Shown: positions 1 to 64,000 of the stretch, one piece after another
Position numbering within the stretch: the stretch's first letter is position 1
Layout of the letters: every line of letters begins with the position of its first letter
Assembly: GCA_014382245.1 (NCBI GenBank)
Contig: JACNKC010000057.1
Span: forward strand, 174 to 64,173
Direction: 5' to 3'
Origin: Pseudomonadota bacterium
Lineage (GTDB): Bacteria > Desulfobacterota > Binatia > UBA1149
DNA: 64,000 nt
Translations under genes and position numbers: made by a program
Notes under the pieces: generated by a model
Seen by the model: only the letters and a program-made list of their open reading frames with translations
Database searches by the model: none
What the model was told of the DNA's origin: nothing

Positions 1-14
1 GCGTTCGGGGGGGG

Positions 15-917
15 TCAAGCCCCGCGGATGAACGAAGAGATCGCTCGCAGCGGCTGCCGAGGGTAGACCTGCCCCTGCTTGGGCGGCATGGAATTGTAAA
101 CGTAATCGAGCTCCAGGTCGGATAGCAGTCGACCCCGGTGCCGCCAGGTACCCCGTACGAGTACGCTCTCCATGTCGAGATTGATGGCAAACACTGACAA
201 TTGCTGACCGGGTCGAGGGGGGCCTGAGCTTGCCCCTGCCGGTGTACCCGACATCAACAGCCGGCCGCTATTGGCGGCGGTGCATGGCAGGGGAAGTGAT
301 AGGCGGGGGTAGCCGTTGTCGGCTATCCAGGATGCGAACTTGAGTGTTCGTGGAGATCGTAGCAGTCGCTGTGCCCAGTTAGACAAGGCCGGGACGCTGC
401 CGGCGTCGCTCACCCGTAGTGTTCGAGCAGCGGCCAGCGCGCCGGCACCAAGCGCCAGGCGCAGCCTGGGCAGCGCGTGGTTCCCGGCGTAGTGAACGAG
501 GTCCAGGTAGTGGACAGTGTGCACGCCGAAGTAGGCGTTGTAGCGAAACATGGGTTTACTGTTGTAAGCGTCGAGGTCGGCGCCCCCGCTTGCCTTCTCC
601 GCCCAGTGCGCCGTACCGCTCCAGCAGCGGCCCCTGCTGTTTACTATCATGAAGGCCGCGCGCGGGTCCGATTGCAGGTGACTCTTGCCCAGCCCCTCGC
701 AGAACTGACCGAACATGAGCCGCGTGGGATCCTTGGCGTTGAGCGAGGTGATGAGCGTCACGTGGGGCAGCCCCTCGGGATCGCGGGTGGCCAGCAGCCC
801 GATTTTGGCGTCGACGCCAAACGCGGCCATGGCGGCTTGGTCCAGGGCGAGAGGGGGAGTAAGCCCGTCGCGGTCGCCGTTACGTGTGGGCACAGTCTTG
901 TTGCTCCTGTTCATCAT
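15..917 (-). CDS. PNPOx-like FMN-binding split-barrel family protein (about 300 aa), last gene of the GRE operon
   Basis: ORF 15..917. The internal segment GLLATRDPEGLPHVTLITSL is typical of pyridoxamine-5'-phosphate-oxidase-like flavin-binding proteins. Its ATG overlaps the stop of the upstream activase (ATGA coupling at 914-917). It is long for this family, so the start or domain structure is uncertain. Confidence 0.45.
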   Translation of the reverse strand: MMNRSNKTVPTRNGDRDGLTPPLALDQAAMAAFGVDAKIGLLATRDPEGLPHVTLITSLNAKDPTRLMFGQFCEGLGKSHLQSDPRAAFMIVNSRGRCWSGTAHWAEKASGGADLDAYNSKPMFRYNAYFGVHTVHYLDLVHYAGNHALPRLRLALGAGALAAARTLRVSDAGSVPALSNWAQRLLRSPRTLKFASWIADNGYPRLSLPLPCTAANSGRLLMSGTPAGASSGPPRPGQQLSVFAINLDMESVLVRGTWRHRGRLLSDLELDYVYNSMPPKQGQVYPRQPLRAISSFIRGA

Positions 918-2020
918 CGTGCTGCTGGTGGCCTGGGGGTTCTCGCTCCAGTCTGTTTGCCGCCCGGATCACAGGGTACTTTCACCGGGCCGGTCACAAC
1001 GATCTTGTCGCCGTCCAGGCCGCACGAATGTGCCACCTGCTGCAGGTTTTCGAGCTCCCCGGCTGCCATGGTCTCGACACCTTCGAGCTCCCACCGGTTT
1101 CCCAACCGTCGGTACTTGTCGCCGGCCATGTTGTTGAAAGCGAGCAGCTCCCAGCGAGTGACGACGTCACCCAGCTTGCCGGCGATGAACTCTCCCAGCC
1201 CGCGCAGGTTTTCTTCGTTGGCGGTGAGCCCCGGCACCAGCGGCGTACGAATCCACAGAGAATCCCGCCTTTGCTGCTCCCTGAATCGCTGTGCGAGGGC
1301 CAGCACGTTGCGTAGGATTTCGTGGTTGGAGCGGCCAGTGAAATCCGCGTGGCGCGCAGAATCTATTTCCTTGAGGTCGTAGAGCACCAGGTCGGCGTGT
1401 CGCGTTGACCGCTCCAGTGCCTGCCACGTGCACTGCCCGCAGGTGTCGATCGCGGTGTGAATGCCTCGCTCGCGGCAGAGCCGCAACAGCTCGGAAGTGA
1501 ACGCGGGTCTAAGCGAGGGTTCACCGCCCGAGACGGTAACCCCGCCGCCCGAGCAGCCGTACCAGGCCAGGTCGCGGACGACCTCGTCGAAAACGTCGGC
1601 AGCCGATCTCCGTTGTCCCAGCAGTTCGAGCGCTGCCCAGGGGCAGGCGTCTGTGCACGCGGCGTTGCAGCCGTTGCCAGCGCTGCAAAGGGCGTGATCG
1701 ATGTGGATGGTGCCGCCCGTCGCTGTTAGTGCCCCTTTCAAACAGGCATCCTGGCACGGTGTAAGCGCTGGCCTGGCGTCGCCGTTGCTCCCGGTCGTGT
1801 TCTCCCGGGGTATGCACCCGCTGCACCTGGATTCGTGCCACGCCACGCACGTGGCCGACTCCACGCTCTCGGGGTTATGACACCACGTGCACTCCAGGCT
1901 GCAACCCTTGAGAAACACGGTCGTGCGTATGCCCGGACCGTCCTCGGTGGACATTCGCTGCAGGTTGAGCACCGTGGCCTCCGTGTTGTCACGGGCGGTC
2001 GACTGCCGGGAAACCATCAC
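914..2020 (-). CDS. Glycyl radical enzyme activating enzyme (radical SAM, with two auxiliary ferredoxin-like clusters)
   Basis: N-terminus VLNLQRMSTEDGPGIRTTVFLKGCSLECTWCHNPES carries the C-x3-C-x2-C radical-SAM motif and the GRE-activase DGPGIRTTVF box. It is followed by CSGC...CQDAC...CSAGNGCNAACTDAC auxiliary cluster motifs. It lies 10 bp downstream of the GRE gene. Confidence 0.85.
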   Translation of the reverse strand: MMVSRQSTARDNTEATVLNLQRMSTEDGPGIRTTVFLKGCSLECTWCHNPESVESATCVAWHESRCSGCIPRENTTGSNGDARPALTPCQDACLKGALTATGGTIHIDHALCSAGNGCNAACTDACPWAALELLGQRRSAADVFDEVVRDLAWYGCSGGGVTVSGGEPSLRPAFTSELLRLCRERGIHTAIDTCGQCTWQALERSTRHADLVLYDLKEIDSARHADFTGRSNHEILRNVLALAQRFREQQRRDSLWIRTPLVPGLTANEENLRGLGEFIAGKLGDVVTRWELLAFNNMAGDKYRRLGNRWELEGVETMAAGELENLQQVAHSCGLDGDKIVVTGPVKVPCDPGGKQTGARTPRPPAAR

Positions 2021-2030
2021 CGGGTCTACG

Positions 2031-4550
2031 CTAGGAATGCGCCTCCCTGGCTATGACTTCGTCCTGCAGTTCGCGGCCTATGCTGGTGAAGTAGGCGTTG
2101 TAGCCGGTGACGCGTACCAGCAGGTGGCGGTACTCGCCGGGGTTGAGCTGGGCGTCGCGCAGGGTGTCGGTGTCGATCACGTTGACCTGCAGGGCAGTGC
2201 CCCCGTTTTCGCAGTAGCCACGAAGAAACCCCTTGAACTTTTCGCGGTGCTCTGCGTCGCGCAGCAGCGATGGACTGAAGCTCATGGTATGGCTGGCGCC
2301 GTTGGGCAACGAGTTGCGGTAGTCCTGCCAATCTCCGTCGCTGCCCCGTCCACCCAGCGCCTGGCCAACCGAGTTGACGTTGGCCGTGGGGCCACTGGTA
2401 TCGGCGCCGTTGGACGGGCAAATGGCGTTGGACAGGAACCTGCCCCGCGGTCTTCCGTCGGCGCTCGCCGCCATGACGTAGCCGCCGTCCACCCAGTAGT
2501 TCCAGCTGAGCATGCCGGGACGAAAGCGCCGGCCGGTGCTGACCGTGCTGTGCTTCCAGGTTTCATCGGTCCACAGGTCCATCACGGCGCAGGCCATGGC
2601 GTCGGCCTCCTGTTGGTCGCGGCCGTACTTGGGCGCGCGCCAGCGGGCCCAGGCCTGCAGGGTCTCGTGCCCGTCCCAGTTGTCGCGCAGGGCCGCGGTC
2701 AGCTCCTCCATCGAGCACAGACCGCGGTCGTAGACCAGGTACTTTATCGCGCACAGCGAGTCCACGGTGGTGGCGAAGGTTACGCCCTCGAGCGTGGTAA
2801 GGTTGATCTCGGCGCCGCCGCGGGTGACGTCGGTGGCCGTTTCGGCGCAGCCGCCCACGAGGCAGGACAAGTAGGGCGTGGGGCTGAAGCGGGCGCGCAG
2901 GCTCTCGGTACGTTCGTAGAGGTCAACGCAACGTTGCACGATGAACTCGTTCTGCCTGCTGTAGGCCGCCCAGAAGTCTTCCCAGCGATCGAACTTCCCG
3001 GCGTCACCCGTGCGCGGGCCGTCTCGGCTGATTTCGCGGGACTCGCCGGTCACGGCGTCCATCGCGGGGGCGAGATCCTCGCCGCCTGTAAGCGCGAGTT
3101 CAACGGCCTTGAGCAGGTTGAGGTTACTGTCAACGGTTCCTGAACGGTCGTTGCCCACCATGGTGTTTTCCAGGCAGCCAACCGGCGCGTACTCGTGGAC
3201 GTTGTCCTCGTTTACGAGGTGCTGGTAGCCGGCCTCGGCGGCTTCGCGCATCATACCGGCCATGGATCTCTCGTCGAAGTTGAGCAGGAAGGGCGATCCG
3301 TGGCTGCGCGAGATCATGTCGACCACGGTGTCGAGCAGGCGGTTGGGAGAACCGCGGTGCAGCCGTACACTCGGCTTGGGCTCCAGTATGGGGCTCATCT
3401 CGTCGATGACCTCGAGGATGGCGTAGGTCAGGTCGTTGGTCGTGTCGACGCCCTCGGCTCCAATGCCCGAAAGCGTTATGAGCTGGCCGAAGCCGGAGGT
3501 GATTCCCTGGTTGCCGCCGATTTTTATCATGGCGTCGTAAGCCGTGTTGGCGTGTACCCAGAAGCAGCGCAGGATTTCTTTGCCGAACTCGCGATCCATT
3601 CCGTTCTCGATCGAGCGGCGCCAGCAGGGGTAGAGGTACTGGTCTACGCGGCCGAAGCTCAGGCCGGGGCCGGGGTAGTTTTCGTCGCTCATCACCAGCA
3701 TGTGGGTGAGCCACAGGGATTGTACTGCCTCCCAGAAGTTACGCGCGGGAAGCCAGGGCACGCGTTCCAGGTTGCGGGCCATGTTCTCGAGCTCCGCCCG
3801 GCGAGCCGGGTCGGCTTCGTCGCGGGCCTCGTCGCGGCAGCACCCGGCGTATTTTCCGGCCAATTCCCCGGGCATGAGAGCAGCAGTCATCATGGCGCGC
3901 AGTTGCGAGCCGGGTTGGCCGTTTTTAGCAGCGTGGTCGAGTGCGTCGTAGCGTTGTTCGAGGTCGCGGTGGATGGCTCCCCAGCCATGCTCGATCACCC
4001 GTGGGTAGTCGGGTAGCAAATGGCCGGAGGTAGCACCCGTGTTGCCGTAGCCGTGCTCGTGGAAATCCTTGATCGCGGCTCTCGTGCCGCGCGGGCCGTT
4101 GACCTCGGCATCGCGTCGACGGGCTTCCTCGCGGTTCCAGCAGCGCGAGGCGAGCAGGTTGAAGCGGGCCCCGGCTATGAGATCACCGGGCAGTATTTCC
4201 CGCGGCAACCTGTTGACCATTATTTCGCGGATCAGCCACGCGCGGCGCTCGGCGAGCCCCCGTTGCCAGAAGTCATCGGGCAGATCGACCCTGCGCGCAG
4301 CCTGCAGGGTGGAAGAGCGGAACGGTTGAAAGAACGCGTAGGTCTCCGGGACGATGTAGTAGGTGGTCTCGTCGTAGACCACGTCCCAGTCGGTACCGGT
4401 TGTCCAGCAACTGAACTCGTTGTTCCACTCGCGGTCTACGCCGCGAAAGTAGTAGTCGCGCAGCCACTGTGCGCGTGGGGACAACGCGCGGGGCGCGGGT
4501 ACAGCGGGTTGCTGTTCGCGGTGATTCGTTGCGTGTGCTGATCCTGCCAT
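2031..4550 (-). CDS. Glycyl radical enzyme (839 aa), eliminase/dehydratase-type rather than PFL-type; substrate unknown
   Basis: C-terminal glycyl radical motif LLVRVTGYNAYFTSI. Single-Cys thiyl loop PVGCLENTMVG (Cys-x-Glu, as in glycerol dehydratase/CutC/HypD/IslA-type GREs, not the CC of PFL). The size is typical of this class. An activase gene lies immediately downstream. Confidence 0.9.
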   Translation of the reverse strand: MAGSAHATNHREQQPAVPAPRALSPRAQWLRDYYFRGVDREWNNEFSCWTTGTDWDVVYDETTYYIVPETYAFFQPFRSSTLQAARRVDLPDDFWQRGLAERRAWLIREIMVNRLPREILPGDLIAGARFNLLASRCWNREEARRRDAEVNGPRGTRAAIKDFHEHGYGNTGATSGHLLPDYPRVIEHGWGAIHRDLEQRYDALDHAAKNGQPGSQLRAMMTAALMPGELAGKYAGCCRDEARDEADPARRAELENMARNLERVPWLPARNFWEAVQSLWLTHMLVMSDENYPGPGLSFGRVDQYLYPCWRRSIENGMDREFGKEILRCFWVHANTAYDAMIKIGGNQGITSGFGQLITLSGIGAEGVDTTNDLTYAILEVIDEMSPILEPKPSVRLHRGSPNRLLDTVVDMISRSHGSPFLLNFDERSMAGMMREAAEAGYQHLVNEDNVHEYAPVGCLENTMVGNDRSGTVDSNLNLLKAVELALTGGEDLAPAMDAVTGESREISRDGPRTGDAGKFDRWEDFWAAYSRQNEFIVQRCVDLYERTESLRARFSPTPYLSCLVGGCAETATDVTRGGAEINLTTLEGVTFATTVDSLCAIKYLVYDRGLCSMEELTAALRDNWDGHETLQAWARWRAPKYGRDQQEADAMACAVMDLWTDETWKHSTVSTGRRFRPGMLSWNYWVDGGYVMAASADGRPRGRFLSNAICPSNGADTSGPTANVNSVGQALGGRGSDGDWQDYRNSLPNGASHTMSFSPSLLRDAEHREKFKGFLRGYCENGGTALQVNVIDTDTLRDAQLNPGEYRHLLVRVTGYNAYFTSIGRELQDEVIAREAHS

Positions 4551-4566
4551 CGTCGTTGTTTCCTTG

Positions 4567-7479
4567 TCAGGCCGAGGCCATCTCGATCCGTGTCTCGCGG
4601 TCGCTCTGCCCGGGTTGCAGCGAGGCTGGTACCGGTCTCAAGTGATTGTAGCCGCCGGCCAGCTCCACCGGGTTGAGCGGGCTCGGTAGTACGTTGCGGT
4701 AGCCCTTGCCGCCGGGAAACTGGTAGTCCTCCCAGGCGTGGTAGAGGATCACCATGCCCGGGCGCACCGCGTTCGATAGCCGGGCCTTAACGCGGAACTC
4801 GCCCAGGTCGTTGAAGAGGCGCACCGTGTCGCCGTCCTTGATGCCGCGGCTGCGCGCGTCGGGTGCCGCTACGAAGGCGGCCGCTTCTCCGCGCTGCAGT
4901 TGCAGCAGCAGGTCGAGGTTGCGCCAGCCGGCGTGGATGCTCCAGCGGGTGTGGCCGCCGCTGAGCACCAGCGGGTAGTCTCCCCCCGGTCGGGGTACGG
5001 GCAGGTGGGCAGGCAGTTCCTGTCCGAGTTCGAGGTACAAGGGGTGGTCGATGTAAAACTGCACCCTGCGGGTGAGCGTGGGCCAGGGGCCGGGATTGCT
5101 GCGACGCCAACCGCGGTTGACCACCGGTTGGTCGGGCGTCACGTCCGTGGCATTGCCCAGGTTGAAAGGGTGCGTGCCTATTCCGGTTATTCTTTTGAAG
5201 CCATCGTGCCGGAGTTCTTCGAAACCGCCGTCCACGAAGCCGGTCTGTTTTACTATTTCGTGTGCGACCTGCGATTGGGCATGTTCGTCGAAGCGGCCGT
5301 TGAAGGTAAAGCGATGGCCGAAATCATCGAGTCTCTGCTCGTTGCCGTGGCGGTCGCGAAAAGAGGAGACGCCCCGTTCGCGCGCGCGTCGTTCCACCCA
5401 CCGGGCCAGCTCCGCGTGCATGTTCCACTCGGGCTTGCACTCGCCCAGGGGTTCGACGGCCGCCTGGGTGATGTGCAGGTAAGGTGAAAGCAGCGTGAAC
5501 CAGTTGGGTACGTCGTCTTTTTCGTAAGAAGACGCGCCTGGCAGCAGTATGTCGGACTGCAGGCAGGTGGTCGACATGCGCAGGTCGCAGGTGACTACCA
5601 GTTTTATTTTCGGCCAGGCCGTTTCGAGCAGGCGTTGCGCGCTACGCAGGCGCCTCAGTAAATTGCTGCCCGCGACCACGAGCACCCGCGGGGGATCTGC
5701 CGGCGGGCGCTTCTGCCAGTTGTTGTTGTAGGACTCCTCGACGTACTCGTCGATGGGGCGGGGCAGTCGCCTGCCGTGCTCGCCGTCGGTCACCCGGGAC
5801 AAACCGCCGTGGCGTCGCCAGTAAAGCACCGACGATACCACCGACGAATCGTTCATGTAGTCGCGAAAGGCGTCGTATACATAGCGCTCGGTACTGTCGC
5901 CCGCCAGTCGCCGGCCGAGCAGCGCGGGTAGGTGCTTGAGCTTGGCGGCCAGTCCCTCCCACTGGCTGGCGCCGACGGAATCCATGCCCTGCGTCCACAG
6001 GAACGGAGTTGTGTCGAAGCCGGCGCCCGGCTTTCCCACGTGCCCGCCCAGCATGAAAAGCAGCAGTTGCGCCCGCATGATGATGTCGCCGTTGTAGAGC
6101 TTGGGAATAGACGAACCGGCTACGCCGGCCATGGCGCGTGCCCCGGCCACCATATCGGCGAAACGGTGGATGGTTTCAGCCGAGCAGCCGCACAGCTCTG
6201 CCGCTTTTTTGGGCGTGTAGTCCGCGTCGAGTCGCTGGCGCAGGATTTCGAGTACCGGGCGCACGCGGACCGGTCCGTTGTTGGTGCTTACCGTGTAGTT
6301 GCCCTCGAGCGCGGGCGTAACCCCTGCCCAGTCCAGGTCGAAGGGAGCGGGGGAGGGCAGGCCGAGCGAGGGATCCCAGGCGTAGAACTGTTCCTGGCGG
6401 CCGCCTGTGACGAGATCGCTTTCGCGCAGGTAGTGGCCGTCGTCTTTTACCAGCAGTACGAGGTCGGTCTGCGAGCGTACGAAGTCAGCGTCTATGCTGC
6501 CTCGTTCCAATAGTACCTGGCAGGCGGCCAGGGCCAACGCGGCGTCGGTCCCGGGGCGCACGCCTATGAACAGGTCGCTGTGGATGCTCGAGGCCGAGTA
6601 GTCGGTGGCGATGGTGACCACGCGGGTGCCGTTGTAACGGGCCTCGTTGATGAAGTGGGCATTGGGAATCTGCGTGTAAACGGGGTTCGCACCCCAGACC
6701 AGTATGAGATCGGAGTGGAAGAAGTCGTCGGCCGAGCGTGACGATACCGGTGTGCCCATGGTCACCGCTGCGCCGGCCTGCCCGTCGTCGAGCTCGGTGT
6801 TGGTGTCGAGCTCTATGCCGTCGAGCATGTCGACCAGGCGCTGCACGCCCAGCCTCCACGTGGCCGACGCCAGGCTGCCACCGGGCTCAAGGGCCACCGA
6901 GTCGGGACCGGCGAGGGTCACCGCGTCGATGAGCTGGTCGGCGGTCTCGCGGTAGGCTTCGTCCCAGCTGATGCGCTTCCATTTGCCCGAGCCTCTGGGC
7001 CCGACACGTCGCAGCGGGTAGCGCAGGCGGTCGGGCGCGTACATGAGCGCGGAGTAGCAGGCGCCTTTCTGGCAGCCGCGGGGATTGAAGTCGGGTACCT
7101 CGTCGTTTACCGCGGGGTACTCGCCGGCCTGTTCCTCGCGCACGACCACCCCGTCGCGCACGTAGACGTCCCAGGAGCAGTTGCGCTGGTACCAGCAGTT
7201 GACGACGTGCGTACAGCGCACGCGCTTGTCCCAGGCAAGCCGTTGCAGGTAGACGTCCTTCCAGTCGCCGTAGCCCCTTGCTGGAGCGTGGGGCGCGACC
7301 GTACTCGCGGTTGACGTTTCGTATTGGCCGGCATCGCGGTGGCAAGCCGGGACCAGCCCGCCCAGCACGAGGATTGCTGCGCCGCTGCTGCCGCGCCTTA
7401 CGAATTCACGCCTGCTTATTGTTGTTGCCACGCTCGCATCCGTGCCACGTCGGCGCGGGGTGTCGCACACCCCACGCAT
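4567..7479 (-). CDS. TAT-exported molybdopterin (bis-PGD) oxidoreductase alpha subunit, type II DMSO-reductase/NarG-like clade
   Basis: Twin-arginine signal SRREFVRRGSSGAAILVLGG. N-terminal FS0 region GDWKDVYLQRLAWDKRVRCTHVVNCWYQRNCSWDVYVRDG closely parallels the NarG/EbdA/SerA block (W.D.YR..W.WDK.VRSTHGVNCTGSCSW.IYVK.G) and is followed by PRGCQKGACYS (NarG PRGCPRGAS-like). At 970 aa it matches the Mo-bisPGD catalytic subunit. No beta/gamma/delta subunit genes are nearby. Confidence 0.8.
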   Translation of the reverse strand: MRGVCDTPRRRGTDASVATTISRREFVRRGSSGAAILVLGGLVPACHRDAGQYETSTASTVAPHAPARGYGDWKDVYLQRLAWDKRVRCTHVVNCWYQRNCSWDVYVRDGVVVREEQAGEYPAVNDEVPDFNPRGCQKGACYSALMYAPDRLRYPLRRVGPRGSGKWKRISWDEAYRETADQLIDAVTLAGPDSVALEPGGSLASATWRLGVQRLVDMLDGIELDTNTELDDGQAGAAVTMGTPVSSRSADDFFHSDLILVWGANPVYTQIPNAHFINEARYNGTRVVTIATDYSASSIHSDLFIGVRPGTDAALALAACQVLLERGSIDADFVRSQTDLVLLVKDDGHYLRESDLVTGGRQEQFYAWDPSLGLPSPAPFDLDWAGVTPALEGNYTVSTNNGPVRVRPVLEILRQRLDADYTPKKAAELCGCSAETIHRFADMVAGARAMAGVAGSSIPKLYNGDIIMRAQLLLFMLGGHVGKPGAGFDTTPFLWTQGMDSVGASQWEGLAAKLKHLPALLGRRLAGDSTERYVYDAFRDYMNDSSVVSSVLYWRRHGGLSRVTDGEHGRRLPRPIDEYVEESYNNNWQKRPPADPPRVLVVAGSNLLRRLRSAQRLLETAWPKIKLVVTCDLRMSTTCLQSDILLPGASSYEKDDVPNWFTLLSPYLHITQAAVEPLGECKPEWNMHAELARWVERRARERGVSSFRDRHGNEQRLDDFGHRFTFNGRFDEHAQSQVAHEIVKQTGFVDGGFEELRHDGFKRITGIGTHPFNLGNATDVTPDQPVVNRGWRRSNPGPWPTLTRRVQFYIDHPLYLELGQELPAHLPVPRPGGDYPLVLSGGHTRWSIHAGWRNLDLLLQLQRGEAAAFVAAPDARSRGIKDGDTVRLFNDLGEFRVKARLSNAVRPGMVILYHAWEDYQFPGGKGYRNVLPSPLNPVELAGGYNHLRPVPASLQPGQSDRETRIEMASA

Positions 7480-7600
7480 CTACGTGGCGGGCAAGGGCAA
7501 CAAGGGCAGCGGAGCGGAAGCCAGTATATTCGACCTGGCCGGCTATGACAACGCTGAATGGGTGACAGTCTTCCCCCGCGATATACGGCCCGGCCAGTTG

Positions 7601-8848
7601 TCAGCGCAGGTTGGCCAGGTCGATGCTCTTGGGGAAAATCCCGCGGTTGGCGCGGTCGCGCTCCTCCAATCGCTCAATTTCAGCTTCGGGCAGGCCGGCT
7701 TCGGCCATCAGTTCACGGGCGTGCTCTCCTAGCACTGGAGAGGCTGAGCCCAGCCCGGGCTCCTGCCCGTCGAAGGCCAGCGGCGGTCGCGGCAAGCGGC
7801 AGCTTCCGCCCTCGGGGTGCTCGGCTTCGACCAGGGTGTTGCCGTGTCGGACCTGGGGATCCTCGTGAACGCGGTTCACCGGGTTCACCCGGGCCGAGGG
7901 CACGTCAAGCTCGTCGAGCAAGCGGCACAGCGATTCGGTGTCGCGGTCGGCGAGTACGGCGTCCATCTCCTCGGCCAGCTGCTGCCTGTTGGCCACGCGC
8001 CCCCCGAAATTGGCAAACCTGGGATCGGCGTGCAGCTGGCAGCCAAGCGCCTCGCACAGGGCGGCAAAGTCGCTGTCGACTATCAGTATGGTCGACACGT
8101 GGCCGTCGCTGGTGGCAAACAACGGGAAGTAATCGGCAAGTGCCCCCTGTTCGTTTATCTCGTCGCCCAGCAGGGTGTGCTGCCACATGGCGTCGGGCCA
8201 CAGGAAGTACAGCCCCGCGTCCATCATCGACACGGGCAGGAACTGGCCCCGGCCGGTACGCTCGCGCTGAAGCAGCGCTGCGGTTACGGCCTGGGCGGCC
8301 GTCATGCCCGAAACCTTGTCGAACAGCACTGTGCGCACGTTGGCCGGCCTGTCGCCGCCGCCCTGCGCCCCGGCCATGCCGATGGTGGCCTGTACCAGGG
8401 GATCGTACACGCGGCGGTGGACGTAGGGCCCCGACTGCCCGTAGCCAGTGATAGACCCGTAGACGAGGCGGGGATTGACGGCTGCCAGCGACTCGTAGTC
8501 GACACCCAGCTTTGCCGTGACCCCGGGGCGGTAGTTTTCGATAAGCACGTCGGCGGTTTCTACCAGACGCCGCAGGATGGCCGCGTCGTCTGCCTGCTTG
8601 AGGTCCAGGGCTATCGAGCGCTTGTTGCGGTTGAGCACCGAGAACTGTGCGGCGACCCCGTTCCGGTTGTTGCCCATGAAACGCGCGAGGTCACCGGTAC
8701 CCGGCGGCTCAACCTTGACCACGTCGGCGCCCTGGTCGGCCAGTATCATGCCGGCAAGCGGACCAGACACAGTGGAGGTGAGTTCGATGACGCGGTAGCC
8801 GGCCAGCGGCCCAGCGACGGTACGTTGACCATATCCTTTATTCGCCAT
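7601..8848 (-). CDS. CoA-transferase family III (CaiB/BaiF/Frc-like) protein
   Basis: GPLAGYRVIELTSTVSGPLAGMILADQGADVVKVEPPG...IENYRPGV...GSITGYGQSGPY are family-III CoA-transferase hallmarks. Start set at internal ATG (MANKGYGQRTVAG, 416 aa) rather than the 603-aa ORF whose N-terminal extension is low-complexity. There is a 120 bp gap to the Mo-enzyme gene on the same strand. Confidence 0.8.
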   Translation of the reverse strand: MANKGYGQRTVAGPLAGYRVIELTSTVSGPLAGMILADQGADVVKVEPPGTGDLARFMGNNRNGVAAQFSVLNRNKRSIALDLKQADDAAILRRLVETADVLIENYRPGVTAKLGVDYESLAAVNPRLVYGSITGYGQSGPYVHRRVYDPLVQATIGMAGAQGGGDRPANVRTVLFDKVSGMTAAQAVTAALLQRERTGRGQFLPVSMMDAGLYFLWPDAMWQHTLLGDEINEQGALADYFPLFATSDGHVSTILIVDSDFAALCEALGCQLHADPRFANFGGRVANRQQLAEEMDAVLADRDTESLCRLLDELDVPSARVNPVNRVHEDPQVRHGNTLVEAEHPEGGSCRLPRPPLAFDGQEPGLGSASPVLGEHARELMAEAGLPEAEIERLEERDRANRGIFPKSIDLANLR

Positions 8849-8933
8849 GGGGGTAATATTTTGACTCGCCCACGCTGTGTCCAATCCCGAAAGTGGGTTA
8901 TCGGACGCTTCCCCCTTTTGATAGGGTTCGCGC

Positions 8934-10700
8934 ATGCTCCACGCGATTCCGGGTTGGCGCCAGCATAAGCTGGCTGTTTCGGTGATCTGCGTGGCTCTTA
9001 CCGCCGCTGCTGCTTGCACGCGGACACCGGCTACCACGGTGTTCGTGGCCCGTAGTGTTGTGACCATGGACCCGGCGAATCCACGGGCCGAGGCCGTGGC
9101 GGTGGCCGAGGGAAAGATCCTCGCGGTGGGCAGTCGCGAGGAGCTCTCGCCGCTGGCCGGCTGCAAGGGCTGCGTGATCGACAAGCGCTTTGCCGACGAT
9201 GTGCTGTTGCCCGGCTTCGTGGAGAACCACCTGCACCCCGACATGGCAGCCATGCTGCTGGCGTTACCGATAACGGCACCGTTTGACTGGGAACTGCCGG
9301 GCGGAACGATCAAGGGCATACGCGGCAGGCAGGCTTTTCTCGACAGGTTGCGCGAACTCGATGCCGCTCTTGGCGACGGCTCTCTTGAAGACGGTGGCCA
9401 GCCGCTGATCACCTGGGGCTACCACGATTTCTTTCACGGTGCGGGACTCGACCGAGACGCGCTCGACGCGGTGTCGACCACGCGCGCAGTGGTGGCCTGG
9501 CACCGTTCGTTTCACGAGGTCATAGCCAATTCGGTCGCGCTCGAGTGGATGGGAGTCACCCGCGAGACGGCGGCGCGGCTGCCCGGTGTCGCTTTGCGCG
9601 CAGACGGCGAGCCCACCGGCCGCCTGTCGGAGCTGGGGCTGCTGGTCGCGCTCGGTACGCTGTCCCCGGTGGTGCTGGGCGAAGAGGCCATGGATCGCGG
9701 TCACTCCATCGTGCGGCAGATGATACACCGCGGCGGCATCACCACGGTTGTCGACATGGCCTACGGCATGTTCAGCGACGAGCGCGAGTGGCCGATTCTC
9801 AAGCGCAACCTCGACCGCGACGACGTGCCTTTTCGCACCCGCCTGGTGCCTCTGCCCTTCGCCCTGGGACGCGAGTGGGGCGAGGATCTGTTCGACAGGG
9901 TAGAGGCCCTGCCGCAACGCAACAGTGAGCGCCTGGCCTTCGTGCGGCAGGTCAAGATGATAGGAGACGGCGCGTTCTTTTCCCTGTTGATGCGAATGCA
10001 ACCGCCGGGATACCTGGAGGGGGGAGTGGGCGAGTGGAACACCGAGCCGGGGCGCATGGTCGAGGGTCTCGCGCCCTGGTGGAAAGCGGGCTACCAGCTG
10101 CACGTGCACAGCAACGGCGACGCGGCCCAGGTGGCGGTGCTCGACGCGCTCGATCAGCTGCAGGCCGAGCACCCGCGAGAGGATCACCGCTTTACCTTTC
10201 ATCACTTTGCGCAGGCGCGCCCGAACGAGCTGGATCGCATGGCCGCGGCCGGTGCGTTGGTGTCAGCCAACGTGTACTACAACTACTTCATGGCCGACAT
10301 TTACGCCGAGCGCGGGCTTGGCCTGCCGCGCGCCGAGAAGATCACGCCGCTGGGGTCGCTGGTCAAGCGCGGGGTGAAGGTGTCGCTGCATTCCGACCTG
10401 CCCATGGGGCCGGCGCGCCCGCTGCTCGCGGCCTGGGCCGCTGCCACTCGGCTGACCCATGAAGGCAAGACCCGTGGCGCCGACGAGGCGCTTACCCCGG
10501 GGCAGGCCCTGCTCGCGATCACCAGCGACGCGGCCTACGCGGTGGGTATGGAAGACGAGGTTGGCAGCATACGAGTGGGCCTCAGGGCCGACTTCGTGGC
10601 GTTGCCCGACGATCCGTTGTCGGTGGAGCTAGACGAGTGGCCCAACATTATCCCGGTGGCCACCGTGCTCTCGGGTAAAGTTTACCCGGTCAGGCAATAG
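8934..10700 (+). CDS. Amidohydrolase family (amidohydrolase-3-like) metallo-hydrolase, probable lipoprotein/secreted
   Basis: N-terminal hydrophobic signal ending LTAAAAC (lipobox-like). The metal-binding motif ENHLHPD and the overall layout match amidohydrolase-3-type enzymes. It is divergent from the CoA-transferase/GRE operon. Confidence 0.7.
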   Translation: MLHAIPGWRQHKLAVSVICVALTAAAACTRTPATTVFVARSVVTMDPANPRAEAVAVAEGKILAVGSREELSPLAGCKGCVIDKRFADDVLLPGFVENHLHPDMAAMLLALPITAPFDWELPGGTIKGIRGRQAFLDRLRELDAALGDGSLEDGGQPLITWGYHDFFHGAGLDRDALDAVSTTRAVVAWHRSFHEVIANSVALEWMGVTRETAARLPGVALRADGEPTGRLSELGLLVALGTLSPVVLGEEAMDRGHSIVRQMIHRGGITTVVDMAYGMFSDEREWPILKRNLDRDDVPFRTRLVPLPFALGREWGEDLFDRVEALPQRNSERLAFVRQVKMIGDGAFFSLLMRMQPPGYLEGGVGEWNTEPGRMVEGLAPWWKAGYQLHVHSNGDAAQVAVLDALDQLQAEHPREDHRFTFHHFAQARPNELDRMAAAGALVSANVYYNYFMADIYAERGLGLPRAEKITPLGSLVKRGVKVSLHSDLPMGPARPLLAAWAAATRLTHEGKTRGADEALTPGQALLAITSDAAYAVGMEDEVGSIRVGLRADFVALPDDPLSVELDEWPNIIPVATVLSGKVYPVRQ

Positions 10701-11775
10701 CAGCGGCAAGCGCGGCGGCGGCATCGGCCATGGCCTGGCGCGCCCCGCGGCTCACCTGGGTGGTGTTGGCAAAGCCGTGCACTTGGCCTTCGACACGGCA
10801 CAGCGTTACCGGCACTCCGGCCAGTTCGAGTCGCTCGGCGTATGCTTCGCCCTCGTCTCTGAGGGGGTCGAAGCCGGCCGTGGTGACGTAAGCCGGTGGC
10901 AGGCCCGAAAGGTCTTCTGCCAGCAGCGGCGAAGCCGAGGGGTCTTCGACGGCCTGCTGGCGGTCACCCGTGTAGTGGCGGATGTACCACTCCATCTGCG
11001 AGGCGGTCAGAAAAAAACCGTCGGCGAACAAGCGGTACGATTCGCTGCGGGCCGACAGGTCGGTGACCGGGTAGATTGGCAGCTGGAAGGCCGGCGAGGG
11101 TCCGCCGTCGCGCGTGGCGCGCAGCGAAACCGAGGCCGCCAGGTTGCCACCGGCGCTGTCGCCGCCAACCGCCACCCGCGATGCGTTGATGGCCAGGCGC
11201 TCGGCGTTTTCGAGCGCCCAGCGAAACGCCGCCAGGGCGTCGTCGGTCGCCGCCGGAAAGGGATGTTCGGGGGCCAGCCGGTAGTCCACCGATAATACCT
11301 TGACGCCGGCCTTCTCTGCGAGGAATCGGCAGGGCTGGTCATGGCTGTCGATGCTGCCCACCACCCATCCTCCACCGTGGTAGTAGACCAGCAGGCCGCC
11401 GCCATCGGCGCAAGCGTGGGGCACGTAGAGTCGCGCGGCGAGTTCGCCGTCCGCGCCAGCGCAGGAGAGTTCCTCGACGCGTTGCATGGCTATGGGTTCA
11501 CCGCTTGCGACAGCCGCGCCGCTTTCGATGTGCTGCCGTACCTCGGCCACGGTCAGGTCGTCGTATGATGGGTGATCGTCGAACGACATCGCGAGCAGCA
11601 GCAGTTGCACGTCTGCGTCCAGCGTGAGGCCATCCACGCGGGTGGAACTGCCACCGGCGAGCAGGAGCTGCAGGCGTTCGGGCAGAGCCATCATCGATCG
11701 CAGCAACAGGCGTTGGGCTTTTTCAGCGAGGCCGAGCGGGCGTGGTTCCATGGTGGTCATCCTCCGCGGCAACAC
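10690..11775 (-). CDS. Alpha/beta hydrolase, HSL-family esterase/lipase (Aes-like)
   Basis: Contains the HGGG oxyanion motif (LLVYYHGGGWVVGS) and the nucleophile elbow GDSAGG, both typical of hormone-sensitive-lipase-family esterases. Confidence 0.8.
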   Translation of the reverse strand: MLPRRMTTMEPRPLGLAEKAQRLLLRSMMALPERLQLLLAGGSSTRVDGLTLDADVQLLLLAMSFDDHPSYDDLTVAEVRQHIESGAAVASGEPIAMQRVEELSCAGADGELAARLYVPHACADGGGLLVYYHGGGWVVGSIDSHDQPCRFLAEKAGVKVLSVDYRLAPEHPFPAATDDALAAFRWALENAERLAINASRVAVGGDSAGGNLAASVSLRATRDGGPSPAFQLPIYPVTDLSARSESYRLFADGFFLTASQMEWYIRHYTGDRQQAVEDPSASPLLAEDLSGLPPAYVTTAGFDPLRDEGEAYAERLELAGVPVTLCRVEGQVHGFANTTQVSRGARQAMADAAAALAAAIA

Positions 11776-11852
11776 GATTACGATATCGCGGAGGGCGAGA
11801 CCAGGGCCGGCGGGTAGTTACATATCGGGGACAAGATGATAAAAGGCTTGGG

Positions 11853-12674
11853 GTGGAAGTTCTTCTTACAGGCGCGGCCCTCGGGGCCGAAGTAAGGGGG
11901 CTTGATCTCACCCGCGAATTGACGGGTACAGAGTTAGCAGCGGTGACGGCGGCGCTGGTCGAACACAAGGTGCTGTTTTTTCGCGACCAGCCTCTTGGGC
12001 CGGCCGACCACCACCGCTTTGCGTCATACTTCGGGCCGCTGCAACGCCACCCCGCGTTTCCGCACGTGGACGACTACCCCGAGCTCACCATACTCGAAAG
12101 CGACCGCGCGCGTCCTTCAAAAATAGACAAGTGGCACTGCGACATGACTTACCTCGAGTGCCCACCGCTGGGCAGCGTGCTCAGGGCTACCGTCATTCCT
12201 GACAAGGGCGGCGACACGATGTGGATGAATCTCGAGGCGGCCTGGCAGGCGCTGCCCCTGGACTTGCAGCAAAGGTTGGCCCAAATGCAGGCCGAGCACA
12301 GCTTTGCGCATGGCTACCGAGAGAGCCTGGCCGAACCCGGCGGCAGGGACCGTCTCGCGCGGGCCGTGGCCGACAACCCGCCCGTGCTGCACCCGGTGAT
12401 GCGTCGTCACCCGGTCAGCAAGCGGCCCTGCTTGTTCGTCAACAGCCTGTTCACCACGCGCCTGCTTGGCATGGAAGAACGCGAGAGCGAGCAACTGCTG
12501 GCGCGGCTGTACGCGCACATCGAGAAGCCGGAGTTTCGGTACCGCTTCAGTTGGGAGGTCGACTCGATCGCTTTCTGGGACAACCGAGCCACGCAGCATA
12601 AGCCGGTACAGGATTGGTGGCCGGCGCGGCGTTGTCACCAGCGCATTACCATAGAGGGCGACAGACCGGTGTGA
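11853..12674 (+). CDS. TauD/TfdA-family Fe(II)/2-oxoglutarate dioxygenase (taurine dioxygenase-like)
   Basis: Aligns by eye along its length with E. coli TauD, including WHCDMTYLECPP (TauD WHTDVTF), the GGDTMW metal-binding region and C-terminal WDNRATQHK. Start moved to in-frame GTG at 11853 (MEVLLTGAALGAEVRGLDLT matches the TauD N-terminus, with an AAGG RBS). The ORF finder start was 11742. Confidence 0.8.
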   Translation: MEVLLTGAALGAEVRGLDLTRELTGTELAAVTAALVEHKVLFFRDQPLGPADHHRFASYFGPLQRHPAFPHVDDYPELTILESDRARPSKIDKWHCDMTYLECPPLGSVLRATVIPDKGGDTMWMNLEAAWQALPLDLQQRLAQMQAEHSFAHGYRESLAEPGGRDRLARAVADNPPVLHPVMRRHPVSKRPCLFVNSLFTTRLLGMEERESEQLLARLYAHIEKPEFRYRFSWEVDSIAFWDNRATQHKPVQDWWPARRCHQRITIEGDRPV

Positions 12675-12676
12675 AG

Positions 12677-13414
12677 TCAGTCGCTGTCGGCGGCGCTGCG
12701 AAAAAACTCTAGCGCCCACCGGGCGATGACCCCGCCGTCGGTGTCCTCGGCCAGCGAAGCCAGTGACCGGTTCCACAGATCATCCGCGTACAACCCGCGC
12801 CTGCTTTCGTACAAGCCCAGCGCGTACTCGGGGCTGAACTCGGGATGGCCCTGGCAACTCATCACGTGCTTGCCGATGCGGTACATCGAAACAGGGCAGG
12901 AGTCACTGGAGCCCACGAGGCTGGCACCGTCAGGCAGGCGCGTCACCTGGTCCCGGTGGCTGTGTATGAGCTGCAGCTTGCCGTGCGTGCCGGCAACGGA
13001 ATCTCCGCCGGCAGCGGCCCAGGGAAACGGCGACTCGATGCGCGTGCTGTGCACACCGAGCGTCCACCCCTGCTCGGCCAGCTCAGCGCGGCCGCCCAGT
13101 GCGCGGGCTACCAACTGGTGGCCAAAGCATACGGCGAACAGCGGTCGGCTCGCTTCGGCCAGCCGTACGACGTAGCTCTCGAGCGGAGCAATCCACTCCA
13201 ATTCGTCGTAAACACTGTGCCGGCCGCCGGTCATCAGGTAGCCATCGCAATCATCGATCGAGTCGGGAAACTCGCCGAGCCGCACATCCCAGCAAGCGAA
13301 TTGCAGAGAGGGATCCACGCCACCGAGCAGGCGGGCGAACATGTCGCTATACTGGCCGTGCGTGGCGGCGAGCGCGGGCTGGACTGAGTCGGTGAGAAGT
13401 ATGCCTATCTTCAT
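12677..13414 (-). CDS. Class I glutamine amidotransferase-like protein (GATase1 domain)
   Basis: Nucleophile motif FAVCFGHQ and a downstream His/Glu (SCQGHPEF) match the GATase1 Cys-His-Glu triad. Its size is typical of standalone GATase1/GMP-synthase-like domains. Confidence 0.7.
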   Translation of the reverse strand: MKIGILLTDSVQPALAATHGQYSDMFARLLGGVDPSLQFACWDVRLGEFPDSIDDCDGYLMTGGRHSVYDELEWIAPLESYVVRLAEASRPLFAVCFGHQLVARALGGRAELAEQGWTLGVHSTRIESPFPWAAAGGDSVAGTHGKLQLIHSHRDQVTRLPDGASLVGSSDSCPVSMYRIGKHVMSCQGHPEFSPEYALGLYESRRGLYADDLWNRSLASLAEDTDGGVIARWALEFFRSAADSD

Positions 13415-13426
13415 GGGGGGAACAGT

Positions 13427-14848
13427 TTGAACAGCATAGACGCTACGGTCAACGAAGTCCTTGGTCCCCTGGCCGACGCCATGGCCGCGGTAGTTTTCTA
13501 CGCTGTACCCATAGGCGACGCGCAGGTGCCGCTCATCGTGGCCTGGTTGATAGGCGCGGGCCTGTTTTTCACCTTCTACCTGCGCTTCATCAATTTTCGT
13601 GGCATGGCCGAGGGCCTGCGCATAGTTAGCGGCAAGCGCCGCTCTCCGGGTTCGAGCGGGGAGATCAGTCCCTGGGGAGCGCTTTCGACGGCAGTGTCGG
13701 GCACCGTGGGCATTGGCAACATAGGCGGCGTGGCCGTGGCGATTTCAATGGGTGGCCCCGGGGCCACCTTCTGGCTGCTGGTGGCCGGGCTGCTGGGCAT
13801 GGCCAGCAAGTGTGCCGAGTGCGTGCTGGGGGTACGCTACCGCCAGGTCGACGAGAACGGCCAGGTGTCGGGCGGCCCGATGTACTACCTGCGCGAGGGG
13901 TTCGGCGAGCGCGGCTGGCCGCTGGTGGGCCGAGCCCTGGGTGGGTTCTACGCGGTGGCCATCGTGCAGGGCTGCCTGGGCGCGGGCAACATGTTCCAGA
14001 GCAACCAGGTTTTCGAACAACTGCTGGTCGTGACCGGCGGTGCCGACGGCCCCATGGCCGGGCACTCACTGGAGGTGGGCCTGCTGCTGGCCGTGGCCGT
14101 GGGCCTGGTGCTGGTGGGCGGCATACAATCCATAGCCCGTGTCACCACTCGCCTGGTGCCGTTCATGGCCTTGTTCTACTGCCTGGGCGCGCTGTTGGTC
14201 ATCGGCCTTAACTTCGACAAGGTCCCGGGCGCGTTTGCTTCGATATGGCACGGGGCGTTCTCGCCCGAGGGCATAAGCGGCGGCGTGCTGGGCGTGATGA
14301 TGCTCGGGTTTCGCCGCGCGGCTTTCTCAAACGAGGCTGGACTCGGCTCGGCAGCCATCGCCCACTCGGCGGTAAACACCCACCACCCTGCTACCGAGGG
14401 CCTGGTCGGCTTGCTCGAACCGTTTATCGACACTGTCGTGATCTGCACCATGACGGCGCTGGTTATTCTCACCACGGTGTACGAACCATCGCTGGCGGGC
14501 AGCGGCGTGCAGGGCGTGGCGCTTACGTCGCGTGCTTTTGAGAGCACGCTGTCGTGGGCGCCGGCAGCCGTTGGCCTGGCCGCGCTGCTGTTCGCGTACT
14601 CCACGATGATCGCCTGGGGTTACTACGGGCTCAAGGGTTGGACCTACCTGGTGGGCGACTCGCGCGTGGCCGATCTTTCTTTCAAGCTGGTCTACTGCGC
14701 TTTCGTCGTGCTGGGCTGTGTGCTCGATCTTGACGCCGTGCTTACCATGTCCGACGCGCTGTTGTTCGTAGTGGCAGTGCCTAACGTCATAGGACTGTAC
14801 GTGTTGGCGCCGCGCATACGCGAGAGCCTCGACGACTACTTCTCCTGA
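13427..14848 (+). CDS. Alanine/glycine:cation symporter (AGCS family) transporter
   Basis: Polytopic membrane protein. The N-terminus (VNEVLGPLADAMAAVVFYAVPIG...VAWLIGAGLFFTFYLRFINFR) and the GIGNIGGVAVAI segment match AGCS/AlsT-like transporters. It has a TTG start with a GGGGGG RBS. Confidence 0.8.
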   Translation: MNSIDATVNEVLGPLADAMAAVVFYAVPIGDAQVPLIVAWLIGAGLFFTFYLRFINFRGMAEGLRIVSGKRRSPGSSGEISPWGALSTAVSGTVGIGNIGGVAVAISMGGPGATFWLLVAGLLGMASKCAECVLGVRYRQVDENGQVSGGPMYYLREGFGERGWPLVGRALGGFYAVAIVQGCLGAGNMFQSNQVFEQLLVVTGGADGPMAGHSLEVGLLLAVAVGLVLVGGIQSIARVTTRLVPFMALFYCLGALLVIGLNFDKVPGAFASIWHGAFSPEGISGGVLGVMMLGFRRAAFSNEAGLGSAAIAHSAVNTHHPATEGLVGLLEPFIDTVVICTMTALVILTTVYEPSLAGSGVQGVALTSRAFESTLSWAPAAVGLAALLFAYSTMIAWGYYGLKGWTYLVGDSRVADLSFKLVYCAFVVLGCVLDLDAVLTMSDALLFVVAVPNVIGLYVLAPRIRESLDDYFS

Positions 14849-14904
14849 GTGTTGCTGGCGGGTTTGCCTGAGGGTCGCGGGCGGGCTGTGCCCGTCCGCC
14901 GTGG

Positions 14905-16653
14905 CTACTTTGCCTGCAGCGCGAGGTCCTCGATGTCGTTGGTAGAGGCAGCCGACAAGCGGGCGAGCGCAGCCGTGTCGCCAGCCAGTGCTGCGTCGAA
15001 AAAATTGAGCAGCAGGTAGTTGATGATGTCGTGGCCGTGGCGCCAGGGCAGGTGCAGGGGCGAGCATGCGTCGCCGTCACCGGTGAGCAGGTTACCCAGC
15101 GGCCCCGGTATGTCGCAGGCGTGGCTGAAAGCCAGGTGGCCGCCGTCCAGCAGGGTGCCCAGTGCCGTGAAGGGAGCGTTGGCCGGCAGGTTGTCGAAGG
15201 GGCGCTGCTGGTTGTCGGCCAGGGGCGTAGTCTGGTCGAGCGTACCTGCCATCAACATTGTGGGAACGGTGATTCCCGTGAAGAAGGCGTCGTCAAACAT
15301 GAAAGCCGCCGGCGCCAGTGGGGCTATGGCTTTCACCCGCGTGTCGGTGAAGGTTCCGCCGAAGGGGTCAATTTCAAAGCCAGCCACGATGAGCGGCTCG
15401 TCGTAGAAAAAGGCGCCGCCGGCGATCGCCAGGGTCGTGTATCCGCCGAACGAATGGCCGCTCATGCCTATGCGTGTCGCGTCGATGGCGCCTTCGAGAA
15501 AGTCCCCGGGCGTGGCGTTGGCCGCCAGCAGTTCATCGAGCAGGAAGCTGATGTCCACGGGGCGATTGACGGCCGAATCAAAATCAACGACCCCGTTGAG
15601 CAGGTCGGGCAGGGTGTTGCCGTGGTGGTCGGGGGAAGCCACCACGTAGCCGTGGCTGGCGAGGTGGGTGACGAGGTAGATAGACTGGTTGCGCGTACCC
15701 GCGAAGCCGTGCGAGAACACCAGCAAGGGAAAGCTGCCGGTCGCCATGGCCACGTCGCGGTAGGCGGGAGAGGGTGGCATCTGTCCGCCCATCAGCGTGG
15801 TAGCATCCAGTGGTATACCGGCGGTGGCCGCTGCAGTTGAGGGGTAGAACAGTTCCACGGCGACCGGCCTCGCGGACAGTCCATCGACGTCGAGCCGGGA
15901 GACGTCCGCCATCTGCAAGGTGGTGACTCCCACCGGCCACTGGCCGAGCGCAGCCGTGGCATCGAGATCGTTGGGCGGGTAAGTCGCTTGTGCGTAGTGG
16001 CGCCAGCGCGTCAGCAGCGAGTCGACGAAGGCGGCCGTGCGCTCGCCGATGTCGACTCCCGGCGCGCTCACAACAGCGTCGAGATCGTCGCCACAGGACC
16101 GGGAGGCGCGATCTACGGCCCACTGCCTCCGGTCGGCCACGGCCAGGTCCCGCGCAAGCCTGTCGCAGCCACTCCCCGTGTAGTTCACAAGCAGGCAGTC
16201 GCGACCCGTGGTTTGCACCAGGCGGTCGGCCAGTTTACCGGCCACGCGGGCCAGTCGGTTGCGGCAGCGCAGCTGCTTGCGCGAAAGCAGCGAGTCGTCG
16301 ACTGCGCGGATGGTGTCGTCGAGCTCAGTGGCGTAGGTGGTGCAGGTGCGGGGTACCTGCGAGGCCATGTTGACGAGTCCGGGGTATCCCAGTGCCCAGG
16401 CGTCGTCGTCGTCGCAGTTGTCGGTGACGGCACGGCGAGTGCGCAGCAGGATGTTACCCTCGCTGCTCCCCCGCCGCCGGGATCGATTCGCCCGTTTGAG
16501 GCAGCGCTCGGCTTCCCTGCCCGAGCTGCTGACGCAGGTGGCGGTATCGGCGCCAGCGGGCCCCGGGGGCAGCAACAAGGCCGCCGTCAGCAGGGCCACG
16601 GCAATTGCCGTGGCAGGAACGATCGCCGCCTGTTGGTAGTAAGAGCAGGTCAT
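14905..16653 (-). CDS. Secreted alpha/beta hydrolase (lipase/PAF-acetylhydrolase-like, GHSFGG nucleophile elbow)
   Basis: Start placed at the internal Met giving the signal peptide MTCSYYQQAAIVPATAIAVALLTAALLLPPGPAGA. Catalytic motif GMSGHSFGG is typical of PAF-AH/lipase-like serine hydrolases. It is Cys-rich in the N-terminal third. Confidence 0.65.
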   Translation of the reverse strand: MTCSYYQQAAIVPATAIAVALLTAALLLPPGPAGADTATCVSSSGREAERCLKRANRSRRRGSSEGNILLRTRRAVTDNCDDDDAWALGYPGLVNMASQVPRTCTTYATELDDTIRAVDDSLLSRKQLRCRNRLARVAGKLADRLVQTTGRDCLLVNYTGSGCDRLARDLAVADRRQWAVDRASRSCGDDLDAVVSAPGVDIGERTAAFVDSLLTRWRHYAQATYPPNDLDATAALGQWPVGVTTLQMADVSRLDVDGLSARPVAVELFYPSTAAATAGIPLDATTLMGGQMPPSPAYRDVAMATGSFPLLVFSHGFAGTRNQSIYLVTHLASHGYVVASPDHHGNTLPDLLNGVVDFDSAVNRPVDISFLLDELLAANATPGDFLEGAIDATRIGMSGHSFGGYTTLAIAGGAFFYDEPLIVAGFEIDPFGGTFTDTRVKAIAPLAPAAFMFDDAFFTGITVPTMLMAGTLDQTTPLADNQQRPFDNLPANAPFTALGTLLDGGHLAFSHACDIPGPLGNLLTGDGDACSPLHLPWRHGHDIINYLLLNFFDAALAGDTAALARLSAASTNDIEDLALQAK

Positions 16654-16869
16654 GCTGCAGCCGTTTCGTGCGTGCCAGGGTCGGGCGGTGCGACGCCGGG
16701 CCACGGGCAGGAGCATGACCCACCGGGCGGAGGCTTGTCAAGGTTGTATCGTTAGGTGGTGGGTGGCTTTGTTGCCTTTACCGCCAATGAAGGTGACATT
16801 CTCCTGGCCGGGTATATTCCGGGTACCCGGGTCGCGAGCTCACGTGGCCCGGCGCAACTGGGGGAGCAC

Positions 16870-17865
16870 GTGGAGTATGCAGTAGTAGTCGGGGGAGGGC
16901 AGGTCGAGCAGGAAGGGCACGGCCTGGAGGCCTTTGTTGGGCAGGCCCAGCTGGCCGAGTCGCTGGGTTATACGACCGTCTTCGTGCCCGACCATTATCT
17001 TTTTGAACAGATGGGCGAGCTCAAGACCGAGCAGCCAACCTACGAGTTGTTTGCGCTGCTTGGTGCCATCGCCCAGCGCACGCGCAGCATCAAGCTGGGC
17101 AGCCACGTGGCCTGCACGCTGTTTCGTCACCCGGCCATGCTCGCTCGCCAGTTTGCCCAGCTCGACGAGCTCAGTGGAGGTCGCGTGATTGCCGGCGTGG
17201 GTGCGGGCTGGACGAGGTCCGAGTTCGAGATGTTCGGACTGGACTTTCCGCCGGTGTCCGAGCGCCTGCGTATGATGGACGAGGCGGTGGAGATCATGCA
17301 GGCACTGTGGACCGGCGAGCCCTGCAGTTTTGACGGCGAGCACTATCGCCTGCGCGACGCCGTGGCCAGGCCGACCCCGACGCAACAGCCGCGACCACCG
17401 CTGATGCTGGGCGGCGGTGGCAAGGGCATACTCCGGCGCGCCGGGCGCTGGGCCGACATCCTCCACATGGTGCCCGAGATCGGCAAGGCCGGTACGACCA
17501 CGATGGAGAACGTGTCCGCCTTTCACGACGACGTGGTGGCAGAAAAGCTAGCACTGGTGCGAGAGGAGGCCAAGGATGCCGGCCGGCCGGACGGTGCCGT
17601 GCGCTACGCTACGACGATTTTCGTTTACCAGCCCGCCGACAGTGAGAAGCAGGCCGCCGAGACCGCCGAGGGCGCGGCTGCCATGTTCGGGCTCACGGCC
17701 GAGCAGTTCTGCCGTCACCCGGCCGTGCTCGCGGGAACTACCGATCAGATGGTCGAGGAACTGCAGCGTCGTGAGCGCGTGCACGGATTGTCCATCGTTG
17801 CGCTGGAGGCGACCGGGCTCGACAGTATCCGCAATTTCGCCGAGCGTATAATCGCCAACGGCTAA
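16870..17865 (+). CDS. LLM-class (luciferase-like) flavin/F420-dependent oxidoreductase
   Basis: GSHVACTLFRHPAMLARQFAQLDELSGGRVIAGVGAGW...FDGEHYRL and C-terminal LMLGGGGKG are signatures of the luciferase-like monooxygenase family. Start moved to in-frame GTG at 16870 (331 aa, typical size). Confidence 0.75.
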   Translation: MEYAVVVGGGQVEQEGHGLEAFVGQAQLAESLGYTTVFVPDHYLFEQMGELKTEQPTYELFALLGAIAQRTRSIKLGSHVACTLFRHPAMLARQFAQLDELSGGRVIAGVGAGWTRSEFEMFGLDFPPVSERLRMMDEAVEIMQALWTGEPCSFDGEHYRLRDAVARPTPTQQPRPPLMLGGGGKGILRRAGRWADILHMVPEIGKAGTTTMENVSAFHDDVVAEKLALVREEAKDAGRPDGAVRYATTIFVYQPADSEKQAAETAEGAAAMFGLTAEQFCRHPAVLAGTTDQMVEELQRRERVHGLSIVALEATGLDSIRNFAERIIANG

Positions 17866-17875
17866 CAGGGTGGAC

Positions 17876-18664
17876 TCAGGCCGCCGGCCAGGCCGTGCCA
17901 CCGTCCACCTTTATTACGGCGCCGGTGGTGTAACTCGAAGCGTCGCTGGCCAGGTACAACGCCGCTCCCACGATCTCGTCGGGTCGGCCGCCGCGCTGCA
18001 ACGGTATGTGGGCGGCGGCGCTCTGTTCGAAGGCATCCATGTCCCAGGCCTTGGCTATGTCGGTGAGAAACGGCCCGGGCATGATGCAGTTGACCCTGAC
18101 CGAGGGAGCGTAGGCTCTGGCTAAGCCCAGGCTGAGCGCGTTGAGCCCGGCCTTGGCCGTGGCGTAGGGTAGCTCGTTGGGCGTGGGCTGCACCGCGGCG
18201 ATGCTGCTCACGTTGATAATAGACCCACCGTCGCCCGCCGCCATGCGCTCGCCCACGAGCGCCGACAGCCTGAAGGGCCCCTTGAGGTTTACTCCTATGA
18301 CCTTGTCGAAGAGTTCTTCGCTGACCTCGGCGAGCGAAGGGTACAGCGGCGACATGCCGGCGTTGTTTACCAGCACGTCCACGCGGCCGAAGTGCTTGTA
18401 GGCCGTGTCGACCAGCTCCTGGCACTGCTGCCAGTGGCCGGCGTGAAAGCCTACCCCCAGCGCGTGTCGACCGGTGAGCTCGGTGAGCTGCGTGGCCAGC
18501 TCCTCGCATGCCTTCTCCTTGCGGCTGGCGACCACCACCTCGGCGCCCGCGCGGGCGAAAGCCATCGCCATCTCCCTGCCCATGCCGCGGCTGCCGCCGG
18601 TGACCAGAGCCACGCGGCCCTCGAGATTGAAGAGATCGTTTGCCTGCGAGTCGTTTCTTTTCAC
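17876..18664 (-). CDS. SDR family NAD(P)-dependent oxidoreductase
   Basis: Cofactor motif VALVTGGSRGMG, NNAG motif VLVNNAG and a YATAK catalytic Tyr/Lys. Start set to in-frame GTG at 18664 (AGGAAAA RBS-like), trimming the ORF finder N-terminal extension. Confidence 0.8.
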   Translation of the reverse strand: MKRNDSQANDLFNLEGRVALVTGGSRGMGREMAMAFARAGAEVVVASRKEKACEELATQLTELTGRHALGVGFHAGHWQQCQELVDTAYKHFGRVDVLVNNAGMSPLYPSLAEVSEELFDKVIGVNLKGPFRLSALVGERMAAGDGGSIINVSSIAAVQPTPNELPYATAKAGLNALSLGLARAYAPSVRVNCIMPGPFLTDIAKAWDMDAFEQSAAAHIPLQRGGRPDEIVGAALYLASDASSYTTGAVIKVDGGTAWPAA

Positions 18665-18789
18665 GATTTTTCCTGTTTTCACGGGTGGAGTGACTGTCTT
18701 TCTGCCTGATGTGCAAGGCTGATACGAGGCATTTGCCGTTGCCTTTCGGTCGGCAGCGAGCAGCACGGCCGCAGGCGCGCTACAATGGC

Positions 18790-19005
18790 CCGATGAACAA
18801 TGTCATCAACGGTCGTCGTGCTGCCTGGATGTGGGTCGTCTTGCTGCTCGGCTGTTTCATGAGCTCCGGCTGCCTGCTGACCAAGATCGTTTCGGTGCCA
18901 CTGCGGGTCGTCGGTGCGGTGGTTTCCATAGTCCCGATCGCGGGCAACCAGGCCCACGACGCCATCGACGCCACGGCCGACACCCTCGACGAACTGCCGT
19001 TTTGA
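18790..19005 (+). CDS. Small hypothetical lipoprotein/membrane protein (about 71 aa)
   Basis: Internal Met gives MNNVINGRRAAWMWVVLLLGCFMSSGC: a positive n-region, a hydrophobic core and an LLGC lipobox-like site. It ends exactly at the start of the next gene. Weakly supported. Confidence 0.3.
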   Translation, partial: PMNNVINGRRAAWMWVVLLLGCFMSSGCLLTKIVSVPLRVVGAVVSIVPIAGNQAHDAIDATADTLDELPF

Positions 19006-20148
19006 TTGCCGCGGGGTACCTGGGTGGCTGATGATTACGAAGCGGTGATGGCGGCCGCGGTGGGCCCGCTGCTTGCCAGTCTTGACGGCTTCGAGCAGCT
19101 GCAGCGCCGGCTGCATCCGCCCGAGCTGCCCGCCCTGCGCGCAGCCATGAAACCGGTGGGACAGCGCCTGGCCTCGGGGCTTGACGGCATTGCGGCTGCC
19201 AGCCCGCCCGAGGCCTTGCGCGGCTTTAATGACCAGCTGTTGGCCGGTGGCCGATCGCTTGCCGAGGCCTTCGATCTTTTCTGCTCAGAGGCGGCGGCCG
19301 AGCAGGCCATCATGCAGGTGCTCGCGTCGATGGGTGCCTTCACCCGTTCGCTCGAACAACTCTACCCACTGCGCACCTTCCCGCCGCTCGGGCGATTCTT
19401 TGTCGAACAGGAGTTTCACGATCGCCTCGACGAGCTTGATCCCGAGTCGCGCGAGGGCGTGGCCACGGGGGTGCACCTGGGCGGTGACGCCAACGATCGC
19501 AAGGCCCGCGGTGGCTTCGCGCTCTACGTTCCCGAGTGGTGGGACGGCAGCGCCGAGATGCCGCTCGTGGTAGCCCTGCACGGAGGCTCGGGCGACGGGC
19601 GCGGTTTCATGTGGAGCTGGCTGAGAGAGGCCCGCGGCCGTGGGTTTTTTCTGCTCGCCCCCACCGCCCAGGGCTCGACCTGGTCGATGATGGGCGAAGA
19701 CATCGACGGCCCGGCCCTGCGGGCCATGGTAGAGCTGGTCGCCGAGCGCTGGCCGGTAAAGCGCTCGAGTATCCTGCTCACCGGCCTGTCCGACGGTGCG
19801 ACTTACTCGCTGCTCACCGGCCTTGCCGAAGACTCACCCTTTACCGCGTTTGCTCCGATGTCGGGGGTACTGCACCCCGGAAATCTCGAGCGAGGCAACA
19901 TGCAGCGCGCCGCGGGCAGGCGTATTTATCTCGTGCATGGCGCCTTGGACTGGATGTTCCCGGTGGAAACAGCGCGCTGGGCGGCCGGGCAGCTGGGCGA
20001 TGCCGGCGCCGAGCTGGTGTACCGCGAAATAGAGGACCTGTCGCATACCTATGCCCGCGACGAAAACGACCGTATACTGGATTGGTTCGATGCTTCGCTG
20101 GCCCTGCCCGGCGACGGCGAGAAGAACAAGGGAGGAAACGAAACATGA
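19006..20148 (+). CDS. Alpha/beta hydrolase, esterase/PHB-depolymerase-like family
   Basis: VVALHGGSGDGRGFMWSW... and the nucleophile elbow LTGLSDGA are typical of phospholipase/carboxylesterase/PHB-depolymerase-type esterases. Its stop overlaps the next gene's start (ATGA). Confidence 0.65.
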   Translation: MPRGTWVADDYEAVMAAAVGPLLASLDGFEQLQRRLHPPELPALRAAMKPVGQRLASGLDGIAAASPPEALRGFNDQLLAGGRSLAEAFDLFCSEAAAEQAIMQVLASMGAFTRSLEQLYPLRTFPPLGRFFVEQEFHDRLDELDPESREGVATGVHLGGDANDRKARGGFALYVPEWWDGSAEMPLVVALHGGSGDGRGFMWSWLREARGRGFFLLAPTAQGSTWSMMGEDIDGPALRAMVELVAERWPVKRSSILLTGLSDGATYSLLTGLAEDSPFTAFAPMSGVLHPGNLERGNMQRAAGRRIYLVHGALDWMFPVETARWAAGQLGDAGAELVYREIEDLSHTYARDENDRILDWFDASLALPGDGEKNKGGNET

Positions 20149-20534
20149 CTATCGATCTATGGATGCTGGTTTACTGTTGTACCCTGGCGCTGCTTAGCCC
20201 CGCGTTGTACCTGGTCGGACGTTTCGGAGCGGCCGGTGGCATGGAGTGGCTGCTGGGCAACCGCGACAGCTCGCTCGGTGTGCCAGCGTGGACCGACCGT
20301 GCCGTGCGTGCCCACTACAACCTCATCGAGAGCCTGGTACCGTTTGCCGCTCTCGTGCTGGTGGCCCACACGGCGGGCCTGGCCAACGAGACCACGGCCC
20401 TGGGCGCCACGGTGTTTTTCTGGGCCCGCGTTCTTTACGTGCCAGTGTATACGGCCGGCCTTCGGCCCTGGCGCACGCTGGTCTGGTTCGTGGGCCTGGG
20501 CGGGCAGATCATGATACTGGGCGAGTTGCTCTGA
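20145..20534 (+). CDS. MAPEG-family membrane protein (130 aa)
   Basis: About 130 aa, four predicted TM segments, with the Arg/Tyr-rich loop (RAVRAHYNLIESLVPF...FWARVLYVPVY) typical of MAPEG/MGST-like proteins. Strong RBS GGAGGA and ATGA overlap with the esterase stop. Confidence 0.65.
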   Translation: MTIDLWMLVYCCTLALLSPALYLVGRFGAAGGMEWLLGNRDSSLGVPAWTDRAVRAHYNLIESLVPFAALVLVAHTAGLANETTALGATVFFWARVLYVPVYTAGLRPWRTLVWFVGLGGQIMILGELL

Positions 20535-20544
20535 AGCGTAGCGA

Positions 20545-20922
20545 TCAGTCGCGCCAGGCCAGCAGTTGCAGCATGGATCTGCCAGTGACGCGCAGGGTGC
20601 CGAAGACATAAACCAGGCCGATCATGCCGTCGAAGACCACCAGCCCGTAGAGCTCCTCGCCCGCCAATCCAGCGGGTACCGCGTAAAGGACCGCGGCGGC
20701 GGCCGACAGTCTGACCAGGCCTTGCCAGACGATGACCGGCGCGCGTCCAGCTATGTCTTTTGACGCCCACACCAGGCATGCCGCAGCCATCATCAAGAAC
20801 ATGCCCAGTGTCAACAGCGGTACGAAGTGCTGGGGCACCGGGTCGGAGACTGCCCCGTACCAGGTACCCAGCCCCACCAGGTAGTCCAGGGCACCGGTGA
20901 TAAGAACAAATTTCTGCAACAT
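20545..20922 (-). CDS. Hypothetical small integral membrane protein (125 aa)
   Basis: Three to four hydrophobic segments with no recognisable motif. Coding-like codon usage in an otherwise unassigned gap. Confidence 0.35.
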   Translation of the reverse strand: MLQKFVLITGALDYLVGLGTWYGAVSDPVPQHFVPLLTLGMFLMMAAACLVWASKDIAGRAPVIVWQGLVRLSAAAAVLYAVPAGLAGEELYGLVVFDGMIGLVYVFGTLRVTGRSMLQLLAWRD

Positions 20923-20981
20923 GCTTGTCTCTCCTTTATTTCGGTTCGTGGTCCTTTCCGCCCCTTGCCTCGCGCAGGGGA

Positions 20982-22244
20982 TCAGTCCTCACCCGCGGCC
21001 TCGGCGTCAAATTCAATGTACATCTCTTTTACGCCCGAGATGAAATTGGACACCAGCTGACGGTGCTCGCCCAGCAGGCGGGGGTTGCGCAGGCGCGGTA
21101 TCATTTCTTCGAACATAACGGTCAGCTCCTTGCGCGCCAGGTGTGAGCCCAGGCAGAAGTGCTGGCCTATGCCGAAGGTGCGGTGCTCGCTTTTGAGCTC
21201 GGGCATACGCTGCGCGCGGGTCACGTCGAAGGCTTCCGAATCGGGTCCGAACACCGACTGCTCGTGGTTGGCCGAAGGGTAATACATGCGCAGGATGTCG
21301 CCTTTTTTTACCTGCTTGTCGCCCACGGTGACGTCGCGGGTGGCGGTGCGCTGCATGTAGTTGAAGGACGGATGATAGCGCAGGATTTCTTCTACCGCGC
21401 CTGGTATCAGCGAGGGGTCGTCTACCAGCAGTTGCAGTTGCTCGGGGTGCTCGATGAGCAGGCGCATGCCCTGGCTGGTGGCCGTTCTCGTGGTCTCGAT
21501 TCCGCCGGCGATCAGTATCAGGAAGAAGGCGCAAAACTCGAATTCGTCGAGGGCCTCGCCTTCGACCACGCCGTTGAGCAGGGCGTCGAGCACGGTGCCC
21601 TCCCTGGGATTGGTCTTGTGCTCGGCGGCCAGGCCCATGGCGATTTCGAACAGGCGCGCTGCAGCCAACTGGCCGTCTTCCGAGCTCACGTTGAGCTCGG
21701 GGTCGTCCATGCCGATCATCACGTCCACCAGGTCCGAGAATTCCTTGCGTTTTTCTGAGGGCATTTCCATGAGTGCGCAGATGACGAACAAGGGCATCTC
21801 GGCAGCCACCTCCGAGGCGAACTCGCAGCGTCCCCTCGCCGCGATCTTGTCGATGATCTCGCGGGCGCGTTCTCGCATCATGGGCTCGAGCGCATCGACA
21901 GCGCGCAAGGTGAAGGCGTTGCGTACAACCTTGCGGTACTGGTTGTGGTCGGGGGGATCCATGTTGATGATCAGCCGCCGCATGATTTCCTGCTCTGCCG
22001 GGTCGTCGCCGGCGGGATGCGGGTGCGCCATGTTTATCGACGACGAGAACAGGCCGGGGTTCTTGGAGACAAAATCTATCTCCTCTCGCCTGGTGAGCGC
22101 CCAGAACTCGCCCGAGTGCTCGGTCGCATCCTGCCTTGAGACCGGGCACTGGCTCCTGAGCGTGGCCAGGTCTTCAAACGGTATGCCGTGGCTCATGCGC
22201 TCGGGGTCCATGAGGTTGAACTGGTAGGGGCATTCGTCGTTCAT
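20982..22244 (-). CDS. Cytochrome P450 monooxygenase
   Basis: Canonical heme-thiolate signature FGIGQHFCLGSHLARKE (FxxGxHxCxG), the EEILRY (ExxR) motif and the AGGIETT I-helix oxygen-binding motif. 420 aa. Confidence 0.9.
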   Translation of the reverse strand: MNDECPYQFNLMDPERMSHGIPFEDLATLRSQCPVSRQDATEHSGEFWALTRREEIDFVSKNPGLFSSSINMAHPHPAGDDPAEQEIMRRLIINMDPPDHNQYRKVVRNAFTLRAVDALEPMMRERAREIIDKIAARGRCEFASEVAAEMPLFVICALMEMPSEKRKEFSDLVDVMIGMDDPELNVSSEDGQLAAARLFEIAMGLAAEHKTNPREGTVLDALLNGVVEGEALDEFEFCAFFLILIAGGIETTRTATSQGMRLLIEHPEQLQLLVDDPSLIPGAVEEILRYHPSFNYMQRTATRDVTVGDKQVKKGDILRMYYPSANHEQSVFGPDSEAFDVTRAQRMPELKSEHRTFGIGQHFCLGSHLARKELTVMFEEMIPRLRNPRLLGEHRQLVSNFISGVKEMYIEFDAEAAGED

Positions 22245-22324
22245 GTTATCTCCAGGGGGGTATCAGACGCCTCCCCCTTTTAGCGGGGCGGGGTTGGCTT
22301 GGCCAGCCCCGCGGTGCAGGGTGG

Positions 22325-23569
22325 TTGGCCATGGCTGACCTGCTTTTCACCAACGCGACCGTGCTCGACCTGGTCGCGGGCGAGCCGCGGCCAGGAATGA
22401 CCGTGCGCTGCGAGGGCGAACGCATAGTCGAGCTGACTGAGAGGGGCGCCCGGGCTGCCGGCGGCGACCTGCGCAGTATCGACTGCCGCGGTCGCACGCT
22501 GATGCCCGGTCTCATCGACGCCCACGTGCACGCGTCCATCACCACGCTCGACCTTTCCTCCATGCAGAACAAGCCGGCCACCCTGGTGGCTCACGAGGCC
22601 GCTGCGGTGTTGGGCGGTATGCTTGACCGTGGTTTTACCACCGTGCGCGACGCCGGCGGCAGCGACTGGGGCCTGGCCCAGGCCGTGGACAAGGGGCTGG
22701 TAAGGGGCCCGAGGATTTTTTACTCGGGCAGGGTGCTCAGCCAGACCGGCGGCCATGGCGATTTCCGTCCACGCACCGATGACGTGCCCGTCTGCGCGTG
22801 CAGCATTTATTCCGGCGGTTTTTCGCACGTGGCAGATGGCGTAACGGCGGTGAGAAAAGCGGCGCGCGAGGAGCTGCGGCGTGGCGCTACGCAGGTCAAG
22901 ATCATGGCCTCTGGCGGTGTGGCTTCGCCTACCGACCCGGTGTGGAACGTCCAGTACTCGCCCGAGGAAATGCGCGCCATAGTCGAGGAGGCCCGGGGCT
23001 GGCGCACTTATGCCATGGCCCACGCCTACACGCCCGAGGCTGTGACCCGGGCCGTTCAAGCCGGCGTGCGCACCATTGAGCACGGCAACCTGATAGACGC
23101 TGACACGGCGAGGTTGATGGCCGAACACGGTGCCTTCCTGGTTCCCACGCTGGTCATCTACCACGCGGCTGCCGAGACGGGTAGGCAGTTCGGTTTTCCC
23201 GAGACGAGTATGCGTAAGCTCGACGACGTGCTGCAAGCCGGTACGCGTTCATTGGAGCTCGCCCGCGAAGCTGGTGTAGAGATGGGCTTTGGCACCGACC
23301 TGCTGGGCGAAGTACACGACCAGCAGCTGCGCGAGTTCAGCTTGCGCGCCGAGGTGCTGCCGCCGATCGAAGTGCTGAGGTCGGCCACCACGGTGAACGC
23401 CCGTATACTCGACCGCGAGGGCGAGCTGGGAGTAGTGGCCGAGGGGGCGCTGGCTGACTTGCTGCTGGTGGACGGCAACCCGCTCGATGACCTGTCGTTG
23501 TTCGCCGACCCGTCCCGCGTACCGCTGGTAGTAAAGGCAGGGCAGGTGGCCGTGGAGAGGGACGCCTGA
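22325..23569 (+). CDS. Amidohydrolase family metallo-dependent hydrolase
   Basis: GLIDAHVHAS His-x-His metal-binding motif near residue 60 and the overall amidohydrolase-1 layout. 414 aa. Confidence 0.8.
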   Translation: MAMADLLFTNATVLDLVAGEPRPGMTVRCEGERIVELTERGARAAGGDLRSIDCRGRTLMPGLIDAHVHASITTLDLSSMQNKPATLVAHEAAAVLGGMLDRGFTTVRDAGGSDWGLAQAVDKGLVRGPRIFYSGRVLSQTGGHGDFRPRTDDVPVCACSIYSGGFSHVADGVTAVRKAAREELRRGATQVKIMASGGVASPTDPVWNVQYSPEEMRAIVEEARGWRTYAMAHAYTPEAVTRAVQAGVRTIEHGNLIDADTARLMAEHGAFLVPTLVIYHAAAETGRQFGFPETSMRKLDDVLQAGTRSLELAREAGVEMGFGTDLLGEVHDQQLREFSLRAEVLPPIEVLRSATTVNARILDREGELGVVAEGALADLLLVDGNPLDDLSLFADPSRVPLVVKAGQVAVERDA

Positions 23570-24669
23570 TGGGCACCGCGCCGAGGGGCTGCCGGCTGAC
23601 GACGGAAGGCGGTCTACCACTGCTGGTCGAGCCCGAACTGCCGGGGGCTGGCGAATTGGGCAAAAGCGAAGCCGCCGGTGGCGGCGTAGCTACGGCCGTG
23701 GGTCTGGCCGCTTGGCTCAGCGAGAACAGCGACTGGGTGCAGGCGCGCCTGCTGGAGCACGGCGCGCTGTTATTCCGTGGCTTTCGGGTTACCGCCGCAC
23801 CCGACTTTGAGTCCGTGGCGCGCGCGTTAGAGCCCGAACTTGGCACCGAGTATCTCGGCACTTCGCCACGCGAGCCGCTTCAGGGTAGCCGCTACGTGTT
23901 TTCGGCAAGTGAGCTGCCCTCGCATTATCCCATCGCCCAGCACGCCGAGATGAGCTTCGTGGCCAGGCCACCGCGACGCTTGTTTTTTTGTTGCTTCCAG
24001 GAGCCCGCCGATGGCAGTGGTGAAACCCCGGTCACGGATTTGCGCAGGGTCTGGAGTGAGCTCGACGCTGATCTCAAGCGGCGGCTGCTGGCCGGCGGCC
24101 TGCGCATAGTGCGCAACTACTGCGGCCCGGCGGCGAAATCGCGCAGCCCGTTCCAACTCAAGGGCTGGCACGAGATGTTTGGCACCACCGATCGAGGGGC
24201 GGTGGAGACAAAGTGCCGCCTGGAGGGCTTCGAAGTGAGCTGGCTCGAGGGCGACGCGCTGCGCCTGGTCCACACCCAGTCGCTTGTGCGCGACCATTCC
24301 GACACCGGCGAAACCGCGTGGCACAATCACCTGCAGGTCTTTCATCTATCCTCGGCCGCCGGTGAATACCGACGTATTTTCGCCTTGCGACCCACGTTGC
24401 GTAACTTTGCGGTCTGGCAGTTGGCGCGTTTGCTTACCTTGCTGCAGCGCCTGACACGCAGCAGTGAAGAGCAGGCTATGCACTGCACACGTCTCGATGG
24501 TGGTGAGATTGCGACCGCCGACGTGGAGGCGGTGCGCGACGCCATCTGGCGCAACATGGTGGTGACGCCGTGGCGACTTGGCGACGTCCTGGTGATCGAC
24601 AACCAGTCTACGGCGCACGGTAGGTTGCCTTACCGAGGCCGTCGCGAAATCGCCGTGGCCTGGGCTTGA
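23569..24669 (+). CDS. TauD/TfdA-like Fe(II)/2OG dioxygenase family protein (SyrP-like clade)
   Basis: HAEMSF (His-x-Glu/Asp facial triad), C-terminal NQSTAHGR second His and WLSENSDWVQARLLEHGALLFRGF resemble TfdA/TauD-like hydroxylases. TGATG overlap with the upstream amidohydrolase. Confidence 0.65.
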   Translation: MGTAPRGCRLTTEGGLPLLVEPELPGAGELGKSEAAGGGVATAVGLAAWLSENSDWVQARLLEHGALLFRGFRVTAAPDFESVARALEPELGTEYLGTSPREPLQGSRYVFSASELPSHYPIAQHAEMSFVARPPRRLFFCCFQEPADGSGETPVTDLRRVWSELDADLKRRLLAGGLRIVRNYCGPAAKSRSPFQLKGWHEMFGTTDRGAVETKCRLEGFEVSWLEGDALRLVHTQSLVRDHSDTGETAWHNHLQVFHLSSAAGEYRRIFALRPTLRNFAVWQLARLLTLLQRLTRSSEEQAMHCTRLDGGEIATADVEAVRDAIWRNMVVTPWRLGDVLVIDNQSTAHGRLPYRGRREIAVAWA

Positions 24670-24675
24670 CAGCAG

Positions 24676-25872
24676 TCAGGCGCCCTGGGCCGGCAGGGGC
24701 GTGTAACCGGCCTCGCGTATCGCTTCGCGGACCGTTTGCTCGTTGACATCACCCCATACGCTGGCACCGCCCGGCTCGAGCACGACGACCGCCGATTTGA
24801 CGCCCGGTGTCGCCAGCAGCGCTGTCTCCAGCCGCGTGCGGCAGTTGTTGCAGGTCATGCCTTCGACGGCCAGCTCGAGGTCGGCCGTCCTGCGCGAGGT
24901 CATGGCCCGGGTAAGCGCCGTGCGCAGTTCGCCCAGGGCAAAGCACGCGAGCGTGGCCGTGAGCAACAACGCTGAGCCCAGCTCCCACCAGGCCGGTCCG
25001 TTGCCGTGGTGGGGCAAGGCGCCGGTTCCCACGGGAAGCAGCGAGTCGAACAGCAGGCCGGCTGCAATGGATCCGACAACGATGGTACTCAGGTACACGC
25101 CCAGCGTGCGCCCACCCAGTGCGCGGTAGACGGCACCGATGGTGGCCACGTTGGTAGCCGGGCCAGCCATGAGAAACACCAGCGCGCTACCGGCCGGCAG
25201 GCCACCGGCAACCAGGGCCGCGGCTATGGGCACCGAGCCGGTCGCGCACACGTACAGCGGAACCGACACGGCCAGCACCGCCAGCATAGAGGCCATGCTG
25301 CCCAGCCCGGCCAGTGAGCCCGGCGGTACCCAGGTCGAGATTGCGGCCGACGCCAGCACGCCCACCGCGATCCAGCGCCATATGGTGCGAAGGATACTGA
25401 TCGAGTGTGACGCCATTCCCCGCAGGCTGCGCTCGACCTGTTCGTCGGGCGACTGTTGTTCGTCGCCTTGTACGGCTCCCGGCGAAACCGAGCCCGCCAG
25501 GTAACCGCCGGCTATGCCCGTGACCGCGGCCGCCGCTATTTTGAACAGGGCAAAGGGCCAGCCGAGGAACGACGCGCTCACCAGGGCCGAGTCAACACCG
25601 GTCTGCGGCGTGCTTATCAGGAATCCAACCGTGGCACCGCGATCGGCGCCGTCGCGACGTAAGCCCAGCGCGGCGGGGATGACCCCGCAGGAACAAAGCG
25701 GCAGCGGCACGCCCAGCGCGACGGCCTTGAGAACGCCCAGCCGCCCGCCCAGCTCGCGGTGTACGAAGCCGGCCGGGAGCGCGACGTGCAGCAGGCCGGC
25801 CACGACGGCGCCCAGCAGCAGCCAGGGTGCCAGCGAGAGCATCACGCCCCAGGCCTCGACCAGGAAAACCAT
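24676..25872 (-). CDS. Permease-family metal efflux/uptake protein with C-terminal heavy-metal-associated (HMA) domain
   Basis: Polytopic membrane protein with a conserved CSCG motif (PLPLCSCGVIPAALGL). C-terminal ferredoxin-like HMA domain has the GMTCNNC metal-binding site. It overlaps the CsoR-like gene by 1 nt. Confidence 0.75.
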   Translation of the reverse strand: MVFLVEAWGVMLSLAPWLLLGAVVAGLLHVALPAGFVHRELGGRLGVLKAVALGVPLPLCSCGVIPAALGLRRDGADRGATVGFLISTPQTGVDSALVSASFLGWPFALFKIAAAAVTGIAGGYLAGSVSPGAVQGDEQQSPDEQVERSLRGMASHSISILRTIWRWIAVGVLASAAISTWVPPGSLAGLGSMASMLAVLAVSVPLYVCATGSVPIAAALVAGGLPAGSALVFLMAGPATNVATIGAVYRALGGRTLGVYLSTIVVGSIAAGLLFDSLLPVGTGALPHHGNGPAWWELGSALLLTATLACFALGELRTALTRAMTSRRTADLELAVEGMTCNNCRTRLETALLATPGVKSAVVVLEPGGASVWGDVNEQTVREAIREAGYTPLPAQGA

Positions 25873-26159
25873 CAGCGCGCCCCTATGCGGCTGTAGCGCG
25901 AAAACACTTCCATCAGCTCGTCGACCTTGGCCGCGCGGTCGTCGGAACTGCCGCTTTCAAACGCGTGGCTGACGCAGGTCTCGATGTGGTTCGACAGTAT
26001 CATCTCGCCTGCGCGCCCGAGCGCGCCCTGGGCGGCCGCGACCTGGGTGAGCACGTCCACGCAGTAGGTGTCCTGCTCCACCATGCGCCGCAGGGCCGCC
26101 ACCTGCCCCTCGGCCCGGTTGAGCCGGGTCAGAACCTTCTTACGGGTCTCATCGTCCAT
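25872..26159 (-). CDS. CsoR/RcnR/FrmR-family metal-sensing transcriptional repressor
   Basis: About 95 aa from the internal Met (MDDETRKKVLTRLNRAEGQVAALRRMVEQDTYCVDVLTQ...HIETC). LxRLxRIEGQ-like helix, Y-C and H-x3-C fingerprint residues (CsoR-like Cys...His...Cys). It sits immediately upstream of the HMA permease. Confidence 0.75.
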   Translation of the reverse strand: MDDETRKKVLTRLNRAEGQVAALRRMVEQDTYCVDVLTQVAAAQGALGRAGEMILSNHIETCVSHAFESGSSDDRAAKVDELMEVFSRYSRIGAR

Positions 26160-26251
26160 GCCGTGAATATACCCCCAGGGGGTATATAGGTCAAGGGCTT
26201 GTTTCAGTGCTCGCATTGGCACGTGTCTCCCCTTTAGGTAACTAAGACCCC

Positions 26252-27829
26252 GTGGGCTGGGACAAGGAAACCGAGGGGATACGCGCGCGCCGCGAGGCCG
26301 CGCTGGCCATGGGTGGCGCCGAGGCCGTTGACCGTCAGCACGGCAAGGGCCGCCTGACGGTGCGCGAGCGTATTGACGTGCTGGTCGACGAGGGGAGCTT
26401 TGCCGAGCAGGGCCCGATGGCCGGTCACTCCGAGATCGACGACGAGGGACGCCTGGTCGAATTCACGCCGGGCAACTACGTGCTGGGCATGGCGCGCCTG
26501 GACGGTCGGCCCTGCGTGGTAGGGGGTGAGGATTTCACGCTCAAGGGCGGATCGCCCACGCCGGCCGGCCTGCGCAAGAGCGTCTACGCCGAGCAACTGG
26601 CCGTGCAGTACCGGGTGCCCCTGGTGCGCCTGCTCGAGGGTGGCGGCGGCAGCGTGGCCGGAACACGTGGCGGCAAGAACGCGGGCAAGGGTGGCGGCGG
26701 AGCCCACGCCGGCGATCCGGTTTACGTTACGCCCAGGTTCATGTCCTTTGCCGAGGCCATGGCGGCGGTGCCCGTGGTGTCGGTGGCACTGGGGCCGGTG
26801 GCGGGTTTCCCGGCTGCGCGCCTGGTGTCATCTCATTTCTCGATAATGGTGCGCGACACCTCGCAGGTGCTCATCGCCGGGCCGGCCGTCGTGGAGCGCG
26901 CGCTGGGCGAGAAGAAAACCAAGGAAGAACTCGGCGGCGCGGCCGTGCACATGCACAGCGGCGTGGTGGACAACCGGGCCGACGACGAAGCGGGTGCGCT
27001 GGCGCAGGTAAGGCGCTTTCTTTCCTACCTGCCCACCAACGTCTGGGAGCCGGCGCCCCGGGTGGCCCGCGACGACGATCCCGCCCGCGCCGAAAGCGAA
27101 CTCAACTCGATCATCCCGCGCGACCGTCGCAAGGCCTTCGACATCAGGCGGGTGTTGGAACTGGTATTTGACGCGGGCAGTTTCTTCGAGATGTCGGCCG
27201 GCTACGGGCCTTCGCAGGTCACCGGCCTGGCGCGGCTGGACGGACAGGCGGTGGGCGTGTGGGCCAACGACTGCCGCTTCTGGGCCGGCGCGATGGACGC
27301 CGACGGGGCGCAGAAGGCCAGGCGTTTCATTGACCTCTGTGACAGCTTTCACCTGCCTATTATCAGCCTGGTCGACGAACCCGGTTTCATGATTGGTACC
27401 GGGTCAGAGGCGGCCGGCACCATACGCTACGGCGCGCAGACCATATTTGCGGCCAACCAGTCATCGGTACCCTGGGCGGCGGTTCACCTGCGCAAGGCCT
27501 TCGGCGTGGCGGCCGCGGCCCATTTCGGCCCGGAGTCGTACGTGCTGACGTGGCCCTCGGCCGAAAGCGGTGCGCTGCCCGTCGAGGGTGGCGTGGCGGT
27601 GGCCTTCGGACGCGAGATAGCCGCCGCTGATGATCCCGACGCCCTTCGCAGCGAGCTGGAGGAACAGTTCGCCGCCTCGCGCACGCCGTTTCCCCGCGCC
27701 GAGTCTTTCGGAGTACACGATCTCATCGAGCCCGCCGAAACCCGCAGTCGCCTGTGCCGCTGGGTGGAGTGGATACAGCCACGCCTGGCCACGCTGGTGG
27801 GGCCCACCAGCCATTCGGTTCGACCCTAG
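26252..27829 (+). CDS. Acyl-CoA carboxylase carboxyltransferase (beta) subunit, PccB/AccD-like
   Basis: 525 aa, two carboxyltransferase half-domains. N-terminal RARREAALAMGGAEAVDRQHGKGRLTVRERIDVLVDEGSF is the classic propionyl-CoA carboxylase beta N-terminus. Confidence 0.85.
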   Translation: MGWDKETEGIRARREAALAMGGAEAVDRQHGKGRLTVRERIDVLVDEGSFAEQGPMAGHSEIDDEGRLVEFTPGNYVLGMARLDGRPCVVGGEDFTLKGGSPTPAGLRKSVYAEQLAVQYRVPLVRLLEGGGGSVAGTRGGKNAGKGGGGAHAGDPVYVTPRFMSFAEAMAAVPVVSVALGPVAGFPAARLVSSHFSIMVRDTSQVLIAGPAVVERALGEKKTKEELGGAAVHMHSGVVDNRADDEAGALAQVRRFLSYLPTNVWEPAPRVARDDDPARAESELNSIIPRDRRKAFDIRRVLELVFDAGSFFEMSAGYGPSQVTGLARLDGQAVGVWANDCRFWAGAMDADGAQKARRFIDLCDSFHLPIISLVDEPGFMIGTGSEAAGTIRYGAQTIFAANQSSVPWAAVHLRKAFGVAAAAHFGPESYVLTWPSAESGALPVEGGVAVAFGREIAAADDPDALRSELEEQFAASRTPFPRAESFGVHDLIEPAETRSRLCRWVEWIQPRLATLVGPTSHSVRP

Positions 27830-28854
27830 GGAATCAGCGCCAGGCGGATGGGCGAGTTTCGGCGAGAGTCGAGGTCGGCGAAGGCCGAGGCGGCGTCCTC
27901 GAGCGGGTAGCGTTCGGTTATCGATCGCGAAAGATCCAGCGTGCCCGCCGCCGCCATCTCTACCACGCGGTCAAGTTCGGTACGGGTGTAGCCCATCGAG
28001 CCGGTGATCGAGATCTCCTTGCCTATGAACGAGACCAGCGGTGGCAGGCGAGGGCGGTCGATGCCCACGCCGCCGAGCACCACGCGGCCGCTTCTTGCCA
28101 CGCAACGCAAGGCCAGCGAAACGGTGGCTTCGCCGCCTACGAATTCGATCACGCAGGCCGGTCCCTCGCCGCCCGCTGCCCTGCGAACCTGCCGATGGGC
28201 GTCGTCGGCGCGACCGTCCACGCAGACATTGGCACCGGCAGCGCGCGCTTTTTCCAGCGCGCCTTCGCTGGCGTCGATCGCTACCACGGTGCCTGCTCCC
28301 AGTATGCGAGCGAGCAACAAAACGTGGTAGCCAACGCCGCCGCAGCCTATTACGGCCAGGCTCTCGCCAGGCTGCAAGGCGCCGCGCGTAGCAACGGCGT
28401 GGTAGGCAGTGGCCACCGCGTCGGCCAGTATGGCCCCGTGTTCAAAGGGGAGGGTGTCGGGCAGCGGCAGCGTGCAGGAGGCCGAAGCGACTACGCGCTG
28501 AGCAAAAGTACCGTCGCGTGCCATGCCGAAAATCTGCGCGCTCGCGCACAGGCCCAGGTGCCCGTCAAGGCAGGGACCGCACTCGCCGCAGGTCTCGCTG
28601 GGCAACAACAACACGCGGTCGCCCACCGTGCGGTCGGTAACCCCGTCGCCGACCGCGGACACGACGCCGGCACCCTCGTGTCCCATGACTACCGGAAGGC
28701 CAGGCAGCGGTAAACGGCCGTGCACGGCGTGCAGGTCGGTGCCACACACGCCGGCGGCTTTTATATCTACGAGCACTTCGCCCGGGCCAGCGACGGGCTC
28801 GTCTACTTCTTCTACTTCGACCCTGTTTTCCGGGTGCAGTCTTACCGCTTTCAT
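27826..28854 (-). CDS. Zinc-dependent alcohol dehydrogenase (MDR family)
   Basis: Catalytic zinc motif GVCGTDLHAVHG, the MGHEGAGVV region, a structural-zinc Cys cluster (CGECGPC) and the Rossmann GCGGVG. Confidence 0.85.
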   Translation of the reverse strand: MKAVRLHPENRVEVEEVDEPVAGPGEVLVDIKAAGVCGTDLHAVHGRLPLPGLPVVMGHEGAGVVSAVGDGVTDRTVGDRVLLLPSETCGECGPCLDGHLGLCASAQIFGMARDGTFAQRVVASASCTLPLPDTLPFEHGAILADAVATAYHAVATRGALQPGESLAVIGCGGVGYHVLLLARILGAGTVVAIDASEGALEKARAAGANVCVDGRADDAHRQVRRAAGGEGPACVIEFVGGEATVSLALRCVARSGRVVLGGVGIDRPRLPPLVSFIGKEISITGSMGYTRTELDRVVEMAAAGTLDLSRSITERYPLEDAASAFADLDSRRNSPIRLALIP

Positions 28855-28877
28855 GTTCCTGTCTCCGCTGCCTGTTT

Positions 28878-30455
28878 TTACTCGGCGCCGTGTACGCCGC
28901 CTTCGGCGTTCTTCCAGTGGGGCTCGCGCAGGGCACGGCGCATGATCTTGCCGACCGGTGTCCTGGGAAGTTCGTCCATGATGTCGATTGCCTTGGGTAC
29001 CTTGAATCGCGCGAGACGCTCCTTGCAGAAGGCCAGAAGCTCTGCCTCGCTGGCGCTGGCCCCGGGCCTCAGCGAAACGGCAGCACGTATGGCCTCACCC
29101 CACTTGGGGTCCGGTATCGCGAAGACCGCGCAGTCGGCTACCGCGGGGTGCTCGGCGAGCTCACTCTCTACTTCGGCGGGGTATACGTTGAAGCCACCGG
29201 TTATGATCTTGTCTTCCTTGCGGTCGTCCAGGTAAAGGTAGCCACGTTGGTCGGTGTGTCCGAGGTCACCGGTGTAAAGCCAGCCGTTGCGGAGGCGGGC
29301 CTCGTCGAGTTCCGGGCGTTTCCAGAAACCCGGTGTCGTCCACGGCGCACTTACGCAGATCTCGCCGGTTTCGCCCACTTCCGCTTCCGCACCCGACTCG
29401 TCAACCACGCGCACCTGCGCGAAGGCCGGCCGCTCGCGTCCCACCGACCTGAGCCACTCGCCTTCCTGTTCGAGTGCCGCCGCGTGCTCGTCGGGGCCCA
29501 TGAAGGTGTTGAGTGCGTAGGCTTCGGTTTGTCCGAAGCCGGTGTAGAGCACGGGCCCCACGCGTTCGAAGGCGCGCTTGACCAGCGCCGGTGCCGCCGG
29601 CGCAGCGGCGTATACTATCGCCCGCAGGCTCGAAAGGTCGGCCTGCTCGGCGCCCGGGTGGTCGAGCAGCATGCGCAGCAGGGTGGGAATGATGAGCACC
29701 ATCGTTACCCGGTGTTTCTCGATGGCGGCTATCATCTCTTCGAGGTCGGGGGTGGGCAGGATGACCAGGGTAGCGCCACCCATCCAGCAGGTGTCCATGG
29801 CGCGGCCGCCGAAGTGGCTCAGGGCCAGCTGTCCGAGCAAGCGGTCGTCGGGGTTGACGTCGAAGCTGGTCTGCCAGGAACTCATGGCCGCGGCCACGCT
29901 TCCGTAACTGTGGGTCACTCCCTTGGGGTGGCCGGTGGTGCCCGAGGTATACAGTATCTGCGCGAGCGACGTTGCCGGGCGGTCCAGCGAGGGACGTTCG
30001 AAGGTTTCCTTGTTGGCCAGGGCCGACAGGTCGTGATCGGCCGCAGTGCTGGCGCCCGCGGTCGCATCGCCGGCCACCGATAGAACCGACGCTCCCCCGG
30101 CGGCCGCCCGTGCCCGCTCCACCCCCCTGGCCGACAGGCCGACCACGAAACTGGCCTCGGAGTCGTTGACCATGAAAGAGTGCTCGCTTTCGGTGAGCGC
30201 GCCCAGCAGCGGGACGATAGCTCCACCTGCGCGCGCGATGGCGATCACCGTCCGCACGTACTCTATCGTGTTCTCCTGCACCAGTGCCACGCGCTGGCCG
30301 GGTTCGAGCCCCAGGCCGATCAGTGCGCGCGAAAGTTGGGTGGCGCGTTCGTCGAGCTCGCGGTAGTCCACGCGGCGGTCGCCGTCGATGACGGCGGTTT
30401 GCTCGGGCCAGCTTCGCGCGGCGCGGGCTGGGTAATGGGAGTAGGGCGCTATCAC
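28878..30455 (-). CDS. AMP-dependent synthetase/ligase (acyl-CoA synthetase)
   Basis: AMP-binding motif I LYTSGTTGHPKGV, motif II YTGD and a C-terminal Lys region (PRTPVGKIMR). Confidence 0.85.
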   Translation of the reverse strand: MIAPYSHYPARAARSWPEQTAVIDGDRRVDYRELDERATQLSRALIGLGLEPGQRVALVQENTIEYVRTVIAIARAGGAIVPLLGALTESEHSFMVNDSEASFVVGLSARGVERARAAAGGASVLSVAGDATAGASTAADHDLSALANKETFERPSLDRPATSLAQILYTSGTTGHPKGVTHSYGSVAAAMSSWQTSFDVNPDDRLLGQLALSHFGGRAMDTCWMGGATLVILPTPDLEEMIAAIEKHRVTMVLIIPTLLRMLLDHPGAEQADLSSLRAIVYAAAPAAPALVKRAFERVGPVLYTGFGQTEAYALNTFMGPDEHAAALEQEGEWLRSVGRERPAFAQVRVVDESGAEAEVGETGEICVSAPWTTPGFWKRPELDEARLRNGWLYTGDLGHTDQRGYLYLDDRKEDKIITGGFNVYPAEVESELAEHPAVADCAVFAIPDPKWGEAIRAAVSLRPGASASEAELLAFCKERLARFKVPKAIDIMDELPRTPVGKIMRRALREPHWKNAEGGVHGAE

Positions 30456-31336
30456 TTGTTCCTGCCGCCTCCCTTGCCGCGGCCCGTAGGAGCAGCGCCA
30501 CCGGGCAGCTCCCTGTCGGCCGGGCCCGTGTAACTCGCGCCCAGTTCGGGCGTGATGATGCGCAGTGGCACGCCGTCGCGTATTTCTTCGACCACGTGGG
30601 CGAGCAGCGCCATGCCGTAACTGAGTGCGCCCAGGCCACCGGTCATCAGCGGATCAAAGCCGAGGTCTGACAGTACGGCGCCCAGCGCACCGGCAAGGTT
30701 TATGGGGATGAGCCTGCCCTTGCGCCGTGCCATTTCTTCTTCCACCGCGTCGAGCAGTTGCCCGTGCTCGTTCCAACCACCCAGCTCGCCCGCCAGCCGC
30801 CTGAGGGCCAGGACCCTGGGCTCGCCTTGCTTGTGCACGGGATGGCCCAGTCCGGGTACAGCGCCTCGGCGTTCGATCCAGGTGTCGATCAACTGCGCCG
30901 CGGCAGCCGCCGGTTCGAGCTCCAGGGCTACGCCTTCGATGAGCATCTCGGCGGGTTCCTGGGGTGAGCCGGTGACTGATCCACTGGCCAGCATGCCGCT
31001 CGCCAGCGCCGGTACGGGCGAATCGGGGGTGGCCGAGGCCGTGTAGCGAGCCGCGCAGGCCGCCGAGTTTATGAACTGCTGGTCCATGCCGCTGCGCAGC
31101 ACGAGGTCGAACAGGGCGGTTTCGCGTTCGTCGGCCAGCTCACCCCTGAGCAGCAGCCACGCGCTCTCGGTGTAAGACAGCCGCTCGATGAGTTCTTCTA
31201 TGCGGTAACCCCTCACTCGTATGTTGCCCTGCTCGGCACGGCTGATCGAAGTGCTCCAGTAGTCGCTCCAGTCGCCCGATGCCACGTACTGGCCGACGTG
31301 TCGTTTTGGTTTTTTGCCGCTTTTACCGTTGCCCAT
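30452..31336 (-). CDS. Citrate-synthase-family protein, short form (citryl-CoA lyase-like)
   Basis: GLGHPVHKQGEPR resembles the citrate synthase catalytic-His motif (GHRVYK..DPR). At about 290 aa it lacks the large N-terminal domain, as in citryl-CoA lyase-like proteins. Overlaps the CoA-ligase gene by 4 nt. Confidence 0.55.
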   Translation of the reverse strand: MGNGKSGKKPKRHVGQYVASGDWSDYWSTSISRAEQGNIRVRGYRIEELIERLSYTESAWLLLRGELADERETALFDLVLRSGMDQQFINSAACAARYTASATPDSPVPALASGMLASGSVTGSPQEPAEMLIEGVALELEPAAAAAQLIDTWIERRGAVPGLGHPVHKQGEPRVLALRRLAGELGGWNEHGQLLDAVEEEMARRKGRLIPINLAGALGAVLSDLGFDPLMTGGLGALSYGMALLAHVVEEIRDGVPLRIITPELGASYTGPADRELPGGAAPTGRGKGGGRNK

Positions 31337-31357
31337 GTTGGTCTCTCCCGCTGCCGG

Positions 31358-32149
31358 TTATCTGCCCTTGAAAACGGGTTTACGTTTATCGAGAAAAGCC
31401 CGCGGTCCTTCCTGCGCGTCTTCGCTCTGCCGCACGGGTTCGGCCAGCAGTTGCTCCAGGCGCAGGCCTTCTTCCAGGGGAAGGTCGAGCCCACGCAACA
31501 CCGCCGCCCGCGCGGCCTGTACGGCCAACGGCGCGTTGGCGGCTACGAGTCCGGCCAGCTCGGTGGCCTGTTCGAGCAGGTCGGCGGCATCCACCACGCG
31601 GCTCACCAGTCCTACCCGCAGCGCTTCTTCGGCGTCCAGGCGTCGCCCGCTCATGATCATGTCCAGGGCGACCGACGGTCCTACCAGCCGCGGCAGGCGC
31701 TGGGTGCCGCCGGCGCCTGGTATGAGCCCGTGCGTGACCTCGGGCAGGCCGAAGCTGGCCGTGTCGGCGGCCAGGCGAATGTCGCAGGACAACGCGAGCT
31801 CGAGCCCACCGGCCAGGCAGGCCCCGTTTATCGCGGCGATGATGGGTTTCTCGATTCGCATGTTACGCGTCAGTCCGCCCAAGCCGGGCTGTTGCTCTGA
31901 GCGGCGCAGTCGTTCGGTCGGGCCCAGGTTCCGGTAGAACTCGCCCACGCCCCTCATGTCGGCGCCCGAGCAGAAGGCCTTGTCGCCGGCCCCCGTGAGC
32001 ACGGCTACGCGCAGGTCCGGGTCGTCGTTGAAGCGTCGCCAGGTAGCCACCAGCTCGTCGCTGGCATCGAAGTCGAGCGCGTTGCGCACTTCGGGGCGGT
32101 CGATCGTGACAAGCGCCACGCCGCCTGTTGTTTCAAAGAGTATGCTCAT
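31358..32149 (-). CDS. Enoyl-CoA hydratase/isomerase (crotonase family)
   Basis: ALVTIDRPEVRNAL, AINGACLAGGLELALSCDIRLA and the oxyanion-hole residues are typical of the crotonase fold. Confidence 0.85.
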   Translation of the reverse strand: MSILFETTGGVALVTIDRPEVRNALDFDASDELVATWRRFNDDPDLRVAVLTGAGDKAFCSGADMRGVGEFYRNLGPTERLRRSEQQPGLGGLTRNMRIEKPIIAAINGACLAGGLELALSCDIRLAADTASFGLPEVTHGLIPGAGGTQRLPRLVGPSVALDMIMSGRRLDAEEALRVGLVSRVVDAADLLEQATELAGLVAANAPLAVQAARAAVLRGLDLPLEEGLRLEQLLAEPVRQSEDAQEGPRAFLDKRKPVFKGR

Positions 32150-32607
32150 GTCTTTTTCCCCGTGCTGGCCTCGCTTGTGCCGGTGGTTCCTCCGCTGGTC
32201 GGTTCGAAGCGGGGAATTTTCCGGTCGCCCGCCTGTTCAAACACCAGCTGCACTCTCATGCCGGTGCGCACTGCGTCGGAATCGAGCCCCGTTACGTTCG
32301 ATACCATGCGCGGGCCCTCGTCCAACTCTATGACCGCCACGACGTAGGGCGGTGGTATCGCGGGGTGGTAGCCGTGGCGGTAGACGGTGTACGTCACGAC
32401 CTGTCCGCGGCCGCTCGCCGCGTGCTGGTCGATATAGCTTGACCAGCAGCGCGGACAGCAGGGGCCGGGGGGCAGGAAGTAGTGCCCGCAGTCGCGGCAG
32501 TGCGTCATCATCAGCGATCCGTGTTGGCAGGCTTCCCAGAACGACGCCGTCAGTTGGTCATCTGCGGGCGCGGGGTGCGCGGTTTTCGTGGCTGCCTTTT
32601 CCTCCAT
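32146..32607 (-). CDS. DUF35 OB-fold/zinc-ribbon protein (thiolase partner)
   Basis: Zn-ribbon Cys pairs CRDCGHYFLPPGPCCPRC followed by an OB-fold region. It is 4-nt coupled between the crotonase and SCPx-type thiolase, the canonical DUF35 context. Confidence 0.75.
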   Translation of the reverse strand: MEEKAATKTAHPAPADDQLTASFWEACQHGSLMMTHCRDCGHYFLPPGPCCPRCWSSYIDQHAASGRGQVVTYTVYRHGYHPAIPPPYVVAVIELDEGPRMVSNVTGLDSDAVRTGMRVQLVFEQAGDRKIPRFEPTSGGTTGTSEASTGKKT

Positions 32608-33746
32608 CAGCGATCTGCTCCCAGCAGAAGTCCGGTGTGTGTGTTCATGCCGAGTCCGTGGCCCGAAACCAGGGCCACGCTCGCGTCAGCTACCTGTCGC
32701 TCACCGGCCTCGCCTCGCAACTGCCGCACGGCCTCGATTACGTGCATCATGCCGCCGCCGTAGCACTCGGCCAGCAGGCCGCCGCTGGTATTCACCGGCA
32801 GGCGGCCGCCGGGAGCGATGCCGCCGTTTTCTACGAACGAACCTGCCTCGCCGCGTGCGCAGAACCCGTAGTCTTCCAACTGCATGAGCAGAACTATGCT
32901 GAAGCAGTCGTACAACAGCGCGAGGTCGACGTCCGACGGCTCGAGGCCCGCCCGCTCGAACAAGCGTGGCGCAGAGCGCGCGGCGGGCAGTTGGTCAAAG
33001 TGCGTGCCATTGCCCATGGTCTGAAGGCTGTGGGCCTGGGCCTGCGAAAGCACGCGCACGGTACTTCGTTCGAGTCGCGCGGCGCGTTCGGCCGACAGCA
33101 CGAGCACGGCGGCCGCACCGTCAGACACCATGCAACAGTCCAACGCCCGCAGCGGTTCGGCCACCGGCTTGCTAGCCAGGTAATCGTCCATGCTGAGCAA
33201 CTCCCTCTTCAGGGCATGGGGCGTGAGCGCTGCGTGGGCGCGTGCGGCCAGCACCACTTCGCCCAGCTGTTCGGGCCGGGTACCGTAGTTATGCGCGTGG
33301 CGGCGCGCGGCCAACGCGTGCATTCCCACTGCACCGAAAAACCCGAAAACCGCGTCGTCGCCGCGGCCGTAGCCGAAGGCGGCGGGCTGCGACAGTGGGC
33401 TGTCTCCATACACGCACAGGCAGGCCGAGCACAGGCCGGCCTCAACGGCCAGCACCGCGCGGCCCACTATGCCCACGCTACCGGCTCCGCCCAGGATCTC
33501 GGAGCCGGCGTAGTCCGGGTCCAGCCCGAGCTGGGCCCCGAGGCGCAAAAAATGCGGAGTTATCCCGTCCAGTATTCCCTGCGCGGGCCCCGGATCGGTA
33601 AGCAGGCCGTCAACGTCGCCGGGCTCCAGCCCGGCATCGGCCACCGCCGCCCTCGCCGCGGTGGTTTCGAGCTGCCACGGTGTGAGGCCGGGCAGGCGGC
33701 CGAATTCGCTGTGCCCCACGCCTGCTATGACCGCGCCTCTGCTCAA
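32607..33746 (-). CDS. Thiolase-fold SCP-x/lipid-transfer-protein-type ketoacyl-CoA thiolase
   Basis: Thiolase-like fold with GAVIAGVGHSEFGRL N-terminus, typical of non-condensing SCPx thiolases paired with DUF35. Start assigned to TTG at 33746, overlapping the ACAD stop (TTGA); the ORF finder extension upstream is Arg-rich low complexity. Confidence 0.7.
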   Translation of the reverse strand: MSRGAVIAGVGHSEFGRLPGLTPWQLETTAARAAVADAGLEPGDVDGLLTDPGPAQGILDGITPHFLRLGAQLGLDPDYAGSEILGGAGSVGIVGRAVLAVEAGLCSACLCVYGDSPLSQPAAFGYGRGDDAVFGFFGAVGMHALAARRHAHNYGTRPEQLGEVVLAARAHAALTPHALKRELLSMDDYLASKPVAEPLRALDCCMVSDGAAAVLVLSAERAARLERSTVRVLSQAQAHSLQTMGNGTHFDQLPAARSAPRLFERAGLEPSDVDLALLYDCFSIVLLMQLEDYGFCARGEAGSFVENGGIAPGGRLPVNTSGGLLAECYGGGMMHVIEAVRQLRGEAGERQVADASVALVSGHGLGMNTHTGLLLGADR

Positions 33747-34900
33747 GCGACCCCCGCCGGCATGCGTCGCTTGGCAATTATTTCGCGCATGATCTCGCTC
33801 GTGCCCGCTCCCACTCCCCAGTTCTGAACGCCGCGGGCGCAGCGGGCCACGTAGTTTTCTTTCATGAAGCCGTAGCCACCGTGGGCCTGGGCGCATTCGA
33901 GCACGAGGTCGCGCGTGAGTTCAGCGCCGTAAAGCTTGGCCATGCTCACGGTGGTTTCTCCCTGCGGATCTCCCTCGCAGAGTTCTTCGGCGGCGCGGTA
34001 ACTGAGCAGCTCGGAGGCTTCGAGTCGGGTCATGAGATCGGCCATGCGGTGGCGCCACACCTGCATCGAGGCCAGCGGACGACCGAAGGCCTTGCGCTGG
34101 GCCATGTAGTCAAGCGTTTCTTCGAGTACGTCACGGCACAGCGAGTTCATCATTGCCGACAGCACCAGGCGTTCCCCCTGGAAGGCCTGCATGATGTAGC
34201 CGAAGCCCGCGCCTTCTTCGCCCACGAGGTAGCGCCGCGGAACGCGCACGTTGTCGAAGAACAGCTCGGCGGTGTCGCCCGAGTGCAGGTCCACTTTTTC
34301 CAGCGGGCTGCCGACCTGGTAGCCCGGCGAGTCGGTGGGGCACACCAGTATGCTCACTCCGCGCGGGCCCGGGCCGCCGGTGCGCACGGCGAGGGTAACG
34401 AAGTCGGCGCGTACGCCGTTGGATATGAAGATCTTCGATCCGTTTATGATGTAGTCGTCGCCGTCGGCGACCGCAGAGGTAGTGAGGGCCGCCACGTCAG
34501 AGCCGCCGCCGGGCTCGGAAACGCCCAGCGCAGCTATTTTTTCGCCCTTGATGGCGGGCAGGAGCCACTGGTCGCGCAGCTGGTCGCTGCCGTGCGCGTG
34601 GATTATCCCCGTGGCCATTTCGCACTGCACGAGCAGGCCCACCACGCTACCCATGTCGCGGCCACGGGCCAGTTCTTCGACCAGGATCACCGTGTACCAG
34701 TAGTCCAGTTCGCTGCCGCCCCAGCGCGCGGAGTAGCGCACTCCGAGCAATCCCAGGTCGCCGGCCTTGCGAATCAGCTCGTCTGGAAAACGGCCTTGCT
34801 GTTGCCACTGCTCGGCGTTGGGCAGGATCTCGTCGCGCGTGAATCGTCGCACCGTTTGCCTGAATGCCTCGTGTTCTTCGGTCCACCGGGGAAAACTCAT
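33743..34900 (-). CDS. Acyl-CoA dehydrogenase
   Basis: 385 aa. N-terminal MSFPRWTEEHEAFRQTVRRFTRDEILPNAEQW and C-terminal AQAHGGYGFMKENYVARCARGVQNWGVGAGTSEIMREIIAKR match the ACAD N- and C-domain patterns. Confidence 0.85.
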   Translation of the reverse strand: MSFPRWTEEHEAFRQTVRRFTRDEILPNAEQWQQQGRFPDELIRKAGDLGLLGVRYSARWGGSELDYWYTVILVEELARGRDMGSVVGLLVQCEMATGIIHAHGSDQLRDQWLLPAIKGEKIAALGVSEPGGGSDVAALTTSAVADGDDYIINGSKIFISNGVRADFVTLAVRTGGPGPRGVSILVCPTDSPGYQVGSPLEKVDLHSGDTAELFFDNVRVPRRYLVGEEGAGFGYIMQAFQGERLVLSAMMNSLCRDVLEETLDYMAQRKAFGRPLASMQVWRHRMADLMTRLEASELLSYRAAEELCEGDPQGETTVSMAKLYGAELTRDLVLECAQAHGGYGFMKENYVARCARGVQNWGVGAGTSEIMREIIAKRRMPAGVA

Positions 34901-34930
34901 CGTTTGTTCCTCTTGTCCGGGTTGGCTCGC

Positions 34931-35569
34931 CTAGCGCGCTGCCTTGCCGGGTAGCAATATGCCGCGGGCGAAAACGTCGTCCATGAGTGGCAGCATTTCA
35001 TCGAGATCGTAGTCGTGGGTGTCGAGCATCTCGCGTTCAACCAGCACACGGCCGAGGTGGAACATCAGGTAGGCCACCCGCTCGGGGTCAACGCGACGCA
35101 GAACCTTCTGCCTGATGCCTTCTTCGATCACTCGCTGCAACAGGCCGATGATGCGCGATTCCTGGTCACGGGTAAACGCGTGTGCCGCGGTTTCGAGGGT
35201 CATCTCGGGGTCGCCGGCCAGTGCGTGACCGAGTACGTTGTCGCGGCGGTAGTTCTGCCTGGTGAGTTCTACTACGGTGCGCATTTTTTTGCGTGCGCTG
35301 TTTCCGCCGGCGTTGCCGCTCACAATTTTCTCGGCCTTCGCGATGAAGAACTCGGCGTCGCGCTCAAGCAGGCTGATGTAAAGGTCTTCCTTGTTGCGGA
35401 AGTGTGCGTAGAGGGTAGTGCGCGAGCAGCCGGCCTCGCGGGCGATCTCGTCCATGGTGGTCTTGCGCGGCCCGAAGCGCAGAAACCGCCGGTTAGCCGC
35501 TTCGAGTATCGCTTGGCGTGCGCCGGCGGTGTCCGCGCCGGTCCTGCTGCCCGTTCCTGTCGTCGCCAT
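34931..35569 (-). CDS. TetR/AcrR family transcriptional regulator
   Basis: N-terminal HTH RQAILEAANRRFLRFGPRKTTMDEIAREAGCSRTTLYAHFRNKEDLY is the TetR signature. It is divergent from the amidohydrolase-2 gene. Confidence 0.85.
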   Translation of the reverse strand: MATTGTGSRTGADTAGARQAILEAANRRFLRFGPRKTTMDEIAREAGCSRTTLYAHFRNKEDLYISLLERDAEFFIAKAEKIVSGNAGGNSARKKMRTVVELTRQNYRRDNVLGHALAGDPEMTLETAAHAFTRDQESRIIGLLQRVIEEGIRQKVLRRVDPERVAYLMFHLGRVLVEREMLDTHDYDLDEMLPLMDDVFARGILLPGKAAR

Positions 35570-35574
35570 GCCAG

Positions 35575-35610
35575 CAACTTAACATTTGACGTTTGTTTGT
35601 CAAGTTGTTA
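35575..35610. promoter_or_regulatory. Nested inverted repeat (AACTT..TTGACgtttgtttGTCAA..AAGTT) in the TetR/amidohydrolase-2 divergent intergenic region; candidate operator
   Basis: TTGAC at 35586-35590 and GTCAA at 35599-35603, with flanking AACTT/AAGTT arms. Located between TetR (ends 35569) and the amidohydrolase-2 start (35679). Confidence 0.35.
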
Positions 35611-35678
35611 GGGTAGCGTCCGGCTGGAGGCGGTTGGCCACAAGCACCGCCGCAGTGAACGGGGAGAAGAACAACGAC

Positions 35679-36533
35679 ATGGCAGAAAAAGCAGGAGCAA
35701 TTGACGCGTGGGCAACACTGATGCTGCCGGGCAGGTTTGACCGCTGGCCCGAGGAGTTCAAGCACATCTTCCGCCGTTACAGCAGCATAGACCTGTTCGA
35801 AAAGGGTATGACCCCCGAGCAGATGATAGAGCACATGGACGCTGCCGGTGTCGATAAGGTTATGTTCTCGGCCTTTGGCTACGGCGACCTCGAGTTGTTG
35901 AGCAACCAGGAGGTGGCCGAGATATGCGCGAAGTATCCGGATCGCTTCGTAGGCGTGGGCACGGTGGACCCGCGCGGTAAGCCGATGGACGTGGCCCGCG
36001 AAGTTGAAAAACTTGGACGCGAGTACGGCATGAAGGGTGTTCGCCTGGAACCCTACGCCTACGGTGACGGTATGACCGGCGCGCCGCCGAACGGCAAGAT
36101 GTACTGGCCCGTGTACATGAAGTGCGTGGAGCTGGACATGGCCGTGTGCATGCAGGTAGGCCACACCGGCCCGCTGCTGCCATCGGAGGCCGGGCGTCCG
36201 ATCTACATCGACGAGATCGCGCTGTCGTTTCCCGAATTGACCATCGTTGGCTGTCACCTGGGCCAACCGTGGCACGAGGAGATGATGATACTGGCGTGGA
36301 AGCACCCCAACGTTTATGTCGAGACCAGCGCGCGCACGCCCAAGCACTGGCCGCCGTCTTTCGTTGACTTCGTCAAGGGCTGGGGCCGCGACAAGGTGTT
36401 GTGGGCCACCGATTACCCGCTGCTGACCTTTGAGCGCACGCTCAAGGAACTACGCGATCTTGGAATCGACGACGAGATCTACAACAAGGTGGTGCGCGAA
36501 AACTGCGTGCGCGCTTTCAAGCTGGACAAGTGA
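35679..36533 (+). CDS. Amidohydrolase-2 family protein (ACMSD/LigW-like TIM-barrel metal-dependent hydrolase/decarboxylase)
   Basis: DKVMFSAFGYGD...GVRLEPYAYGD...VCMQVGHTG...IVGCHLGQPWHEEMM...WATDYPL are amidohydrolase-2 motifs. Start set at ATG 35679 with a GGGGAGAAG RBS. Confidence 0.75.
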   Translation: MAEKAGAIDAWATLMLPGRFDRWPEEFKHIFRRYSSIDLFEKGMTPEQMIEHMDAAGVDKVMFSAFGYGDLELLSNQEVAEICAKYPDRFVGVGTVDPRGKPMDVAREVEKLGREYGMKGVRLEPYAYGDGMTGAPPNGKMYWPVYMKCVELDMAVCMQVGHTGPLLPSEAGRPIYIDEIALSFPELTIVGCHLGQPWHEEMMILAWKHPNVYVETSARTPKHWPPSFVDFVKGWGRDKVLWATDYPLLTFERTLKELRDLGIDDEIYNKVVRENCVRAFKLDK

Positions 36534-36564
36534 GCAGGGCCCCGCGGAAGAAGAGAGCTTGAGC

Positions 36565-37014
36565 GTGGACGCGGCGGCGATGGGAGCCAACCTGGAGCGT
36601 ATTCCCTTTACGCTGGAGATGGGCCTGGTCATAGAGCGACTGCAGGACGGCGAAACGCACATGCTGCTGCCGGCTGGACGGGGCAATCACAACCTGGTGG
36701 GCACGGTACACGCCGGGGCGGTGTTCACCTTTGCAGAAACCGTGGCCGGCGTAGCTGCCGGTGCCGACACGCTCGAGCACGGGTTTCCCTTCGTGCGCAG
36801 CGCCCGGGTGCGCTACCTGAGACCGGGTGACGGCGAGTTGCACGGGCACGCGAGCGTGGAGGCCGAAGACGTAGCGCGGGTGCTGGCCGAGTTGAGCGAG
36901 TACGGTCGTTCGAGACTCAGCGTGTCAGTCAAGATCGAAGACACCGAAGGGCGGCTGGTGGCCGAGCTCGACGTCGACTACGCCTTCAGACCGATAGCGG
37001 GGGAGAAAAAATGA
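36565..37014 (+). CDS. Hotdog-fold thioesterase (PaaI/YiiD-like)
   Basis: About 150 aa; NLVGTVHAGAVFTFAETVAGVAAG is the PaaI-type thioesterase core. The start is ambiguous between GTG 36565 and ATG 36580. Its stop overlaps the crotonase start. Confidence 0.6.
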   Translation: MDAAAMGANLERIPFTLEMGLVIERLQDGETHMLLPAGRGNHNLVGTVHAGAVFTFAETVAGVAAGADTLEHGFPFVRSARVRYLRPGDGELHGHASVEAEDVARVLAELSEYGRSRLSVSVKIEDTEGRLVAELDVDYAFRPIAGEKK

Positions 37015-37793
37015 ACGAACTACTGAGAAGCGAAATCAACGACGGCGTGGTGACCATAACGCTGACGCAACCCGGCAACATGAACGCGCTCAGCCTGGGC
37101 ATGCTCGACGTCCTGATGGAGGCCCTCGACCGGGCCGCCGCCGATGACAGCGTGAGAGTGGTCGTGCTTGCCGCCGAGGGCAAGGTGTTTTGTGCGGGTG
37201 CCGATCGGGCCGAGATGATAGAGCGCGAACCCGCCGAGTGGGAACCCATCGTGGATCGTTATCTCGATCCCGTGCGCGCGATAGCGGGCATGGACAAGCC
37301 GGTGGTGGCGCGCCTGCACGGCGACACGGTCGGGGGCGGATTCGGACTGGCGATGGCCTGCGACTTCAGGGTGGCCGTGGAGGGCATACGGCTGGGCGCG
37401 CCGTTTGTTCGCATTGGACTGGCCGGTTGTGACATGTCGGCCGGGTATTTTCTTCCACGCTTGATCGGCCTGGGCGCGGCCACCGAGATGATGATGACCG
37501 GCCGCCTGGTCAAGGCCGAAGAGGCCCTGGCCATGGGCCTGGTTCACCGCGCGGTCGCGGTTGACCAGCTGGACGATGAACTGGCCGAGCTCGTGGGGCG
37601 GCTGAGGAACGGGCCGCCGATAGCGTTGGCGTTTACCAAGCGCGCGATCAGGCGTTCGCTGGATCGCGACATGAATTCGGAGTTCGACTACGAGGTATTT
37701 GCCCAGGTGCAGTGCATACAGACCGAGGATCATCGCGAGGGGGTGAAGGCGTTTTTCGACGAGAAGCGCGCGCCGATTTTTCGTGGAAAGTAG
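37011..37793 (+). CDS. Enoyl-CoA hydratase/isomerase (crotonase family)
   Basis: VVTITLTQPGNMNALS...VVARLHGDTVGGGFGLAMACDFRVA is the crotonase signature. Confidence 0.85.
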   Translation: MNELLRSEINDGVVTITLTQPGNMNALSLGMLDVLMEALDRAAADDSVRVVVLAAEGKVFCAGADRAEMIEREPAEWEPIVDRYLDPVRAIAGMDKPVVARLHGDTVGGGFGLAMACDFRVAVEGIRLGAPFVRIGLAGCDMSAGYFLPRLIGLGAATEMMMTGRLVKAEEALAMGLVHRAVAVDQLDDELAELVGRLRNGPPIALAFTKRAIRRSLDRDMNSEFDYEVFAQVQCIQTEDHREGVKAFFDEKRAPIFRGK

Positions 37794-37816
37794 CAGGCAG
37801 GACGGGAGCAGGGTTC

Positions 37817-38965
37817 ATGGCTGAAGCAGATTTTTACTTGAGCGAGGAGCAACGGTCGTTGCAGTCGACCTTGCGCGACTTTGTCGCTGCCGAGGTGGAG
37901 CCGCTCGCCCAGGGGGCCGACGATGACGAGCGCTTTCCGGTGCAGGTGTTGCGCAAACTGGGTGGGCTTGGCTATCTCGGACTGCGTTTCCCCGTTGAGG
38001 TGGGCGGGGCGGGGGGTAGCAACCTCGACTACGCGGTCATGTGCGAGGAGATGGCGCGCGGCTCGGCCGGTATAGCGCTGGGAGTGTACGTCCACACGGC
38101 GCTGGCCTGTTCGGCCTTGACGGAGTTCGCGTCCGATGATTTGCGCGAACGCTGGCTCGCCCCGGCACTGCGCGGCGAGGCCATCGGCGGCTGGGCTTTT
38201 GCCGAGGCCGGGGCCGGGTCTGACGCCGCGTCGATTACTACCAGCGCCGCCGTCGATGGCGATGACTACGTTCTCAACGGCGCCAAGATGTACATCACCA
38301 ATGGCACCATAGCCGACTTCCTGGTGGTGGTCGCCTCCACGACGCCGGGGCAGGGGCTCAAGGGTCTGTCGTTGTTTCTCGTGGAGGCCGACCGTCCCGG
38401 TTTCAAGGTCGCTCGCCCCTTGTCCAAGCTTGGGGTTCGGGCTTCGGAGATGGCCGAGCTTGTTTTCGAAGACTGCCGGGTGCCGCGTGAAAACCTGCTG
38501 GGAAGAGAGGACAAGGGTTTCCTCGACGCGCTCAGGGTGCTGGTGTTCGGTCGCATAGCGTCGGCGGCTTTCGCCGTAGGGATCTCTCGTGCGGCGTTGG
38601 AGGCCACGGTCGAGCATGTGCGCGAGCGGCGGCAGTTCGGTGTGTCGGTCGGTAGCTTCCAGGCGGTGCGCTTCGGGGTCGCCGACATGGCCATGCAGAT
38701 AGAGGCGGCCCGCCTGCTTTGTCACCGGGCAGCCATCGCTGCCGACCGGGGTTTGCCTCACGGCCGTGAAGCGTCGATGGCCAAGCTTTTTGCCACCGAG
38801 ACATGCACGCGCGTGGTCGAGCGAGCGTTGCATTACCACGGGGCAACGGGATTCATGTCGGACTCCCCGGTGCAGCGTTACTACCGCGACTGCAAAGTGT
38901 TCGAATTCGGCGAAGGCTCAAGCGAACTGCAGCGCGAGATGATCGCGCGCGAGCTGGGTCTCTGA
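37817..38965 (+). CDS. Acyl-CoA dehydrogenase
   Basis: Start at ATG 37817 (MAEADFYLSEEQRSLQSTLRDFVAAEV). ACAD domains include the C-terminal YHGATGFMSDSPVQRYYRDCKVFEFGEGSSELQREMIAREL. Confidence 0.85.
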   Translation: MAEADFYLSEEQRSLQSTLRDFVAAEVEPLAQGADDDERFPVQVLRKLGGLGYLGLRFPVEVGGAGGSNLDYAVMCEEMARGSAGIALGVYVHTALACSALTEFASDDLRERWLAPALRGEAIGGWAFAEAGAGSDAASITTSAAVDGDDYVLNGAKMYITNGTIADFLVVVASTTPGQGLKGLSLFLVEADRPGFKVARPLSKLGVRASEMAELVFEDCRVPRENLLGREDKGFLDALRVLVFGRIASAAFAVGISRAALEATVEHVRERRQFGVSVGSFQAVRFGVADMAMQIEAARLLCHRAAIAADRGLPHGREASMAKLFATETCTRVVERALHYHGATGFMSDSPVQRYYRDCKVFEFGEGSSELQREMIARELGL

Positions 38966-39014
38966 GCCGAGGGGGAGTATCCCCCTCGGGCTTTCTTTCT
39001 GATAGAGGGGAAGC

Positions 39015-39992
39015 ATGAACGTGGAATACGGAACCTTCGTACCGCAGGGCTGGCGCATGGAGATGCAGCATCTCCAGGGCGGCCAATCCCAGTGGAATGT
39101 CTTGACCGCGAGCGCGCGCGCGCTTGAAGACGCTGGCTACGACTCGTTGTGGTTGTACGACCACTTTCACACCGTGCCGCGTCCGGCCATGGAGCCGACC
39201 TTCGAGTGCTGGAGTACGATGGCCGCTCTGTCGCAGGTGACAAGCCGAGTGCGCCTGGGCCAGCTGGTGACCTGCAGCGCCTATCGCAACCCGGCTTACC
39301 TCGCCAAGCTGGCCAGCTGCGTTGACGTGATGAGCGGCGGCAGGGTCGACCTTGGAATAGGCGCCGGCTGGAAGACCGAGGAGTTCGAAGCCTACCAGTA
39401 CCCGTTTGCCGGCATACGCGAGCGCCTCGACCGCATGGCCGACACGGCGCGTATCTGCCGCGCGATGTTCACGGACGAGAAAGCCACCGTAGAGGGAGTG
39501 TACCACCGGGTGACCGACGCCATCAACGAGCCAAAGCCCGTGCAGGCCGGGGGGCCCCCGATCTGGATAGGCACGCAGGGCGAAAAAGTCGGCCTGCGCA
39601 TGGTGGCCGAAGTGGCCGACGGCTGGAACCATAACCGTGGGCCCGACGAGTACGAGCGCAAGCGCGAGATCCTTGCAGGGCATTGTCGCGACCGCGGCCG
39701 CGACCCCGACAGCGTGCGCATATCAGTGGAGAACACCTGCGTGATCTACGAGAGCGAAGCCGAGCTACGTGATTTTGCCGCTCGCTGGTGGCCGCACTAC
39801 AACGAGAAACAACTCACCAGGTTCCTGGCCAACTGCTGGACCGGGAGGGCCGAGGATATCGCGGCCGAGATAAGGTTTTTTACCGAGCGGGGAGCGTCGC
39901 TGGTGATCTGCTGGTTCCAGGACCTCTGTGACGCCGGCAATGAGGATTCGCAGGCGCAGCGATTTATGCGCGAGGTCGTGCCGCTGGTCTGA
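39015..39992 (+). CDS. LLM-class F420/flavin-dependent oxidoreductase
   Basis: MNVEYGTFVPQGWRMEM...LWLYDHF...GRVDLGIGAGWKTEEFEAYQYPF...GGPPIWIGTQGEK match the luciferase-like monooxygenase family. Confidence 0.8.
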   Translation: MNVEYGTFVPQGWRMEMQHLQGGQSQWNVLTASARALEDAGYDSLWLYDHFHTVPRPAMEPTFECWSTMAALSQVTSRVRLGQLVTCSAYRNPAYLAKLASCVDVMSGGRVDLGIGAGWKTEEFEAYQYPFAGIRERLDRMADTARICRAMFTDEKATVEGVYHRVTDAINEPKPVQAGGPPIWIGTQGEKVGLRMVAEVADGWNHNRGPDEYERKREILAGHCRDRGRDPDSVRISVENTCVIYESEAELRDFAARWWPHYNEKQLTRFLANCWTGRAEDIAAEIRFFTERGASLVICWFQDLCDAGNEDSQAQRFMREVVPLV

Positions 39993-40094
39993 GCGACAGG
40001 GCTGGCCATACGAGTTTGCCGTGCCTGCACCTGGGGTACAGCCCGCCACCCGTCACGGTCAAATGAAGGGTGGCGGGCCTGCGGTTTGCATGCT

Positions 40095-43000
40095 TCAGCT
40101 CCCGGCCGGCTCGCACACGAACTTCAGTGAATCGGAATCCCGTGTGCCTCGTCCGTTCGTGCCTGGGGTTGAGATCGCCTGCACTTTCAGCTTACCCTTG
40201 CCGGCCCGCGTACCGTCGTTCCTCAGCGGAACCTGAAATTCTACCAGGTCACTGCAGTCACCCTCGACAGTGACCGGCGAGGAGTAGGTTATTTCAGATC
40301 CTGCTCTTCCGCCCAGCGTTGCCTGTCCAGCTGGATCCAGGGACGCTATGGCGTCACGGAGCGCGGTGCCGTTGGCTGCGTCGTGGGGCTTGCGACTGTC
40401 AGGCCTGGGCTTTTTAACCCGTAGCGAATCCACGCCGCTCACCGAGCATGCTAGATCGCCGGTCTTGGGGTCTACGAGGCGAGAGTCATCAAGATTCAGG
40501 CAGGCCGCAAGGCGGAAGACACATACTCCGTTGGCCTGGCCATCTCCGTCGCACACCGGATCACCGTCGCGGCAGGTCTGTTCCGGGTTTATGTAACCTC
40601 TTCTATCGAAGAAGGGGCGGTTGAGGGGGTTGCGTATAGACCACTCCAGCACGCAGTTCTTTTTTGCTGATCCCTTGCCGGGCACGAGGTCACCCGCGGT
40701 TTCGCCCATGTACATGTCGCTGAACTTGCATGTCTCGAACGGCCACACTCCTGTCCCCGATACGGAGGCTGGATCAACGGGGTCAGCATTGTTGTCGTCG
40801 CAGCAGAGCGGCACCGGCGTATCCGGGTCGGCTACACAATCGGCCGTTCTCAGTGAGCAACCGCTTCCAGTGTAGTTGTGTTTACACTTCTTGGTCGCAG
40901 CGGGGAGCATGGGAGTGCTGTTCCGCTTGAGCACCAGGTTCTGCTCCTGCAGGCTCGAGCTGCTCGAGCAGGTACCACCGGCGGGGCAGTTGTCTGGGTT
41001 TTTCTTGCTGCACGGTAGGCCGTCCATGGTGCCGCCCGAGCAGGTGCCCTTGTCTACGAAGCCGTCGTTGATACGATCATCCCAGCACATGCTAACGGTT
41101 ATCGCCGACGCGAACTGGGTGACGCCGGGGGCGGTCGTGTCTTCGGGGGTCAGAATTGCCCGCATGCCAACACCCGCTCCCGCCTCTACCTTGAACTTGT
41201 CACTGCCCGAGCTGTGATCGAAGCCGGTAATGGAAAAACTGGTGTCGGTGGCAATGGCACCAGCTGGTACATCAATGGTAACGCAGCCGTCAGTCGTGGT
41301 GAGCGTGCCTCCGGCAACACCGATGTTCACGCCACCGGACCTAGCCACGGTGCAGTTCTGGTCAGAAAAAGCAGGGCAGTCGTCGCATACATCGCCACCG
41401 TCGCAGCAGCCCTCCTTGCCGACGGGGACCACGCCCGAGCAGCCACCCGAAACCCAGAAAGCGGGGTCGGTACAGTCGTAGTCAGCCTGGTCCGGGTTGT
41501 ACTCGGCGGCGCAGTTGTCATCGGGGTCGCACACGCCGTCGGCGTCTGGATCGGTGCTGTCGCAGGTGTCGGTGGCTTCTTCGCAGTTGTAACAGGTACC
41601 CAGGGCCAGGCAGGGGTCGCCGCCGCTGGTGCAGGCCGCGGCCTGGCAGGTCTCAATGCCCGTGCAGTAAAGCCCGTCGTCCGAGCAGGCCGTTCCGTTG
41701 GCCAGGGCCGGATGCGCGCAGGCGCCCGCGCCATCGCACTGGTCGTCGGTGCATTCGTTGCCGTCGTTCGTGCAGGCTGTTCCCGCACTCACGTCGCAGC
41801 TGTTGGCCGCCTCGTCGCAACTGTCGGCGCACTCGGCGCCACCGACGCAGGGGTCGCCGCCGCTGGTGCAGGCCGCGGCCTGGCAGGTCTCAGCGCCCGT
41901 GCAGTAAAGCCCGTCGTCGGTGCAGGCAGTGTCGTTGGCCACGGCCGGATGCGCGCAGGCGCCCGTGCCGTCGCACACGTCGTCGGTGCATTCGTTGCCG
42001 TCGCTCGTGCAGGCTGTATTCGCCGCCACCGCGCAGCTGTTAGCCGCTTCGTTGCAACTGTCGTCGCATTCGGCGCCACCCACGCAGGGGTCGCCGCCGC
42101 TGGTGCAGGCTCCAGCCTGGCAGGATTCTGAACCAGTACAGTAAAGTCCGTCGTCGGTGCAGACAGTGTCGTTGGCCACCGGCGTGAACACGCAGGCGCC
42201 CAGCGCGCAGGAGTCCGAGGTGCACTCGTTGCCGTCATTGCACACCAGGGTCAGGCAGGGGTCGGGGGCAGGTTCTTTTATTACGTGAGTGGTGCCGTTG
42301 GGGTCGCCTATTCCCGAGCCGCCAACCGATAGATCCAGGGTGCCGTCGCCATCGAGGTCGCCGAGGTCTACGCCCCAGCCGAGATTGCCGTCGTTGACCT
42401 TGCCGTACCAGACCGCCGGTGCGGTGTTTATCGAGGTGTTCAGTCCACTGTAAGTGCCGCCCGAGAGTACAAATACGCCGCCGTTCTGGGCCATTCCGCC
42501 TCCGGAATACAAGGGCGCCCCGATGTAGAGTTCGAGCTTGCCGTCGGCGTCGTAGTCGGCGGCAGCCAGGTCGGTGCCCAGGCGGTCAAACACCGCGTCG
42601 CCGTCTCCTATGCAGCTGTCGGCGCTGGTGTAGGGCGAGGGGTAGTCCACCGGGTAGACCGCGGGCGAAGCCCCTATGGGTCCGTACTTGATGTACACGC
42701 GCGATTCCACCGCCACCCCGTCGCTGGGAGACCCGACCACGAGGTCGTCGATGCCATCGGTGTTGACGTCGGCCACGTCAAGGCCCTGGCCGAACCAGGC
42801 GTCGTCTTTCTTCATGTCGATGCAGGCCGAAGCGACGCAGGAACAGGAGCCGCCACAGGCCGGCGCGCCGTCCATGATGCTCAAGGGCTGGGAGACTGGA
42901 TTGTTGATGGGGCCGTTGGCGCAGAAATTGAACTCGACCACGGCCGCGGTTCCAAGCAGGTATACGCGTCCCGCCCGGGCGAACCCGTGGCGGTGTATGG

Positions 43001-43733
43001 GTGCGCCGACCACGAGATCGACCAGTCCGTCGTTGTCTATGTCGCCGGCTGCCGGGTAGCCGAACATTTCGAGTTGCGCGCCACCGCTCATTATCGAGTA
43101 GCCGTTGCCCCCGGTGTACAGGCGCCAGTTGTCGGCAAATATTTCCTGTCCCCACACGAGTCCCGCCGACTTGTGCAGCACGTGGATGGCACCGCCATCA
43201 ACCTTTACTCCACCCGCTAGGCCGGCCACCGGATCGGCCAGTGGGTCACCGATGATGAGGTCGTTCTGCCCGTCGCAGTCGATGTCGGCAATCTCAAGGC
43301 CCAGGCCGAAACCGCCGCTGCCCGTCAAGGCCGTGGGTGCGTTGATGCGGAAGGCGTTGGGGGCGACGGCGCCGGCTTTGCAAAGCACGCTCACGTCTTC
43401 GGGCGCTGCTCCCATGGCGATGGCCCCGCGTACAAGGCACACGTGGTCGCTGCCGGGCACGCCTATGGCGATGTCGTCAATGCCGTCAGCGTCAAGATCG
43501 CCCACGGCCACGCCGCGGCCCGAATCGGTGGCCAGCGCAGCACCGCCGAGGTAATCGTGGCCGCTCACGGCCTGGGCCGAGACCTCGGCCGGTACCGCCC
43601 AGGCCTGCTGGGCTGTAAGCGTGATGGTGAGCACTGCCAGCGCGAGCAAGGAAAAACCTCGCACTGCGACGCAAGCGCTGCCTGTGCACCCGGGAGCGCT
43701 GCGGTGAATCGACGAATGGTATTCAGTGGTCAT
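40095..43733 (-). CDS. Large secreted FG-GAP (integrin-alpha-like beta-propeller) repeat protein with tandem Cys-rich repeats and a TSP3-like Ca-binding motif (1212 aa)
   Basis: Signal peptide SLLALAVLTITLTAQQAWA. At least six FG-GAP/Ca-binding repeats (e.g. GDLDADGIDDIAIGVPG, GDIDNDGLVDLVVGAP, GDLDGDGTLDLSVGG). About 2.75 near-identical 79-aa Cys-rich modules (ANDTxCTDDGLYCTGxExCQAxACTSGGDPCVGGAEC...GNECTDDxCDGxGACAHPA). A DPDADGVCDPDDNC thrombospondin-type-3-like motif. No recognisable C-terminal sorting tag. Confidence 0.8.
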   Translation of the reverse strand: MTTEYHSSIHRSAPGCTGSACVAVRGFSLLALAVLTITLTAQQAWAVPAEVSAQAVSGHDYLGGAALATDSGRGVAVGDLDADGIDDIAIGVPGSDHVCLVRGAIAMGAAPEDVSVLCKAGAVAPNAFRINAPTALTGSGGFGLGLEIADIDCDGQNDLIIGDPLADPVAGLAGGVKVDGGAIHVLHKSAGLVWGQEIFADNWRLYTGGNGYSIMSGGAQLEMFGYPAAGDIDNDGLVDLVVGAPIHRHGFARAGRVYLLGTAAVVEFNFCANGPINNPVSQPLSIMDGAPACGGSCSCVASACIDMKKDDAWFGQGLDVADVNTDGIDDLVVGSPSDGVAVESRVYIKYGPIGASPAVYPVDYPSPYTSADSCIGDGDAVFDRLGTDLAAADYDADGKLELYIGAPLYSGGGMAQNGGVFVLSGGTYSGLNTSINTAPAVWYGKVNDGNLGWGVDLGDLDGDGTLDLSVGGSGIGDPNGTTHVIKEPAPDPCLTLVCNDGNECTSDSCALGACVFTPVANDTVCTDDGLYCTGSESCQAGACTSGGDPCVGGAECDDSCNEAANSCAVAANTACTSDGNECTDDVCDGTGACAHPAVANDTACTDDGLYCTGAETCQAAACTSGGDPCVGGAECADSCDEAANSCDVSAGTACTNDGNECTDDQCDGAGACAHPALANGTACSDDGLYCTGIETCQAAACTSGGDPCLALGTCYNCEEATDTCDSTDPDADGVCDPDDNCAAEYNPDQADYDCTDPAFWVSGGCSGVVPVGKEGCCDGGDVCDDCPAFSDQNCTVARSGGVNIGVAGGTLTTTDGCVTIDVPAGAIATDTSFSITGFDHSSGSDKFKVEAGAGVGMRAILTPEDTTAPGVTQFASAITVSMCWDDRINDGFVDKGTCSGGTMDGLPCSKKNPDNCPAGGTCSSSSSLQEQNLVLKRNSTPMLPAATKKCKHNYTGSGCSLRTADCVADPDTPVPLCCDDNNADPVDPASVSGTGVWPFETCKFSDMYMGETAGDLVPGKGSAKKNCVLEWSIRNPLNRPFFDRRGYINPEQTCRDGDPVCDGDGQANGVCVFRLAACLNLDDSRLVDPKTGDLACSVSGVDSLRVKKPRPDSRKPHDAANGTALRDAIASLDPAGQATLGGRAGSEITYSSPVTVEGDCSDLVEFQVPLRNDGTRAGKGKLKVQAISTPGTNGRGTRDSDSLKFVCEPAGS
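41611..42265. repeat. Tandem direct repeat, period about 237 bp, about 2.75 copies, high identity; encodes the Cys-rich modules of the FG-GAP protein
   Basis: The 30-mer caggggtcgccgccgctggtgcaggccgcg recurs at 41611, 41849 and (with 2 mismatches) 42084. Flanking sequence is near-identical across copies, and the six-frame ORF track shows mirrored overlapping ORFs over this span. Confidence 0.8.
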
Positions 43734-44252
43734 GTTATCTGTCCCCCCGGCAGGATCCCCTGTAAGGCTCCGGCCGCCGTAATCCTTATTCCTTCAACGA
43801 TGCAATCCCTGTGCCGCATCCGACACAAGCGCTGCGAGGCGCTATTACCCGCTGCGCGTCCTTGCTCCGGCGCTGCAGCCGCTAAGCTGGGTTTTCACCT
43901 GCCGTAGCATCCGGCTGCTTGCTGCCAAGCCTGGTTTGCAGTGGGCGTGGGAGGGCCGGCTGGAGATTCTCCCGCTTCGGCCCTCGTAGACCCCGCTCAT
44001 TGTCCAACTGAGCGGCAGCAACCGGCACTTGTCAACGGGCGCCGGTTCGTGGAGGGCGAATGAGATGGGCAGCGGGTGGCAAAGGGGAGTCTTTTTCGAT
44101 GACCACAAGGCGTTGGCTGTGTATCAGCCGCATAGTCTCGACCCCTGCACAAGGGGGTGAAAGTGGCGCGGTTGACGGGCAACGGCTGAGCGTATAACCA
44201 CTTGGCGGACGGTTGCGGCTCAACGGCTGCGGCGGGCAGAGAGCCTGAGAAG

Positions 44253-45104
44253 ATGAACTACAGGGGAAAGGTGGCGGTGGTTACGGGCGCTTCGTCGGGA
44301 ATAGGCTACCAGGCGGCCCTGGCACTGGCCGAGCGTGGTTGCACCGTGGTGGGTGTCGCGCGCCGGCAGGCCGAACTCGAGGAACTCACCAGCCGCTGCC
44401 GGCGGCACGCGTCGGATTCCACCTTCATGGTCGGCGATCTCGGTGAGCGCGCCTTCGCCGAGCACGTGGTAAACGACAGCGCTCGGCGCTTCGGTCGCCT
44501 CGACATCCTGGTCAACAACGCGGGCATTCCCATTCACAAGCATATCTACGACGTGACTCCCGACGACGTGGAGAGAGTGATGCGTGTTAACTTCATGTCG
44601 AGCGTGTGGACCACGCTGGCGGCGATTCCCCACATGCTGCTGCTGGGCGAGGCGTGGATAGTAAACGTGTCTTCGTTTGCCGCCCAGGTCGCGCCGCCGC
44701 GCGAGACTGCCTACACGGCTTCGAAGGCGGCAATGGATGGTTTTACCGAGGGGCTATGGACCGACCTCGCGGGGTCGGGCATACACGCGGGCCTGGTCAT
44801 CCCGGGGCCCATCGACACCGAGATCTGGGACAAGGACGACAGTCCCAGTGCCTACAGCGGCAACCTGCACCCGCCGTCGATAGTGGTGGACGCCATCCTC
44901 GAGTGCATAGAGAACAAGCTGCGCGAGGTGGTCGCTCCGCGCTACAGTCCGCAGTTGCTCGCCGCCCGCTGGATGAGGTTTCTCACCCCGTCGCTCATGC
45001 TCAAGGGCATGAGCTGGATGGAGCCGGTACCCGAAGAGGTCGTGTCGCGCGCCCGCGCCGCGGCCCGGCGAAAGCGCGACGGTGAAGGGGGGGGCATGGG
45101 ATGA
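44253..45104 (+). CDS. SDR family oxidoreductase
   Basis: Start at ATG 44253 (MNYRGKVAVVTGASSGIGYQ). Contains the NNAG motif and a YTASKAA catalytic Tyr-x3-Lys. Confidence 0.8.
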   Translation: MNYRGKVAVVTGASSGIGYQAALALAERGCTVVGVARRQAELEELTSRCRRHASDSTFMVGDLGERAFAEHVVNDSARRFGRLDILVNNAGIPIHKHIYDVTPDDVERVMRVNFMSSVWTTLAAIPHMLLLGEAWIVNVSSFAAQVAPPRETAYTASKAAMDGFTEGLWTDLAGSGIHAGLVIPGPIDTEIWDKDDSPSAYSGNLHPPSIVVDAILECIENKLREVVAPRYSPQLLAARWMRFLTPSLMLKGMSWMEPVPEEVVSRARAAARRKRDGEGGGMG

Positions 45105-45769
45105 GCCTTCTGCCGACGCCGCTCAGCGAGGGACTGTACGAATACCTGTGCGCACATCGCAGCGGGCACGACACCGGGCACCGCTCGCTGCTCGAAGAGC
45201 TCGCCGAGGAGACCCTGGGCATGGGCGACATCTCGATGATGCAGATAGCGCCCGACCAGGGAGCCCTGTTGACCATGCTCGTGAGCTTGATGGGTGCCCG
45301 CAAGGCGGTCGAGGTGGGTACCTTTACCGGCTACAGCGCGATTTGTATTGCCAGCGGGCTCGCGCCGGGGGGCAGCCTGCTGTGCTGCGACGTCAGCGAG
45401 GAGTGGACCTCGATGGCGCGACGCTATTTCACGCGCGCCGGGTTGGACGACACCATAGAGCTGTGCATCGCCCCTGCCGCCGAAACCCTGCGCGCGCTGT
45501 CCGAGCATGACGACATCGACTTTGCCTTCATCGATGCCGACAAGACCGGCTACCGCGACTACTACGAGCAGTTGCTCCCGCGCATGCGCGCGGGAGGGTT
45601 GATCGTGTTCGACAACGTGTTGTGGCTGGGGCAGGTGGTGCGCGAAGATGATCAATCCGAGAGCACGGTGGCCATGCGTCGTCTCAACGACGCCGTGGTC
45701 GCCGACCCGCGCGTTGAAGCAGTGATGATAAGCGTGGGCGACGGCCTGCTGCTGGCGCGCAAGCTCTGA
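45101..45769 (+). CDS. Class I SAM-dependent O-methyltransferase (family 3, CCoAOMT-like)
   Basis: VEVGTFTGYSAICIA (SAM-binding motif I) and DFAFIDADKTGYRDYYEQLLPRMRAGGLIVFDNVLW are characteristic of cation-dependent O-methyltransferases. ATGA overlap with the SDR gene. Confidence 0.8.
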   Translation: MSLLPTPLSEGLYEYLCAHRSGHDTGHRSLLEELAEETLGMGDISMMQIAPDQGALLTMLVSLMGARKAVEVGTFTGYSAICIASGLAPGGSLLCCDVSEEWTSMARRYFTRAGLDDTIELCIAPAAETLRALSEHDDIDFAFIDADKTGYRDYYEQLLPRMRAGGLIVFDNVLWLGQVVREDDQSESTVAMRRLNDAVVADPRVEAVMISVGDGLLLARKL

Positions 45770-45774
45770 CCGGC

Positions 45775-48000
45775 TCAGCCGCCCGCCGGCGTAAGGAATA
45801 TCGGCGATGACCAGGCGCGGTGGGCGGCCGGCTCCAGGCAGTCGTCGTCGTAGTCGCTGCGGTAGTCGCCGTAGCAGGGGTCGGGCTTGCAGTCGCCCTG
45901 CTCGTCGAATTCGCAACGCGATCCGCCGGCGTTCACCGTGGGCGTGGGCTCTTCGATGGCGCGCGCGTAGTAGAGCGCCTCTCGTTCGCTGCCCAGGAAC
46001 TCGGGGTCGTCGAACTCCACCGTGCAGCCGTCGGCGTCGGCCGGGCAGTCAAAACTGCGCCAGGGGTCGTCGATGAGGTCAGCCACGTCTTCGTCCGGCG
46101 ATTCCTGCGGCCTGATGCGCACCACGTCTATGCGGGTTATCTGCCGGCGTTTTTCGCCCGGGTTGTAGCACTCGCCGCGGCAGAGGTAGGCCAGTCGCTC
46201 GGGTGACAGGCCCGACAGCGATTCTTCGGGGCAGCCCTCGGTCTGCTCAAAGCTGCCGGCCGCGCGTACGCGCAGGCGCGGGTTGTTGGCCAGCTCAAGC
46301 TCACTGCCCATGGGCAGCACCTCGCCGTCGGGGCCGTTGAGGAGGTCAAACCAGAGCAGTATGCGCGGGCCGCTGGTGCCGTAGATTTCGCGGCGTGCCA
46401 TCGAGTCCCAGATCGCTCCGCGATCACGCGCCGGGGAGTGCACCGCCACCAGTCCACCGGTCATGAAGAACGACGCCTGTCGCTCGAAGTCGACTATCTG
46501 TGTGCGCATGGCGGCGGGGTCGCCCGGTGTGACCTGTCGGGACCGGTTTCCCTGCGGCTCGAGGTAGCTGGGCATCAAGCGCTCGGCCCAGGTCTCGTCG
46601 CGGGCACCGGCGGCCTCGGTGTTGGCCTGCCGGTCAAATTCCTTGAAGCCGGTACCGGGGCGGGCGGTGTGGTTGTCGCTCGACGCCATGAAGCCGAAGC
46701 GAAATCGTCGTGGGTCCTTGTCTTCTTCCTCGAAGTTCGAGATCGCCAAGATGTACTGCACCGAGTTGCCCGGCCGGTACGCCATCGAGGGCAGGAAACA
46801 GTCGCTGCATTCGTCGCAGTTGCCCCACTCGACCAGCGGCGCCCACGGGATTGTCAGTCGCCCCGACGGGCTCGCGGCCAGGTAGTTGGCGCGGGCCTCG
46901 ACTATCTTCTCGCGGCACTCATCTGAATCCCGGTCATCGCAGAGATTGCCGATGATCTCACCCGCGCGCCAGCAGCAGGCCTCGAAGCCGGGTTCGGGCG
47001 CTGGGCAGGCATCGGCTCCCTGCTGTTCGAGATCCACGGCCCGCCAGCTGCGGTACTCTTCGCTGTTGCCGTGGCCCGAGAACACCTCGACCAGGGTCTG
47101 TCGTTCGGGATCGTGCATGGCGCCGGCCAGCTGCTTGTCCCAGGTTCCGCCCGGTGGCGAGTAGAGGCCCCAGGTGGTTCCGTGCGGTATGACGATCGAC
47201 TCGTGGCCCCACTGGGCGAGCTTTTCGTAGAGCACGTCGGGTGAGGCCGCTTCTTCCGAGCAGTCCAGGGGTAACTCGCGGGTGTCAACGCCGTCAGCGC
47301 AGATGGGAGTCTCGCCGATTTCTTCCTGGAAGGTGTTGGCGTTGAGGTAGCGCTGGGCGTTCTGCCAGTCGGCCACCACGGGGAACCAGCGCTGGAGGAA
47401 GGTCTGGCGGGTGCGCATGCCCTGTCCGGCCATGCCGCCGGCGTGTATGGGCCGCGCGGGGATCTTGTCGTCGTCGAGGTCGCGCAGGATGACGTTCTTG
47501 TGCCCGTAGTGGCTGTCGGGGGTCATTCCGATCTGCGTCCACTCCCAGCCGAGGTAGGCTACCACGTCGGGGTTGTCGGGGTCACCGGCCAGCTCGTTGC
47601 ACTGGCGAATGGTGTCGGTGGTTTCCTTCCAACGCAGGGGAGTTATGGCCTCTGCGTGGTCGTTGATGCTCCAGAAGTCGAGGTTGGAGCAGTAGCGCGC
47701 AAAGTCGCAGGCGTCGGCCACCGGGTGTGCGCCTTCGCCCTGGAGGATGGGCAGGCTCATCATGAAAGCGTCGGCCGAAAAGGTGGAGTGTACGTGCAGG
47801 TCGCCGAACAGGATCTGCTTGTCTGTTGCACCGGCTTTCGCACGGTTGGCCAGGACATCGGCGGTCGCCGCCTGGCGGGCCGTCTTGTCGGCTGCCATGG
47901 AGTCGGGCTGGCCCGCGCCTTCTATGTTGCCCGGGCCCTCGTGTTGCCCGCAGGCGGCAAGCAACAGGGCGCAGGCAATGGCTGTGTAGAATTTGTTCAT
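45775..48000 (-). CDS. Lipoprotein with PHP-like metal-binding N-terminus (DUF3604-like), 741 aa
   Basis: Start at ATG 48000 gives the lipoprotein signal MNKFYTAIACALLLAACGQ. A PHP-like HxH motif (LFGDLHVHSTFSADAF) follows shortly after. A large Cys-rich central region and the overall architecture fit DUF3604-family proteins. The ORF finder upstream extension is Arg-rich low complexity. Confidence 0.65.
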   Translation of the reverse strand: MNKFYTAIACALLLAACGQHEGPGNIEGAGQPDSMAADKTARQAATADVLANRAKAGATDKQILFGDLHVHSTFSADAFMMSLPILQGEGAHPVADACDFARYCSNLDFWSINDHAEAITPLRWKETTDTIRQCNELAGDPDNPDVVAYLGWEWTQIGMTPDSHYGHKNVILRDLDDDKIPARPIHAGGMAGQGMRTRQTFLQRWFPVVADWQNAQRYLNANTFQEEIGETPICADGVDTRELPLDCSEEAASPDVLYEKLAQWGHESIVIPHGTTWGLYSPPGGTWDKQLAGAMHDPERQTLVEVFSGHGNSEEYRSWRAVDLEQQGADACPAPEPGFEACCWRAGEIIGNLCDDRDSDECREKIVEARANYLAASPSGRLTIPWAPLVEWGNCDECSDCFLPSMAYRPGNSVQYILAISNFEEEDKDPRRFRFGFMASSDNHTARPGTGFKEFDRQANTEAAGARDETWAERLMPSYLEPQGNRSRQVTPGDPAAMRTQIVDFERQASFFMTGGLVAVHSPARDRGAIWDSMARREIYGTSGPRILLWFDLLNGPDGEVLPMGSELELANNPRLRVRAAGSFEQTEGCPEESLSGLSPERLAYLCRGECYNPGEKRRQITRIDVVRIRPQESPDEDVADLIDDPWRSFDCPADADGCTVEFDDPEFLGSEREALYYARAIEEPTPTVNAGGSRCEFDEQGDCKPDPCYGDYRSDYDDDCLEPAAHRAWSSPIFLTPAGG

Positions 48001-48095
48001 CGGCAAGGTAACCCCCTGTGGTTTCGCGGAGCGTGATTTCGCGCAGCGTGAGCCTGCGGAATCTAGCCGTGGCGCCGCGCTGAAAAAAGCGCGCG

Positions 48096-48386
48096 TTACA
48101 GCGCCTGGGGACGGGCTTGCGCCCAGGACTGGAGTTTCTTGATCTGCTCGAGGTCGCCATCCTTGCTGGCTATGCCCTCGTTGCGGGCGTCGTGTATGCA
48201 GTCGACCGGGCACAGCGGCACGCAGAGGTCGCAGTCTATGCACTCCTCCGCGACGATGGCGAAACGGCCCAGGAAATCGCCTGCTACTTCGTAGACCGCG
48301 TCCACCTTGCCGGGGCAGGCGTGATCGCAAGCCCCGCAACCAATGCAGGTGTCGTCTACGTAATAGTGTCCGTGTCGGCGGGCCAT
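48096..48386 (-). CDS. 2[4Fe-4S] ferredoxin
   Basis: 96 aa from ATG 48386 with two cluster motifs, CIGCGACDHACP and CIDCDLCVPLCP. Confidence 0.8.
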   Translation of the reverse strand: MARRHGHYYVDDTCIGCGACDHACPGKVDAVYEVAGDFLGRFAIVAEECIDCDLCVPLCPVDCIHDARNEGIASKDGDLEQIKKLQSWAQARPQAL

Positions 48387-48396
48387 GCCAGGCGGC

Positions 48397-48900
48397 TCAG
48401 GAGGTGGGAAAGCTGGTCGTGAAGGCCGCCGAGGCGTTGAAGAATTCCTGCAGGCTCTGGTTGAAACGAAAGTACATGTCGCGACGCAGCGGATCATCCG
48501 AGAGCAGGTGCAGGGGAGTGCCCATGTGGCTCAGCCGGTTGAGCGTCTGGTCCAGTGCCGGGCGACCGTTGCCCGCCGCGATGCTTTCTATCATTGCCTG
48601 CCAGGTCTCGAGCTCAGCCTCCAGCGTGAAGTCGGCGCGGTTGGAGTCTGTTTCGCCGGTAACGCGTACGTCGGTGGCCTCGAACTCGTCGAAGGTCACC
48701 TGCACGGCCAGCGCTCGGGTGCCGGTCACCGAGAAGCCGGCCACGCAATCCACGTAGCCGAGTTTTTCCTGCCGCGCGCGGTTGTCGTTCATCAGCGCAG
48801 CCAGGCGCTCGAACCACGCGAGCGAGGGGAACTCCAGGGGCTCGGCGTTCTTTCCTTGTACCGCGCTTTCTTCCTGCGCGTCGGCCACTACTGTAACCAC
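48397..48900 (-). CDS. Hypothetical protein, possibly SCP2-like lipid-binding domain
   Basis: 167 aa with no catalytic motifs. The C-terminal half (ADFTLEAELETWQAMIESIAAGNG...ALDQTLNRL) has the amphipathic pattern of SCP2 sterol-carrier domains. It is tightly packed between the ferredoxin and diiron-protein genes, overlapping the latter by 13 nt. Confidence 0.35.
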   Translation of the reverse strand: MVTVVADAQEESAVQGKNAEPLEFPSLAWFERLAALMNDNRARQEKLGYVDCVAGFSVTGTRALAVQVTFDEFEATDVRVTGETDSNRADFTLEAELETWQAMIESIAAGNGRPALDQTLNRLSHMGTPLHLLSDDPLRRDMYFRFNQSLQEFFNASAAFTTSFPTS

Positions 48901-50117
48901 GGGGCCTGCGTGGGGATACCGCAGCGTTCACTGCGATCAAAGCCGGCACGCCGGCAGCGGCCCAGGTACTCCTCTATGAAATTGCCCCACAGGGCTCCCG
49001 CCTGCTCCAGCCCCTGCTCTATGCGGTTGACTCCCCCTCCCAGTAGTATGGCCAGGGGCTCTATCAGTGCAGCCTCGGTAAACGCCGTCAGTATCACCAT
49101 CTCGCCAACGTCGGCAAAACGGTGCATGTCTTCGAGCGCCGCGTCGCGATCGGGCACGTTGTCGAGGTGGTTCTTGAGCTCCATGACGCCATAGCTCACG
49201 TGGCGGGCTTCGTCCTGCAGGCAGAGGCGAAAGATTTCCTTGTCCACGTGTGTCTTGGCTATCATTTCGCCCGAGCGGAAGATTGACAGTACCAGGCCTT
49301 CGCCGAGCAGGTTCAGCAGGAAGGTGCCCATGGTGTGCGACGGCGCTTCCATGATGGCCTTCAAGGCCCACTCGAAGCCCGGCGACGCGTGCAGCAGGCC
49401 GCCGCCGGCGATGGCGCGCTTGCGAAACACCTCCTGGTGACGGGCCTCGTCCATCAACTGGGTGGCGAGAAAACTCTTCACCTCGAGAAAGTCCTGGGGG
49501 ATGCGGTACAACCACTTGGCCGGAAAGTCACCGGCCACGAACTCGACCTCGGTAAGAAAGGTACACAACTGGCAGGTGGCCTTCTCGAGGTCCTCGGGCA
49601 GGGATTTGAGTTCATCCCAGGGTATGTCGCGGGTAGCGTTCCACTGCCTGGCCTTGGCTTCTTCGTAAAGCGTGATGACGTTCTCGGCCCATAGTTCGTT
49701 GCGATCAACGACGTCGTAGGCTGACAGTACCGGCATACGTTGGGCGTAGGGGTCGCGCACCGAACCACGCGGGGCGAAGTTGAGCCACTCGGCTTTCTCG
49801 GGCATCTGCCCGTAGGGCTCCACCCGGTTTGTGTCGGCGTAGGTCATGCCGCGCGACGACGGCTTGGCGCGTCGTCCCCAGTTGGCCTTGTCGGTCTCCA
49901 TCCAGTGCAGCGAGAACCTGCCGGCCTGCAGGCGCTCACCGTTGTCATTCAGTATCTCGGCCCAGGTGGTCATCTGCTGCCCGAAGGCCAGCTCGTAAGA
50001 TTCCAGGCTTTCTTCGGGCACGGCGTGTTCGGGGGGCAGGGGGCTGAGGTCAGTGGGACTGGCGGCTGGCTTGCTCATGGCGGCTTCGCTTACAACAACT
50101 ATTGACAAATCACTCAA
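48888..50117 (-). CDS. Ferritin-like diiron-carboxylate oxygenase/desaturase family protein (acyl-ACP-desaturase/AurF-like)
   Basis: Two E-x28-34-DEARH units (TEVEF...MDEARHQ and GEGL...QDEARHV, about 83 aa apart) reproduce the Glu/Glu-x-x-His ligand spacing of soluble diiron desaturases/oxygenases. A ferredoxin gene lies downstream in the same operon. Confidence 0.55.
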   Translation of the reverse strand: MSDLSIVVVSEAAMSKPAASPTDLSPLPPEHAVPEESLESYELAFGQQMTTWAEILNDNGERLQAGRFSLHWMETDKANWGRRAKPSSRGMTYADTNRVEPYGQMPEKAEWLNFAPRGSVRDPYAQRMPVLSAYDVVDRNELWAENVITLYEEAKARQWNATRDIPWDELKSLPEDLEKATCQLCTFLTEVEFVAGDFPAKWLYRIPQDFLEVKSFLATQLMDEARHQEVFRKRAIAGGGLLHASPGFEWALKAIMEAPSHTMGTFLLNLLGEGLVLSIFRSGEMIAKTHVDKEIFRLCLQDEARHVSYGVMELKNHLDNVPDRDAALEDMHRFADVGEMVILTAFTEAALIEPLAILLGGGVNRIEQGLEQAGALWGNFIEEYLGRCRRAGFDRSERCGIPTQAPWLQ

Positions 50118-50150
50118 TAGCGCTAAGAGTGTAGCTCACTGGAAGCTGTC

Positions 50151-50768
50151 GTGTCAAGGAACACAACTAGCAATAAAAAAAAACGCCGCCGGCTTTCGCC
50201 CGAACAGCGCAGTGAAGAGCTCATAGAGGCGGCCGTGGCGGTGTTCGCCCGCCTGGGATTGGGGCGGGCGGGCCACGCCCAGGTGGCCGAAGAGGCGGGT
50301 TGCGCGGTGTCGACGGTGTTCGTGTACTTTCCGAGCCGCGAAAGCCTGGTCGACGCGGTGATCGCCGAGGTGGCCGGCTTTCTCCTGGAGATGGCCGAGA
50401 GCGTCCACGGCTCCGGTGGCCCGGCGCCGGAGGTCGTGCGCCGTCATGCTCGCGCGTTCGTAGAAGGCGTCAATCGCCGTCCCGACGTGGCGCGGGTGTG
50501 GCTCGACTACAGCACGGCCGTGGGCGAGGACACCTGGCCGCGCTACCTCGAGCTGCAGGAAAAGATCGTGGCCATCATGCGTGACACCATTGAGCGCGGG
50601 CAGGGCGAGGGCAGCGTCGCAGCCGACGTTGACGCTGACGACGACGCCAGGCTGGTGGTAGGCTCGGCCCACATGCTCGCGCAGATGAAGTTCGCCGGCC
50701 GGCCGGACGACCAGGTTGAACATTTTCTCAACACGCTGGTGGGCCTGACCATGCGACCGCCGGCGTAG
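50151..50768 (+). CDS. TetR/AcrR family transcriptional regulator
   Basis: HTH ELIEAAVAVFARLGLGRAGHAQVAEEAGCAVSTVFVYFPSRESLVDAVI. GTG start. Divergent from the diiron oxygenase operon across a 33-bp gap. Confidence 0.8.
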   Translation: MSRNTTSNKKKRRRLSPEQRSEELIEAAVAVFARLGLGRAGHAQVAEEAGCAVSTVFVYFPSRESLVDAVIAEVAGFLLEMAESVHGSGGPAPEVVRRHARAFVEGVNRRPDVARVWLDYSTAVGEDTWPRYLELQEKIVAIMRDTIERGQGEGSVAADVDADDDARLVVGSAHMLAQMKFAGRPDDQVEHFLNTLVGLTMRPPA

Positions 50769-50810
50769 CTTGACCGATGGCCCCCACGGGAGTGCAGGTG
50801 TCATCGGCGC

Positions 50811-51614
50811 TTGCACTGGGCGCGGGGGGACAGGATGCTGGCCGCCATGCTGGCTCAGGGTAGTGCTGCCGCTGAACTTGCCGGCCGCGTGGCGGTCGTC
50901 ACCGGGGCCTCGCGCGGAATTGGCGAAGCCGTTGCCCGTTGTCTTGTTGATGCCGGCGCCAGGGTAGCCTTGCTGGCCCGAGGACGTGAGCGACTCGAGC
51001 GCGTCGCCGCCGGGCTGGGCGCGCAGGCGCTGGCCGTACCGACCGATGTTGCCGATGCGGACAGCGTGCGCGCTGCTTTTGTTACCGTAGCGCGTGAGTT
51101 CGGCCGGCTGGACCTGCTGGTCAACAACGCTGCCATCGGCCGCCTGCACTCTATCGAAGAGGCCTCCGACGCGGATCTGCGTGAGACCGTCTACACCAAC
51201 CTCGGCGGCCCGCTGTTGTGCAGCCGCGAGGCCGTGCCTCTCATGAAGAAATCGGGTGGAGGGCAGATCGTCAACATAGGCTCGGAGGCGGTGCTCAATC
51301 CTTTTCCGTTGTTGTCGACCTACACCGCCACCAAGGCCGGCCTGGAGTTGTTTAACCGTGGGCTGCGGGCCGAGTTACGCGGCGACAACATCCGGGTGAC
51401 CCTGCTAAGGTCGGGGGCGACCAGCGGCGGCTTCATGGAAGACTGGGATCCCGACGAAGCCGCGCGCGCGATCGGGCTGTGGGACGAGCAAGGCTACCTC
51501 GCCTTCGCGGGCGCGCCCATGCAGCCCTCGACCGTGGCCGAGTCGCTGTTGCACGCCGTCACCCGCCCGGCAGGCGCGAGCGTGGATACCCTCGAACTCA
51601 GGTCGGCTGGCTGA
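50811..51614 (+). CDS. SDR family oxidoreductase
   Basis: VAVVTGASRGIGEAV, LVNNAAIG and YTATKAGLE are SDR motifs. The exact start is uncertain (several in-frame Met between 50811 and 50850). Confidence 0.8.
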   Translation: MHWARGDRMLAAMLAQGSAAAELAGRVAVVTGASRGIGEAVARCLVDAGARVALLARGRERLERVAAGLGAQALAVPTDVADADSVRAAFVTVAREFGRLDLLVNNAAIGRLHSIEEASDADLRETVYTNLGGPLLCSREAVPLMKKSGGGQIVNIGSEAVLNPFPLLSTYTATKAGLELFNRGLRAELRGDNIRVTLLRSGATSGGFMEDWDPDEAARAIGLWDEQGYLAFAGAPMQPSTVAESLLHAVTRPAGASVDTLELRSAG

Positions 51615-51617
51615 CGG

Positions 51618-52250
51618 TCAGTGGGTGGCCTTGAGGCCGCCGAGCAGCAGGTCAAGCCAGCGGTCGAGCAGGGGGCCGTCCAGGGGCTCCTTGAACACGC
51701 CCTTGTTGGTGGCCATCTGTATGACACCGTTCAGGCCCGCCCAGAACAGCGCCGTAGTTTCCCTGATGTCGAGGTCGCGAAGCAGTCCCTGGTCGACGCC
51801 GTCGGCGATCACCCTGGCAACAGTGCCCATGGCGTGCCTCGTTCCGGTGTAGGCTCGCTCAACCAGTGCCTGCTCTTCTTCGTTCGCAGGCGCGAGCGTC
51901 TGGCTCTGAAGGCAGTGGATGATGGCCTGGGCCTCCGGGTGCGCCTCGATGAAACGGCAGTAGGTGAGCGAGATGCGCTGCAGTCTCTGCAGCGGGTCTC
52001 CGTTGCCTGACGATACGCTCTCGAGTTCGGGCAGGATCAACTCTATCGCGCGCACCAGTACCGCCAGGTAGAGGATCTCCTTGCTGGAGAAGTAGTAGTA
52101 GAGCGTGGCTATGTTGAGCTCGCTGCGATCGGCGATGTCCTGCATGGAGGTGGTGTTGTAGTCCCTGTCGGTGAACAGCTCGGTGGCGGCGCTGACGATG
52201 GCGTATTTTCGCGCTTCGCGCTCGCGACTCCTTCTTTCCTGTATTCCCAT
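51618..52250 (-). CDS. TetR/AcrR family transcriptional regulator
   Basis: HTH AIVSAATELFTDRDYNTTSMQDIADRSELNIATLYYYFSSKEILY. Divergent from the acylase gene. Confidence 0.85.
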   Translation of the reverse strand: MGIQERRSREREARKYAIVSAATELFTDRDYNTTSMQDIADRSELNIATLYYYFSSKEILYLAVLVRAIELILPELESVSSGNGDPLQRLQRISLTYCRFIEAHPEAQAIIHCLQSQTLAPANEEEQALVERAYTGTRHAMGTVARVIADGVDQGLLRDLDIRETTALFWAGLNGVIQMATNKGVFKEPLDGPLLDRWLDLLLGGLKATH

Positions 52251-52337
52251 TGCTGCTGTTCCCCCGGGTGGGGGTGGCCGTCACCGTGGCGATAGACCTC
52301 CCACCGGGGCCAAGTCTATCAAGTGTCAATTGAAGTG

Positions 52338-52395
52338 CAAGTCTGACTTGACAAAGGGGGTAGGGAGGGGTTATTTATGATTCAAGTGAGACTTG
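52338..52395. promoter_or_regulatory. Two 13-bp palindromes (CAAGTCTGACTTG at 52338-52350, CAAGTGAGACTTG at 52383-52395) plus extra CAAGT half-sites in the TetR/acylase divergent intergenic region; candidate TetR operators
   Basis: Read directly from the sequence. Both are perfect or near-perfect palindromes sharing half-site CAAGT, lying between the divergent TetR (51618..52250) and the acylase start (52495). Confidence 0.45.
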
Positions 52396-52494
52396 AGAAG
52401 CCGTGGCGGTGCCCGTGGGGCCGTCACCGACCGGCACCGCGACGCGCCGGCCGAAATTGGCTATGCTACTGAAAACACTGGAGGAAAGGGCATC

Positions 52495-54705
52495 ATGGCG
52501 AGAACAGGTAAACAAGGAGTGGTGGCTCTGCTGTCGGAATTGCTGCTTGCCGGAAGCGCGCAGGCCTGGCAGGCCGAAATCGCCAGGGATCGCTACGGGG
52601 TGCCCTACATTATCGCCGATACCATGGCCGATGCCGCCTTCGGCGACGGCTACGCCCAGGCGGCCGACCGGGGCAAGGAGGCCTTCGAGCTCATACTGGC
52701 GGCTACCGGCACCAGCGCGGCCAGCCTGGGCGCTGGAAACACCTCCAGTGCGTGCCCCGAGGGCAAGAACGTCTGCAACGACATGCAGGCACGGCTGACC
52801 GGGGTCTATCGCACGGCCTACGCCCAGTGGACCGCCATACCCGCCGAGGTTCAGGAGATCGCGTCGGCCTTTGCGGCAGGTGCCAATCTCTGGGGTCTCG
52901 AGAACGCCGGTGAGCTTCCACCCGGCGCCCGTCCGCTGACCGGCCAGGACATAATAGCCTACGCCCAGTACACCGGCGTGGCCCGCCAGTTGCTGCAGGC
53001 CACAAAAGAGAAAGCCCAGGAAGGCCAGGACACCGAGTGCGGTGAGGGCTCAAACGGCGTCGTGCTGGCCAACTCGCTCACGGGCAACAAGGGCGTGATC
53101 CTGCAGGTGGATCCGCACACGCCCTGGTCGGGCTTCAACCGCTGGTACGAGAAGGCCTACGTTACACCGGACACCGTTATTCACGGGGGAGGCCCCACTG
53201 GCCTGCCCTTGTTCCTGTTTGCCACCTCGGATCGCGTGGGATGGGCGCTGACCCGTAACTCGGGTGACCGGGGCGACTGTTTCTATGTAACCCCGGACCC
53301 CGCCGACCCCTTGCGTTACATGTACGATGGCGCGTCGCTGCCGCTTTCGAGCGTAACTGAAACCATCGAGGTAAAGGATTCGTCGTCGGTTCAGTTCGAG
53401 GTGCTGTCAACGCAGCACGGACCGATATTCGCCAAGGAGGGGGGGCTCTACTACGCGGCCGCCATGAGCATGGAAAACCGCACGGGAGTGTTGGGGCAGA
53501 TGCTGGCCATGGCCGGGGCCGACAGCGCAACGGAACTGGATGCCGCGTTTTCGATGATGGAGATCGATGGCGCCCAGGCAATGTACGGTGACGTCGATGG
53601 CAACATCGGCTACGCCTGGCTCAATCGCTTGCGCGATCGCGACGACTCTTACTACTGGGAGTACTGCGTGGATGGCAGCATATCGGCCACTGCCCTGGGT
53701 GCCGTGCTCGACTTCGCCAGCCTTCCCGGTTCCACCAACGACCCGGGCGGTTACTACCAGGCGTGCAACCAGCCCGACTGGCTGGTCAACGGCGGAGCCT
53801 GGGGGATAGACCCATGGAGCTATCCCGGTTGGCTGCGCGGCAGGGATTTTGTCCGCGACTATCTCGGCGCGAGAGCGCAGCGCGTGGTGGACCTCATACA
53901 GTCCAGGCAGCGGCACTCGCATGGCCGCGCGCGCAAGAGTTCGCTGGACACCGCGCTGCTGGGCGCGGTGTGGATGATTCCGGTGCTGGAACGGGCAATG
54001 GCACAGTACGGTGACGGCGGAGATCCGCTGGTGCAGAACGCATTTTCGGAGCTATTGCGCTTCAAGCGCAAACCGCGGGCCACGGCCAGGTCACGTGGCT
54101 ATGCCCTGTGGCACGAATGGAACGGCTACTGGGTGCAGGACGCGGTGCTCGGCAGCGCACCACCCGCCTCGCCCGAGGTTTCGCGCATACGCGAATTCTA
54201 CGACCTGCCCGATCATCCCGAAACCGTGAGCGATCTCGACCTGCAGCGAGCCCACCAGGCCTTTCTCGACGCTGTCGCCCACCTGAACAGTTACTACCTG
54301 GCCGGGCACTACGATTCGCCGCTGCCGCGCTGGGGAGACATTAACTTCATACAGTTGGCCGACGGGTCGAAGTACGGCTTCGGCGGCTCCGACGGCGAGT
54401 TGCAGGGTATATGGCAGGGTAGCCACGGCGGTGGTTCCTGCGGGGCCTTTCCTAATCCCTCTGCCGATGGCACCTGGACCATTAACGCCGGGTCGGACTT
54501 CATGATGTCGTCGCAACTGCGCACCCTGCCCAGGCTGCCGAAGGTCTACACGCTTGTCCCCTACGGAGTGAGCAACGACCCGGCCTCGCCTCATTTTGCC
54601 GACCAGACGCGGCGCTACGTGAAGGGCAAGTACAAGAAGGTGCCTTTCGGCGAGAAAGATGTCCGTCGCAAGGCCAAGTCGATAGTGACCGTGAGCGGCA
54701 GCTGA
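52495..54705 (+). CDS. Penicillin-amidase/acylase family Ntn-hydrolase (S45; PGA/AHL-acylase-like)
   Basis: Start at ATG 52495 with a GGAGGAAAGGG RBS gives the signal peptide MARTGKQGVVALLSELLLAGSAQA. RDRYGVPYIIADTMADAAFGDGYAQAADR is the classic S45 N-terminal block, and there is an internal SNG (SNGVVLANS) autoprocessing/nucleophile site. 736 aa. Confidence 0.8.
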   Translation: MARTGKQGVVALLSELLLAGSAQAWQAEIARDRYGVPYIIADTMADAAFGDGYAQAADRGKEAFELILAATGTSAASLGAGNTSSACPEGKNVCNDMQARLTGVYRTAYAQWTAIPAEVQEIASAFAAGANLWGLENAGELPPGARPLTGQDIIAYAQYTGVARQLLQATKEKAQEGQDTECGEGSNGVVLANSLTGNKGVILQVDPHTPWSGFNRWYEKAYVTPDTVIHGGGPTGLPLFLFATSDRVGWALTRNSGDRGDCFYVTPDPADPLRYMYDGASLPLSSVTETIEVKDSSSVQFEVLSTQHGPIFAKEGGLYYAAAMSMENRTGVLGQMLAMAGADSATELDAAFSMMEIDGAQAMYGDVDGNIGYAWLNRLRDRDDSYYWEYCVDGSISATALGAVLDFASLPGSTNDPGGYYQACNQPDWLVNGGAWGIDPWSYPGWLRGRDFVRDYLGARAQRVVDLIQSRQRHSHGRARKSSLDTALLGAVWMIPVLERAMAQYGDGGDPLVQNAFSELLRFKRKPRATARSRGYALWHEWNGYWVQDAVLGSAPPASPEVSRIREFYDLPDHPETVSDLDLQRAHQAFLDAVAHLNSYYLAGHYDSPLPRWGDINFIQLADGSKYGFGGSDGELQGIWQGSHGGGSCGAFPNPSADGTWTINAGSDFMMSSQLRTLPRLPKVYTLVPYGVSNDPASPHFADQTRRYVKGKYKKVPFGEKDVRRKAKSIVTVSGS

Positions 54706-54775
54706 ACCCGGCGTTGTTGCTGCATCGTTTCTGCCGTACGACTGTCGGCATGAATGGTGGCATGGAGCAGCGGCG

Positions 54776-55270
54776 ATGAAGCGTAGCCAGCAGGAAGTAG
54801 ACGCCCTACTCGCCGAGCTGGAGCAGGCCCACGGGTTGGGCGGCATTAATCCTGACCGGGGCCAGCTGCTCGAACTGTTGTCAGACGACAGCGACAGGGC
54901 AGACGGGACGAGACCGCTGCTGTACGTCAACCTGCTTCGCTTCTACGACCACGCTCGCTATCCCGCCGGCCATGAACTGGCCGAGGCGGGCATGAGCGGT
55001 GAGCAGGCCTACACCCTGTATGGCATCGCCGCCCTGGCCGAGGTCGAGAAACGCGGAGGCTGTCTTCCCCTATGGGGCACTGCCGAGCAGCTCGTCATCG
55101 GCGAGACCGACCACTGGGACCAGGTGGCTGTCATGCAGTACCCCGACCGCGAGGCTTTCATCGACATGATACGCGACCCCGACTACCAGGCATCGCTGGT
55201 ACATCGCAGGGCCGGACTGGAAAAGACCGTGGTCATCATCACCCGTTCCCTGTTACACGGCGCCGCCTGA
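54776..55270 (+). CDS. Hypothetical protein (possible Dabb/DUF1330-like C-terminal domain)
   Basis: 164 aa with coding-like codon usage and a GGAG RBS. Only weak resemblance to stress-responsive dimeric alpha+beta barrel proteins. Confidence 0.4.
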   Translation: MKRSQQEVDALLAELEQAHGLGGINPDRGQLLELLSDDSDRADGTRPLLYVNLLRFYDHARYPAGHELAEAGMSGEQAYTLYGIAALAEVEKRGGCLPLWGTAEQLVIGETDHWDQVAVMQYPDREAFIDMIRDPDYQASLVHRRAGLEKTVVIITRSLLHGAA

Positions 55271-55454
55271 CCGCGGAGGGCGCCCGCTTGCTGCGTTCCG
55301 GATACGGGAACGTCACCCCTGCTTGTCGATGTTGCGAACCGCTGTGCTGCTTTCCCGGTTCTGCTCACAAACCTTGTTATTCTGGAGGCCTGGGTAACGG
55401 CAAGCGCACAGAAAGCTATTGACAGCAGTACTCCTGCGGGCTTAGCTTAAGCCG

Positions 55455-56636
55455 TTGGGAAACTACCTGGACAACCTTGCCCTGTCGGCCCGGTCTGCCG
55501 CCAACACCCTCAGCGACACCTGGAAGGGTTACCGCGAAAGCGACCTGCGCCTGCGGGTCCCGCGGCCCGGCCCGTCGTTGGGCGCGATGGCGGAAGCCGC
55601 CCTCGACAGGGGATTTGCGCTGGCCGCCAACCTGGCGGCGGGGCGTAACCTTGAAGAACGAATCTCCAAGGGCTTCGCCCAGCTGGCAGACGCCGAGCAG
55701 TTGTTTGAGCAACGAGGTTGGCTGGCCGACCCGTCCGGCTACCATCGCGACCCGCCGCCGGTCGAAGAAGTATCACTGGGACGCGCCGTGTCTCAGCAGG
55801 GGCTCCGGCGGTTGCAGTACCAGCAGCTGAGTTACCCCAGCCTCTACGAGCCCTGGCCGAGCGAGCCGGGCCGCGAGCGCTGGCAGGCGCTGGAGCCCAA
55901 CCGTCGCTTTCACGCTTACGTGCTTCGCTACCCGGGCCCGCCGCGCCCGTGGCTGGTGTGTGTTCACGGCTTCGGCATGGGAGGACCGGCCACCGCGTTC
56001 ACCGGTTTCAACGCGCGCAAACTTCACAGCGAGCTCGGCTTGAATCTCGCGTTTCCCGTTTTGCCGCTGCACGGTCCACGCGCACCCGGCAGGGCCAGCG
56101 GTCGTGAACTGCTGGCCGCCGATTTCATGTCGATGGTCTACTGCTTCGCGCAGGCTGCCTGGGATCTGCGGCGACTGGTCGGTTGGCTCAAGAGCGAAGA
56201 CGGCCAGCCGGTGGGCTTGTACGGACTGTCGCTCGGCTCGCTCACTGCTTCACTCAGCAGCGGGCTGGAGTCGGCCGACTGCGTGATTGCCGGCATACCC
56301 GCCGTCGATTTTGCCGGCCTCGTGCGTGACAACGAGATCCCTATACCTGGCCGCAAGCCGCTCGCCAGCGAGCAGGGCTACCAGCGACTCGCGCGGGTGA
56401 CGAGCGTGGTCAACCCGCTGAGTTTCGCTCCGCAGGTGGCCAGGGACAAGCGTTTTATTTTTGCCGGCCTGGCCGACCGCCTGGCCCGGCCTTACCAGGC
56501 CGACGCGCTGTGGCGGCACTGGGGACGACCGCCGGTGCACTGGTTCGACGGTGCCCACGTTACCTACCTCATGAAGTCCAGCGTTCAACGCTTCGTGGAG
56601 TCGTCGCTGGCCACTGCCGGCCTGACCTGGCACTGA
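55455..56636 (+). CDS. Alpha/beta-fold hydrolase
   Basis: WLVCVHGFGMGG (HGxG-like oxyanion region) and the nucleophile elbow GLSLGS. Start uncertain: TTG at 55455 or ATG at 55587. Confidence 0.6.
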   Translation: MGNYLDNLALSARSAANTLSDTWKGYRESDLRLRVPRPGPSLGAMAEAALDRGFALAANLAAGRNLEERISKGFAQLADAEQLFEQRGWLADPSGYHRDPPPVEEVSLGRAVSQQGLRRLQYQQLSYPSLYEPWPSEPGRERWQALEPNRRFHAYVLRYPGPPRPWLVCVHGFGMGGPATAFTGFNARKLHSELGLNLAFPVLPLHGPRAPGRASGRELLAADFMSMVYCFAQAAWDLRRLVGWLKSEDGQPVGLYGLSLGSLTASLSSGLESADCVIAGIPAVDFAGLVRDNEIPIPGRKPLASEQGYQRLARVTSVVNPLSFAPQVARDKRFIFAGLADRLARPYQADALWRHWGRPPVHWFDGAHVTYLMKSSVQRFVESSLATAGLTWH

Positions 56637-56735
56637 CACTCCCGCTTTCTCCCCAGCTTTTGTTTCTTCTCGCCGACGCGTGTAGCGACGGTCACTGGCG
56701 CGTTGATTTTTCGTGGCGTGCCGCGGGGACCTGCT

Positions 56736-57602
56736 ATGAATTATAAAACCGAAACCCTGGTGTCGGGCCTGGCCTTTGCCGAAGGCCCACGGTGGAAGGA
56801 CGGCCGCCTCTACTATTCTGACATGCACCGTTGCGTGGTGGAGTCGGTGGACGAAAGCGGTTCTGTCGAACTGGTGTGCCGGGTGGAGCAGTCGCCCTCG
56901 GGCTTAGGCTGGTTGCCCGACGACGGTGCGGCCGACGCGGGTCGCATGCTGGTGGTTTCCATGCGCGACCGGCGCTTGCTGCGCCTGGACCCCGACGGCC
57001 TGGTCGAGGTGGCCGACCTGTCGGGCCTGGCCACCTGGCACTGCAACGACATGGTGGTCGATGAGCAGGGGCGCGCCTACGTGGGCAACTTCGGCTCGGA
57101 CATCTACGGTGACGATCCCACGCCCAGCGATGCGCTCCTGCTCATGGTAGAACGAGACGGCGCCGTCAGTGTAGCCGCCGACAAGATGAAATTTCCCAAC
57201 GGTGCCGTGATCACGCCCGACGGTAGTACCTTGATCATCTGCGAAACCTTTGCCGGCTGCTTGACGGCCTTCGACATAGCCGCCGATGGGTCGCTGTCGG
57301 GCCGCCGCAGCTGGGCCGAACTGGAGGGCGTGGCCCCCGACGGGTGTTGCCTGGACGCCGAGGGCGCCATCTGGGTGGCCACGGTATTCGGAAACCAGCT
57401 GTTGCGCGTGCACGAAGGGGGCCGCATCAGCGACCGCGTGGAGCTGGCCAGCGAATCGTTTGCCTGCATGCTGGGCGGTGAAGACGGGCGCACGTTGTTT
57501 ATCTGCGCGGCCCCGACCTCGGAACCCGAAGAAGCGCTTGAGCAGCTGGGTGGCAGCATTGAGCTGGTGCGCGTTGAGGTGCCCCGCGCGGGACGGCCGT
57601 AA
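56736..57602 (+). CDS. SMP-30/gluconolactonase/LRE-like beta-propeller protein
   Basis: Start at ATG 56736 (MNYKTETLVSGLAFAEGPRWKDGRLYYSD). The EGP..W and NDMVVDEQGRAYVGNFG blades are typical of the SMP-30/gluconolactonase family. Confidence 0.8.
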   Translation: MNYKTETLVSGLAFAEGPRWKDGRLYYSDMHRCVVESVDESGSVELVCRVEQSPSGLGWLPDDGAADAGRMLVVSMRDRRLLRLDPDGLVEVADLSGLATWHCNDMVVDEQGRAYVGNFGSDIYGDDPTPSDALLLMVERDGAVSVAADKMKFPNGAVITPDGSTLIICETFAGCLTAFDIAADGSLSGRRSWAELEGVAPDGCCLDAEGAIWVATVFGNQLLRVHEGGRISDRVELASESFACMLGGEDGRTLFICAAPTSEPEEALEQLGGSIELVRVEVPRAGRP

Positions 57603-57609
57603 AACCACG

Positions 57610-58569
57610 GTGGCATTGTTGTTGAAAGAGACGGTCGCGGTTGCCCTTTGCCTGCTGTTGGCGGGTTGCAGCCTGGGCACGGGCTGGCGCAGTGCCCACC
57701 ACCGCGATCATCCACTGGTGGGCAGTTGCTGGTCGGTGGACGCTGCCAAGGTGGTTGACTGCGGAGAGGTGAAGGAGGCTGCGCGAGGCGCACGGCTCGT
57801 GTTGCTCGGCGAGCAACACGATAACCCCGATCACCATCGCCTGCAGGCCGCGGTGCTTCGCGGGTTGGTGGACGCCGGTCGCCACCCGGCGCTGCTGCTC
57901 GAGATGCTCGGCCCCGCAGTGGCCGAGCAGGCCTGGGCCGCCTGTCGAGACCGAGGGCGGCGAGGCTGCACGGCGGCGGGGCTGAGGCGGGCGTTGGACT
58001 GGGACTCGAGTGGCTGGCCGGACTGGCAACTGTATCGCCCGATTTTTAACGTGGCGCTGGAGCGAGACCTGCAACTGGTCGGCGTAGGGATAAGCCGGGG
58101 CGAGGCCCGCGGGCTTTCGGCGCCGGTGGATACTCCGCTCGATGACAAGGCCGTTGCCGAACTCAGGCGCGAGATTATCGAATCGCACTGCGGCTACGCC
58201 AGTGGCCACATGGTCGACGCCATGCTCAATGTTCAGCAGTCGCGTGACTCGCGCATGGCCGGCGCGCTGGCCGACGCGCTGGCCGACGAAAACGGAGCTG
58301 GAGAAGACGGCGCGGTGTTGATCGCGGGCCTGGGGCACACCCGGCTCGACCGCGGCGTGGCCTGGCATCTTCCCGCGGGTACCCGCGAAGGGCTGTTCTC
58401 GGTCGCTTTCGTAGAGGTGACCATAGGCGAGCAGCACCCGGCCGACTACGCTGAGCACTTTGACGGCCGCCTGCCCTTTGACTACCTGTGGTTTACCCCC
58501 CGAGCCGATGATCTCGATCCCTGCGAGCGCTTCGAGCAGCAGTTGAAGGCCATGGGTAAACAGCCTTGA
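57610..58569 (+). CDS. ChaN-family (Tiki/TraB/ChaN superfamily) lipoprotein, putative heme/iron-associated
   Basis: GTG 57610 gives the lipoprotein signal ...VAVALCLLLAGCSLG. LVLLGEQHDNPDHHRLQAAVLRGL matches the ChaN GEQH motif. The ORF finder 5' extension overlaps the SMP-30 gene out of frame and is rejected. Confidence 0.6.
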   Translation: MALLLKETVAVALCLLLAGCSLGTGWRSAHHRDHPLVGSCWSVDAAKVVDCGEVKEAARGARLVLLGEQHDNPDHHRLQAAVLRGLVDAGRHPALLLEMLGPAVAEQAWAACRDRGRRGCTAAGLRRALDWDSSGWPDWQLYRPIFNVALERDLQLVGVGISRGEARGLSAPVDTPLDDKAVAELRREIIESHCGYASGHMVDAMLNVQQSRDSRMAGALADALADENGAGEDGAVLIAGLGHTRLDRGVAWHLPAGTREGLFSVAFVEVTIGEQHPADYAEHFDGRLPFDYLWFTPRADDLDPCERFEQQLKAMGKQP

Positions 58570-59459
58570 GCGATTCTCCCGGCGCGGTGCTGGTGGCCGG
58601 CTGTGGGCGCGTGGGGTCGCGCGTAGCAGGGCTGCTGGCCGACGGCGGGCGACAGGTGTACGCGCTCAGCCGCAAGCCCGCTGTCATGCCCGATAACGTA
58701 AGGCCGCTTATCGCTGATCTCACGGATGCGGCCTCGCTGTCGGGCTTGTTGGAGAGCGCGATACCGGTCGGCGTCGACCTCGTTGTTTTTACGGCCTCGC
58801 CTGATCGCGGCGACGAGCAGGCCTACCGCGCGGTGTATCTCGACGGGCTGGCCACGCTGCTGGCGACCCCGGCCTGCTCGGACTTGCGCCGCCTGGTTTT
58901 GGCTTCGAGTACCGCTGTATACGCGCAGGATGATGGCGGCTGGGTAGACGAACACGACGATACCAGGCCGCTGCGTTTCAACGGCGCGGTCATACTCGAA
59001 GCCGAGCAACTGGCCCGCACCCGAACGCGGGCCGAAGTGGTGGTGGCCAGGCTGGGGGGCATCTACGGCCCCGGCCCGGGCGCGTTCCTGCGCTCGGTCG
59101 CCGCGGGCGAGCTGCGTCTGCCTGACCGCCCGGCGTTTACCAACCGCGTGCAGGTAGGTGATGCCGCTCGCGCGCTGGTACACCTGGTTGGCCTCGCCCA
59201 ACCCGCGCCCGTGTACAACGTGGTCGACGACACACCGGCTACTCGCCACGAGGTCGCCGCGTGGGCGGCGGTGGAGCTGGGCCACGAGCTGGACGCGGCA
59301 GCTGTTTTATCGGCGGTGAGCGCGGGCACCGGCGGCAAGCGTTGCAGCAACGCGCTGCTGCGCGCCAGCGGATTCGACTTCCTATACCCCGGTTACCGTG
59401 AGGGCTACGTAAGGCGGTTGGCCGAACTGGCGGTGGGTGGAAAGGGCAACGGCGGTTGA
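58566..59459 (+). CDS. NAD(P)-binding epimerase/dehydratase-like (atypical SDR) protein
   Basis: N-terminal Rossmann VLVAGCGRVGSRVAGLLADGGRQVYALSR. About 300 aa with no classical SDR YxxxK in the usual place. ATGA-type overlap with the ChaN-like gene. Confidence 0.7.
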   Translation: MSDSPGAVLVAGCGRVGSRVAGLLADGGRQVYALSRKPAVMPDNVRPLIADLTDAASLSGLLESAIPVGVDLVVFTASPDRGDEQAYRAVYLDGLATLLATPACSDLRRLVLASSTAVYAQDDGGWVDEHDDTRPLRFNGAVILEAEQLARTRTRAEVVVARLGGIYGPGPGAFLRSVAAGELRLPDRPAFTNRVQVGDAARALVHLVGLAQPAPVYNVVDDTPATRHEVAAWAAVELGHELDAAAVLSAVSAGTGGKRCSNALLRASGFDFLYPGYREGYVRRLAELAVGGKGNGG

Positions 59460-59669
59460 CGATTCGGCAAGGGCCGGGGGCCTGCCCCCCCGGTCAGGGC
59501 CCCCCCCCCGAACGGGTATAAATCATTCATGTTACCCGGTAGATGCAGTGCTATCCCTTGACGGGGACGGGAGCGCAGTGGTTTACTTGAGCCTGCTGCC
59601 CGCCGCTGAGCGTGGCCGCAAGGGGGACTTTATCATGAATCATTTCTGCGGGCCGGCCTGGCCCTTCCT

Positions 59670-60704
59670 GTGCTGTACTTGTTTTCCGTGTGCGCGCTGA
59701 TCCTGCCGTCGTCGGCCGGTGCCAACCCCGCTTGTGGCGATACGCTGACAAGCGGGGTCACGACGATGGATGCCGCCCTTGTCTGCACCGACACCGGCGA
59801 TGGAACCGCGGCGCTTACACTTACCGGCTCGGCAACGCTTGATATGAACGGCTTCTATATCGTCTGCGGTGACCATGCAGACGACCTTACCGCGGTCCTG
59901 ATGGACGGCGTGTTTTTGAACGGAACCAAGAACACGCTGGCCAACGGCGCGATACGCAACTGCCAGGACGGCGTTGAGCTGGGCGGCGGGGGCGGCCACA
60001 CGGTCAGCATGGTGCACGCCACCGAGGGCTGGGACGACGGTTTTGACGTCAAGTCCGACGGCAACAAGCTCAGCCAGGTCACGTCCTGGGGCAACGACGA
60101 TGCCGGGGTTGTGCTGGTCGGGAACAAGAACCAGGTCACTAATTCTGTCGCTCGTTCAAACGATATCGATGGATTCGATATCGAGGGCGACGGAAACAAG
60201 CTGAAGTTCGTGACCTCCTACGGCAACCTCGACGATGGCTTCTGGATAGATGGTAACAAGAACTCGCTTTCTAATATTTCGGCTGCCGACAACGGCGACG
60301 AAGGTATTGATATCTCCAACACCGCTGACGGTAACAAGATCAAGTCAGCCCACACGGTCTCCAGCGGCGACAACGGCATCGAGCTCGAGGGCAACAAGAA
60401 CAAGTTGTCGGGCGTGGTGATCCTCGGACCCCCCGATGACGGTGTCGATCTGTGGGGCACTGCAACCGGCAATAAGCTATCGAAGGTGTTTGTCGCGGAG
60501 CCCTCCGGTGAAGGGATTGAGCTGGACACGGCGGGCAACTCTGTGCAGAAGTCGACCTCGGTCATGAGTCCCTCCACCGATGCCTACGACGAGGCGTCCG
60601 ATATCGCAGGTTCCTGTGTGAACAGCTGGAAGGGAAACCACTTCGCGAATGGGTGGCCCGCGGAGTGCGTGGGCAGCGTGTTGAACACGCCGCCGCTACC
60701 CTGA
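59670..60704 (+). CDS. Secreted right-handed parallel beta-helix repeat protein
   Basis: At least ten repeats of about 22 aa of the form GNKNxLSxV/TxxxNxDDGxD/xI (e.g. DGNKLSQVTSWGNDDAGVVLVG, GNKNQVTNSVARSNDIDGFDIEG, GDGNKLKFVTSYGNLDDGFWIDG). Hydrophobic N-terminus. GTG start at 59670 is the only in-frame start after an upstream stop. Confidence 0.6.
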   Translation: MLYLFSVCALILPSSAGANPACGDTLTSGVTTMDAALVCTDTGDGTAALTLTGSATLDMNGFYIVCGDHADDLTAVLMDGVFLNGTKNTLANGAIRNCQDGVELGGGGGHTVSMVHATEGWDDGFDVKSDGNKLSQVTSWGNDDAGVVLVGNKNQVTNSVARSNDIDGFDIEGDGNKLKFVTSYGNLDDGFWIDGNKNSLSNISAADNGDEGIDISNTADGNKIKSAHTVSSGDNGIELEGNKNKLSGVVILGPPDDGVDLWGTATGNKLSKVFVAEPSGEGIELDTAGNSVQKSTSVMSPSTDAYDEASDIAGSCVNSWKGNHFANGWPAECVGSVLNTPPLP

Positions 60705-60865
60705 GGGCCGAGCGTTTCGCCACTGAAGCGGGTCCGGTCGCGCAAGCAAGCGCGTCCGGACCTGTCTACAGGAAGGGAAAGCGGTTACTGATCCGGATGG
60801 ACGAATTGGTATCGTCGTTCGGCTGAGTTTTTGCTGGGCGGTTGCTTTCGGCTACCCTGTGGCGC

Positions 60866-61837
60866 ATGAAAATCGGCAGGGGGTCGAGATGTCTGTGCCT
60901 GGTGGCAGCGTTTTTGTTTTCGCTGTTGGTACTGCTGCCTGCGCAGGCTGTTGCCGGTGAAACCGTTCCGCTCGACGCGGCCGAGCGCGAGCGCCTGGGC
61001 GGCAGCTTTCTTGAGCTGCCTGACGGCTGGGTGCACTACCAGGTCAGCGGAGAAGAGAACGCTGACACGGTAATCCTCGTGCACGGGTTTTCTGTACCGT
61101 CTTTCGTCTGGCGCGGCGTCCTGCCTTACCTGCTCGATGCCGGCCTCCGGGTGGTCGTCTATGACAACTACGGCCGAGGCTTTTCTGATCGCCCCGGGCC
61201 GCCGTATAACATTGAGCTTTTCGATCGGCAGCTCGATGGCGTCATCAATGGACTCACGGCCGAGAGTGCGCGCGTGGCCCTGGTGGGCTATTCGATGGGT
61301 GGCGCCATCGTCACCGAGTATGCCGCGCGCAGGCCCGAGCGCGTGGCGGCCCTGGCGCTTATCGCTCCGGCTGGCTACCCGGTGGGCTTGCCGCTGGCGG
61401 CCAGGTTGACGCGCCTGCCGCTGGTGGGGGAGTGGTTGTTTTCGGTTTTCGCTCCGAGGGTGCTCAGTTCAAGGGTAGAGCAGATGGCGGCCCTGCCGGG
61501 TGCGCCCCGCGATTTCGTAGAGCGTTACAACGAGCAGCTCCGCTACCCGGGATACGTTGAGGCGCTGGCTTCCACGCTGGTCGAGTACCCGTTGAGCGAC
61601 CTGCGCGACAGCTACCGAGCGCTGGGCGCGAGCGGGCTGCCGGTTATGGCGCTGTGGGGCGACTCCGACAAGGTGGTGCCCTATTCGAGCTCAAAACTCC
61701 TGGCCGAAGACCTGCCGGGTCTCGAACTCAACACCATCGAGGGTGGTGCCCACGCCATAACCTTTACCCGCCCGCACGTGGTCGGCCCCCACCTTGTCTC
61801 GTTCTTTCGCAAGGGCGAGTGGCCCCTTTTGCGTTAA
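60866..61837 (+). CDS. Secreted alpha/beta-fold hydrolase
   Basis: Signal peptide MKIGRGSRCLCLVAAFLFSLLVLLPAQAVAG. Oxyanion motif VILVHGFS and nucleophile elbow GYSMGG. Confidence 0.8.
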   Translation: MKIGRGSRCLCLVAAFLFSLLVLLPAQAVAGETVPLDAAERERLGGSFLELPDGWVHYQVSGEENADTVILVHGFSVPSFVWRGVLPYLLDAGLRVVVYDNYGRGFSDRPGPPYNIELFDRQLDGVINGLTAESARVALVGYSMGGAIVTEYAARRPERVAALALIAPAGYPVGLPLAARLTRLPLVGEWLFSVFAPRVLSSRVEQMAALPGAPRDFVERYNEQLRYPGYVEALASTLVEYPLSDLRDSYRALGASGLPVMALWGDSDKVVPYSSSKLLAEDLPGLELNTIEGGAHAITFTRPHVVGPHLVSFFRKGEWPLLR

Positions 61838-61868
61838 AGGTAGCAGGGCTGCCTCTTGCTGCTTAGAG

Positions 61869-61917
61869 TAGGCAACAATGTTGCCTATTGACAACGATAT
61901 GGCTCATCGGCTATAAG
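61869..61917 (+). promoter_or_regulatory. Perfect 9-1-9 inverted repeat TAGGCAACAaTGTTGCCTA abutting a sigma70-like promoter (TTGACA-18bp-TATAAG) upstream of the XRE-cupin regulator
   Basis: The palindrome at 61869-61887 is read directly from the sequence. TTGACA is at 61888-61893 and TATAAG at 61912-61917, about 35 bp before the ATG at 61952. Confidence 0.5.
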
Positions 61918-61951
61918 CAACTCCGGTAGCCGGCGGGGTCGGGGGCGAGCG

Positions 61952-62566
61952 ATGGCCGTAGCAGAAAAGTCCAATGAAAAAACCGGTAGCGGGCACGAGA
62001 TTTCGGTGCGCCGGGCTGCCGACAAGTTCAGGCGCACCCGCGAGCAGGCGGGCCTGTCGGTGCGGCAACTGGCCGACAAGGCCGGCCTGTCACCGAGTAC
62101 GGTGCTCAAGCTGGAGCGCCACGAGCTCACCCCGTCCATAGCCGTGTGCATGCGCCTGGCCGGCGCTCTCAATCGTAAAATTTCGTACTTCGTAGAGGAC
62201 GAAGATCCCCGCGACGAAGTGCGTTATATCCCCGCCGGTTCGGGGCGTTGCAGCGGAGTGGGGATGCCGGTGGTCACCACGGTGCTGGCCGAGCCCCTGG
62301 TCAACCCGCGCATGGAATCGTTCCTGCTTGTCATAGAGGTGGGTGGCGATAGCGGGTCCGAGGGGCACATCACCTACCGTGGCGAAGAAATTGTCTACTG
62401 CTTGAAAGGGCGCGTGAGTTTCAGCATACGCGGTGAAGACTACGTGGTTGCCCCGGGCGACACGCTGCACTTCAAAGGCGACATACCTCACCGCTGGGCC
62501 AACGTGGGTCGTGGGCGCGCCGAGCTGCTGATGACCTGTGCCTTTGGCGACCAGGGCGGGGAGTAG
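61952..62566 (+). CDS. XRE-family HTH transcriptional regulator with C-terminal cupin domain
   Basis: HTH AGLSVRQLADKAGLSPSTVLKLERHELTPSIAVCMRLAGAL, plus a C-terminal cupin with GDTLHFKGDIPHRWAN. Confidence 0.8.
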   Translation: MAVAEKSNEKTGSGHEISVRRAADKFRRTREQAGLSVRQLADKAGLSPSTVLKLERHELTPSIAVCMRLAGALNRKISYFVEDEDPRDEVRYIPAGSGRCSGVGMPVVTTVLAEPLVNPRMESFLLVIEVGGDSGSEGHITYRGEEIVYCLKGRVSFSIRGEDYVVAPGDTLHFKGDIPHRWANVGRGRAELLMTCAFGDQGGE

Positions 62567-62577
62567 CGGGTAGGGTG

Positions 62578-64000
62578 ATGGTCGGAGATTCGAAAACAGA
62601 TTACCAGGCCGCGCTCGCCGCCACCGCGCGACCGGATCGCGATTGGCGCATGCTGCTTGGCGGGCAGCTGCGGGCAGCGTCCGGCGGTGCGACGATAGCC
62701 ACGATCAACCCTGCCACCGAGATGCAGCTGGCGGAGATACCCAGCGCCACTGCCGGCGACGTCGACGCGGCGGTCAAGGCGGCGCGCACCGCGTTCGACG
62801 AGACCGATTGGTCGTGCAATGCGGTGGCACGAAAGCTTGTCCTGCTCGAGCTGTCACGACTTGCCGGGCGTGACCGGGAGATTTTTGCTGCGCTCGACAC
62901 GCTCGACACCGGGCTCGCCACCCTGGTCTCGACTGGCGTGACATCCAAGGCCCTGCTGCGCAACCTCGAGTATTACTCGGGCTGGGCAGACAAGGTCTAC
63001 GGCGAGGTCGTTCCCGTGCCTTCGCAGCACACGCTGGACTACGCCCTGCGCGAACCGCTGGGAGTGGTGGCGGGTATCTACGCGTGGAACACGGCGTCGC
63101 TTTTTCTCGGCAGCAAGATCGGTCCGGCACTCGCGGCCGGCAACACGGTCGTGATCAAGCCGTCTGAGCTGGGCTCGCTGTCGGCCCTGCACCTGGCCAC
63201 CCTCTGCGAGGAGGCCGGCGTGCCACCCGGAGTGATCAATATCGTGAGCGGTGGCCCGGAGGCGGGGCGCGCGCTGGTGTCCCACCCCGGAGTGGACAAG
63301 ATCAGTTTTACCGGCGGCAGTGCCACCGGCGCCGCCGTGCAGGCCGCGGCCGCCGCCAACATAACCCCGTTGCATCTCGAGCTCGGTGGCAAGTCACCCC
63401 ACGTTGTTTTTGCAGACGCCGACCTCGGTCGTGCCATCGGTGGGCTGGTGAGCGGAGCGTTCATGCTTTCGGGGCAGGCCTGTGCGGCGGGCACACGCGT
63501 GCTGGCGGAGGCTTCGGTCTACGAGCAGGTGGTCGACGGCCTGGCGGCGGCGGTGGAAGGCATGCATACCGGTGACCCCGCCGACCCGGCTACCTTTCTC
63601 GGTCCGCTCATCAGTGCCGAACAGCGGCAGCGTGCCAATTCGTTTGTTGCCGACGCGGCCTCGCAGGGAGCGCGCCTGGTGGCCAGCGGTCACTCGGAAC
63701 ACGAACGCGGTTACTACGTGGCCCCCGTCGTGTTCGCCGACGTTGAGCCAGGTTCCAGCCTGTGGCGTGAAGAAGTGTTCGGGCCGGTGCTCGCGGTGAC
63801 CCGCTTTGAAGGCGAGCGCGAGGCGCTGTGCCTGGCCAACGACAGCGACTACGGCCTGGCCGCCGGCGCCTGGACGGCCGACCTTGGCCGCGCGCACCGC
63901 TTTGCCGCTGGCGTGAGAGCGGGCACGGTGTGGATCAACAGCTACGGCAGCATTCCGCACACCGCTCCCTTCGGCGGCCGGGGTCGTTCCGGTTACGGGC
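62578..64000 (+). CDS. Aldehyde dehydrogenase family protein (3' partial, runs off the window)
   Basis: Translated by hand from ATG 62578. Contains the ALDH Glu motif LELGGKSP and the Cys motif GQACAAGTR, plus the GxGxxG-like FTGGSATG NAD-binding region. No stop codon before position 64000. Confidence 0.85.
   Translation, partial: MVGDSKTDYQAALAATARPDRDWRMLLGGQLRAASGGATIATINPATEMQLAEIPSATAGDVDAAVKAARTAFDETDWSCNAVARKLVLLELSRLAGRDREIFAALDTLDTGLATLVSTGVTSKALLRNLEYYSGWADKVYGEVVPVPSQHTLDYALREPLGVVAGIYAWNTASLFLGSKIGPALAAGNTVVIKPSELGSLSALHLATLCEEAGVPPGVINIVSGGPEAGRALVSHPGVDKISFTGGSATGAAVQAAAAANITPLHLELGGKSPHVVFADADLGRAIGGLVSGAFMLSGQACAAGTRVLAEASVYEQVVDGLAAAVEGMHTGDPADPATFLGPLISAEQRQRANSFVADAASQGARLVASGHSEHERGYYVAPVVFADVEPGSSLWREEVFGPVLAVTRFEGEREALCLANDSDYGLAAGAWTADLGRAHRFAAGVRAGTVWINSYGSIPHTAPFGGRGRSGYG

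Follow-up and report, generated by a model that had tools for sequence, protein, structure and literature searches.

The window, the whole 64,000-nt stretch of DNA that we analysed, begins with five closely packed genes on the minus strand. Read 5′ to 3′ on that strand, they encode a family III CoA-transferase (7601..8848; 415 amino acids (aa); CoA_transf_3 365 bits), a type II DMSO-reductase-family Mo-bisPGD alpha subunit resembling EbdA and steroid C25 dehydrogenase (S25DH) (4567..7479; 970 aa; Molybdopterin and Molydop_binding domains; TIGR03479 797 bits), an eliminase-type glycyl radical enzyme (GRE) that we call GRE-A (2031..4550; 839 aa; PFL-like 367 bits and Gly_radical 76 bits), a radical-SAM GRE activase (914..2020; 368 aa; TIGR02494 277 bits, cutoff 174; CxxxCxxC present as CSLECTWC) and a PNPOx-like tandem split-barrel protein (15..917; 300 aa; PNPOx_N 30.6 bits, cutoff 28.1). 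The original prediction had named the same five genes at these coordinates, and the domain matches agree with it. Read from the sequence, the junctions measure 121 nt (CoA-transferase/Mo), 16 nt (Mo/GRE; 4551..4566), 10 nt (GRE/activase) and −4 nt, the last being an ATGA overlap between the activase and PNPOx-like genes; the three short spacings are as first reported, and the longest had been given as 120 nt. Around these five lies a mosaic of other genes, some of them for O2-dependent enzymes: luciferase-like proteins, a P450 and two members of the TauD family.

A sigma-70-like promoter match (TTGTCA-17-TATACT, 10/12, a consensus match only) lies on the minus strand within the CoA-transferase/Mo gap at 7523..7551 and is a candidate start for a Mo–GRE–activase–PNPOx transcript. 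A second promoter-like site is found near the CoA-transferase gene at 8883–8855; three consensus matches occur in the region against 1.0 expected. We found no terminator-like site between the genes, and the Mo/GRE spacer, which contains an AAGGAAA ribosome-binding site 9 nt 5′ of the ATG, is too short for a separate promoter. On the basis of this upstream site, the missing terminators and the 16, 10 and −4 nt spacings, co-transcription as first proposed is likely, and the four genes are probably made as one transcript from the promoter in the CoA-transferase/Mo gap.

GRE-A carries the C-terminal glycine radical motif LVRVTG816YNAYF (PF01228 75.9 bits, cutoff 22.2) and a Cys loop, VGC459LE461, with its activase gene 10 nt downstream. 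GC459-L-E461 aligns with GCVE of HypD and GCIE of IslA, the eliminase-type Cys-x-Glu, in agreement with the assignment made earlier. We rejected its identification as any characterised equivalog (HypD, HpsG/HpfG, CutC, PFL, IAD or HPAD), as no curated NCBIfam cutoff was reached (HypD 346 versus 1100 bits, HpsG 340 versus 1000, CutC 279 versus 1050), and the PFL2-3 subfamily model gave 378 bits against a cutoff of 678. Among proteins of solved structure, its nearest relatives are about level in score (HypD 264, IslA 255 and CutC 251 bits). HypD (6vxc), IslA (7kq3), CutC (5fau) and glycerol/propanediol dehydratase share with GRE-A the PFL-like and Gly_radical fold families, the RVxGY motif, the GC-x-E loop and an adjacent dedicated TIGR02494-type activase, but all are equally distant from it, at about 25–35% identity (264 to 230 bits). 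None of these characterised enzymes matches the N-terminal 170 residues of GRE-A. Moreover, HypD Asp278 aligns with Pro295 in the invariant SDENYPGPG loop of GRE-A, and the positions of IslA Arg678 and HypD Thr645 are taken by a four-residue insertion and an Arg-rich RRFRPGMLSWNYW hairpin. The pathway partners of known GREs are replaced around GRE-A by a GntR regulator and an ever-present tandem split-barrel protein. Homologues number 3,767 (the best 120 of 3,767 at 67–74% identity), and the family, which is tightly conserved, falls into one main 50%-identity cluster and a few sister clusters. The window protein deviates from the ≥95% consensus at 10 positions, against a family median of 5, and judged by its sequence is an ordinary family member with no sign of altered specificity.

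The order GRE, activase, tandem split barrel is kept in all sufficiently long loci (80 species genomes from more than eight phylum-level groups), in hosts that include Binatia, Myxococcota, Desulfobacterota, Chloroflexota, Spirochaetota and Bacteroidales. We compared 82 other GRE-A loci, 80 from genomes and two from metagenomes. No Mo enzyme is encoded in any of these neighbourhoods (0/82; E<1e-10 for the genome loci), and a CoA-transferase is present in only one, 8 kb away. The two nearest metagenomic relatives (73–74% identity) have the order GntR–GRE–activase–PNPOx or GRE–activase–PNPOx, with neither Mo enzyme nor CoA-transferase. Directly 5′ of the cassette, 43/79 loci have a FadR-type GntR/FCD regulator (median spacing −12 nt) related to NanR, PdhR, GlcC and LldR. 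In the related metagenome-assembled genome (MAG) GCA_029261835.1, the orthologues of the GRE (73% identity) and of the Mo protein (70%) lie on different contigs, with the GntR gene in place. The proposed single pathway, taken as a conserved five-gene unit, finds no support in these loci: Mo and CoA-transferase genes do not recur beside GRE-A elsewhere, and synteny of the five genes is conserved in none of the 80 genome and two metagenome loci.

The constant third gene of the cassette encodes two split barrels fused in one 300-aa chain, each half having the fold of the single small barrels of Desulfovibrio vulgaris FMN-binding protein, HupZ and F420-dependent reductases. Its FRYNAYFG-H-V-H loop is invariant, the PDB yielded no sequence-level relative, and the protein is probably flavin-binding. 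To our knowledge, a constant tandem split-barrel partner occurs in no characterised GRE system. The limonenylsuccinate synthase operon, another GRE operon, encodes and expresses a PNPOx-like protein, LssP, of unknown role (PMC12583861); its GRE is likewise accompanied by such a protein, whereas the GRE-A partner is two fused barrels.

The Mo protein is a divergent type II alpha subunit, its TIGR03479 score of 797 bits lying below the curated cutoff of 984.75. Like EbdA and S25dA1–8, it belongs to the class II DMSO-reductase family with a TAT leader, the FS0 motif, the Asp ligand of Mo and a conserved Lys. Aligned to EbdA (PDB 2ivf; 539 bits), its FS0 ligands are H91-x3-C95-x5-C101...C136, and Asp232 and Lys460 correspond to the Mo ligand D223 and to K450; the FS0 ligands, Asp, Lys460 and the RR motif are invariant in its clade. 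The twin-arginine motif, SRREFV, is conserved clade-wide, in agreement with the TAT signal noted at the outset; gene callers place the start at 933, 954 or 970 aa, and only the two longer versions include the motif. The predicted location of the Mo enzyme is the periplasm, and that of the GRE the cytoplasm. Identification as ethylbenzene dehydrogenase was rejected (EbdA model 552 bits, cutoff 2000), with Gly200 replacing the active-site His192 of EbdA; the Gly is invariant in the clade.

The description of this alpha subunit as an orphan proved correct: the 64 kb contain no beta, gamma or delta partner for it, tblastn with beta and gamma queries from related loci gave no match in the window, and in locus L001 the same search hit nothing but the FeS subunit of another complex, at 84 bits. 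In the close clade (64–71% identity), 8/10 neighbourhoods likewise show a solitary gene in an unrelated context, with several of the neighbours encoding acyl-CoA dehydrogenases, SDRs or MMPL transporters. Neither this clade nor a group at 49–52% identity has beta or gamma genes nearby, with the sole exception of L098 in the latter. More distant relatives form gamma–beta–alpha sets with two or three tandem alpha paralogues, an organization that fits the precedent of Sterolibacterium denitrificans, in which eight alpha paralogues (S25dA1–8) share beta and gamma subunits encoded elsewhere (PMC6016249). As S25dA alpha genes can lie away from the beta and gamma genes that they use (PMC6016249), and as the close clade is mostly solitary, partners elsewhere in the genome can be the case for the window Mo protein too. 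Distant partners and absent synteny were among the outcomes that the original prediction had listed against itself, and our comparisons largely agree with them.

The CoA-transferase covers positions 1–365 of 366 of the CoA_transf_3 profile (364.9 bits), the full-length domain common to Frc, CaiB, BbsEF and succinate–glutarate CoA-transferase, and belongs to family III. Its specificity cannot be assigned, because no NCBIfam equivalog cutoff was reached; the best match was succinate–glutarate CoA-transferase, at 244 bits versus 750.

What the sequences show directly is which genes are present, their catalytic motifs, how they are spaced and where they are or are not conserved; on this footing we consider it reasonably probable that the locus is a species-specific join of two independent modules, a GRE cassette and a stand-alone Mo subunit with a CoA-transferase. 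Module 1 (15–4550) would be a self-contained, horizontally widespread cassette built on an oxygen-sensitive glycyl radical eliminase and the radical-SAM partner that activates it. From Gly816, the radical would pass to a thiyl at Cys459, with Glu461 acting as the base on a substrate hydroxyl, and the split-barrel protein may either reduce the carbonyl or imine product or supply the one electron of the activase. In other genomes, a FadR-type GntR would control the cassette, which suggests that the substrate is probably a small carboxylate-bearing hydroxy compound of common metabolism. Module 2 (4567–8848) would comprise the EbdA/S25DH-like alpha subunit and the family III CoA-transferase. The alpha subunit would be exported by TAT and would depend on borrowed FeS (beta) and haem b (gamma) partners from other loci; enzymes of its kind hydroxylate unactivated alkyl carbons with water, before CoA-dependent beta-oxidation, and its relatives, as with EbdA and S25DH, sit among beta-oxidation-type genes. 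In the window species, the Mo gene occupies the usual position of the GntR gene, and the Mo, GRE, activase and split-barrel genes therefore probably share one transcript. These four would be co-expressed, and need not act on one molecule. On this mosaic reading, if correct, no new pathway is represented by the five-gene ‘operon’.

Several observations run against independent modules. The 16-nt Mo/GRE gap, with no internal promoter, makes GRE expression depend on that of its Mo neighbour, an uncommon arrangement where genes are unrelated, and relatives of the Mo subunit adjoin other GREs. In the close Mo clade, a different eliminase-type GRE (GRE-C) lies immediately 5′ of the Mo gene (L170/L171), and a further family, GRE-B, lies beside more distant orphan alpha subunits in three architectures (L137/L140/L148, L145 and L155), with an activase, two CoA-transferases and DUF35/thiolase genes alongside. 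The claim that GRE loci lack Mo-bisPGD enzymes thus fails for uncharacterised metagenomic loci, in which two other GRE families lie next to relatives of this Mo subunit. About five independent Mo–GRE architectures among about 85 Mo loci exceed a chance expectation of roughly one, an approximate estimate with no formal test behind it. This recurrence, in at least four other architectures, keeps alive the idea of true pathway coupling in the window lineage, which we regard as possible but unlikely. The periplasmic Mo hydroxylase would install or oxidize a hydroxyl on a precursor, yielding a vicinal hydroxy compound for the cytoplasmic eliminase, or would consume the GRE product, and the CoA-transferase would activate the resulting acid. 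An otherwise autonomous GRE cassette would thereby gain, in the Mo enzyme, a feeder step opening it to more substrates. In line with coupling, Mo and GRE share tight operon-like spacing and a promoter candidate, orphan EbdA-like alpha subunits adjoin three GRE families, and family III CoA-transferases occur near Mo relatives in 6/82 loci; one of them directly follows the Mo gene and shares 40% identity with that of the window. Nevertheless, coupling is at odds with the 82 GRE-A loci that have no Mo enzyme, the unlinked orthologues of GCA_029261835.1, the predicted separation of the enzymes by compartment and the unaltered appearance of the window GRE. GRE-A, GRE-B and GRE-C are only 24–31% identical to each other, and the Cys loop of GRE-B, GCCVNP, lacks the eliminase Glu; no single chemistry therefore joins the three families.

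A broader proposal, which we hold to be doubtful, is that, among uncultivated Binatia, Myxococcota and Desulfobacterota, stand-alone EbdA-like alpha subunits are recurrent functional GRE partners. The group that the GRE cleaves or adds to would be made or modified by Mo-catalysed hydroxylation, with water, of an unactivated carbon. Three or more GRE families (GRE-A, GRE-B and GRE-C) would each have their own Mo paralogues, and the window locus would be one example of an undescribed class of anaerobic catabolic routes.

A very improbable reading makes the Mo gene a non-functional remnant, stranded by chance 5′ of the GRE cassette. The lack of beta, gamma and delta genes in the 64 kb and in the extra flank of L001, the sub-cutoff TIGR03479 score and the His192-to-Gly change would all fit decay. 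However, the reading frame is full length, its GC3 matches that of the neighbouring genes, and its clade has a mean column identity of 76% with invariant cofactor ligands, Lys460 and RR motif; Gly200-Gly201 is also invariant there, making it a feature of the clade and not a sign of decay. An assembly chimera fusing unrelated loci near 4550–4567 or 7480–7600 is effectively excluded, because an identical GRE with unchanged gene order and the same junctions is present on eight contigs from at least four independent assemblies (ERZ24794647, ERZ24794648, SRR29139952 and ERR13319468), the NCBI MAG lists the GRE and Mo proteins one after the other (MBC8292490.1 and MBC8292491.1, consecutive accessions), and GC content and skew are uniform over the junctions.

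Under the two-module reading, the more solid novelty is GRE-A itself, a large uncharacterised GRE family with a constant split-barrel partner: relatives are encoded in at least 581 stretches of species-representative genomes, with about 65–74% identity between members across phyla. Enzymologists studying environmental anaerobes have an obvious target in this family. A sizeable clade of solitary EbdA/S25DH-like alpha subunits also comes to light through the locus; should the recurrence of such subunits next to three GRE families prove functional, it would represent a new theme in anaerobic C–H activation and cleavage.

The window carries five minus-strand genes, as originally described, and Pfam and NCBIfam profiles assign them as follows: a PNPOx-like protein (15–917; PNPOx_N, marginal at 30.6 bits), a glycyl radical enzyme (GRE) activase (914–2020; TIGR02494, 277 bits), the GRE itself (2031–4550; PFL-like and Gly_radical in Pfam), a Mo-bisPGD alpha subunit (4567–7479; Molybdopterin and Molydop_binding, with 797 bits on TIGR03479 and 552 bits on the EbdA model) and a CoA-transferase (7601–8848; CoA_transf_3, 365 bits). 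The sequence reads as junctions of 121 nt between the CoA-transferase and molybdoenzyme genes, 16 nt between the molybdoenzyme and GRE genes (with AAGGAAA ahead of the GRE ATG), 10 nt between the GRE and activase genes, and a 4-nt ATGA overlap between the activase and PNPOx-like genes. The mechanical CoA-transferase ORF (7601–9412) opens 188 codons before the real start codon and runs into a divergent Amidohydro_3 gene (8934–10700); we fixed the start at 8848 because the CoA_transf_3 profile begins 15 residues past that ATG. Public gene calls give the molybdoenzyme 933, 954 or 970 aa. The 933-aa call begins at Val38 and drops the twin-arginine leader, whereas homology to the clade of this protein and to TIGR03479 starts at residue ~22, in favour of one of the two longer calls. 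The five-gene locus is real. The identical GRE occurs on eight contigs, which derive from at least four independent assemblies and keep the gene order; this rules out an assembly chimera; in addition, the GRE and molybdoenzyme have consecutive protein accessions in the NCBI MAG 'Proteobacteria bacterium' H8E45, and base composition is even across the region.

No convincing intrinsic terminator was found between the five genes or after the PNPOx-like gene. Sigma-70-like sequences, which are consensus matches only, lie in the gap between the CoA-transferase and molybdoenzyme genes (TTGTCA-17-TATACT) and ahead of the CoA-transferase gene. The predicted transcription unit is likely to run from the molybdoenzyme gene through the GRE and activase genes to the PNPOx-like gene, with the CoA-transferase possibly outside it. 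Within positions 1–12000 there was no Moco or other riboswitch, the only match being a chance Prion_pknot (E = 0.31). The flanks carry Amidohydro_3, esterase, TauD, GATase and Na/Ala symporter genes, together with genes for a P450, another TauD-family protein and luciferase-like monooxygenases, and a block of beta-oxidation genes (27.8–39 kb). Genes for O2-dependent enzymes, at 20982–24669, 16756–17865 and 39015–39992 and between them encoding a cytochrome P450, a TauD-family dioxygenase and luciferase-like monooxygenases, stand within 20–40 kb of a strictly O2-sensitive GRE; the second TauD-family gene is at ~11742–12674. The surroundings are a metabolic mosaic and no anaerobic island. The genes probably belong to a facultative organism with a versatile metabolism, such as has been reported for Binatia-like MAGs.

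Homologues of the window's GRE number 3767 at E ≤ 1e-20, and the best 120 of these are all 67–74% identical and ~835–840 aa long. At 50% identity this family, here termed GRE-A, resolves into one main cluster and a handful of sister clusters (34–49% identity) that have the N-terminal region in common; ordinary GREs are 30–35% identical to the window's enzyme, and their match starts only at residue ~170. The enzyme thus belongs to a large, unusually tight family, of which it is an ordinary member: it deviates from the ≥95% consensus at ten mostly conservative positions, against a family median of five, and neofunctionalisation is not indicated. A scan of one genome per species confirmed at least 581 stretches that encode a relative; the best 80 loci lie in MAGs with the labels Binatia, Myxococcales, Syntrophaceae, Desulfobacterales (including Desulfosudis oleivorans), Anaerolineae, Spirochaetota, Bacteroidales and Gemmatimonadota, among others. 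When the window's proteins were compared with these 80 loci by tblastn, the order GRE–activase–PNPOx-like was kept wherever enough sequence follows the GRE; the molybdoenzyme had no match in any of them, and the sole CoA-transferase match was 30% identical and 8 kb away. Clustering of all locus ORFs placed a regulator of ~254 aa directly upstream of the GRE, on the same strand and at a median of −12 nt, in 43 of 79 loci, and BLAST clustering found no further family in more than 11 of the 79. This regulator is a FadR/FCD-type GntR protein whose nearest relatives are NanR, PdhR, GlcC and LldR. The two closest metagenomic relatives of the GRE (73–74% identity) lie in GntR–GRE–activase–PNPOx and GRE–activase–PNPOx arrangements, with neither the molybdoenzyme nor the CoA-transferase. 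What is conserved is a GRE cassette of three or four genes. A search of the window for a GntR homologue gave none at E < 1e-5, and the molybdoenzyme gene there takes the slot otherwise held by the GntR gene. At two GRE-A loci (L021:10001–13459 and L052:332–5495), tblastn placed no activase between the GRE and PNPOx-like genes, the latter coming straight after the GRE in L021; the activase there may be divergent or encoded elsewhere.

The constant partner of GRE-A is a 300-aa protein whose predicted structure (pLDDT 87.6) consists of two tandem split barrels. At the level of structure, the counterparts of each barrel are small proteins that bind FMN, F420 or haem, among them the Desulfovibrio vulgaris FMN-binding protein and HupZ; at the level of sequence, no relative was found in the PDB. 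In our literature search on GREs paired with a PNPOx or split-barrel protein, a GntR regulator or an EbdA-like enzyme, neither this family nor this combination was described. The nearest and only related item is LssP: this PNPOx-like protein, which has no assigned role, is encoded in the limonenylsuccinate synthase operon and is expressed (PMC12583861).

The GRE carries the glycine motif RVTG816Y and the cysteine loop GC459LE461, which aligns with GCVE of HypD and GCIE of IslA and makes the 'eliminase-type' label a reasonable one. It is equidistant from the solved enzymes (HypD 264, IslA 255, CutC 251 and PFL2 249 bits) and falls under every NCBIfam cutoff. The alignments differ at three residues with roles in HypD and IslA: HypD Asp278 aligns with Pro295, within an invariant SDENYPGPG loop of GRE-A, and the invariant, Arg-rich RRFRPGMLSWNYW replaces the hairpin that bears HypD Thr645 and IslA Arg678. 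Together with the FCD-type regulator, these alignment differences suggest an anionic hydroxy compound as the candidate substrate. A single metabolic neighbour recurs: in five loci (L023:1388–2866 and four others) the gene immediately preceding GRE-A (~−38 nt) resembles glycerol kinase, a possible clue to a glycerol-derived substrate.

Among solved structures, the molybdoenzyme is closest to the ethylbenzene dehydrogenase alpha subunit (2ivf, 539 bits), with perchlorate reductase (455 bits) in second place. Aligned with EbdA, it has the FS0 pattern H91-x3-C95-x5-C101...C136; Asp232 matches D223, the EbdA ligand to Mo, Lys460 matches K450, and Gly200 stands in place of His192. None of these features varies among the relatives with 64–71% identity, here called the close clade, nor does the RR motif; further tiers follow at ~50% and ~45%. 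No beta or gamma homologue is encoded in the 64-kb window. In the additional flank seen in L001, beyond window position 1, the sole FeS protein belongs to a separate complex on the opposite strand (L001:16527–22520), ~2 kb past the PNPOx-like gene and a gene for a 610-aa trypsin-like protease. These genes form a respiratory-type set similar to Psr or alternative complex III and encode a multihaem cytochrome of 489 aa, an NrfD protein, a 4Fe–4S protein, a pair of cytochrome c7-like proteins and a Mo oxidoreductase of 787 aa that has a Molybdop_Fe4S4 domain; the set has its own Mo subunit and is no beta/gamma set for the orphan alpha. Clustering and tblastn detected FeS beta and EB_dh-like gamma genes in ~25 of 82 wider-family loci, all in tiers of ≤49% identity and in gamma–beta–alpha order, where the alpha paralogues frequently number two or three in tandem; the set is absent from the window and the close clade. 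Six loci of distant relatives (L117, L125, L101, L121, L127 and L114) have one gamma–beta pair followed by two or three tandem alphas, echoing the multi-alpha S25DH system of Sterolibacterium, yet in uncultivated sediment bacteria. Sterolibacterium denitrificans has eight alpha paralogues, and its alpha1 was produced with beta3/gamma3, which are encoded beside another alpha gene (PMC6016249). Given this precedent, 'orphan' most likely means that the partner subunits are encoded elsewhere in the genome.

The close clade was sampled protein by protein, since the metagenome scan gave only relatives of ≤52% identity among the matches listed. In eight of ten neighbourhoods inspected, the molybdoenzyme gene is solitary among unrelated genes, several of them for acyl-CoA dehydrogenases, SDRs and MMPL/sterol-sensing transporters. 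One context, represented by two NCBI MAGs (L170:5424–10757 and, identically arranged, L171), places a different, uncharacterised GRE family, GRE-C, directly upstream of a molybdoenzyme 70% identical to ours. GRE-C (822 aa) is eliminase-type; it shares 30% identity with the window's GRE, and its PFL2-3 score is 614 bits. In L170 the molybdoenzyme frame continues in frame past the GRE-C TGA stop, with no ATG, GTG or TTG between that stop and the RR motif, which leaves a non-canonical start, read-through or a sequencing error as possibilities; an in-frame ACG has a GGAGG 9 nt before it. No activase adjoins GRE-C in L170, and the neighbours there include an MR_MLE enolase-superfamily gene and an Amidohydro_3 gene, with an MtmB-like methyltransferase and a corrinoid protein on the other strand. 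A third family, GRE-B, adjoins EbdA-like alpha subunits that have no beta/gamma match on the contig, in three architectures (L140:3093–12733, also L137 and L148; L145:708–13578; L155:3607–12878). GRE-B (848 aa; cysteine loop GCCVNP, with no Glu) best matches CutC (406 bits), MasD (354 bits) and BSS (345 bits) in the PDB and is accompanied by an activase, two family III CoA-transferases and DUF35/thiolase genes; the arrangement has the look of a catabolic cluster for anaerobic metabolism that has yet to be described and that includes bbs-like beta-oxidation genes. In L145 the alpha gene occurs as a tandem pair.

The locus had been proposed to encode one unprecedented anaerobic pathway. The gene observation behind that proposal is correct and co-transcription is probable, but the single-pathway interpretation has only partial support: the molybdoenzyme is absent from the 80 GRE-A loci and the two closest metagenomic loci. 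Gene-neighbourhood conservation went against the proposal, as the GRE-A cassette recurs without the molybdoenzyme in the loci examined and a relative with both orthologues keeps them apart: in MAG GCA_029261835.1, the molybdoenzyme (P0138, 70% identity) and the GRE cassette with its GntR gene (P0004, 73% identity) are on different contigs. True coupling of the two enzymes at the window locus would accord with their repeated proximity, about five independent architectures in ~85 molybdoenzyme loci against roughly one expected by chance, a back-of-envelope estimate from a few GRE genes per 4000-gene genome. That enrichment could reflect real pathways with both enzyme types or the clustering of horizontally acquired anaerobic catabolic genes. 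The three GRE families differ in their chemistry, and nowhere else among the loci examined is GRE-A linked to the molybdoenzyme; for these reasons we regard coupling here as rather unlikely. The best reading is a species-specific juxtaposition, probably co-transcribed, of three elements: a GRE cassette that is widespread but uncharacterised, an EbdA/S25DH-like alpha subunit encoded on its own, and a CoA-transferase. Two things are of lasting interest: GRE-A as a family whose tandem split-barrel partner is constant, and the recurrent, unexplained closeness of this molybdoenzyme family to GREs.

Follow-up and report, generated by a model that had tools for sequence, protein, structure and literature searches.

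A widespread, uncharacterized family of glycyl radical enzymes of the CXE branch, encoded with an activase and a tandem split-barrel protein

The gene at positions 2031 to 4550 of the window, the 64,000-nucleotide stretch of DNA analyzed here, encodes an intact glycyl radical enzyme (GRE), a radical enzyme sensitive to oxygen. Judged by its sequence, the protein belongs to a large, widespread, and uncharacterized family in the CXE (eliminase/isomerase) branch of the PFL-like GREs. Taken as a whole, the data are best explained by a catalytically competent enzyme of that branch that carries out eliminase- or isomerase-type chemistry, with a split-barrel partner protein acting alongside it. We give this explanation slightly better than even chances. 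The relevant features are as follows.

15 to 917, minus strand: partner, 300 aa, two fused split β-barrel (PNPOx/FMN-binding-like) domains (PNPOx_N, AF2, Foldseek)
914 to 2020, minus strand: GRE-activating radical SAM enzyme with a Cys-rich ferredoxin-like insert (TIGR02494; CX3CX2C in the translation)
2031 to 4550, minus strand: GRE, 839 aa, uncharacterized family (GCLEN/RVTGYNAYF clade) (translation, Pfam, NCBIfam, homologue clusters)
2100 to 2114, minus strand: glycyl radical motif R813-V-T-G816-Y817 (position, alignment)
3165 to 3179, minus strand: Cys loop G458-C459-L460-E461-N462, with the thiyl-radical Cys and the Glu of the CXE motif (position, alignment)
4020 to 4022, minus strand: His177, invariant (family alignment, profile-to-PDB alignments, BLASTP to Escherichia coli YbiW)
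4567 to 7479, minus strand: type II DMSO-reductase-family alpha subunit (EbdA-like), a 970-aa molybdopterin oxidoreductase with a Tat signal, outside the conserved unit (TIGR03479, EbdA)
7601 to 8848, minus strand: family III CoA-transferase, 415 aa, outside the conserved unit (PF02515, E = 1.8e-108)

The GRE reading frame is uninterrupted over its 839 codons. The translation carries APVGCLENT and LLVRVTGYNAYF, which give Cys459, Glu461, and Gly816 by position. A Pfam search found the PFL-like domain PF02901 (E = 3.7e-109) and the Gly_radical domain PF01228 (E = 4.1e-21), and the match is therefore far above chance. Public data hold an identical protein as well as homologues of equal length. 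The intact frame, the motifs, and the two domains agree with a first-pass annotation of this DNA, which had called the protein a GRE with a GCLE loop and an RVTGY motif and had pointed to a single Cys followed by Glu, here C459-L-E461. The same annotation had excluded PFL and the X-succinate synthases, and both exclusions hold. VGCLEN has no Cys-Cys pair, and the TIGR01255 score is 71 bits against a cutoff of 994. As for the X-succinate synthases, the GRE has Glu461, its cassette contains no small-subunit genes, and BSS (206 bits) and MasD (210 bits) are among the lowest PFL-like matches of the PDB profile search, in which only HPAD scored lower. Because the motif reads RVTGY, we also considered an AARE. 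According to the part of PMC13450708 that deals with AAREs, Ala, Ser, or Thr replaces the radical-bearing Gly in these proteins. This assignment was rejected, since Gly816 is kept and the Thr occupies the x position before it.

More than 120 protein clusters, all from metagenome-assembled genomes and from many phyla, are 67 to 74% identical to the GRE. The family spans at least six phyla at 61 to 74% identity, and metagenomes from sediment, groundwater, and bioreactors are rich in it. Such identity across so many phyla implies, at the sequence level, strong constraint and horizontal spread. All 120 family members compared have GC[LM]EN, and 119 of them have R[VI]TGY. Cys459, the surrounding loop (G458 to N462), and His177 are invariant in the family alignment. 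The first-pass annotation had proposed a distinct subfamily from the Leu in the Cys loop, the Thr in the glycyl motif, and the genomic context. Distinctness stands on other grounds, in that the GRE reached none of the NCBIfam equivalog cutoffs; the best was PFL2-3 (TIGR01774), at 377.7 bits against 678.2. The Leu and the Thr are minority variants and are not unique: in a set of 122 full-length proteins that represent the neighboring GRE sequence space, the C-x-E motif is CVE in 61, CIE in 7, and CLE in 6, and the x of RVxG is A in 55, S in 21, and T in 10. The context, as described below, is not conserved. Identity to solved GREs is about 30% or less, and no characterized family was matched above 50%. 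Direct BLASTP gave 28% to E. coli YbiW, and among solved structures, HypD was the best match to the single sequence, at only 264 bits.

Profile scores rank the eliminases first. In NCBIfam, the eliminase families gave 279 to 346 bits versus 209 for IAD, 162 for HPAD, and 71 for PFL. In the PDB profile search, the eliminases gave 300 to 369 bits versus 246 for AAD, 210 for MasD, 206 for BSS, and 160 for HPAD. The top Foldseek matches were the propanediol, hydroxyproline, and glycerol dehydratases, PflD, and CutC. Foldseek with the GRE model did not tell the eliminases apart from each other.

In profile-to-PDB alignments, Cys459 matches the catalytic Cys of GD, HypD, CutC, IslA, and IseG, and Glu461 matches their Glu; RVTGY aligns with RVAGY or RIAGY of solved GREs. 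His177 falls at the position of GD His164, HypD His160, and, by BLASTP, the corresponding His of YbiW. The corresponding residue is Gln193 in IslA and an Asp in the solved CutC chain. The first-pass annotation had taken the single Cys followed by Glu as the signature of an eliminase. The passages of PMC13450708 on this motif define CXE for the 1,2-eliminase/isomerase class, and they also list it in the GRE isomerases YbiW, PflD, and HplG and give Cys503/Glu505 as the Cys-x-Glu of the decarboxylase HPAD. Therefore, "eliminase" is one option among several. What remains of the claim is that His177 and the score ranking, together with CXE, favor the C-O/C-N eliminase/isomerase group.

We mapped the active-site residues of known GREs onto the protein, as the first-pass annotation had proposed, and this mapping excluded membership in the HypD, CutC, IslA/HpsG, PFL, and X-succinate synthase families. 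The invariant polar pocket positions are His177, Gln348, Thr351, Gln356, Thr472, Asp474, and Asn476. The alignment is uncertain by 1 to 2 residues at the pocket loops YPGPG (292 to 296) and NQGIT (347 to 351), where the AF2 model is poor; the model has low confidence in just these loops and in the glycyl loop. The closest structural likeness is to GD (PDB 1R8W) and PD (PDB 5I2G, 9RCO), which were top-ranked, with a Foldseek TM of about 0.7. The likeness includes the 10-stranded barrel, the glycyl loop, the Cys-x-Glu loop, the β1 His, and an adjacent ferredoxin-domain activase. However, identity in the Foldseek structural alignment is about 21 to 22%, the N-terminal ~170 aa of the GRE are unlike those of GD/PD, and the TIGR01774 score is below its cutoff. 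In the pocket, GD His164 and Glu435 are kept. With loop alignments uncertain by 1 to 2 residues, GD His281/Ser282 correspond to the YPGPG loop; Ser282, Phe333, and Tyr339 align with Gly; and Tyr640 aligns with Leu681. GD Asp447 corresponds to Val473, and Asp474 lies one position off. The cassette also differs from GD/PD in having a split-barrel partner and in lacking genes for a microcompartment or a 1,3-propanediol dehydrogenase.

HypD (PDB 6VXC/6VXE) shares CXE and the His (His160), and it resembles the present system in being a GRE whose product requires just one more enzyme. However, the NF043068 score is 346 bits against a cutoff of 1,100, and none of the six essential HypD residues is kept: Asp278 corresponds to the YPGPG loop, Ser334 to Thr351, Asp339 to Gln356, Phe340 to Leu357, Tyr450 to Asn476, and Thr645 to Trp683. 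On these grounds, identity with HypD was rejected. IslA, IseG, and HpsG share CXE and gave profile scores of 331 to 337 bits, and IslA has a similar hairpin after the Cys loop, with N-R-D in IslA versus N-D-R in the GRE. The sulfonate anchor of IslA, given as Arg189, Gln193, and Arg678 in the corresponding passage of PMC13450708, is missing; the GRE has Ala173, His177, and Gly679. A C-S lyase of the IslA/IseG/HpsG kind was therefore rejected because of the absent triad and an NF048011 score of 340 bits against 1,000. YbiW and PflD, isomerases that open the ring of 1,5-anhydrohexitol-6-phosphate, share CXE, the β1 His (BLASTP; PMC13450708), and a similar logic of C-O heterolysis. They differ in the low identity noted above, in the N terminus, in the partner, and in the aldolase, phosphatase, and PTS context that the GRE lacks. 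The substrate-contact positions of the GRE are unlike those of every characterized eliminase, and its chemistry could therefore differ.

The GRE is the first gene of a conserved cassette ordered GRE, activase, and tandem split-barrel protein. A gap of 10 bp separates the GRE stop codon from the downstream activase gene. The activase scored 277 bits against TIGR02494 (cutoff, 174), and the stop of its gene overlaps the start of the partner gene by 4 nt. In all 29 loci, an activase adjoins the GRE. The partner (~290 aa in the family) is kept in 28 of the 29 testable loci, the exception being locus L031. The triad occurs in Binatia, Syntrophales, Desulfobacterales, Anaerolineae/Chloroflexia, Spirochaetota, and Clostridia. 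The first-pass annotation missed the two genes directly downstream of the GRE as context, and these are the informative ones. PNPOx_N matched the N-terminal half of the partner (30.6 bits), and the AF2 model (pLDDT, 87.8) has two visible barrels. Its Foldseek matches were HupZ, PNPOx-like proteins, F420 reductase, and the FMN-binding protein of Desulfovibrio vulgaris, each covering one barrel. From this modeled fold, the partner may bind a flavin. The invariant columns of the partner include no Cys.

In a sister GRE family (41% identity), a neighboring gene encodes a PNPOx_N protein with a single barrel. A Cys-less GRE paralogue, P0242 (49% identity), has no activase gene and yet has a homologue of the tandem partner (33% identity) directly downstream. 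These associations suggest, at the level of gene content, that the split-barrel protein is a real functional partner of the GRE. We infer that the two proteins act together, the partner being either an accessory subunit of the GRE or an enzyme that catalyzes the adjoining step. The accessory subunits named in the relevant part of PMC13450708 are HPAD gamma, BSS beta/gamma, and MASS delta. Like these, the partner is a small protein that is co-encoded and co-conserved with its GRE and is possibly bound to it. However, the known subunits are small Fe-S or rubredoxin-like proteins, and the partner is a tandem split β-barrel. Literature searches on GREs paired with PNPOx or split-barrel proteins, and on GREs of Binatia, found nothing relevant. 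None of the described GRE systems is known to have a constant split-barrel partner.

When the neighbors of the GRE in the 29 genome loci were clustered all against all and tallied by Pfam domain, the recurrent genes were limited to the activase, the partner, and a GntR regulator. The GntR regulator, of the FadR type, is upstream of the GRE in 11 loci. No ligand could be assigned to it by family match, because these proteins are only generically NanR/LldR/PdhR/GlcC-like and all score far below the cutoffs. The other neighbors were LysE (three loci), Glt_symporter (three loci), a formate/nitrite transporter (two loci), and singletons. Across the 29 loci, no enzyme that processes aldehydes or ketones is conserved near the GRE, and the context therefore gives an elimination product no corroboration. 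A role in antiphage defense for a mobile, self-contained cassette was rejected, as PADLOC gave only weak generic radical-SAM similarity.

The radical machinery is complete in sequence, with Gly816, Cys459, and an adjacent activase, and CXE together with the β1 His fits a predicted C-O (or C-N) cleaving eliminase or isomerase. In the mechanism we propose, the activase would place a radical on Gly816, which would generate the thiyl radical on Cys459. The thiyl would take a hydrogen from the carbinol carbon of a small polar substrate, and Glu461 would deprotonate the substrate hydroxyl to give a ketyl radical. His177 may assist proton transfer to the leaving group, a vicinal O (or N). After heterolytic bond cleavage, the product radical would regain a hydrogen from Cys459, and the outcome would be a carbonyl product, by net dehydration or deamination or by ring-opening isomerization. 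The FadR-type regulators and the occasional amino acid or carboxylate transporters weakly favor a small hydroxylated carboxylate or an amino acid as the substrate.

A C-N lyase with CutC-like logic, which would turn an amino alcohol or a β-hydroxy amino acid into ammonia or an amine and a carbonyl compound, is unlikely but has several points in its favor. Besides the presence of CXE, long CutC topped the profile-to-PDB search at 369 bits, CutC Thr502 corresponds to the invariant Thr472, and the invariant acidic Asp474 and Asp289/Glu290 could bind an ammonium group. The LysE and Glt_symporter neighbors are of the amino acid type, and an aminotransferase adjoins the GRE at a single locus. However, the Asp of the solved CutC chain, which we take to be Asp216, the trimethylammonium contact, is replaced by His177, as in C-O cleavers. 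Tyr506 is replaced by Asn476 and Ile700 by Trp683, so that Thr502 is the only one kept among the Asp, Tyr506, and Thr502. The TIGR04394 score is 279 bits against a cutoff of 1,050, and this score and the exchanges at the Asp and Tyr506 led us to reject CutC itself. No microcompartment or aldehyde dehydrogenase genes were found near the GRE in the 29 loci. We consider it very unlikely that the enzyme is instead a GRE decarboxylase of the HPAD/IAD/AAD kind acting on an aryl- or alkyl-acetate. HPAD does have the Cys-x-Glu arrangement, and Glu502 of IAD is essential for catalysis, according to a passage of PMC13450708 that does not give its location relative to the Cys loop. The FadR-type regulators suggest a carboxylate ligand, and one locus carries a PaaK-like ligase, an ACT domain protein, and an aldehyde:ferredoxin oxidoreductase. 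However, that context is confined to the single locus, the decarboxylases score below the eliminases in both searches, no HPAD-type small subunit accompanies the GRE, and the polar invariant pocket positions are unlike an aromatic-binding site.

The genes upstream of the GRE would fit a further reading, close to that of the first-pass annotation, in which the GRE, the EbdA-like molybdoenzyme, and the family III CoA-transferase all serve one anaerobic pathway for hydrocarbons or alkyl chains. EbdA-type enzymes and BbsEF-type CoA-transferases are known from hydrocarbon pathways. Only 16 bp separate the molybdoenzyme stop codon from the GRE start, and a promoter-like site precedes the molybdoenzyme gene, with no such site between that gene and the GRE. 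We find this reading highly improbable. The association is limited to contigs of this genome, and neither gene was found beside the GRE in 29 other genomes or in the further contexts examined. Moreover, the molybdoenzyme has a periplasmic (Tat) signal and no adjoining beta or gamma subunit gene, and the GRE itself has Glu461, lacks X-succinate-synthase small subunits, and scores among its lowest with BSS and MasD. The molybdoenzyme scored 797 bits against TIGR03479 (cutoff, 985) and 552 bits against EbdA, and the best NCBIfam match of the CoA-transferase was succinate-glutarate CoA-transferase (244 bits; cutoff, 750). The two genes are lineage-specific neighbors outside the GRE system, and a substrate inferred from them was rejected. 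The first-pass annotation had placed the CoA-transferase next to the GRE and had read it as a hint at an acid substrate; the molybdoenzyme gene lies between the two, and the hint falls with the lack of conservation.

The role of the partner admits two other readings. GRE activases require a one-electron donor, and the partner could be only that, a dedicated low-potential FMN protein that substitutes for flavodoxin and stays outside the reaction itself. The small FMN-binding protein of D. vulgaris and the F420/FMN reductases among its Foldseek matches are consistent with such a donor. However, P0242 keeps the partner without an activase, which makes service to the activase alone hard to explain. 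Other GRE families need no dedicated donor, and the most conserved element of the partner, in the alignment and the AF2 model, is an exposed loop, PMFRYNAYFG, not an obvious flavin site. We regard this reading as quite doubtful. The partner might, more speculatively, be an obligate bound subunit that defines a new GRE class, with the GRE either coupled to a flavin or another cofactor or gated by the invariant PMFRYNAYFG loop, with chemistry other than plain elimination on a substrate new to GREs, and with the Cys-less, activase-less paralogue as a nonradical derivative. We think this unlikely as well.

Under the preferred reading of a CXE-branch GRE with an acting partner, the family is a well-defined target for study, and the cassette is compact and self-contained and could be expressed unchanged. 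Study of the split-barrel partner could bring to light a previously undescribed kind of accessory subunit or way of coupling radical and flavin chemistry. Identification of the substrate would extend the anaerobic carbon cycle of uncultured lineages, Binatia among them, by one step. We looked for residue covariation linking the glycyl loop of the GRE to the RYNAYFG loop of the partner; since the glycyl loop is invariant, there was no signal. The PMFRYNAYFG loop of the partner resembles the GYNAYF segment of the GRE glycyl loop.

The uninterrupted minus-strand ORF at 2031-4550 translates to a glycyl radical enzyme (GRE) of 839 aa. APVGCLENT and LLVRVTGYNAYF in the translation identify Cys459, Glu461, and Gly816. 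Pfam assigned a PFL-like domain (E = 3.7e-109), whose match starts only at residue 173, and a Gly_radical domain (E = 4.1e-21). The intact ORF, these E-values, and the motif residues establish that the GCLE/RVTGY GRE of the first-pass annotation is real, far beyond chance. A protein search found the identical protein recorded from a MAG labelled "Proteobacteria bacterium." The G+C content is about 65% throughout the window. The GRE gene lies in the following minus-strand series:

7601-8848, minus strand: family III CoA-transferase, first in minus-strand order
4567-7479, minus strand: Tat-signal type II DMSO-reductase alpha subunit, EbdA-like, preceding the GRE
2031-4550, minus strand: GRE, between the molybdoenzyme gene and the activase gene
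914-2020, minus strand: activase, next after the GRE
15-917, minus strand: PNPOx_N-like partner, 300 aa, last in minus-strand order

A search of 5.8 billion proteins gave more than 120 clusters at 67 to 74% identity to the GRE, nearly all unnamed or generically named. All were from metagenomes or MAGs, so the family offers no cultured organism for study. When one genome of each species was scanned, 29 loci turned up at 61 to 73% identity, in MAGs assigned to Binatia, Syntrophales/Syntrophaceae, Desulfobacterales, Anaerolineae/Chloroflexia, Spirochaetota/Leptospirales, and Clostridia/Eubacteriales. One full-length family representative (63% identity) remained in a library clustered at the 50% level, together with a few sister clusters (34 to 49%) that have the same special N-terminal residues, about 170 in number. 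Beyond these were ordinary GREs at 30 to 35% identity, aligning only from about residue 170. Because the N-terminal region is confined to the family and its sisters, the family is, as judged by sequence, a discrete clade set apart by its N-terminal architecture. Of the 120 closest homologues, all have GC[LM]EN and 119 have R[VI]TGY. Among 122 full-length representatives of nearby GREs, the Cys-x-Glu (CXE) motif was CVE in 61, CIE in 7, and CLE in 6, and the x of RVxG was A in 55, S in 21, and T in 10. The Leu and Thr had been proposed to mark a distinct subfamily; they are diagnostic of the clade, but they are minority variants and not unique.

No curated NCBIfam model reached its cut-off on the GRE. 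The bit scores and cut-offs were 378/678 for PFL2-3, 346/1100 for HypD, 340/1000 for HpsG, 279/1050 for CutC, 209/1100 for IAD, 162/1150 for HPAD, and 71/994 for PFL. HypD was the top single-sequence match among all PDB chains (264 bits), and direct BLASTP to Escherichia coli YbiW gave 28% identity. We aligned a 37-sequence family profile to solved GREs, taking pocket residues from the HypD paper (PMC7077986) and a 2026 GRE review (PMC13450708). In the YPGPG and NQGIT loops the register could be off by 1 to 2 residues, and two alignments disagree on Phe333 of B12-independent glycerol dehydratase (GD) versus Ser334 of HypD. HypD membership was rejected: Asp278 falls in the invariant YPGPG loop, and Ser334, Asp339, Phe340, Tyr450, and Thr645 are replaced by Thr351, Gln356, Leu357, Asn476, and Trp683. 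The sulfonate anchor of the C-S lyase IslA (Arg189/Gln193/Arg678) aligns with Ala173/His177/Gly679, which excludes that family. As for CutC, His177 stands where the solved chain has an Asp, which we take to be Asp216, while Asn476 replaces Tyr506 and Trp683 replaces Ile700; Thr502 alone is retained (Thr472). The GD pocket does not appear to be kept either: Ser282, Phe333, and Tyr339 fall opposite Gly and Tyr640 opposite Leu681, with a loop register uncertain by 1 to 2 residues. The earlier exclusions of PFL and the X-succinate synthases are borne out, the former by the single Cys and the latter by Glu461, the missing small-subunit genes, and low scores (BSS, 206 bits; MasD, 210 bits). The radical-bearing Gly is retained, which rules out an aminoacyl radical enzyme. 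The structure model (pLDDT 79.5) is weakest at the YPGPG/NQGIT loops and the glycyl loop, and Foldseek placed all eliminases and isomerases at a TM of about 0.7 to it. The GRE therefore still belongs to an unassigned subfamily, since the mapping preserves no characterised family's substrate-defining set and the NCBIfam scores agree.

Alignment to solved GREs shows that Cys-x-Glu, the glycyl loop, and an invariant His177 are kept. By profile alignment and BLASTP, His177 matches GD His164, HypD His160, and the corresponding His of YbiW; in GD and HypD this His acts as an acid towards the departing hydroxyl or positions it. According to the review, CXE is common to GRE eliminases and isomerases, and the arrangement also occurs in the decarboxylase HPAD (PMC13450708). 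The label "eliminase" is therefore too narrow, but His177 and the score ranking would place the GRE with the eliminases and isomerases that cleave C-O or C-N bonds. In the mechanism that we propose, the activase would put a radical on Gly816, from where it would pass to Cys459. The Cys459 thiyl radical would take H from a carbinol carbon, Glu461 would deprotonate the hydroxyl, and His177 would help a vicinal O (or N) group to leave. The product radical would then regain H from Cys459. The invariant pocket candidates (His177, Asn347/Gln348/Thr351, Gln356, Thr472, Asp474, Asn476, and Trp683) are polar and mostly uncharged, so the pocket would suit a substrate that is small and polar. HypD is an example of carboxylate binding without Arg (PMC7077986). 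No aldehyde-handling enzyme or microcompartment is conserved around the GRE loci, which suggests that the GRE may release a ketone, keto-acid, or imine and not a free aldehyde.

To define the conserved neighbourhood, all ORFs of the 29 genome loci and three metagenome contexts were clustered. The activase was present in 29/29 loci. The partner was found in 27, with a frameshifted copy in L033, and was missing only from L031. A GntR/FadR-type regulator lay directly upstream in 11 loci; no other gene recurred in this set. The two nearest genes per side gave LysE three times, Glt_symporter three times, a formate/nitrite transporter twice, and otherwise singletons in Pfam. The regulators are generically NanR/LldR/PdhR/GlcC-like, a weak hint of a small hydroxy- or oxo-carboxylate ligand. 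The first-pass annotation had taken the CoA-transferase as a hint of an acid substrate. That hint fails because the CoA-transferase and the molybdoenzyme accompany the GRE only in contigs of the source genome; the CoA-transferase is not adjacent to the GRE, and it matched no specific equivalog (best, 244 bits; cut-off, 750). The molybdoenzyme scored 797 bits on TIGR03479 (below the cut-off of 985) and 552 bits on EbdA. Its gene ends 16 bp from the GRE start, and no beta or gamma subunit gene adjoins it. Its N-terminal Cys motif is H-x3-C-x5-C, unlike the H-x3-C-x3-C that is presumably typical of NarG/EbdA-type enzymes. To the right of the operon (8934-16716) are genes for an Amidohydro_3 protein, an alpha/beta hydrolase, a TauD-family dioxygenase, a GATase, a Na+/alanine symporter, and a PETase/chlorophyllase-like hydrolase, functionally unrelated and not conserved with the GRE. 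TauD-family dioxygenases depend on O2, so one close to the GRE suggests a facultative lifestyle.

Partner homologues share contigs with members of the GRE family. The partner is conserved, with a mean column identity of 55% and PMFRYNAYFG.HT as the strongest motif. The AlphaFold model has two tandem split beta-barrels (pLDDT 87.8). The Foldseek matches, each covering a single barrel, were to HupZ, a PNPOx-like protein, an F420 reductase, and the D. vulgaris FMN-binding protein (target-normalised TM, 0.63 to 0.76). By this model, the partner resembles the dimeric flavin-, deazaflavin-, or haem-binding split-barrel proteins, with both barrels joined in one chain, and it is predicted to bind a cofactor. 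Its most conserved element shares a pentapeptide, YNAYF, with the GRE:

Partner residues 121-131, minus strand: loop PMFRYNAYFG, exposed and of low confidence in the AF2 model
GRE residues 813-821 (2088-2114), minus strand: glycyl loop RVTGYNAYF

In this post hoc comparison, a 5-mer of the 15-residue glycyl loop appeared in the partner in 253 of 200,000 shuffles, and any 5-mer was shared with the whole GRE in 21%. The shared YNAYF could be chance or a loop mimic.

The sister family P0248 (41% identity to the GRE) keeps GCLEN and RVTGY. Directly upstream is a single-barrel PNPOx_N gene whose product shows weak similarity to the first barrel of the partner (E = 6e-7). The P0248 locus (L041:572-10394) is a glycerol or glycerol-3-phosphate-like cluster; it encodes an FGGY kinase, a GlpA-like DAO/BFD protein, an FAD oxidoreductase, DUF1667, and a G3P-dehydrogenase C-terminal fragment. 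This cluster might offer a clue to what chemistry the clade performs. In the paralogue P0242 (L042:260-3669; 49% identity), the thiyl Cys is Phe (SGFHE) and the glycyl motif is degenerate (RIFGQ). The locus has no activase gene, and a tandem-partner homologue follows (33% identity) in which the RYNAYFG loop has decayed. The two look like a GRE-derived pseudoenzyme pair. Given the P0248 and P0242 contexts, the link between partner and GREs is more than local. Because the activase-less P0242 still has a partner homologue, gene context speaks for a partner role tied to the GRE scaffold itself, not just to the activase. Two other GRE-like proteins at 39 to 43% identity, P0244 (L044:6753-10156) and P0247 (L046:7001-10355), lack the Cys and the entire C-terminal glycyl-radical domain. 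A radical-SAM activase-like gene follows each. They lie beside three glycosyltransferase genes, with a Spo0A_C-domain gene nearby on the contigs.

Neither the family nor a GRE with a split-barrel partner is described in NCBIfam (June 2026), the PDB (2026), the 2026 review, or the literature reached by full-text searches. The protein is a bona fide CXE-branch GRE whose N terminus and pocket are distinct and whose conserved partner is of a new type. GRE clades lacking characterisation are not rare; this one stands out as abundant, compact, and cross-phylum, with an unprecedented partner.

Some loci depart from the common arrangement. In the metagenome contig L039 (5417-12320), the family GRE is in two ORFs, a frameshift or assembly error, and a second, ordinary GRE (GCVEPT, RVAGY, 818 aa) directly follows the split-barrel gene; the two apparently share a single activase. 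Spirochaetota loci L017 (12551-13081) and L018 (11234-11824) have an extra ORF of 176 to 196 aa between GRE and activase. Neither insert matched NCBIfam, nor did that of L017 match Pfam. A 146-aa ORF comes right after the partner in L017 (14987-15427), L018 (13727-14167), and L035 (14974-15414); the L017 copy had no match in Pfam or NCBIfam. In L038 (2129-16292), an outer-membrane-like ORF, an MFS transporter, and a small PilZ-domain protein separate the GRE-activase pair from the partner. An aldehyde:ferredoxin oxidoreductase, a DHDPS-family aldolase, a 2-hydroxyacid dehydrogenase, and a PaaK-like ligase with an ACT domain protein then follow, the sole extended metabolic context seen around a family GRE.

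Follow-up and report, generated by a model that had tools for sequence, protein, structure and literature searches.

Does an alpha subunit gene of the type-II DMSO reductase family that has no beta, gamma or delta gene beside it encode an enzyme that works alone, or a known kind of enzyme whose partners lie elsewhere? Such a gene lies in the 64-kb stretch of DNA analysed here (the window). Enzymes of the ethylbenzene dehydrogenase (EBDH) / steroid C25 dehydrogenase (S25DH) type hydroxylate unactivated C–H bonds with water under anoxia, and to our knowledge only a handful of them have been characterised. Judged by its sequence, the window alpha is an intact, exported catalytic subunit of the EBDH/steroid-C25-dehydrogenase branch of the family. 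It is a further member of a known enzyme type and not a new enzyme type, since a partnerless gene copy and an FS0 motif of this form are both usual in the family.

The alpha gene and its product

The features of the alpha gene are as follows.

4567..7479, minus strand: EBDH/S25DH-like type-II DMSO-reductase-family alpha gene; the longest open reading frame is 970 aa and uninterrupted
7342..7431, minus strand: twin-arginine (TAT) signal region, residues 17–46; S22-R23-R24-E-F-V, then a hydrophobic stretch
7072..7209, minus strand: FS0 [4Fe-4S] segment, H91-x3-C95-x5-C101-x34-C136, from the alignment with the EbdA and PcrA motif
6784..6786, minus strand: codon of D232, aligned to the Mo-coordinating Asp223 of EbdA
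6100..6102, minus strand: codon of K460, aligned to the active-site Lys450 of EbdA; conserved

The initial annotation had placed a type-II alpha reading frame at these positions, which we confirm, adding the strand that it left unstated. With the GTG at 7431 as its start, the protein is 954 aa long; assemblies call the gene at either 954 or 933 aa, and the 933-aa calls drop the TAT motif. The signal sequence consists of SRREFVRRG and a hydrophobic stretch, and the RR motif occurs in 10 of 10 proteins of the clade formed by the window alpha and its orthologues (clade A), in keeping with the EbdA-like periplasmic TAT signal first proposed. The alpha is predicted to be TAT-exported and periplasmic. 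Two Pfam domains were detected, Molybdopterin (PF00384, 4e-39) and Molydop_binding (PF01568, 1e-16). The N-terminal block likened at the outset to NarG, EbdA and SerA is indeed present and reads W..D.Y....W.WDK.VRCTHVVNCWYQRNCSWDVYVRDG.

Among NCBIfam models, the alpha matches TIGR03479, the model for type-II DMSO reductase alphas, best; its score of 797 bits falls under the curated cutoff of 984.75 bits. Alphas from bona fide alpha–gamma–beta–delta clusters also score below this cutoff (891, 923, 975 and 977 bits), so the threshold does not split members from non-members in the environmental radiation. The score of 552 bits against the NF042978 EbdA equivalog model, which has a cutoff of 2000, indicates that the window alpha is not an EbdA orthologue. 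EbdA (PDB 2IVF) aligns with residues 22–966 at 538 bits, and 2IVF_A is the top Foldseek match of the AF2 model of the alpha (TM 0.73/0.78; 33% identity). The model is of moderate quality (pLDDT 70.5), with low confidence at the cofactor loops, including residues 228–245; it supports the alpha fold, not the ligand geometry. The NJ tree nests the window alpha among EBDH-like sequences relative to PcrA. Its GC3 of 0.81 is usual for coding sequence, and its sequence is identical across several assemblies.

Residues H91, C95, C101, C136 and D232 are invariant among 21 homologues. FS0 had initially been described as a variant motif; its H-x3-C-x5-C spacing was read correctly, but the variant status was not borne out. 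The FS0 of EbdA (2IVF), which reads SHLNICWPQGSC, is spaced in the same way, and NCWYQxxC was found in nearly all of ~128 EBDH-like alphas examined, the x3 spacing being confined to PcrA. As these alignments indicate, H-x3-C-x5-C is the ordinary FS0 spacing of the EBDH branch. Across the aligned homologues, the FS0 region is retained without remodelling. D232 also aligns with the Asp of PcrA, and 110 of 111 other alphas have Asp at this position, which makes D232 the predicted protein ligand of Mo; D231, just before it, is a clade-specific substitution (NTELDDGQ). The inspection of Mo and FS0 ligands that the initial annotation had proposed, which yields an Asp and a His/Cys3 set by alignment, upholds the type-II assignment.

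Search for partner subunits

Profile HMMs, each built from 9–30 true subunits, gave zero matches at E ≤ 1 to beta, gamma, delta or the cluster-type cytochrome c among all open reading frames of at least 60 aa in the window, and likewise none in locus L001, and the reported absence of beta, gamma and delta from these 64 kb therefore stands. A look for canonical partners just outside the window had also been advised: within 8 kb past its left edge there is no beta, gamma or delta gene, and the stretch is taken up by a separate NapA-type operon that has a catalytic subunit of its own. Multihaem cytochromes are encoded in this operon, ~2.5 kb past the operon that contains the alpha.

Several candidate partners were rejected. 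An FeS protein encoded just outside the window (L086) scored 108 bits against the beta profile, compared with 570–678 bits for true betas; this DsrO-like protein bears a TAT signal of its own, its gene is in one operon with that of a NapA-like catalytic subunit, and it was dismissed as the missing beta. As for the ferredoxin motifs at 48.2 kb, they make up the N-terminal part of a DUF3604 protein of 854 aa, 38 kb off. For the source organism as a whole, a profile of 7 betas was searched against a 5.8-billion-protein set. Among the best 120 of 7172 matches, no beta lies on the organism's 366,477-bp contig, and the candidate betas P0351, P0262 and P0344, picked for their source profile, all come from other samples or organisms.

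Orthologues and related loci

Clade A comprises 10 proteins at 61–71% identity and has a bootstrap of 100/100. Its carriers are uncultured Binatia, Myxococcota and 'Deltaproteobacteria' MAGs. With this bootstrap, and with scores below the curated thresholds of current models, clade A agrees with the earlier suggestion of a distinct subclade.

In three MAGs, clade-A orthologues (61–67% identity) lie directly beside canonical multi-alpha clusters. At two of these loci (L009 and L030), an alpha–gamma–beta–alpha cluster on the opposite strand is divergent from the clade-A gene; at the third (L008), the clade-A gene is convergent and ends 11 bp from the delta that closes an alpha–alpha–alpha–delta operon. 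As it stands on the strand opposite to the cluster in all three, the clade-A gene is never co-transcribed with partners. Type-II beta, gamma and delta genes are present in at least 5 of the 9 clade-A MAGs (loci retrieved). A dispersed clade-A copy together with a full cluster elsewhere was found in OFTM47 (L012, L053) and in Dive96_bin2.95 (L007, L028). No partner was found within the flanks examined at 7 of the 10 clade-A loci, and the OFTM73 MAG has alphas at five loci, none of which is flanked by a partner.

The type-II enzymes to which the window alpha was first compared had been said always to come with genes for beta, gamma and a chaperone. For the EBDH/S25DH branch this does not hold. 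A beta, a gamma and a NarJ-type delta alongside the alpha, which is a matter of gene arrangement, are lacking for the window alpha, and they are also lacking at 13 of 28 other loci of the family (those whose flanks reach 8 kb or more on each side, the window locus excluded) and for S25dA1, one of the dispersed S25DH alphas (PMC6016249). A partnerless alpha gene is normal in the EBDH-like family.

A second group, the uncharacterised clade C, consists of EBDH-like alphas without a signal peptide and comes from Chloroflexota MAGs (L005 and L018 among its loci). Beta, gamma and delta are absent from the flanks at 7 of 7 clade-C loci, which lie within enoyl-CoA hydratase / acyl-CoA dehydrogenase / CoA-transferase clusters, and clade C looks truly partnerless. 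A sister relationship between clades A and C was set aside, as its bootstrap of 23/100 is too weak to rely on. JGI annotates some homologues at 44–46% identity, and the betas that go with them, as 'steroid C-25 hydroxylase', which is a database label only.

The transcription unit

Around the alpha gene, on the same strand, the following features were identified.

2031..4550, minus strand: glycyl radical enzyme (GRE), 1,2-eliminase branch, 839 aa; GCLE at 458, RVTGY at 813
914..2020, minus strand: GRE activating enzyme, radical SAM; CxxxCxxC at residue 40, TIGR02494 277 bits, above cutoff
15..917, minus strand: PNPOx-like (FMN-binding split-barrel) protein, third of the GRE trio
7601..8848, minus strand: family-III CoA-transferase, 415 aa, same-strand upstream neighbour
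7523..7551, minus strand: candidate sigma-70-like promoter TTGTCA-17-TATACT, 10/12, located between the CoA-transferase and alpha genes; consensus match only

The GRE gene starts 16 nt past the alpha stop codon, behind an AAGGAA ribosome-binding site, and no terminator-like site lies between the two genes. On the other side, 120–170 bp separate the CoA-transferase gene from the alpha gene. No fewer than 5 independent assemblies of the source organism repeat the alpha–GRE layout, and the alpha appears to be co-transcribed with an uncharacterised GRE, its activase and the PNPOx-like gene. The GRE directly beside the alpha and its activase had been overlooked initially; the flavoprotein then called adjacent is the third gene of this trio, with GRE and activase in between.

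The GRE–activase–PNPOx trio is conserved in >20 loci of other organisms with no alpha gene nearby, and the GRE family is 62–74% conserved over several phyla. Since the trio is kept elsewhere without an alpha, the alpha–GRE linkage is specific to the source organism. No GRE was found at the other clade-A loci, and these loci, together with the >20 trio loci, rule out a conserved alpha–GRE association. In OFTM47, one contig carries both the trio and the canonical EBDH-like cluster, ~14 kb apart, and two further loci (L036 and L074) have weak GRE-like matches 8–10 kb from their alphas. A paper on a limonene GRE was discarded as an account of the trio because its enzyme is a fumarate-adding succinate synthase. 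The family-III CoA-transferase was likewise dropped as a recurring neighbour of alphas (10 of 84 loci only, a weak association).

Interpretation of the locus

We think it probable that the window alpha is a satellite paralogue which uses a beta, gamma and delta encoded elsewhere in the genome. It would be the catalytic subunit of a periplasmic, water-dependent Mo hydroxylase/dehydrogenase of the EBDH/S25DH type, and the source organism would hold several such alphas, as its relatives do. A NarJ/SdhD-type chaperone would assist cofactor insertion, and the alpha would then be exported through the TAT pathway together with an EbdB-type iron–sulfur beta. Electrons would leave Mo by way of FS0 and the clusters of the beta, reach a haem-b gamma and go on to a cytochrome c, with the partners, encoded elsewhere, common to several alphas. 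For the substrate, a hydrophobic molecule of the alkyl or isoprenoid type seems probable, or else a carboxylate that is subsequently processed as a CoA ester. The alpha may have come to head a transcription unit with the GRE trio in the source organism, a linkage that is most likely a sign of anaerobic enzymes being regulated together rather than of their acting in one reaction.

From the missing partners, the initial annotation had reasoned to an unusual electron-transfer partner. This inference fails, and a free-standing enzyme does not follow, because orthologues lie beside clusters, beta/gamma/delta genes occur in at least 5 of 9 clade-A MAGs, partnerless alphas are frequent (13 of 28 other loci) and S25DH alphas share their partners. 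Counted against the satellite explanation are the lack of a partner gene in the window, in the 8 kb to its left and, among the 120 best beta matches, on the 366-kb contig, as well as the seven partnerless clade-A loci, OFTM73, the opposite strands and clade C. The lack of partners in cis, the seven loci, the opposite strands and clade C would fit a free-standing periplasmic, monomeric Mo-bisPGD/[4Fe-4S] alpha that passes electrons from FS0 directly to a cytochrome c, either soluble or anchored in the membrane, with neither beta nor gamma. Clade C, signal-less and partnerless at all seven loci, makes such operation conceivable in the nearby tree, and one of the multihaem cytochromes whose genes lie ~2.5 kb past the operon could, for instance, be the acceptor. 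For the window alpha we nevertheless regard it as rather unlikely: three orthologues adjoin canonical clusters, far above chance, at least 5 of 9 clade-A genomes contain beta, gamma and delta, and FS0 is neither lost nor remodelled. In addition, alphas of ordinary clades are partnerless equally often, with a documented sharing mechanism (PMC6016249), and the nearby cytochromes belong to the NapA-type operon, which encodes a separate catalytic subunit.

Alternatively, the alpha and the GRE trio could form one new anaerobic pathway, in which Mo hydroxylation would precede cleavage or dehydration, by the GRE eliminase, of the product or of a downstream vicinal hydroxy compound. Such a pathway would fit either a satellite or a free-standing alpha. 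The 16-nt spacer with its ribosome-binding site, the lack of a terminator-like site, the promoter-like site 5' of the alpha, the recurrence of the layout in at least 5 assemblies, the OFTM47 trio and the weak matches at L036 and L074 are consistent with it. Yet the alpha is exported, whereas GREs are cytoplasmic enzymes; the trio occurs at >20 loci without an alpha and other clade-A loci are without a GRE; and the conservation of the GRE over several phyla suggests a function independent of a rare alpha clade. We hold this pathway to be quite improbable. That the window alpha is a TAT-exported monomeric Mo/[4Fe-4S] hydroxylase without beta or gamma, or is functionally coupled to the GRE–activase–PNPOx trio, or both, seems improbable. 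An absence of nearby partner genes is all that would point to a decaying or non-functional remnant after partner loss; the full-length reading frame aligned end to end with EbdA, the intact cofactor ligands, the coding-like GC3, the identical sequence in several assemblies and the conservation of the clade (61–71% identity over Binatia and Myxococcota MAGs) make this exceedingly improbable.

Either a monomeric exported alpha or a Mo-hydroxylase/GRE pathway, if true, would give the locus genuine mechanistic interest; in the latter case, alpha and trio would constitute a new anaerobic catabolic route combining a Mo hydroxylase with a glycyl-radical eliminase. Better leads on these questions are the signal-less, partnerless clade C and the conserved GRE–activase–PNPOx trio. 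Clade A, robust, uncharacterised and carried by uncultured Binatia/Myxococcota-type organisms with many paralogues, suggests that anaerobic hydroxylases cover a wide and still untapped span of specificities.

Comparison with known systems

PcrA and NarG are oxyanion reductases, not hydroxylases. PcrA (PDB 4YDD) and NarG (PDB 1Q16) share with the window alpha the type-II architecture, the Asp ligand and the N-terminal His/Cys3 FS0, but PcrA has the x3 spacing and a His where the EBDH-type Lys sits. The match of the window alpha to PcrA (454 bits) and to NarG (231 bits) is below that to EbdA. Clade C, at ~50% identity, has the same FS0 and Asp ligands and likewise no partners in its flanks; the window alpha retains the TAT signal that clade C lacks.

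Among relatives of solved structure, EbdA of Aromatoleum aromaticum (2IVF) is the nearest and aligns over the full length. The two proteins have in common a TAT signal, an H-x3-C-x5-C-xn-C FS0, the Asp (D223/D232) and the Lys (K450/K460). They differ in overall sequence (~33% identity) and at two EbdA positions, His192 being Ser and Gly222 Asp in the window alpha. Moreover, ebdA is encoded with ebdBCD, whereas the window alpha has no such partners nearby. For this arrangement the closest parallel is Sterolibacterium denitrificans, which has eight S25DH alpha paralogues (S25dA1–8) and fewer beta–gamma genes; purified S25DH1 is alpha1-beta3-gamma3 and requires a chaperone, and the dispersed alphas share beta–gamma encoded elsewhere (PMC6016249). 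Clade A is a separate, uncharacterised clade; S25dA1–8 and the window alpha belong to the same branch, and relatives of the window alpha show a like multi-alpha layout.

An EBDH-like alpha subunit with a Tat signal

The alpha gene and its start
4567–7479, minus strand: alpha subunit gene, a 970-aa ORF without interruption
7366–7479, minus strand: disputed start of the alpha gene (970, 954 or 933 aa, depending on the assembly's gene call)

The window protein contains the Pfam domains Molybdopterin and Molydop_binding. Among curated families, TIGR03479 (type-II DMSO reductase alpha) scored highest with 797 bits, followed by EbdA, the alpha subunit of ethylbenzene dehydrogenase (EBDH), with 552 bits and NarG with 271 bits. 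The TIGR03479 cutoff is also missed by alphas of canonical clusters (891–977 bits), so the low score reflects the divergence of an environmental radiation and not exclusion from the family. EbdA is the closest solved structure (2IVF_A; 538 bits, alignment spanning residues 22–966) and the top structural match of an AF2 model (pLDDT 70.5; TM 0.73/0.78), with PcrA, NarG and Nxr next. Assignment as a hydroxylase alpha of the EBDH and steroid C25 dehydrogenase (S25DH) type is well supported, and the protein is a new, uncharacterised member of that family. Its N-terminus, ...SRREFVRRGSSGAAILVLGGLVPAC...YGDWKDVYLQRLAWDKRVRCTHVVNCWYQRNCSWDVYVRDG..., carries the twin-arginine motif reported in the initial annotation. 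The 933-aa gene call begins within the signal peptide and drops this conserved motif, which would mislead localisation predictions.

FS0, the N-terminal [4Fe-4S] cluster segment, had been described as a variant. The spacing H91-x3-C95-x5-C101 is indeed present, with C136 as the fourth cysteine, but it is not a variant: the EbdA motif, SHLNICWPQGSC, is likewise H-x3-C-x5-C, unlike PcrA, which has the x3 spacing (HLVNCTGAC). The form NCWYQxxC is nearly universal in an alignment of ~128 EBDH-like alphas from 85 loci, and H91, C95, C101 and C136 are invariant among 21 aligned sequences, canonical-cluster alphas included. D232 and K460 align with the Mo ligand Asp223 and with Lys450 of EbdA and are kept family-wide. 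EbdA His192 is replaced by Ser in the window protein.

Canonical partners are absent in cis

We built profile HMMs from related-locus sequences of the FeS beta (30), haem gamma (19) and NarJ-like delta (23) partners and of cluster cytochromes (9). None matched any window ORF of ≥60 aa at E≤1, which bears out the earlier statement that the window holds no partner. As a further candidate partner we considered ferredoxin-type motifs; a six-frame scan found them only in a DUF3604 protein at 45.8–48.3 kb. At another locus, L003, the alpha is from the window protein's clade (clade A) and has a 650-aa DUF3604 gene 2 kb upstream.

Redox genes considered as partners
45775–48339, minus strand: ferredoxin–DUF3604 fusion protein, 854 aa, with an N-terminal 2x CxxCxxCxxxCP ferredoxin domain
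17009–22520 of L086 (same-organism assembly), 2.5–8 kb beyond the left window edge, minus strand: NapA-type operon of unusual Nap-type layout

Canonical genes just outside the window had been named as a point to check; other assemblies of the same organism allowed us to read 8 kb past the left edge, and none was found there. This flank encodes a trypsin-like protease and then the minus-strand operon, which comprises a NapA-like catalytic subunit, a 489-aa multihaem cytochrome, a DsrP-like NrfD membrane protein, two small c-type cytochromes and a DsrO-like FeS protein that has a TAT signal of its own. The FeS protein was rejected as the missing beta: it scored 108 bits on the beta profile, compared with 570–678 for true betas, marking the operon as a separate complex. 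Canonical partners are thus confirmed to be missing in cis. Among the best 120 of 7172 beta-profile matches, and in the contexts of three candidates, no beta was attributable to the source organism.

Gene contexts of related alphas

Homologues of the window alpha sort into three tiers. Clade A (61–71% identity; 100/100 bootstrap) comprises proteins of uncultured Binatia, Myxococcota and 'Deltaproteobacteria' MAGs; a TAT signal is present throughout, and the signature NTELDDGQ is private to the clade. Seven of its ten distinct loci lack a partner within the flanks retrieved. In L009 and L030 the orthologue adjoins, in divergent orientation, an alpha-gamma-beta-alpha operon, and in L008 it is convergent to an alpha-alpha-alpha-delta operon, ending 11 bp from the delta gene. 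Two MAGs with a dispersed clade-A copy carry full clusters elsewhere (OFTM47, L012 and L053; Dive96_bin2.95, L007 and L028). In the canonical tier (43–47% identity), ordinary EBDH-like alphas are partnerless in 13 of the 28 loci with ≥8 kb on both sides. Both features that had singled out the window gene, FS0 spacing and lack of partners, are therefore ordinary for the EBDH/S25DH-like family.

In L092 (4136–11812), genes for a fused family-III CoA-transferase of 790 aa, an OYE-like reductase and a MaoC-like hydratase come directly before a canonical alpha-gamma-beta-delta cluster. Of 84 loci, 10 have a CoA-transferase of this family near an EBDH-like alpha.

A related clade (clade C) of EBDH-like alphas, mostly from Chloroflexota MAGs, shares ~50% identity with the window protein. 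Its FS0 and Asp ligands are intact, no beta, gamma or delta gene lies within 10 kb on either side, and the genes are embedded in enoyl-CoA hydratase (ECH), acyl-CoA dehydrogenase (ACAD), CoA-transferase and NMO clusters.

Clade-C alphas and metabolic genes of the window
L005 10001–12778; L018 9116–11884; L014–L017; L033: clade-C alphas, no signal peptide
27826–34900, minus strand: Zn-ADH, acyl-CoA ligase, citrate-synthase-like protein, ECH, 153-aa ORF, thiolase-C-like protein, ACAD
20982–22244: P450, oxygen-dependent
16756–17865; 39015–39992: luciferase-like monooxygenases, oxygen-dependent
11742–12674; 23569–24669: TauD-family dioxygenases, oxygen-dependent

Acyl-CoA metabolism is represented in the window by a ligase, an ECH, a thiolase-like protein, two ACADs and a carboxyltransferase, alongside SDRs and an aldehyde dehydrogenase. 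The citrate-synthase-like protein (294 aa, 30452–31336) is 52–55% identical to one directly upstream of the clade-C alphas in L005 and L018, and the Zn-ADH is 44% identical to a gene likewise directly upstream of the alpha in L005 (block 7234–9973). These similarities are a soft hint that window and clade-C alphas may feed a related CoA-ester pathway. The oxygen-dependent enzymes share the contig with strictly anaerobic glycyl radical enzyme (GRE) and Mo enzymes, suggesting a facultative lifestyle.

The adjacent GRE trio

15–4550, minus strand: GRE, activase and PNPOx-like module, also found in L090 and L100–L117

The initial annotation overlooked the neighbouring GRE. The gene order is alpha, GRE, GRE activase and PNPOx-like protein; the GRE (839 aa) starts 16 nt after the alpha stop codon, behind an AAGGAA ribosome-binding site. 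The region upstream of alpha contains a promoter-like site, and no terminator-like site was found between alpha and GRE. With its GCLE and RVTGY motifs, the GRE is of the eliminase branch, and its best solved relatives, HypD, IslA and CutC, score only 245–264 bits; for the PNPOx-like protein, the PDB contains no sequence relative. The trio is invariant in >20 loci of other organisms (62–74% identity), in MAGs labelled Spirochaetota, Syntrophales, Deltaproteobacteria, Dormibacteraeota and Bradymonadales. An alpha gene is absent from all of these loci, and a GRE from every other clade-A locus, so the juxtaposition, seen in at least five assemblies of the source organism, is specific to it. It is weak evidence that alpha and trio share a pathway, which we consider very unlikely.

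A probable satellite paralogue with partners in trans

We favour, as the probable explanation, a TAT-exported EBDH/S25DH-type hydroxylase alpha that is a satellite paralogue, its beta, gamma and delta being encoded elsewhere. A truly free-standing alpha is unlikely, even though no clade-A gene shares a strand with partner genes and the signal-peptide-less clade C is partnerless in 7/7 loci within CoA-ester clusters; clade C is the better candidate for a free-standing, cytoplasmic type-II alpha. That the window alpha acts as a TAT-exported monomeric Mo/[4Fe-4S] hydroxylase, is functionally coupled to the GRE trio, or both, appears quite improbable. A non-functional remnant is disfavoured by the intact cofactor ligands, a base composition typical of coding sequence and the clade's conservation.

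The satellite alpha would partner in trans with beta-gamma-delta from elsewhere in the genome, as suggested by where orthologues lie, by the genomes of relatives and by published work. In S. denitrificans, eight alpha paralogues outnumber the beta-gamma genes, which have been proposed to be shared (PMC6016249); purified S25DH1 is alpha1-beta3-gamma3, and the chaperone SdhD is required (PMC6016249).
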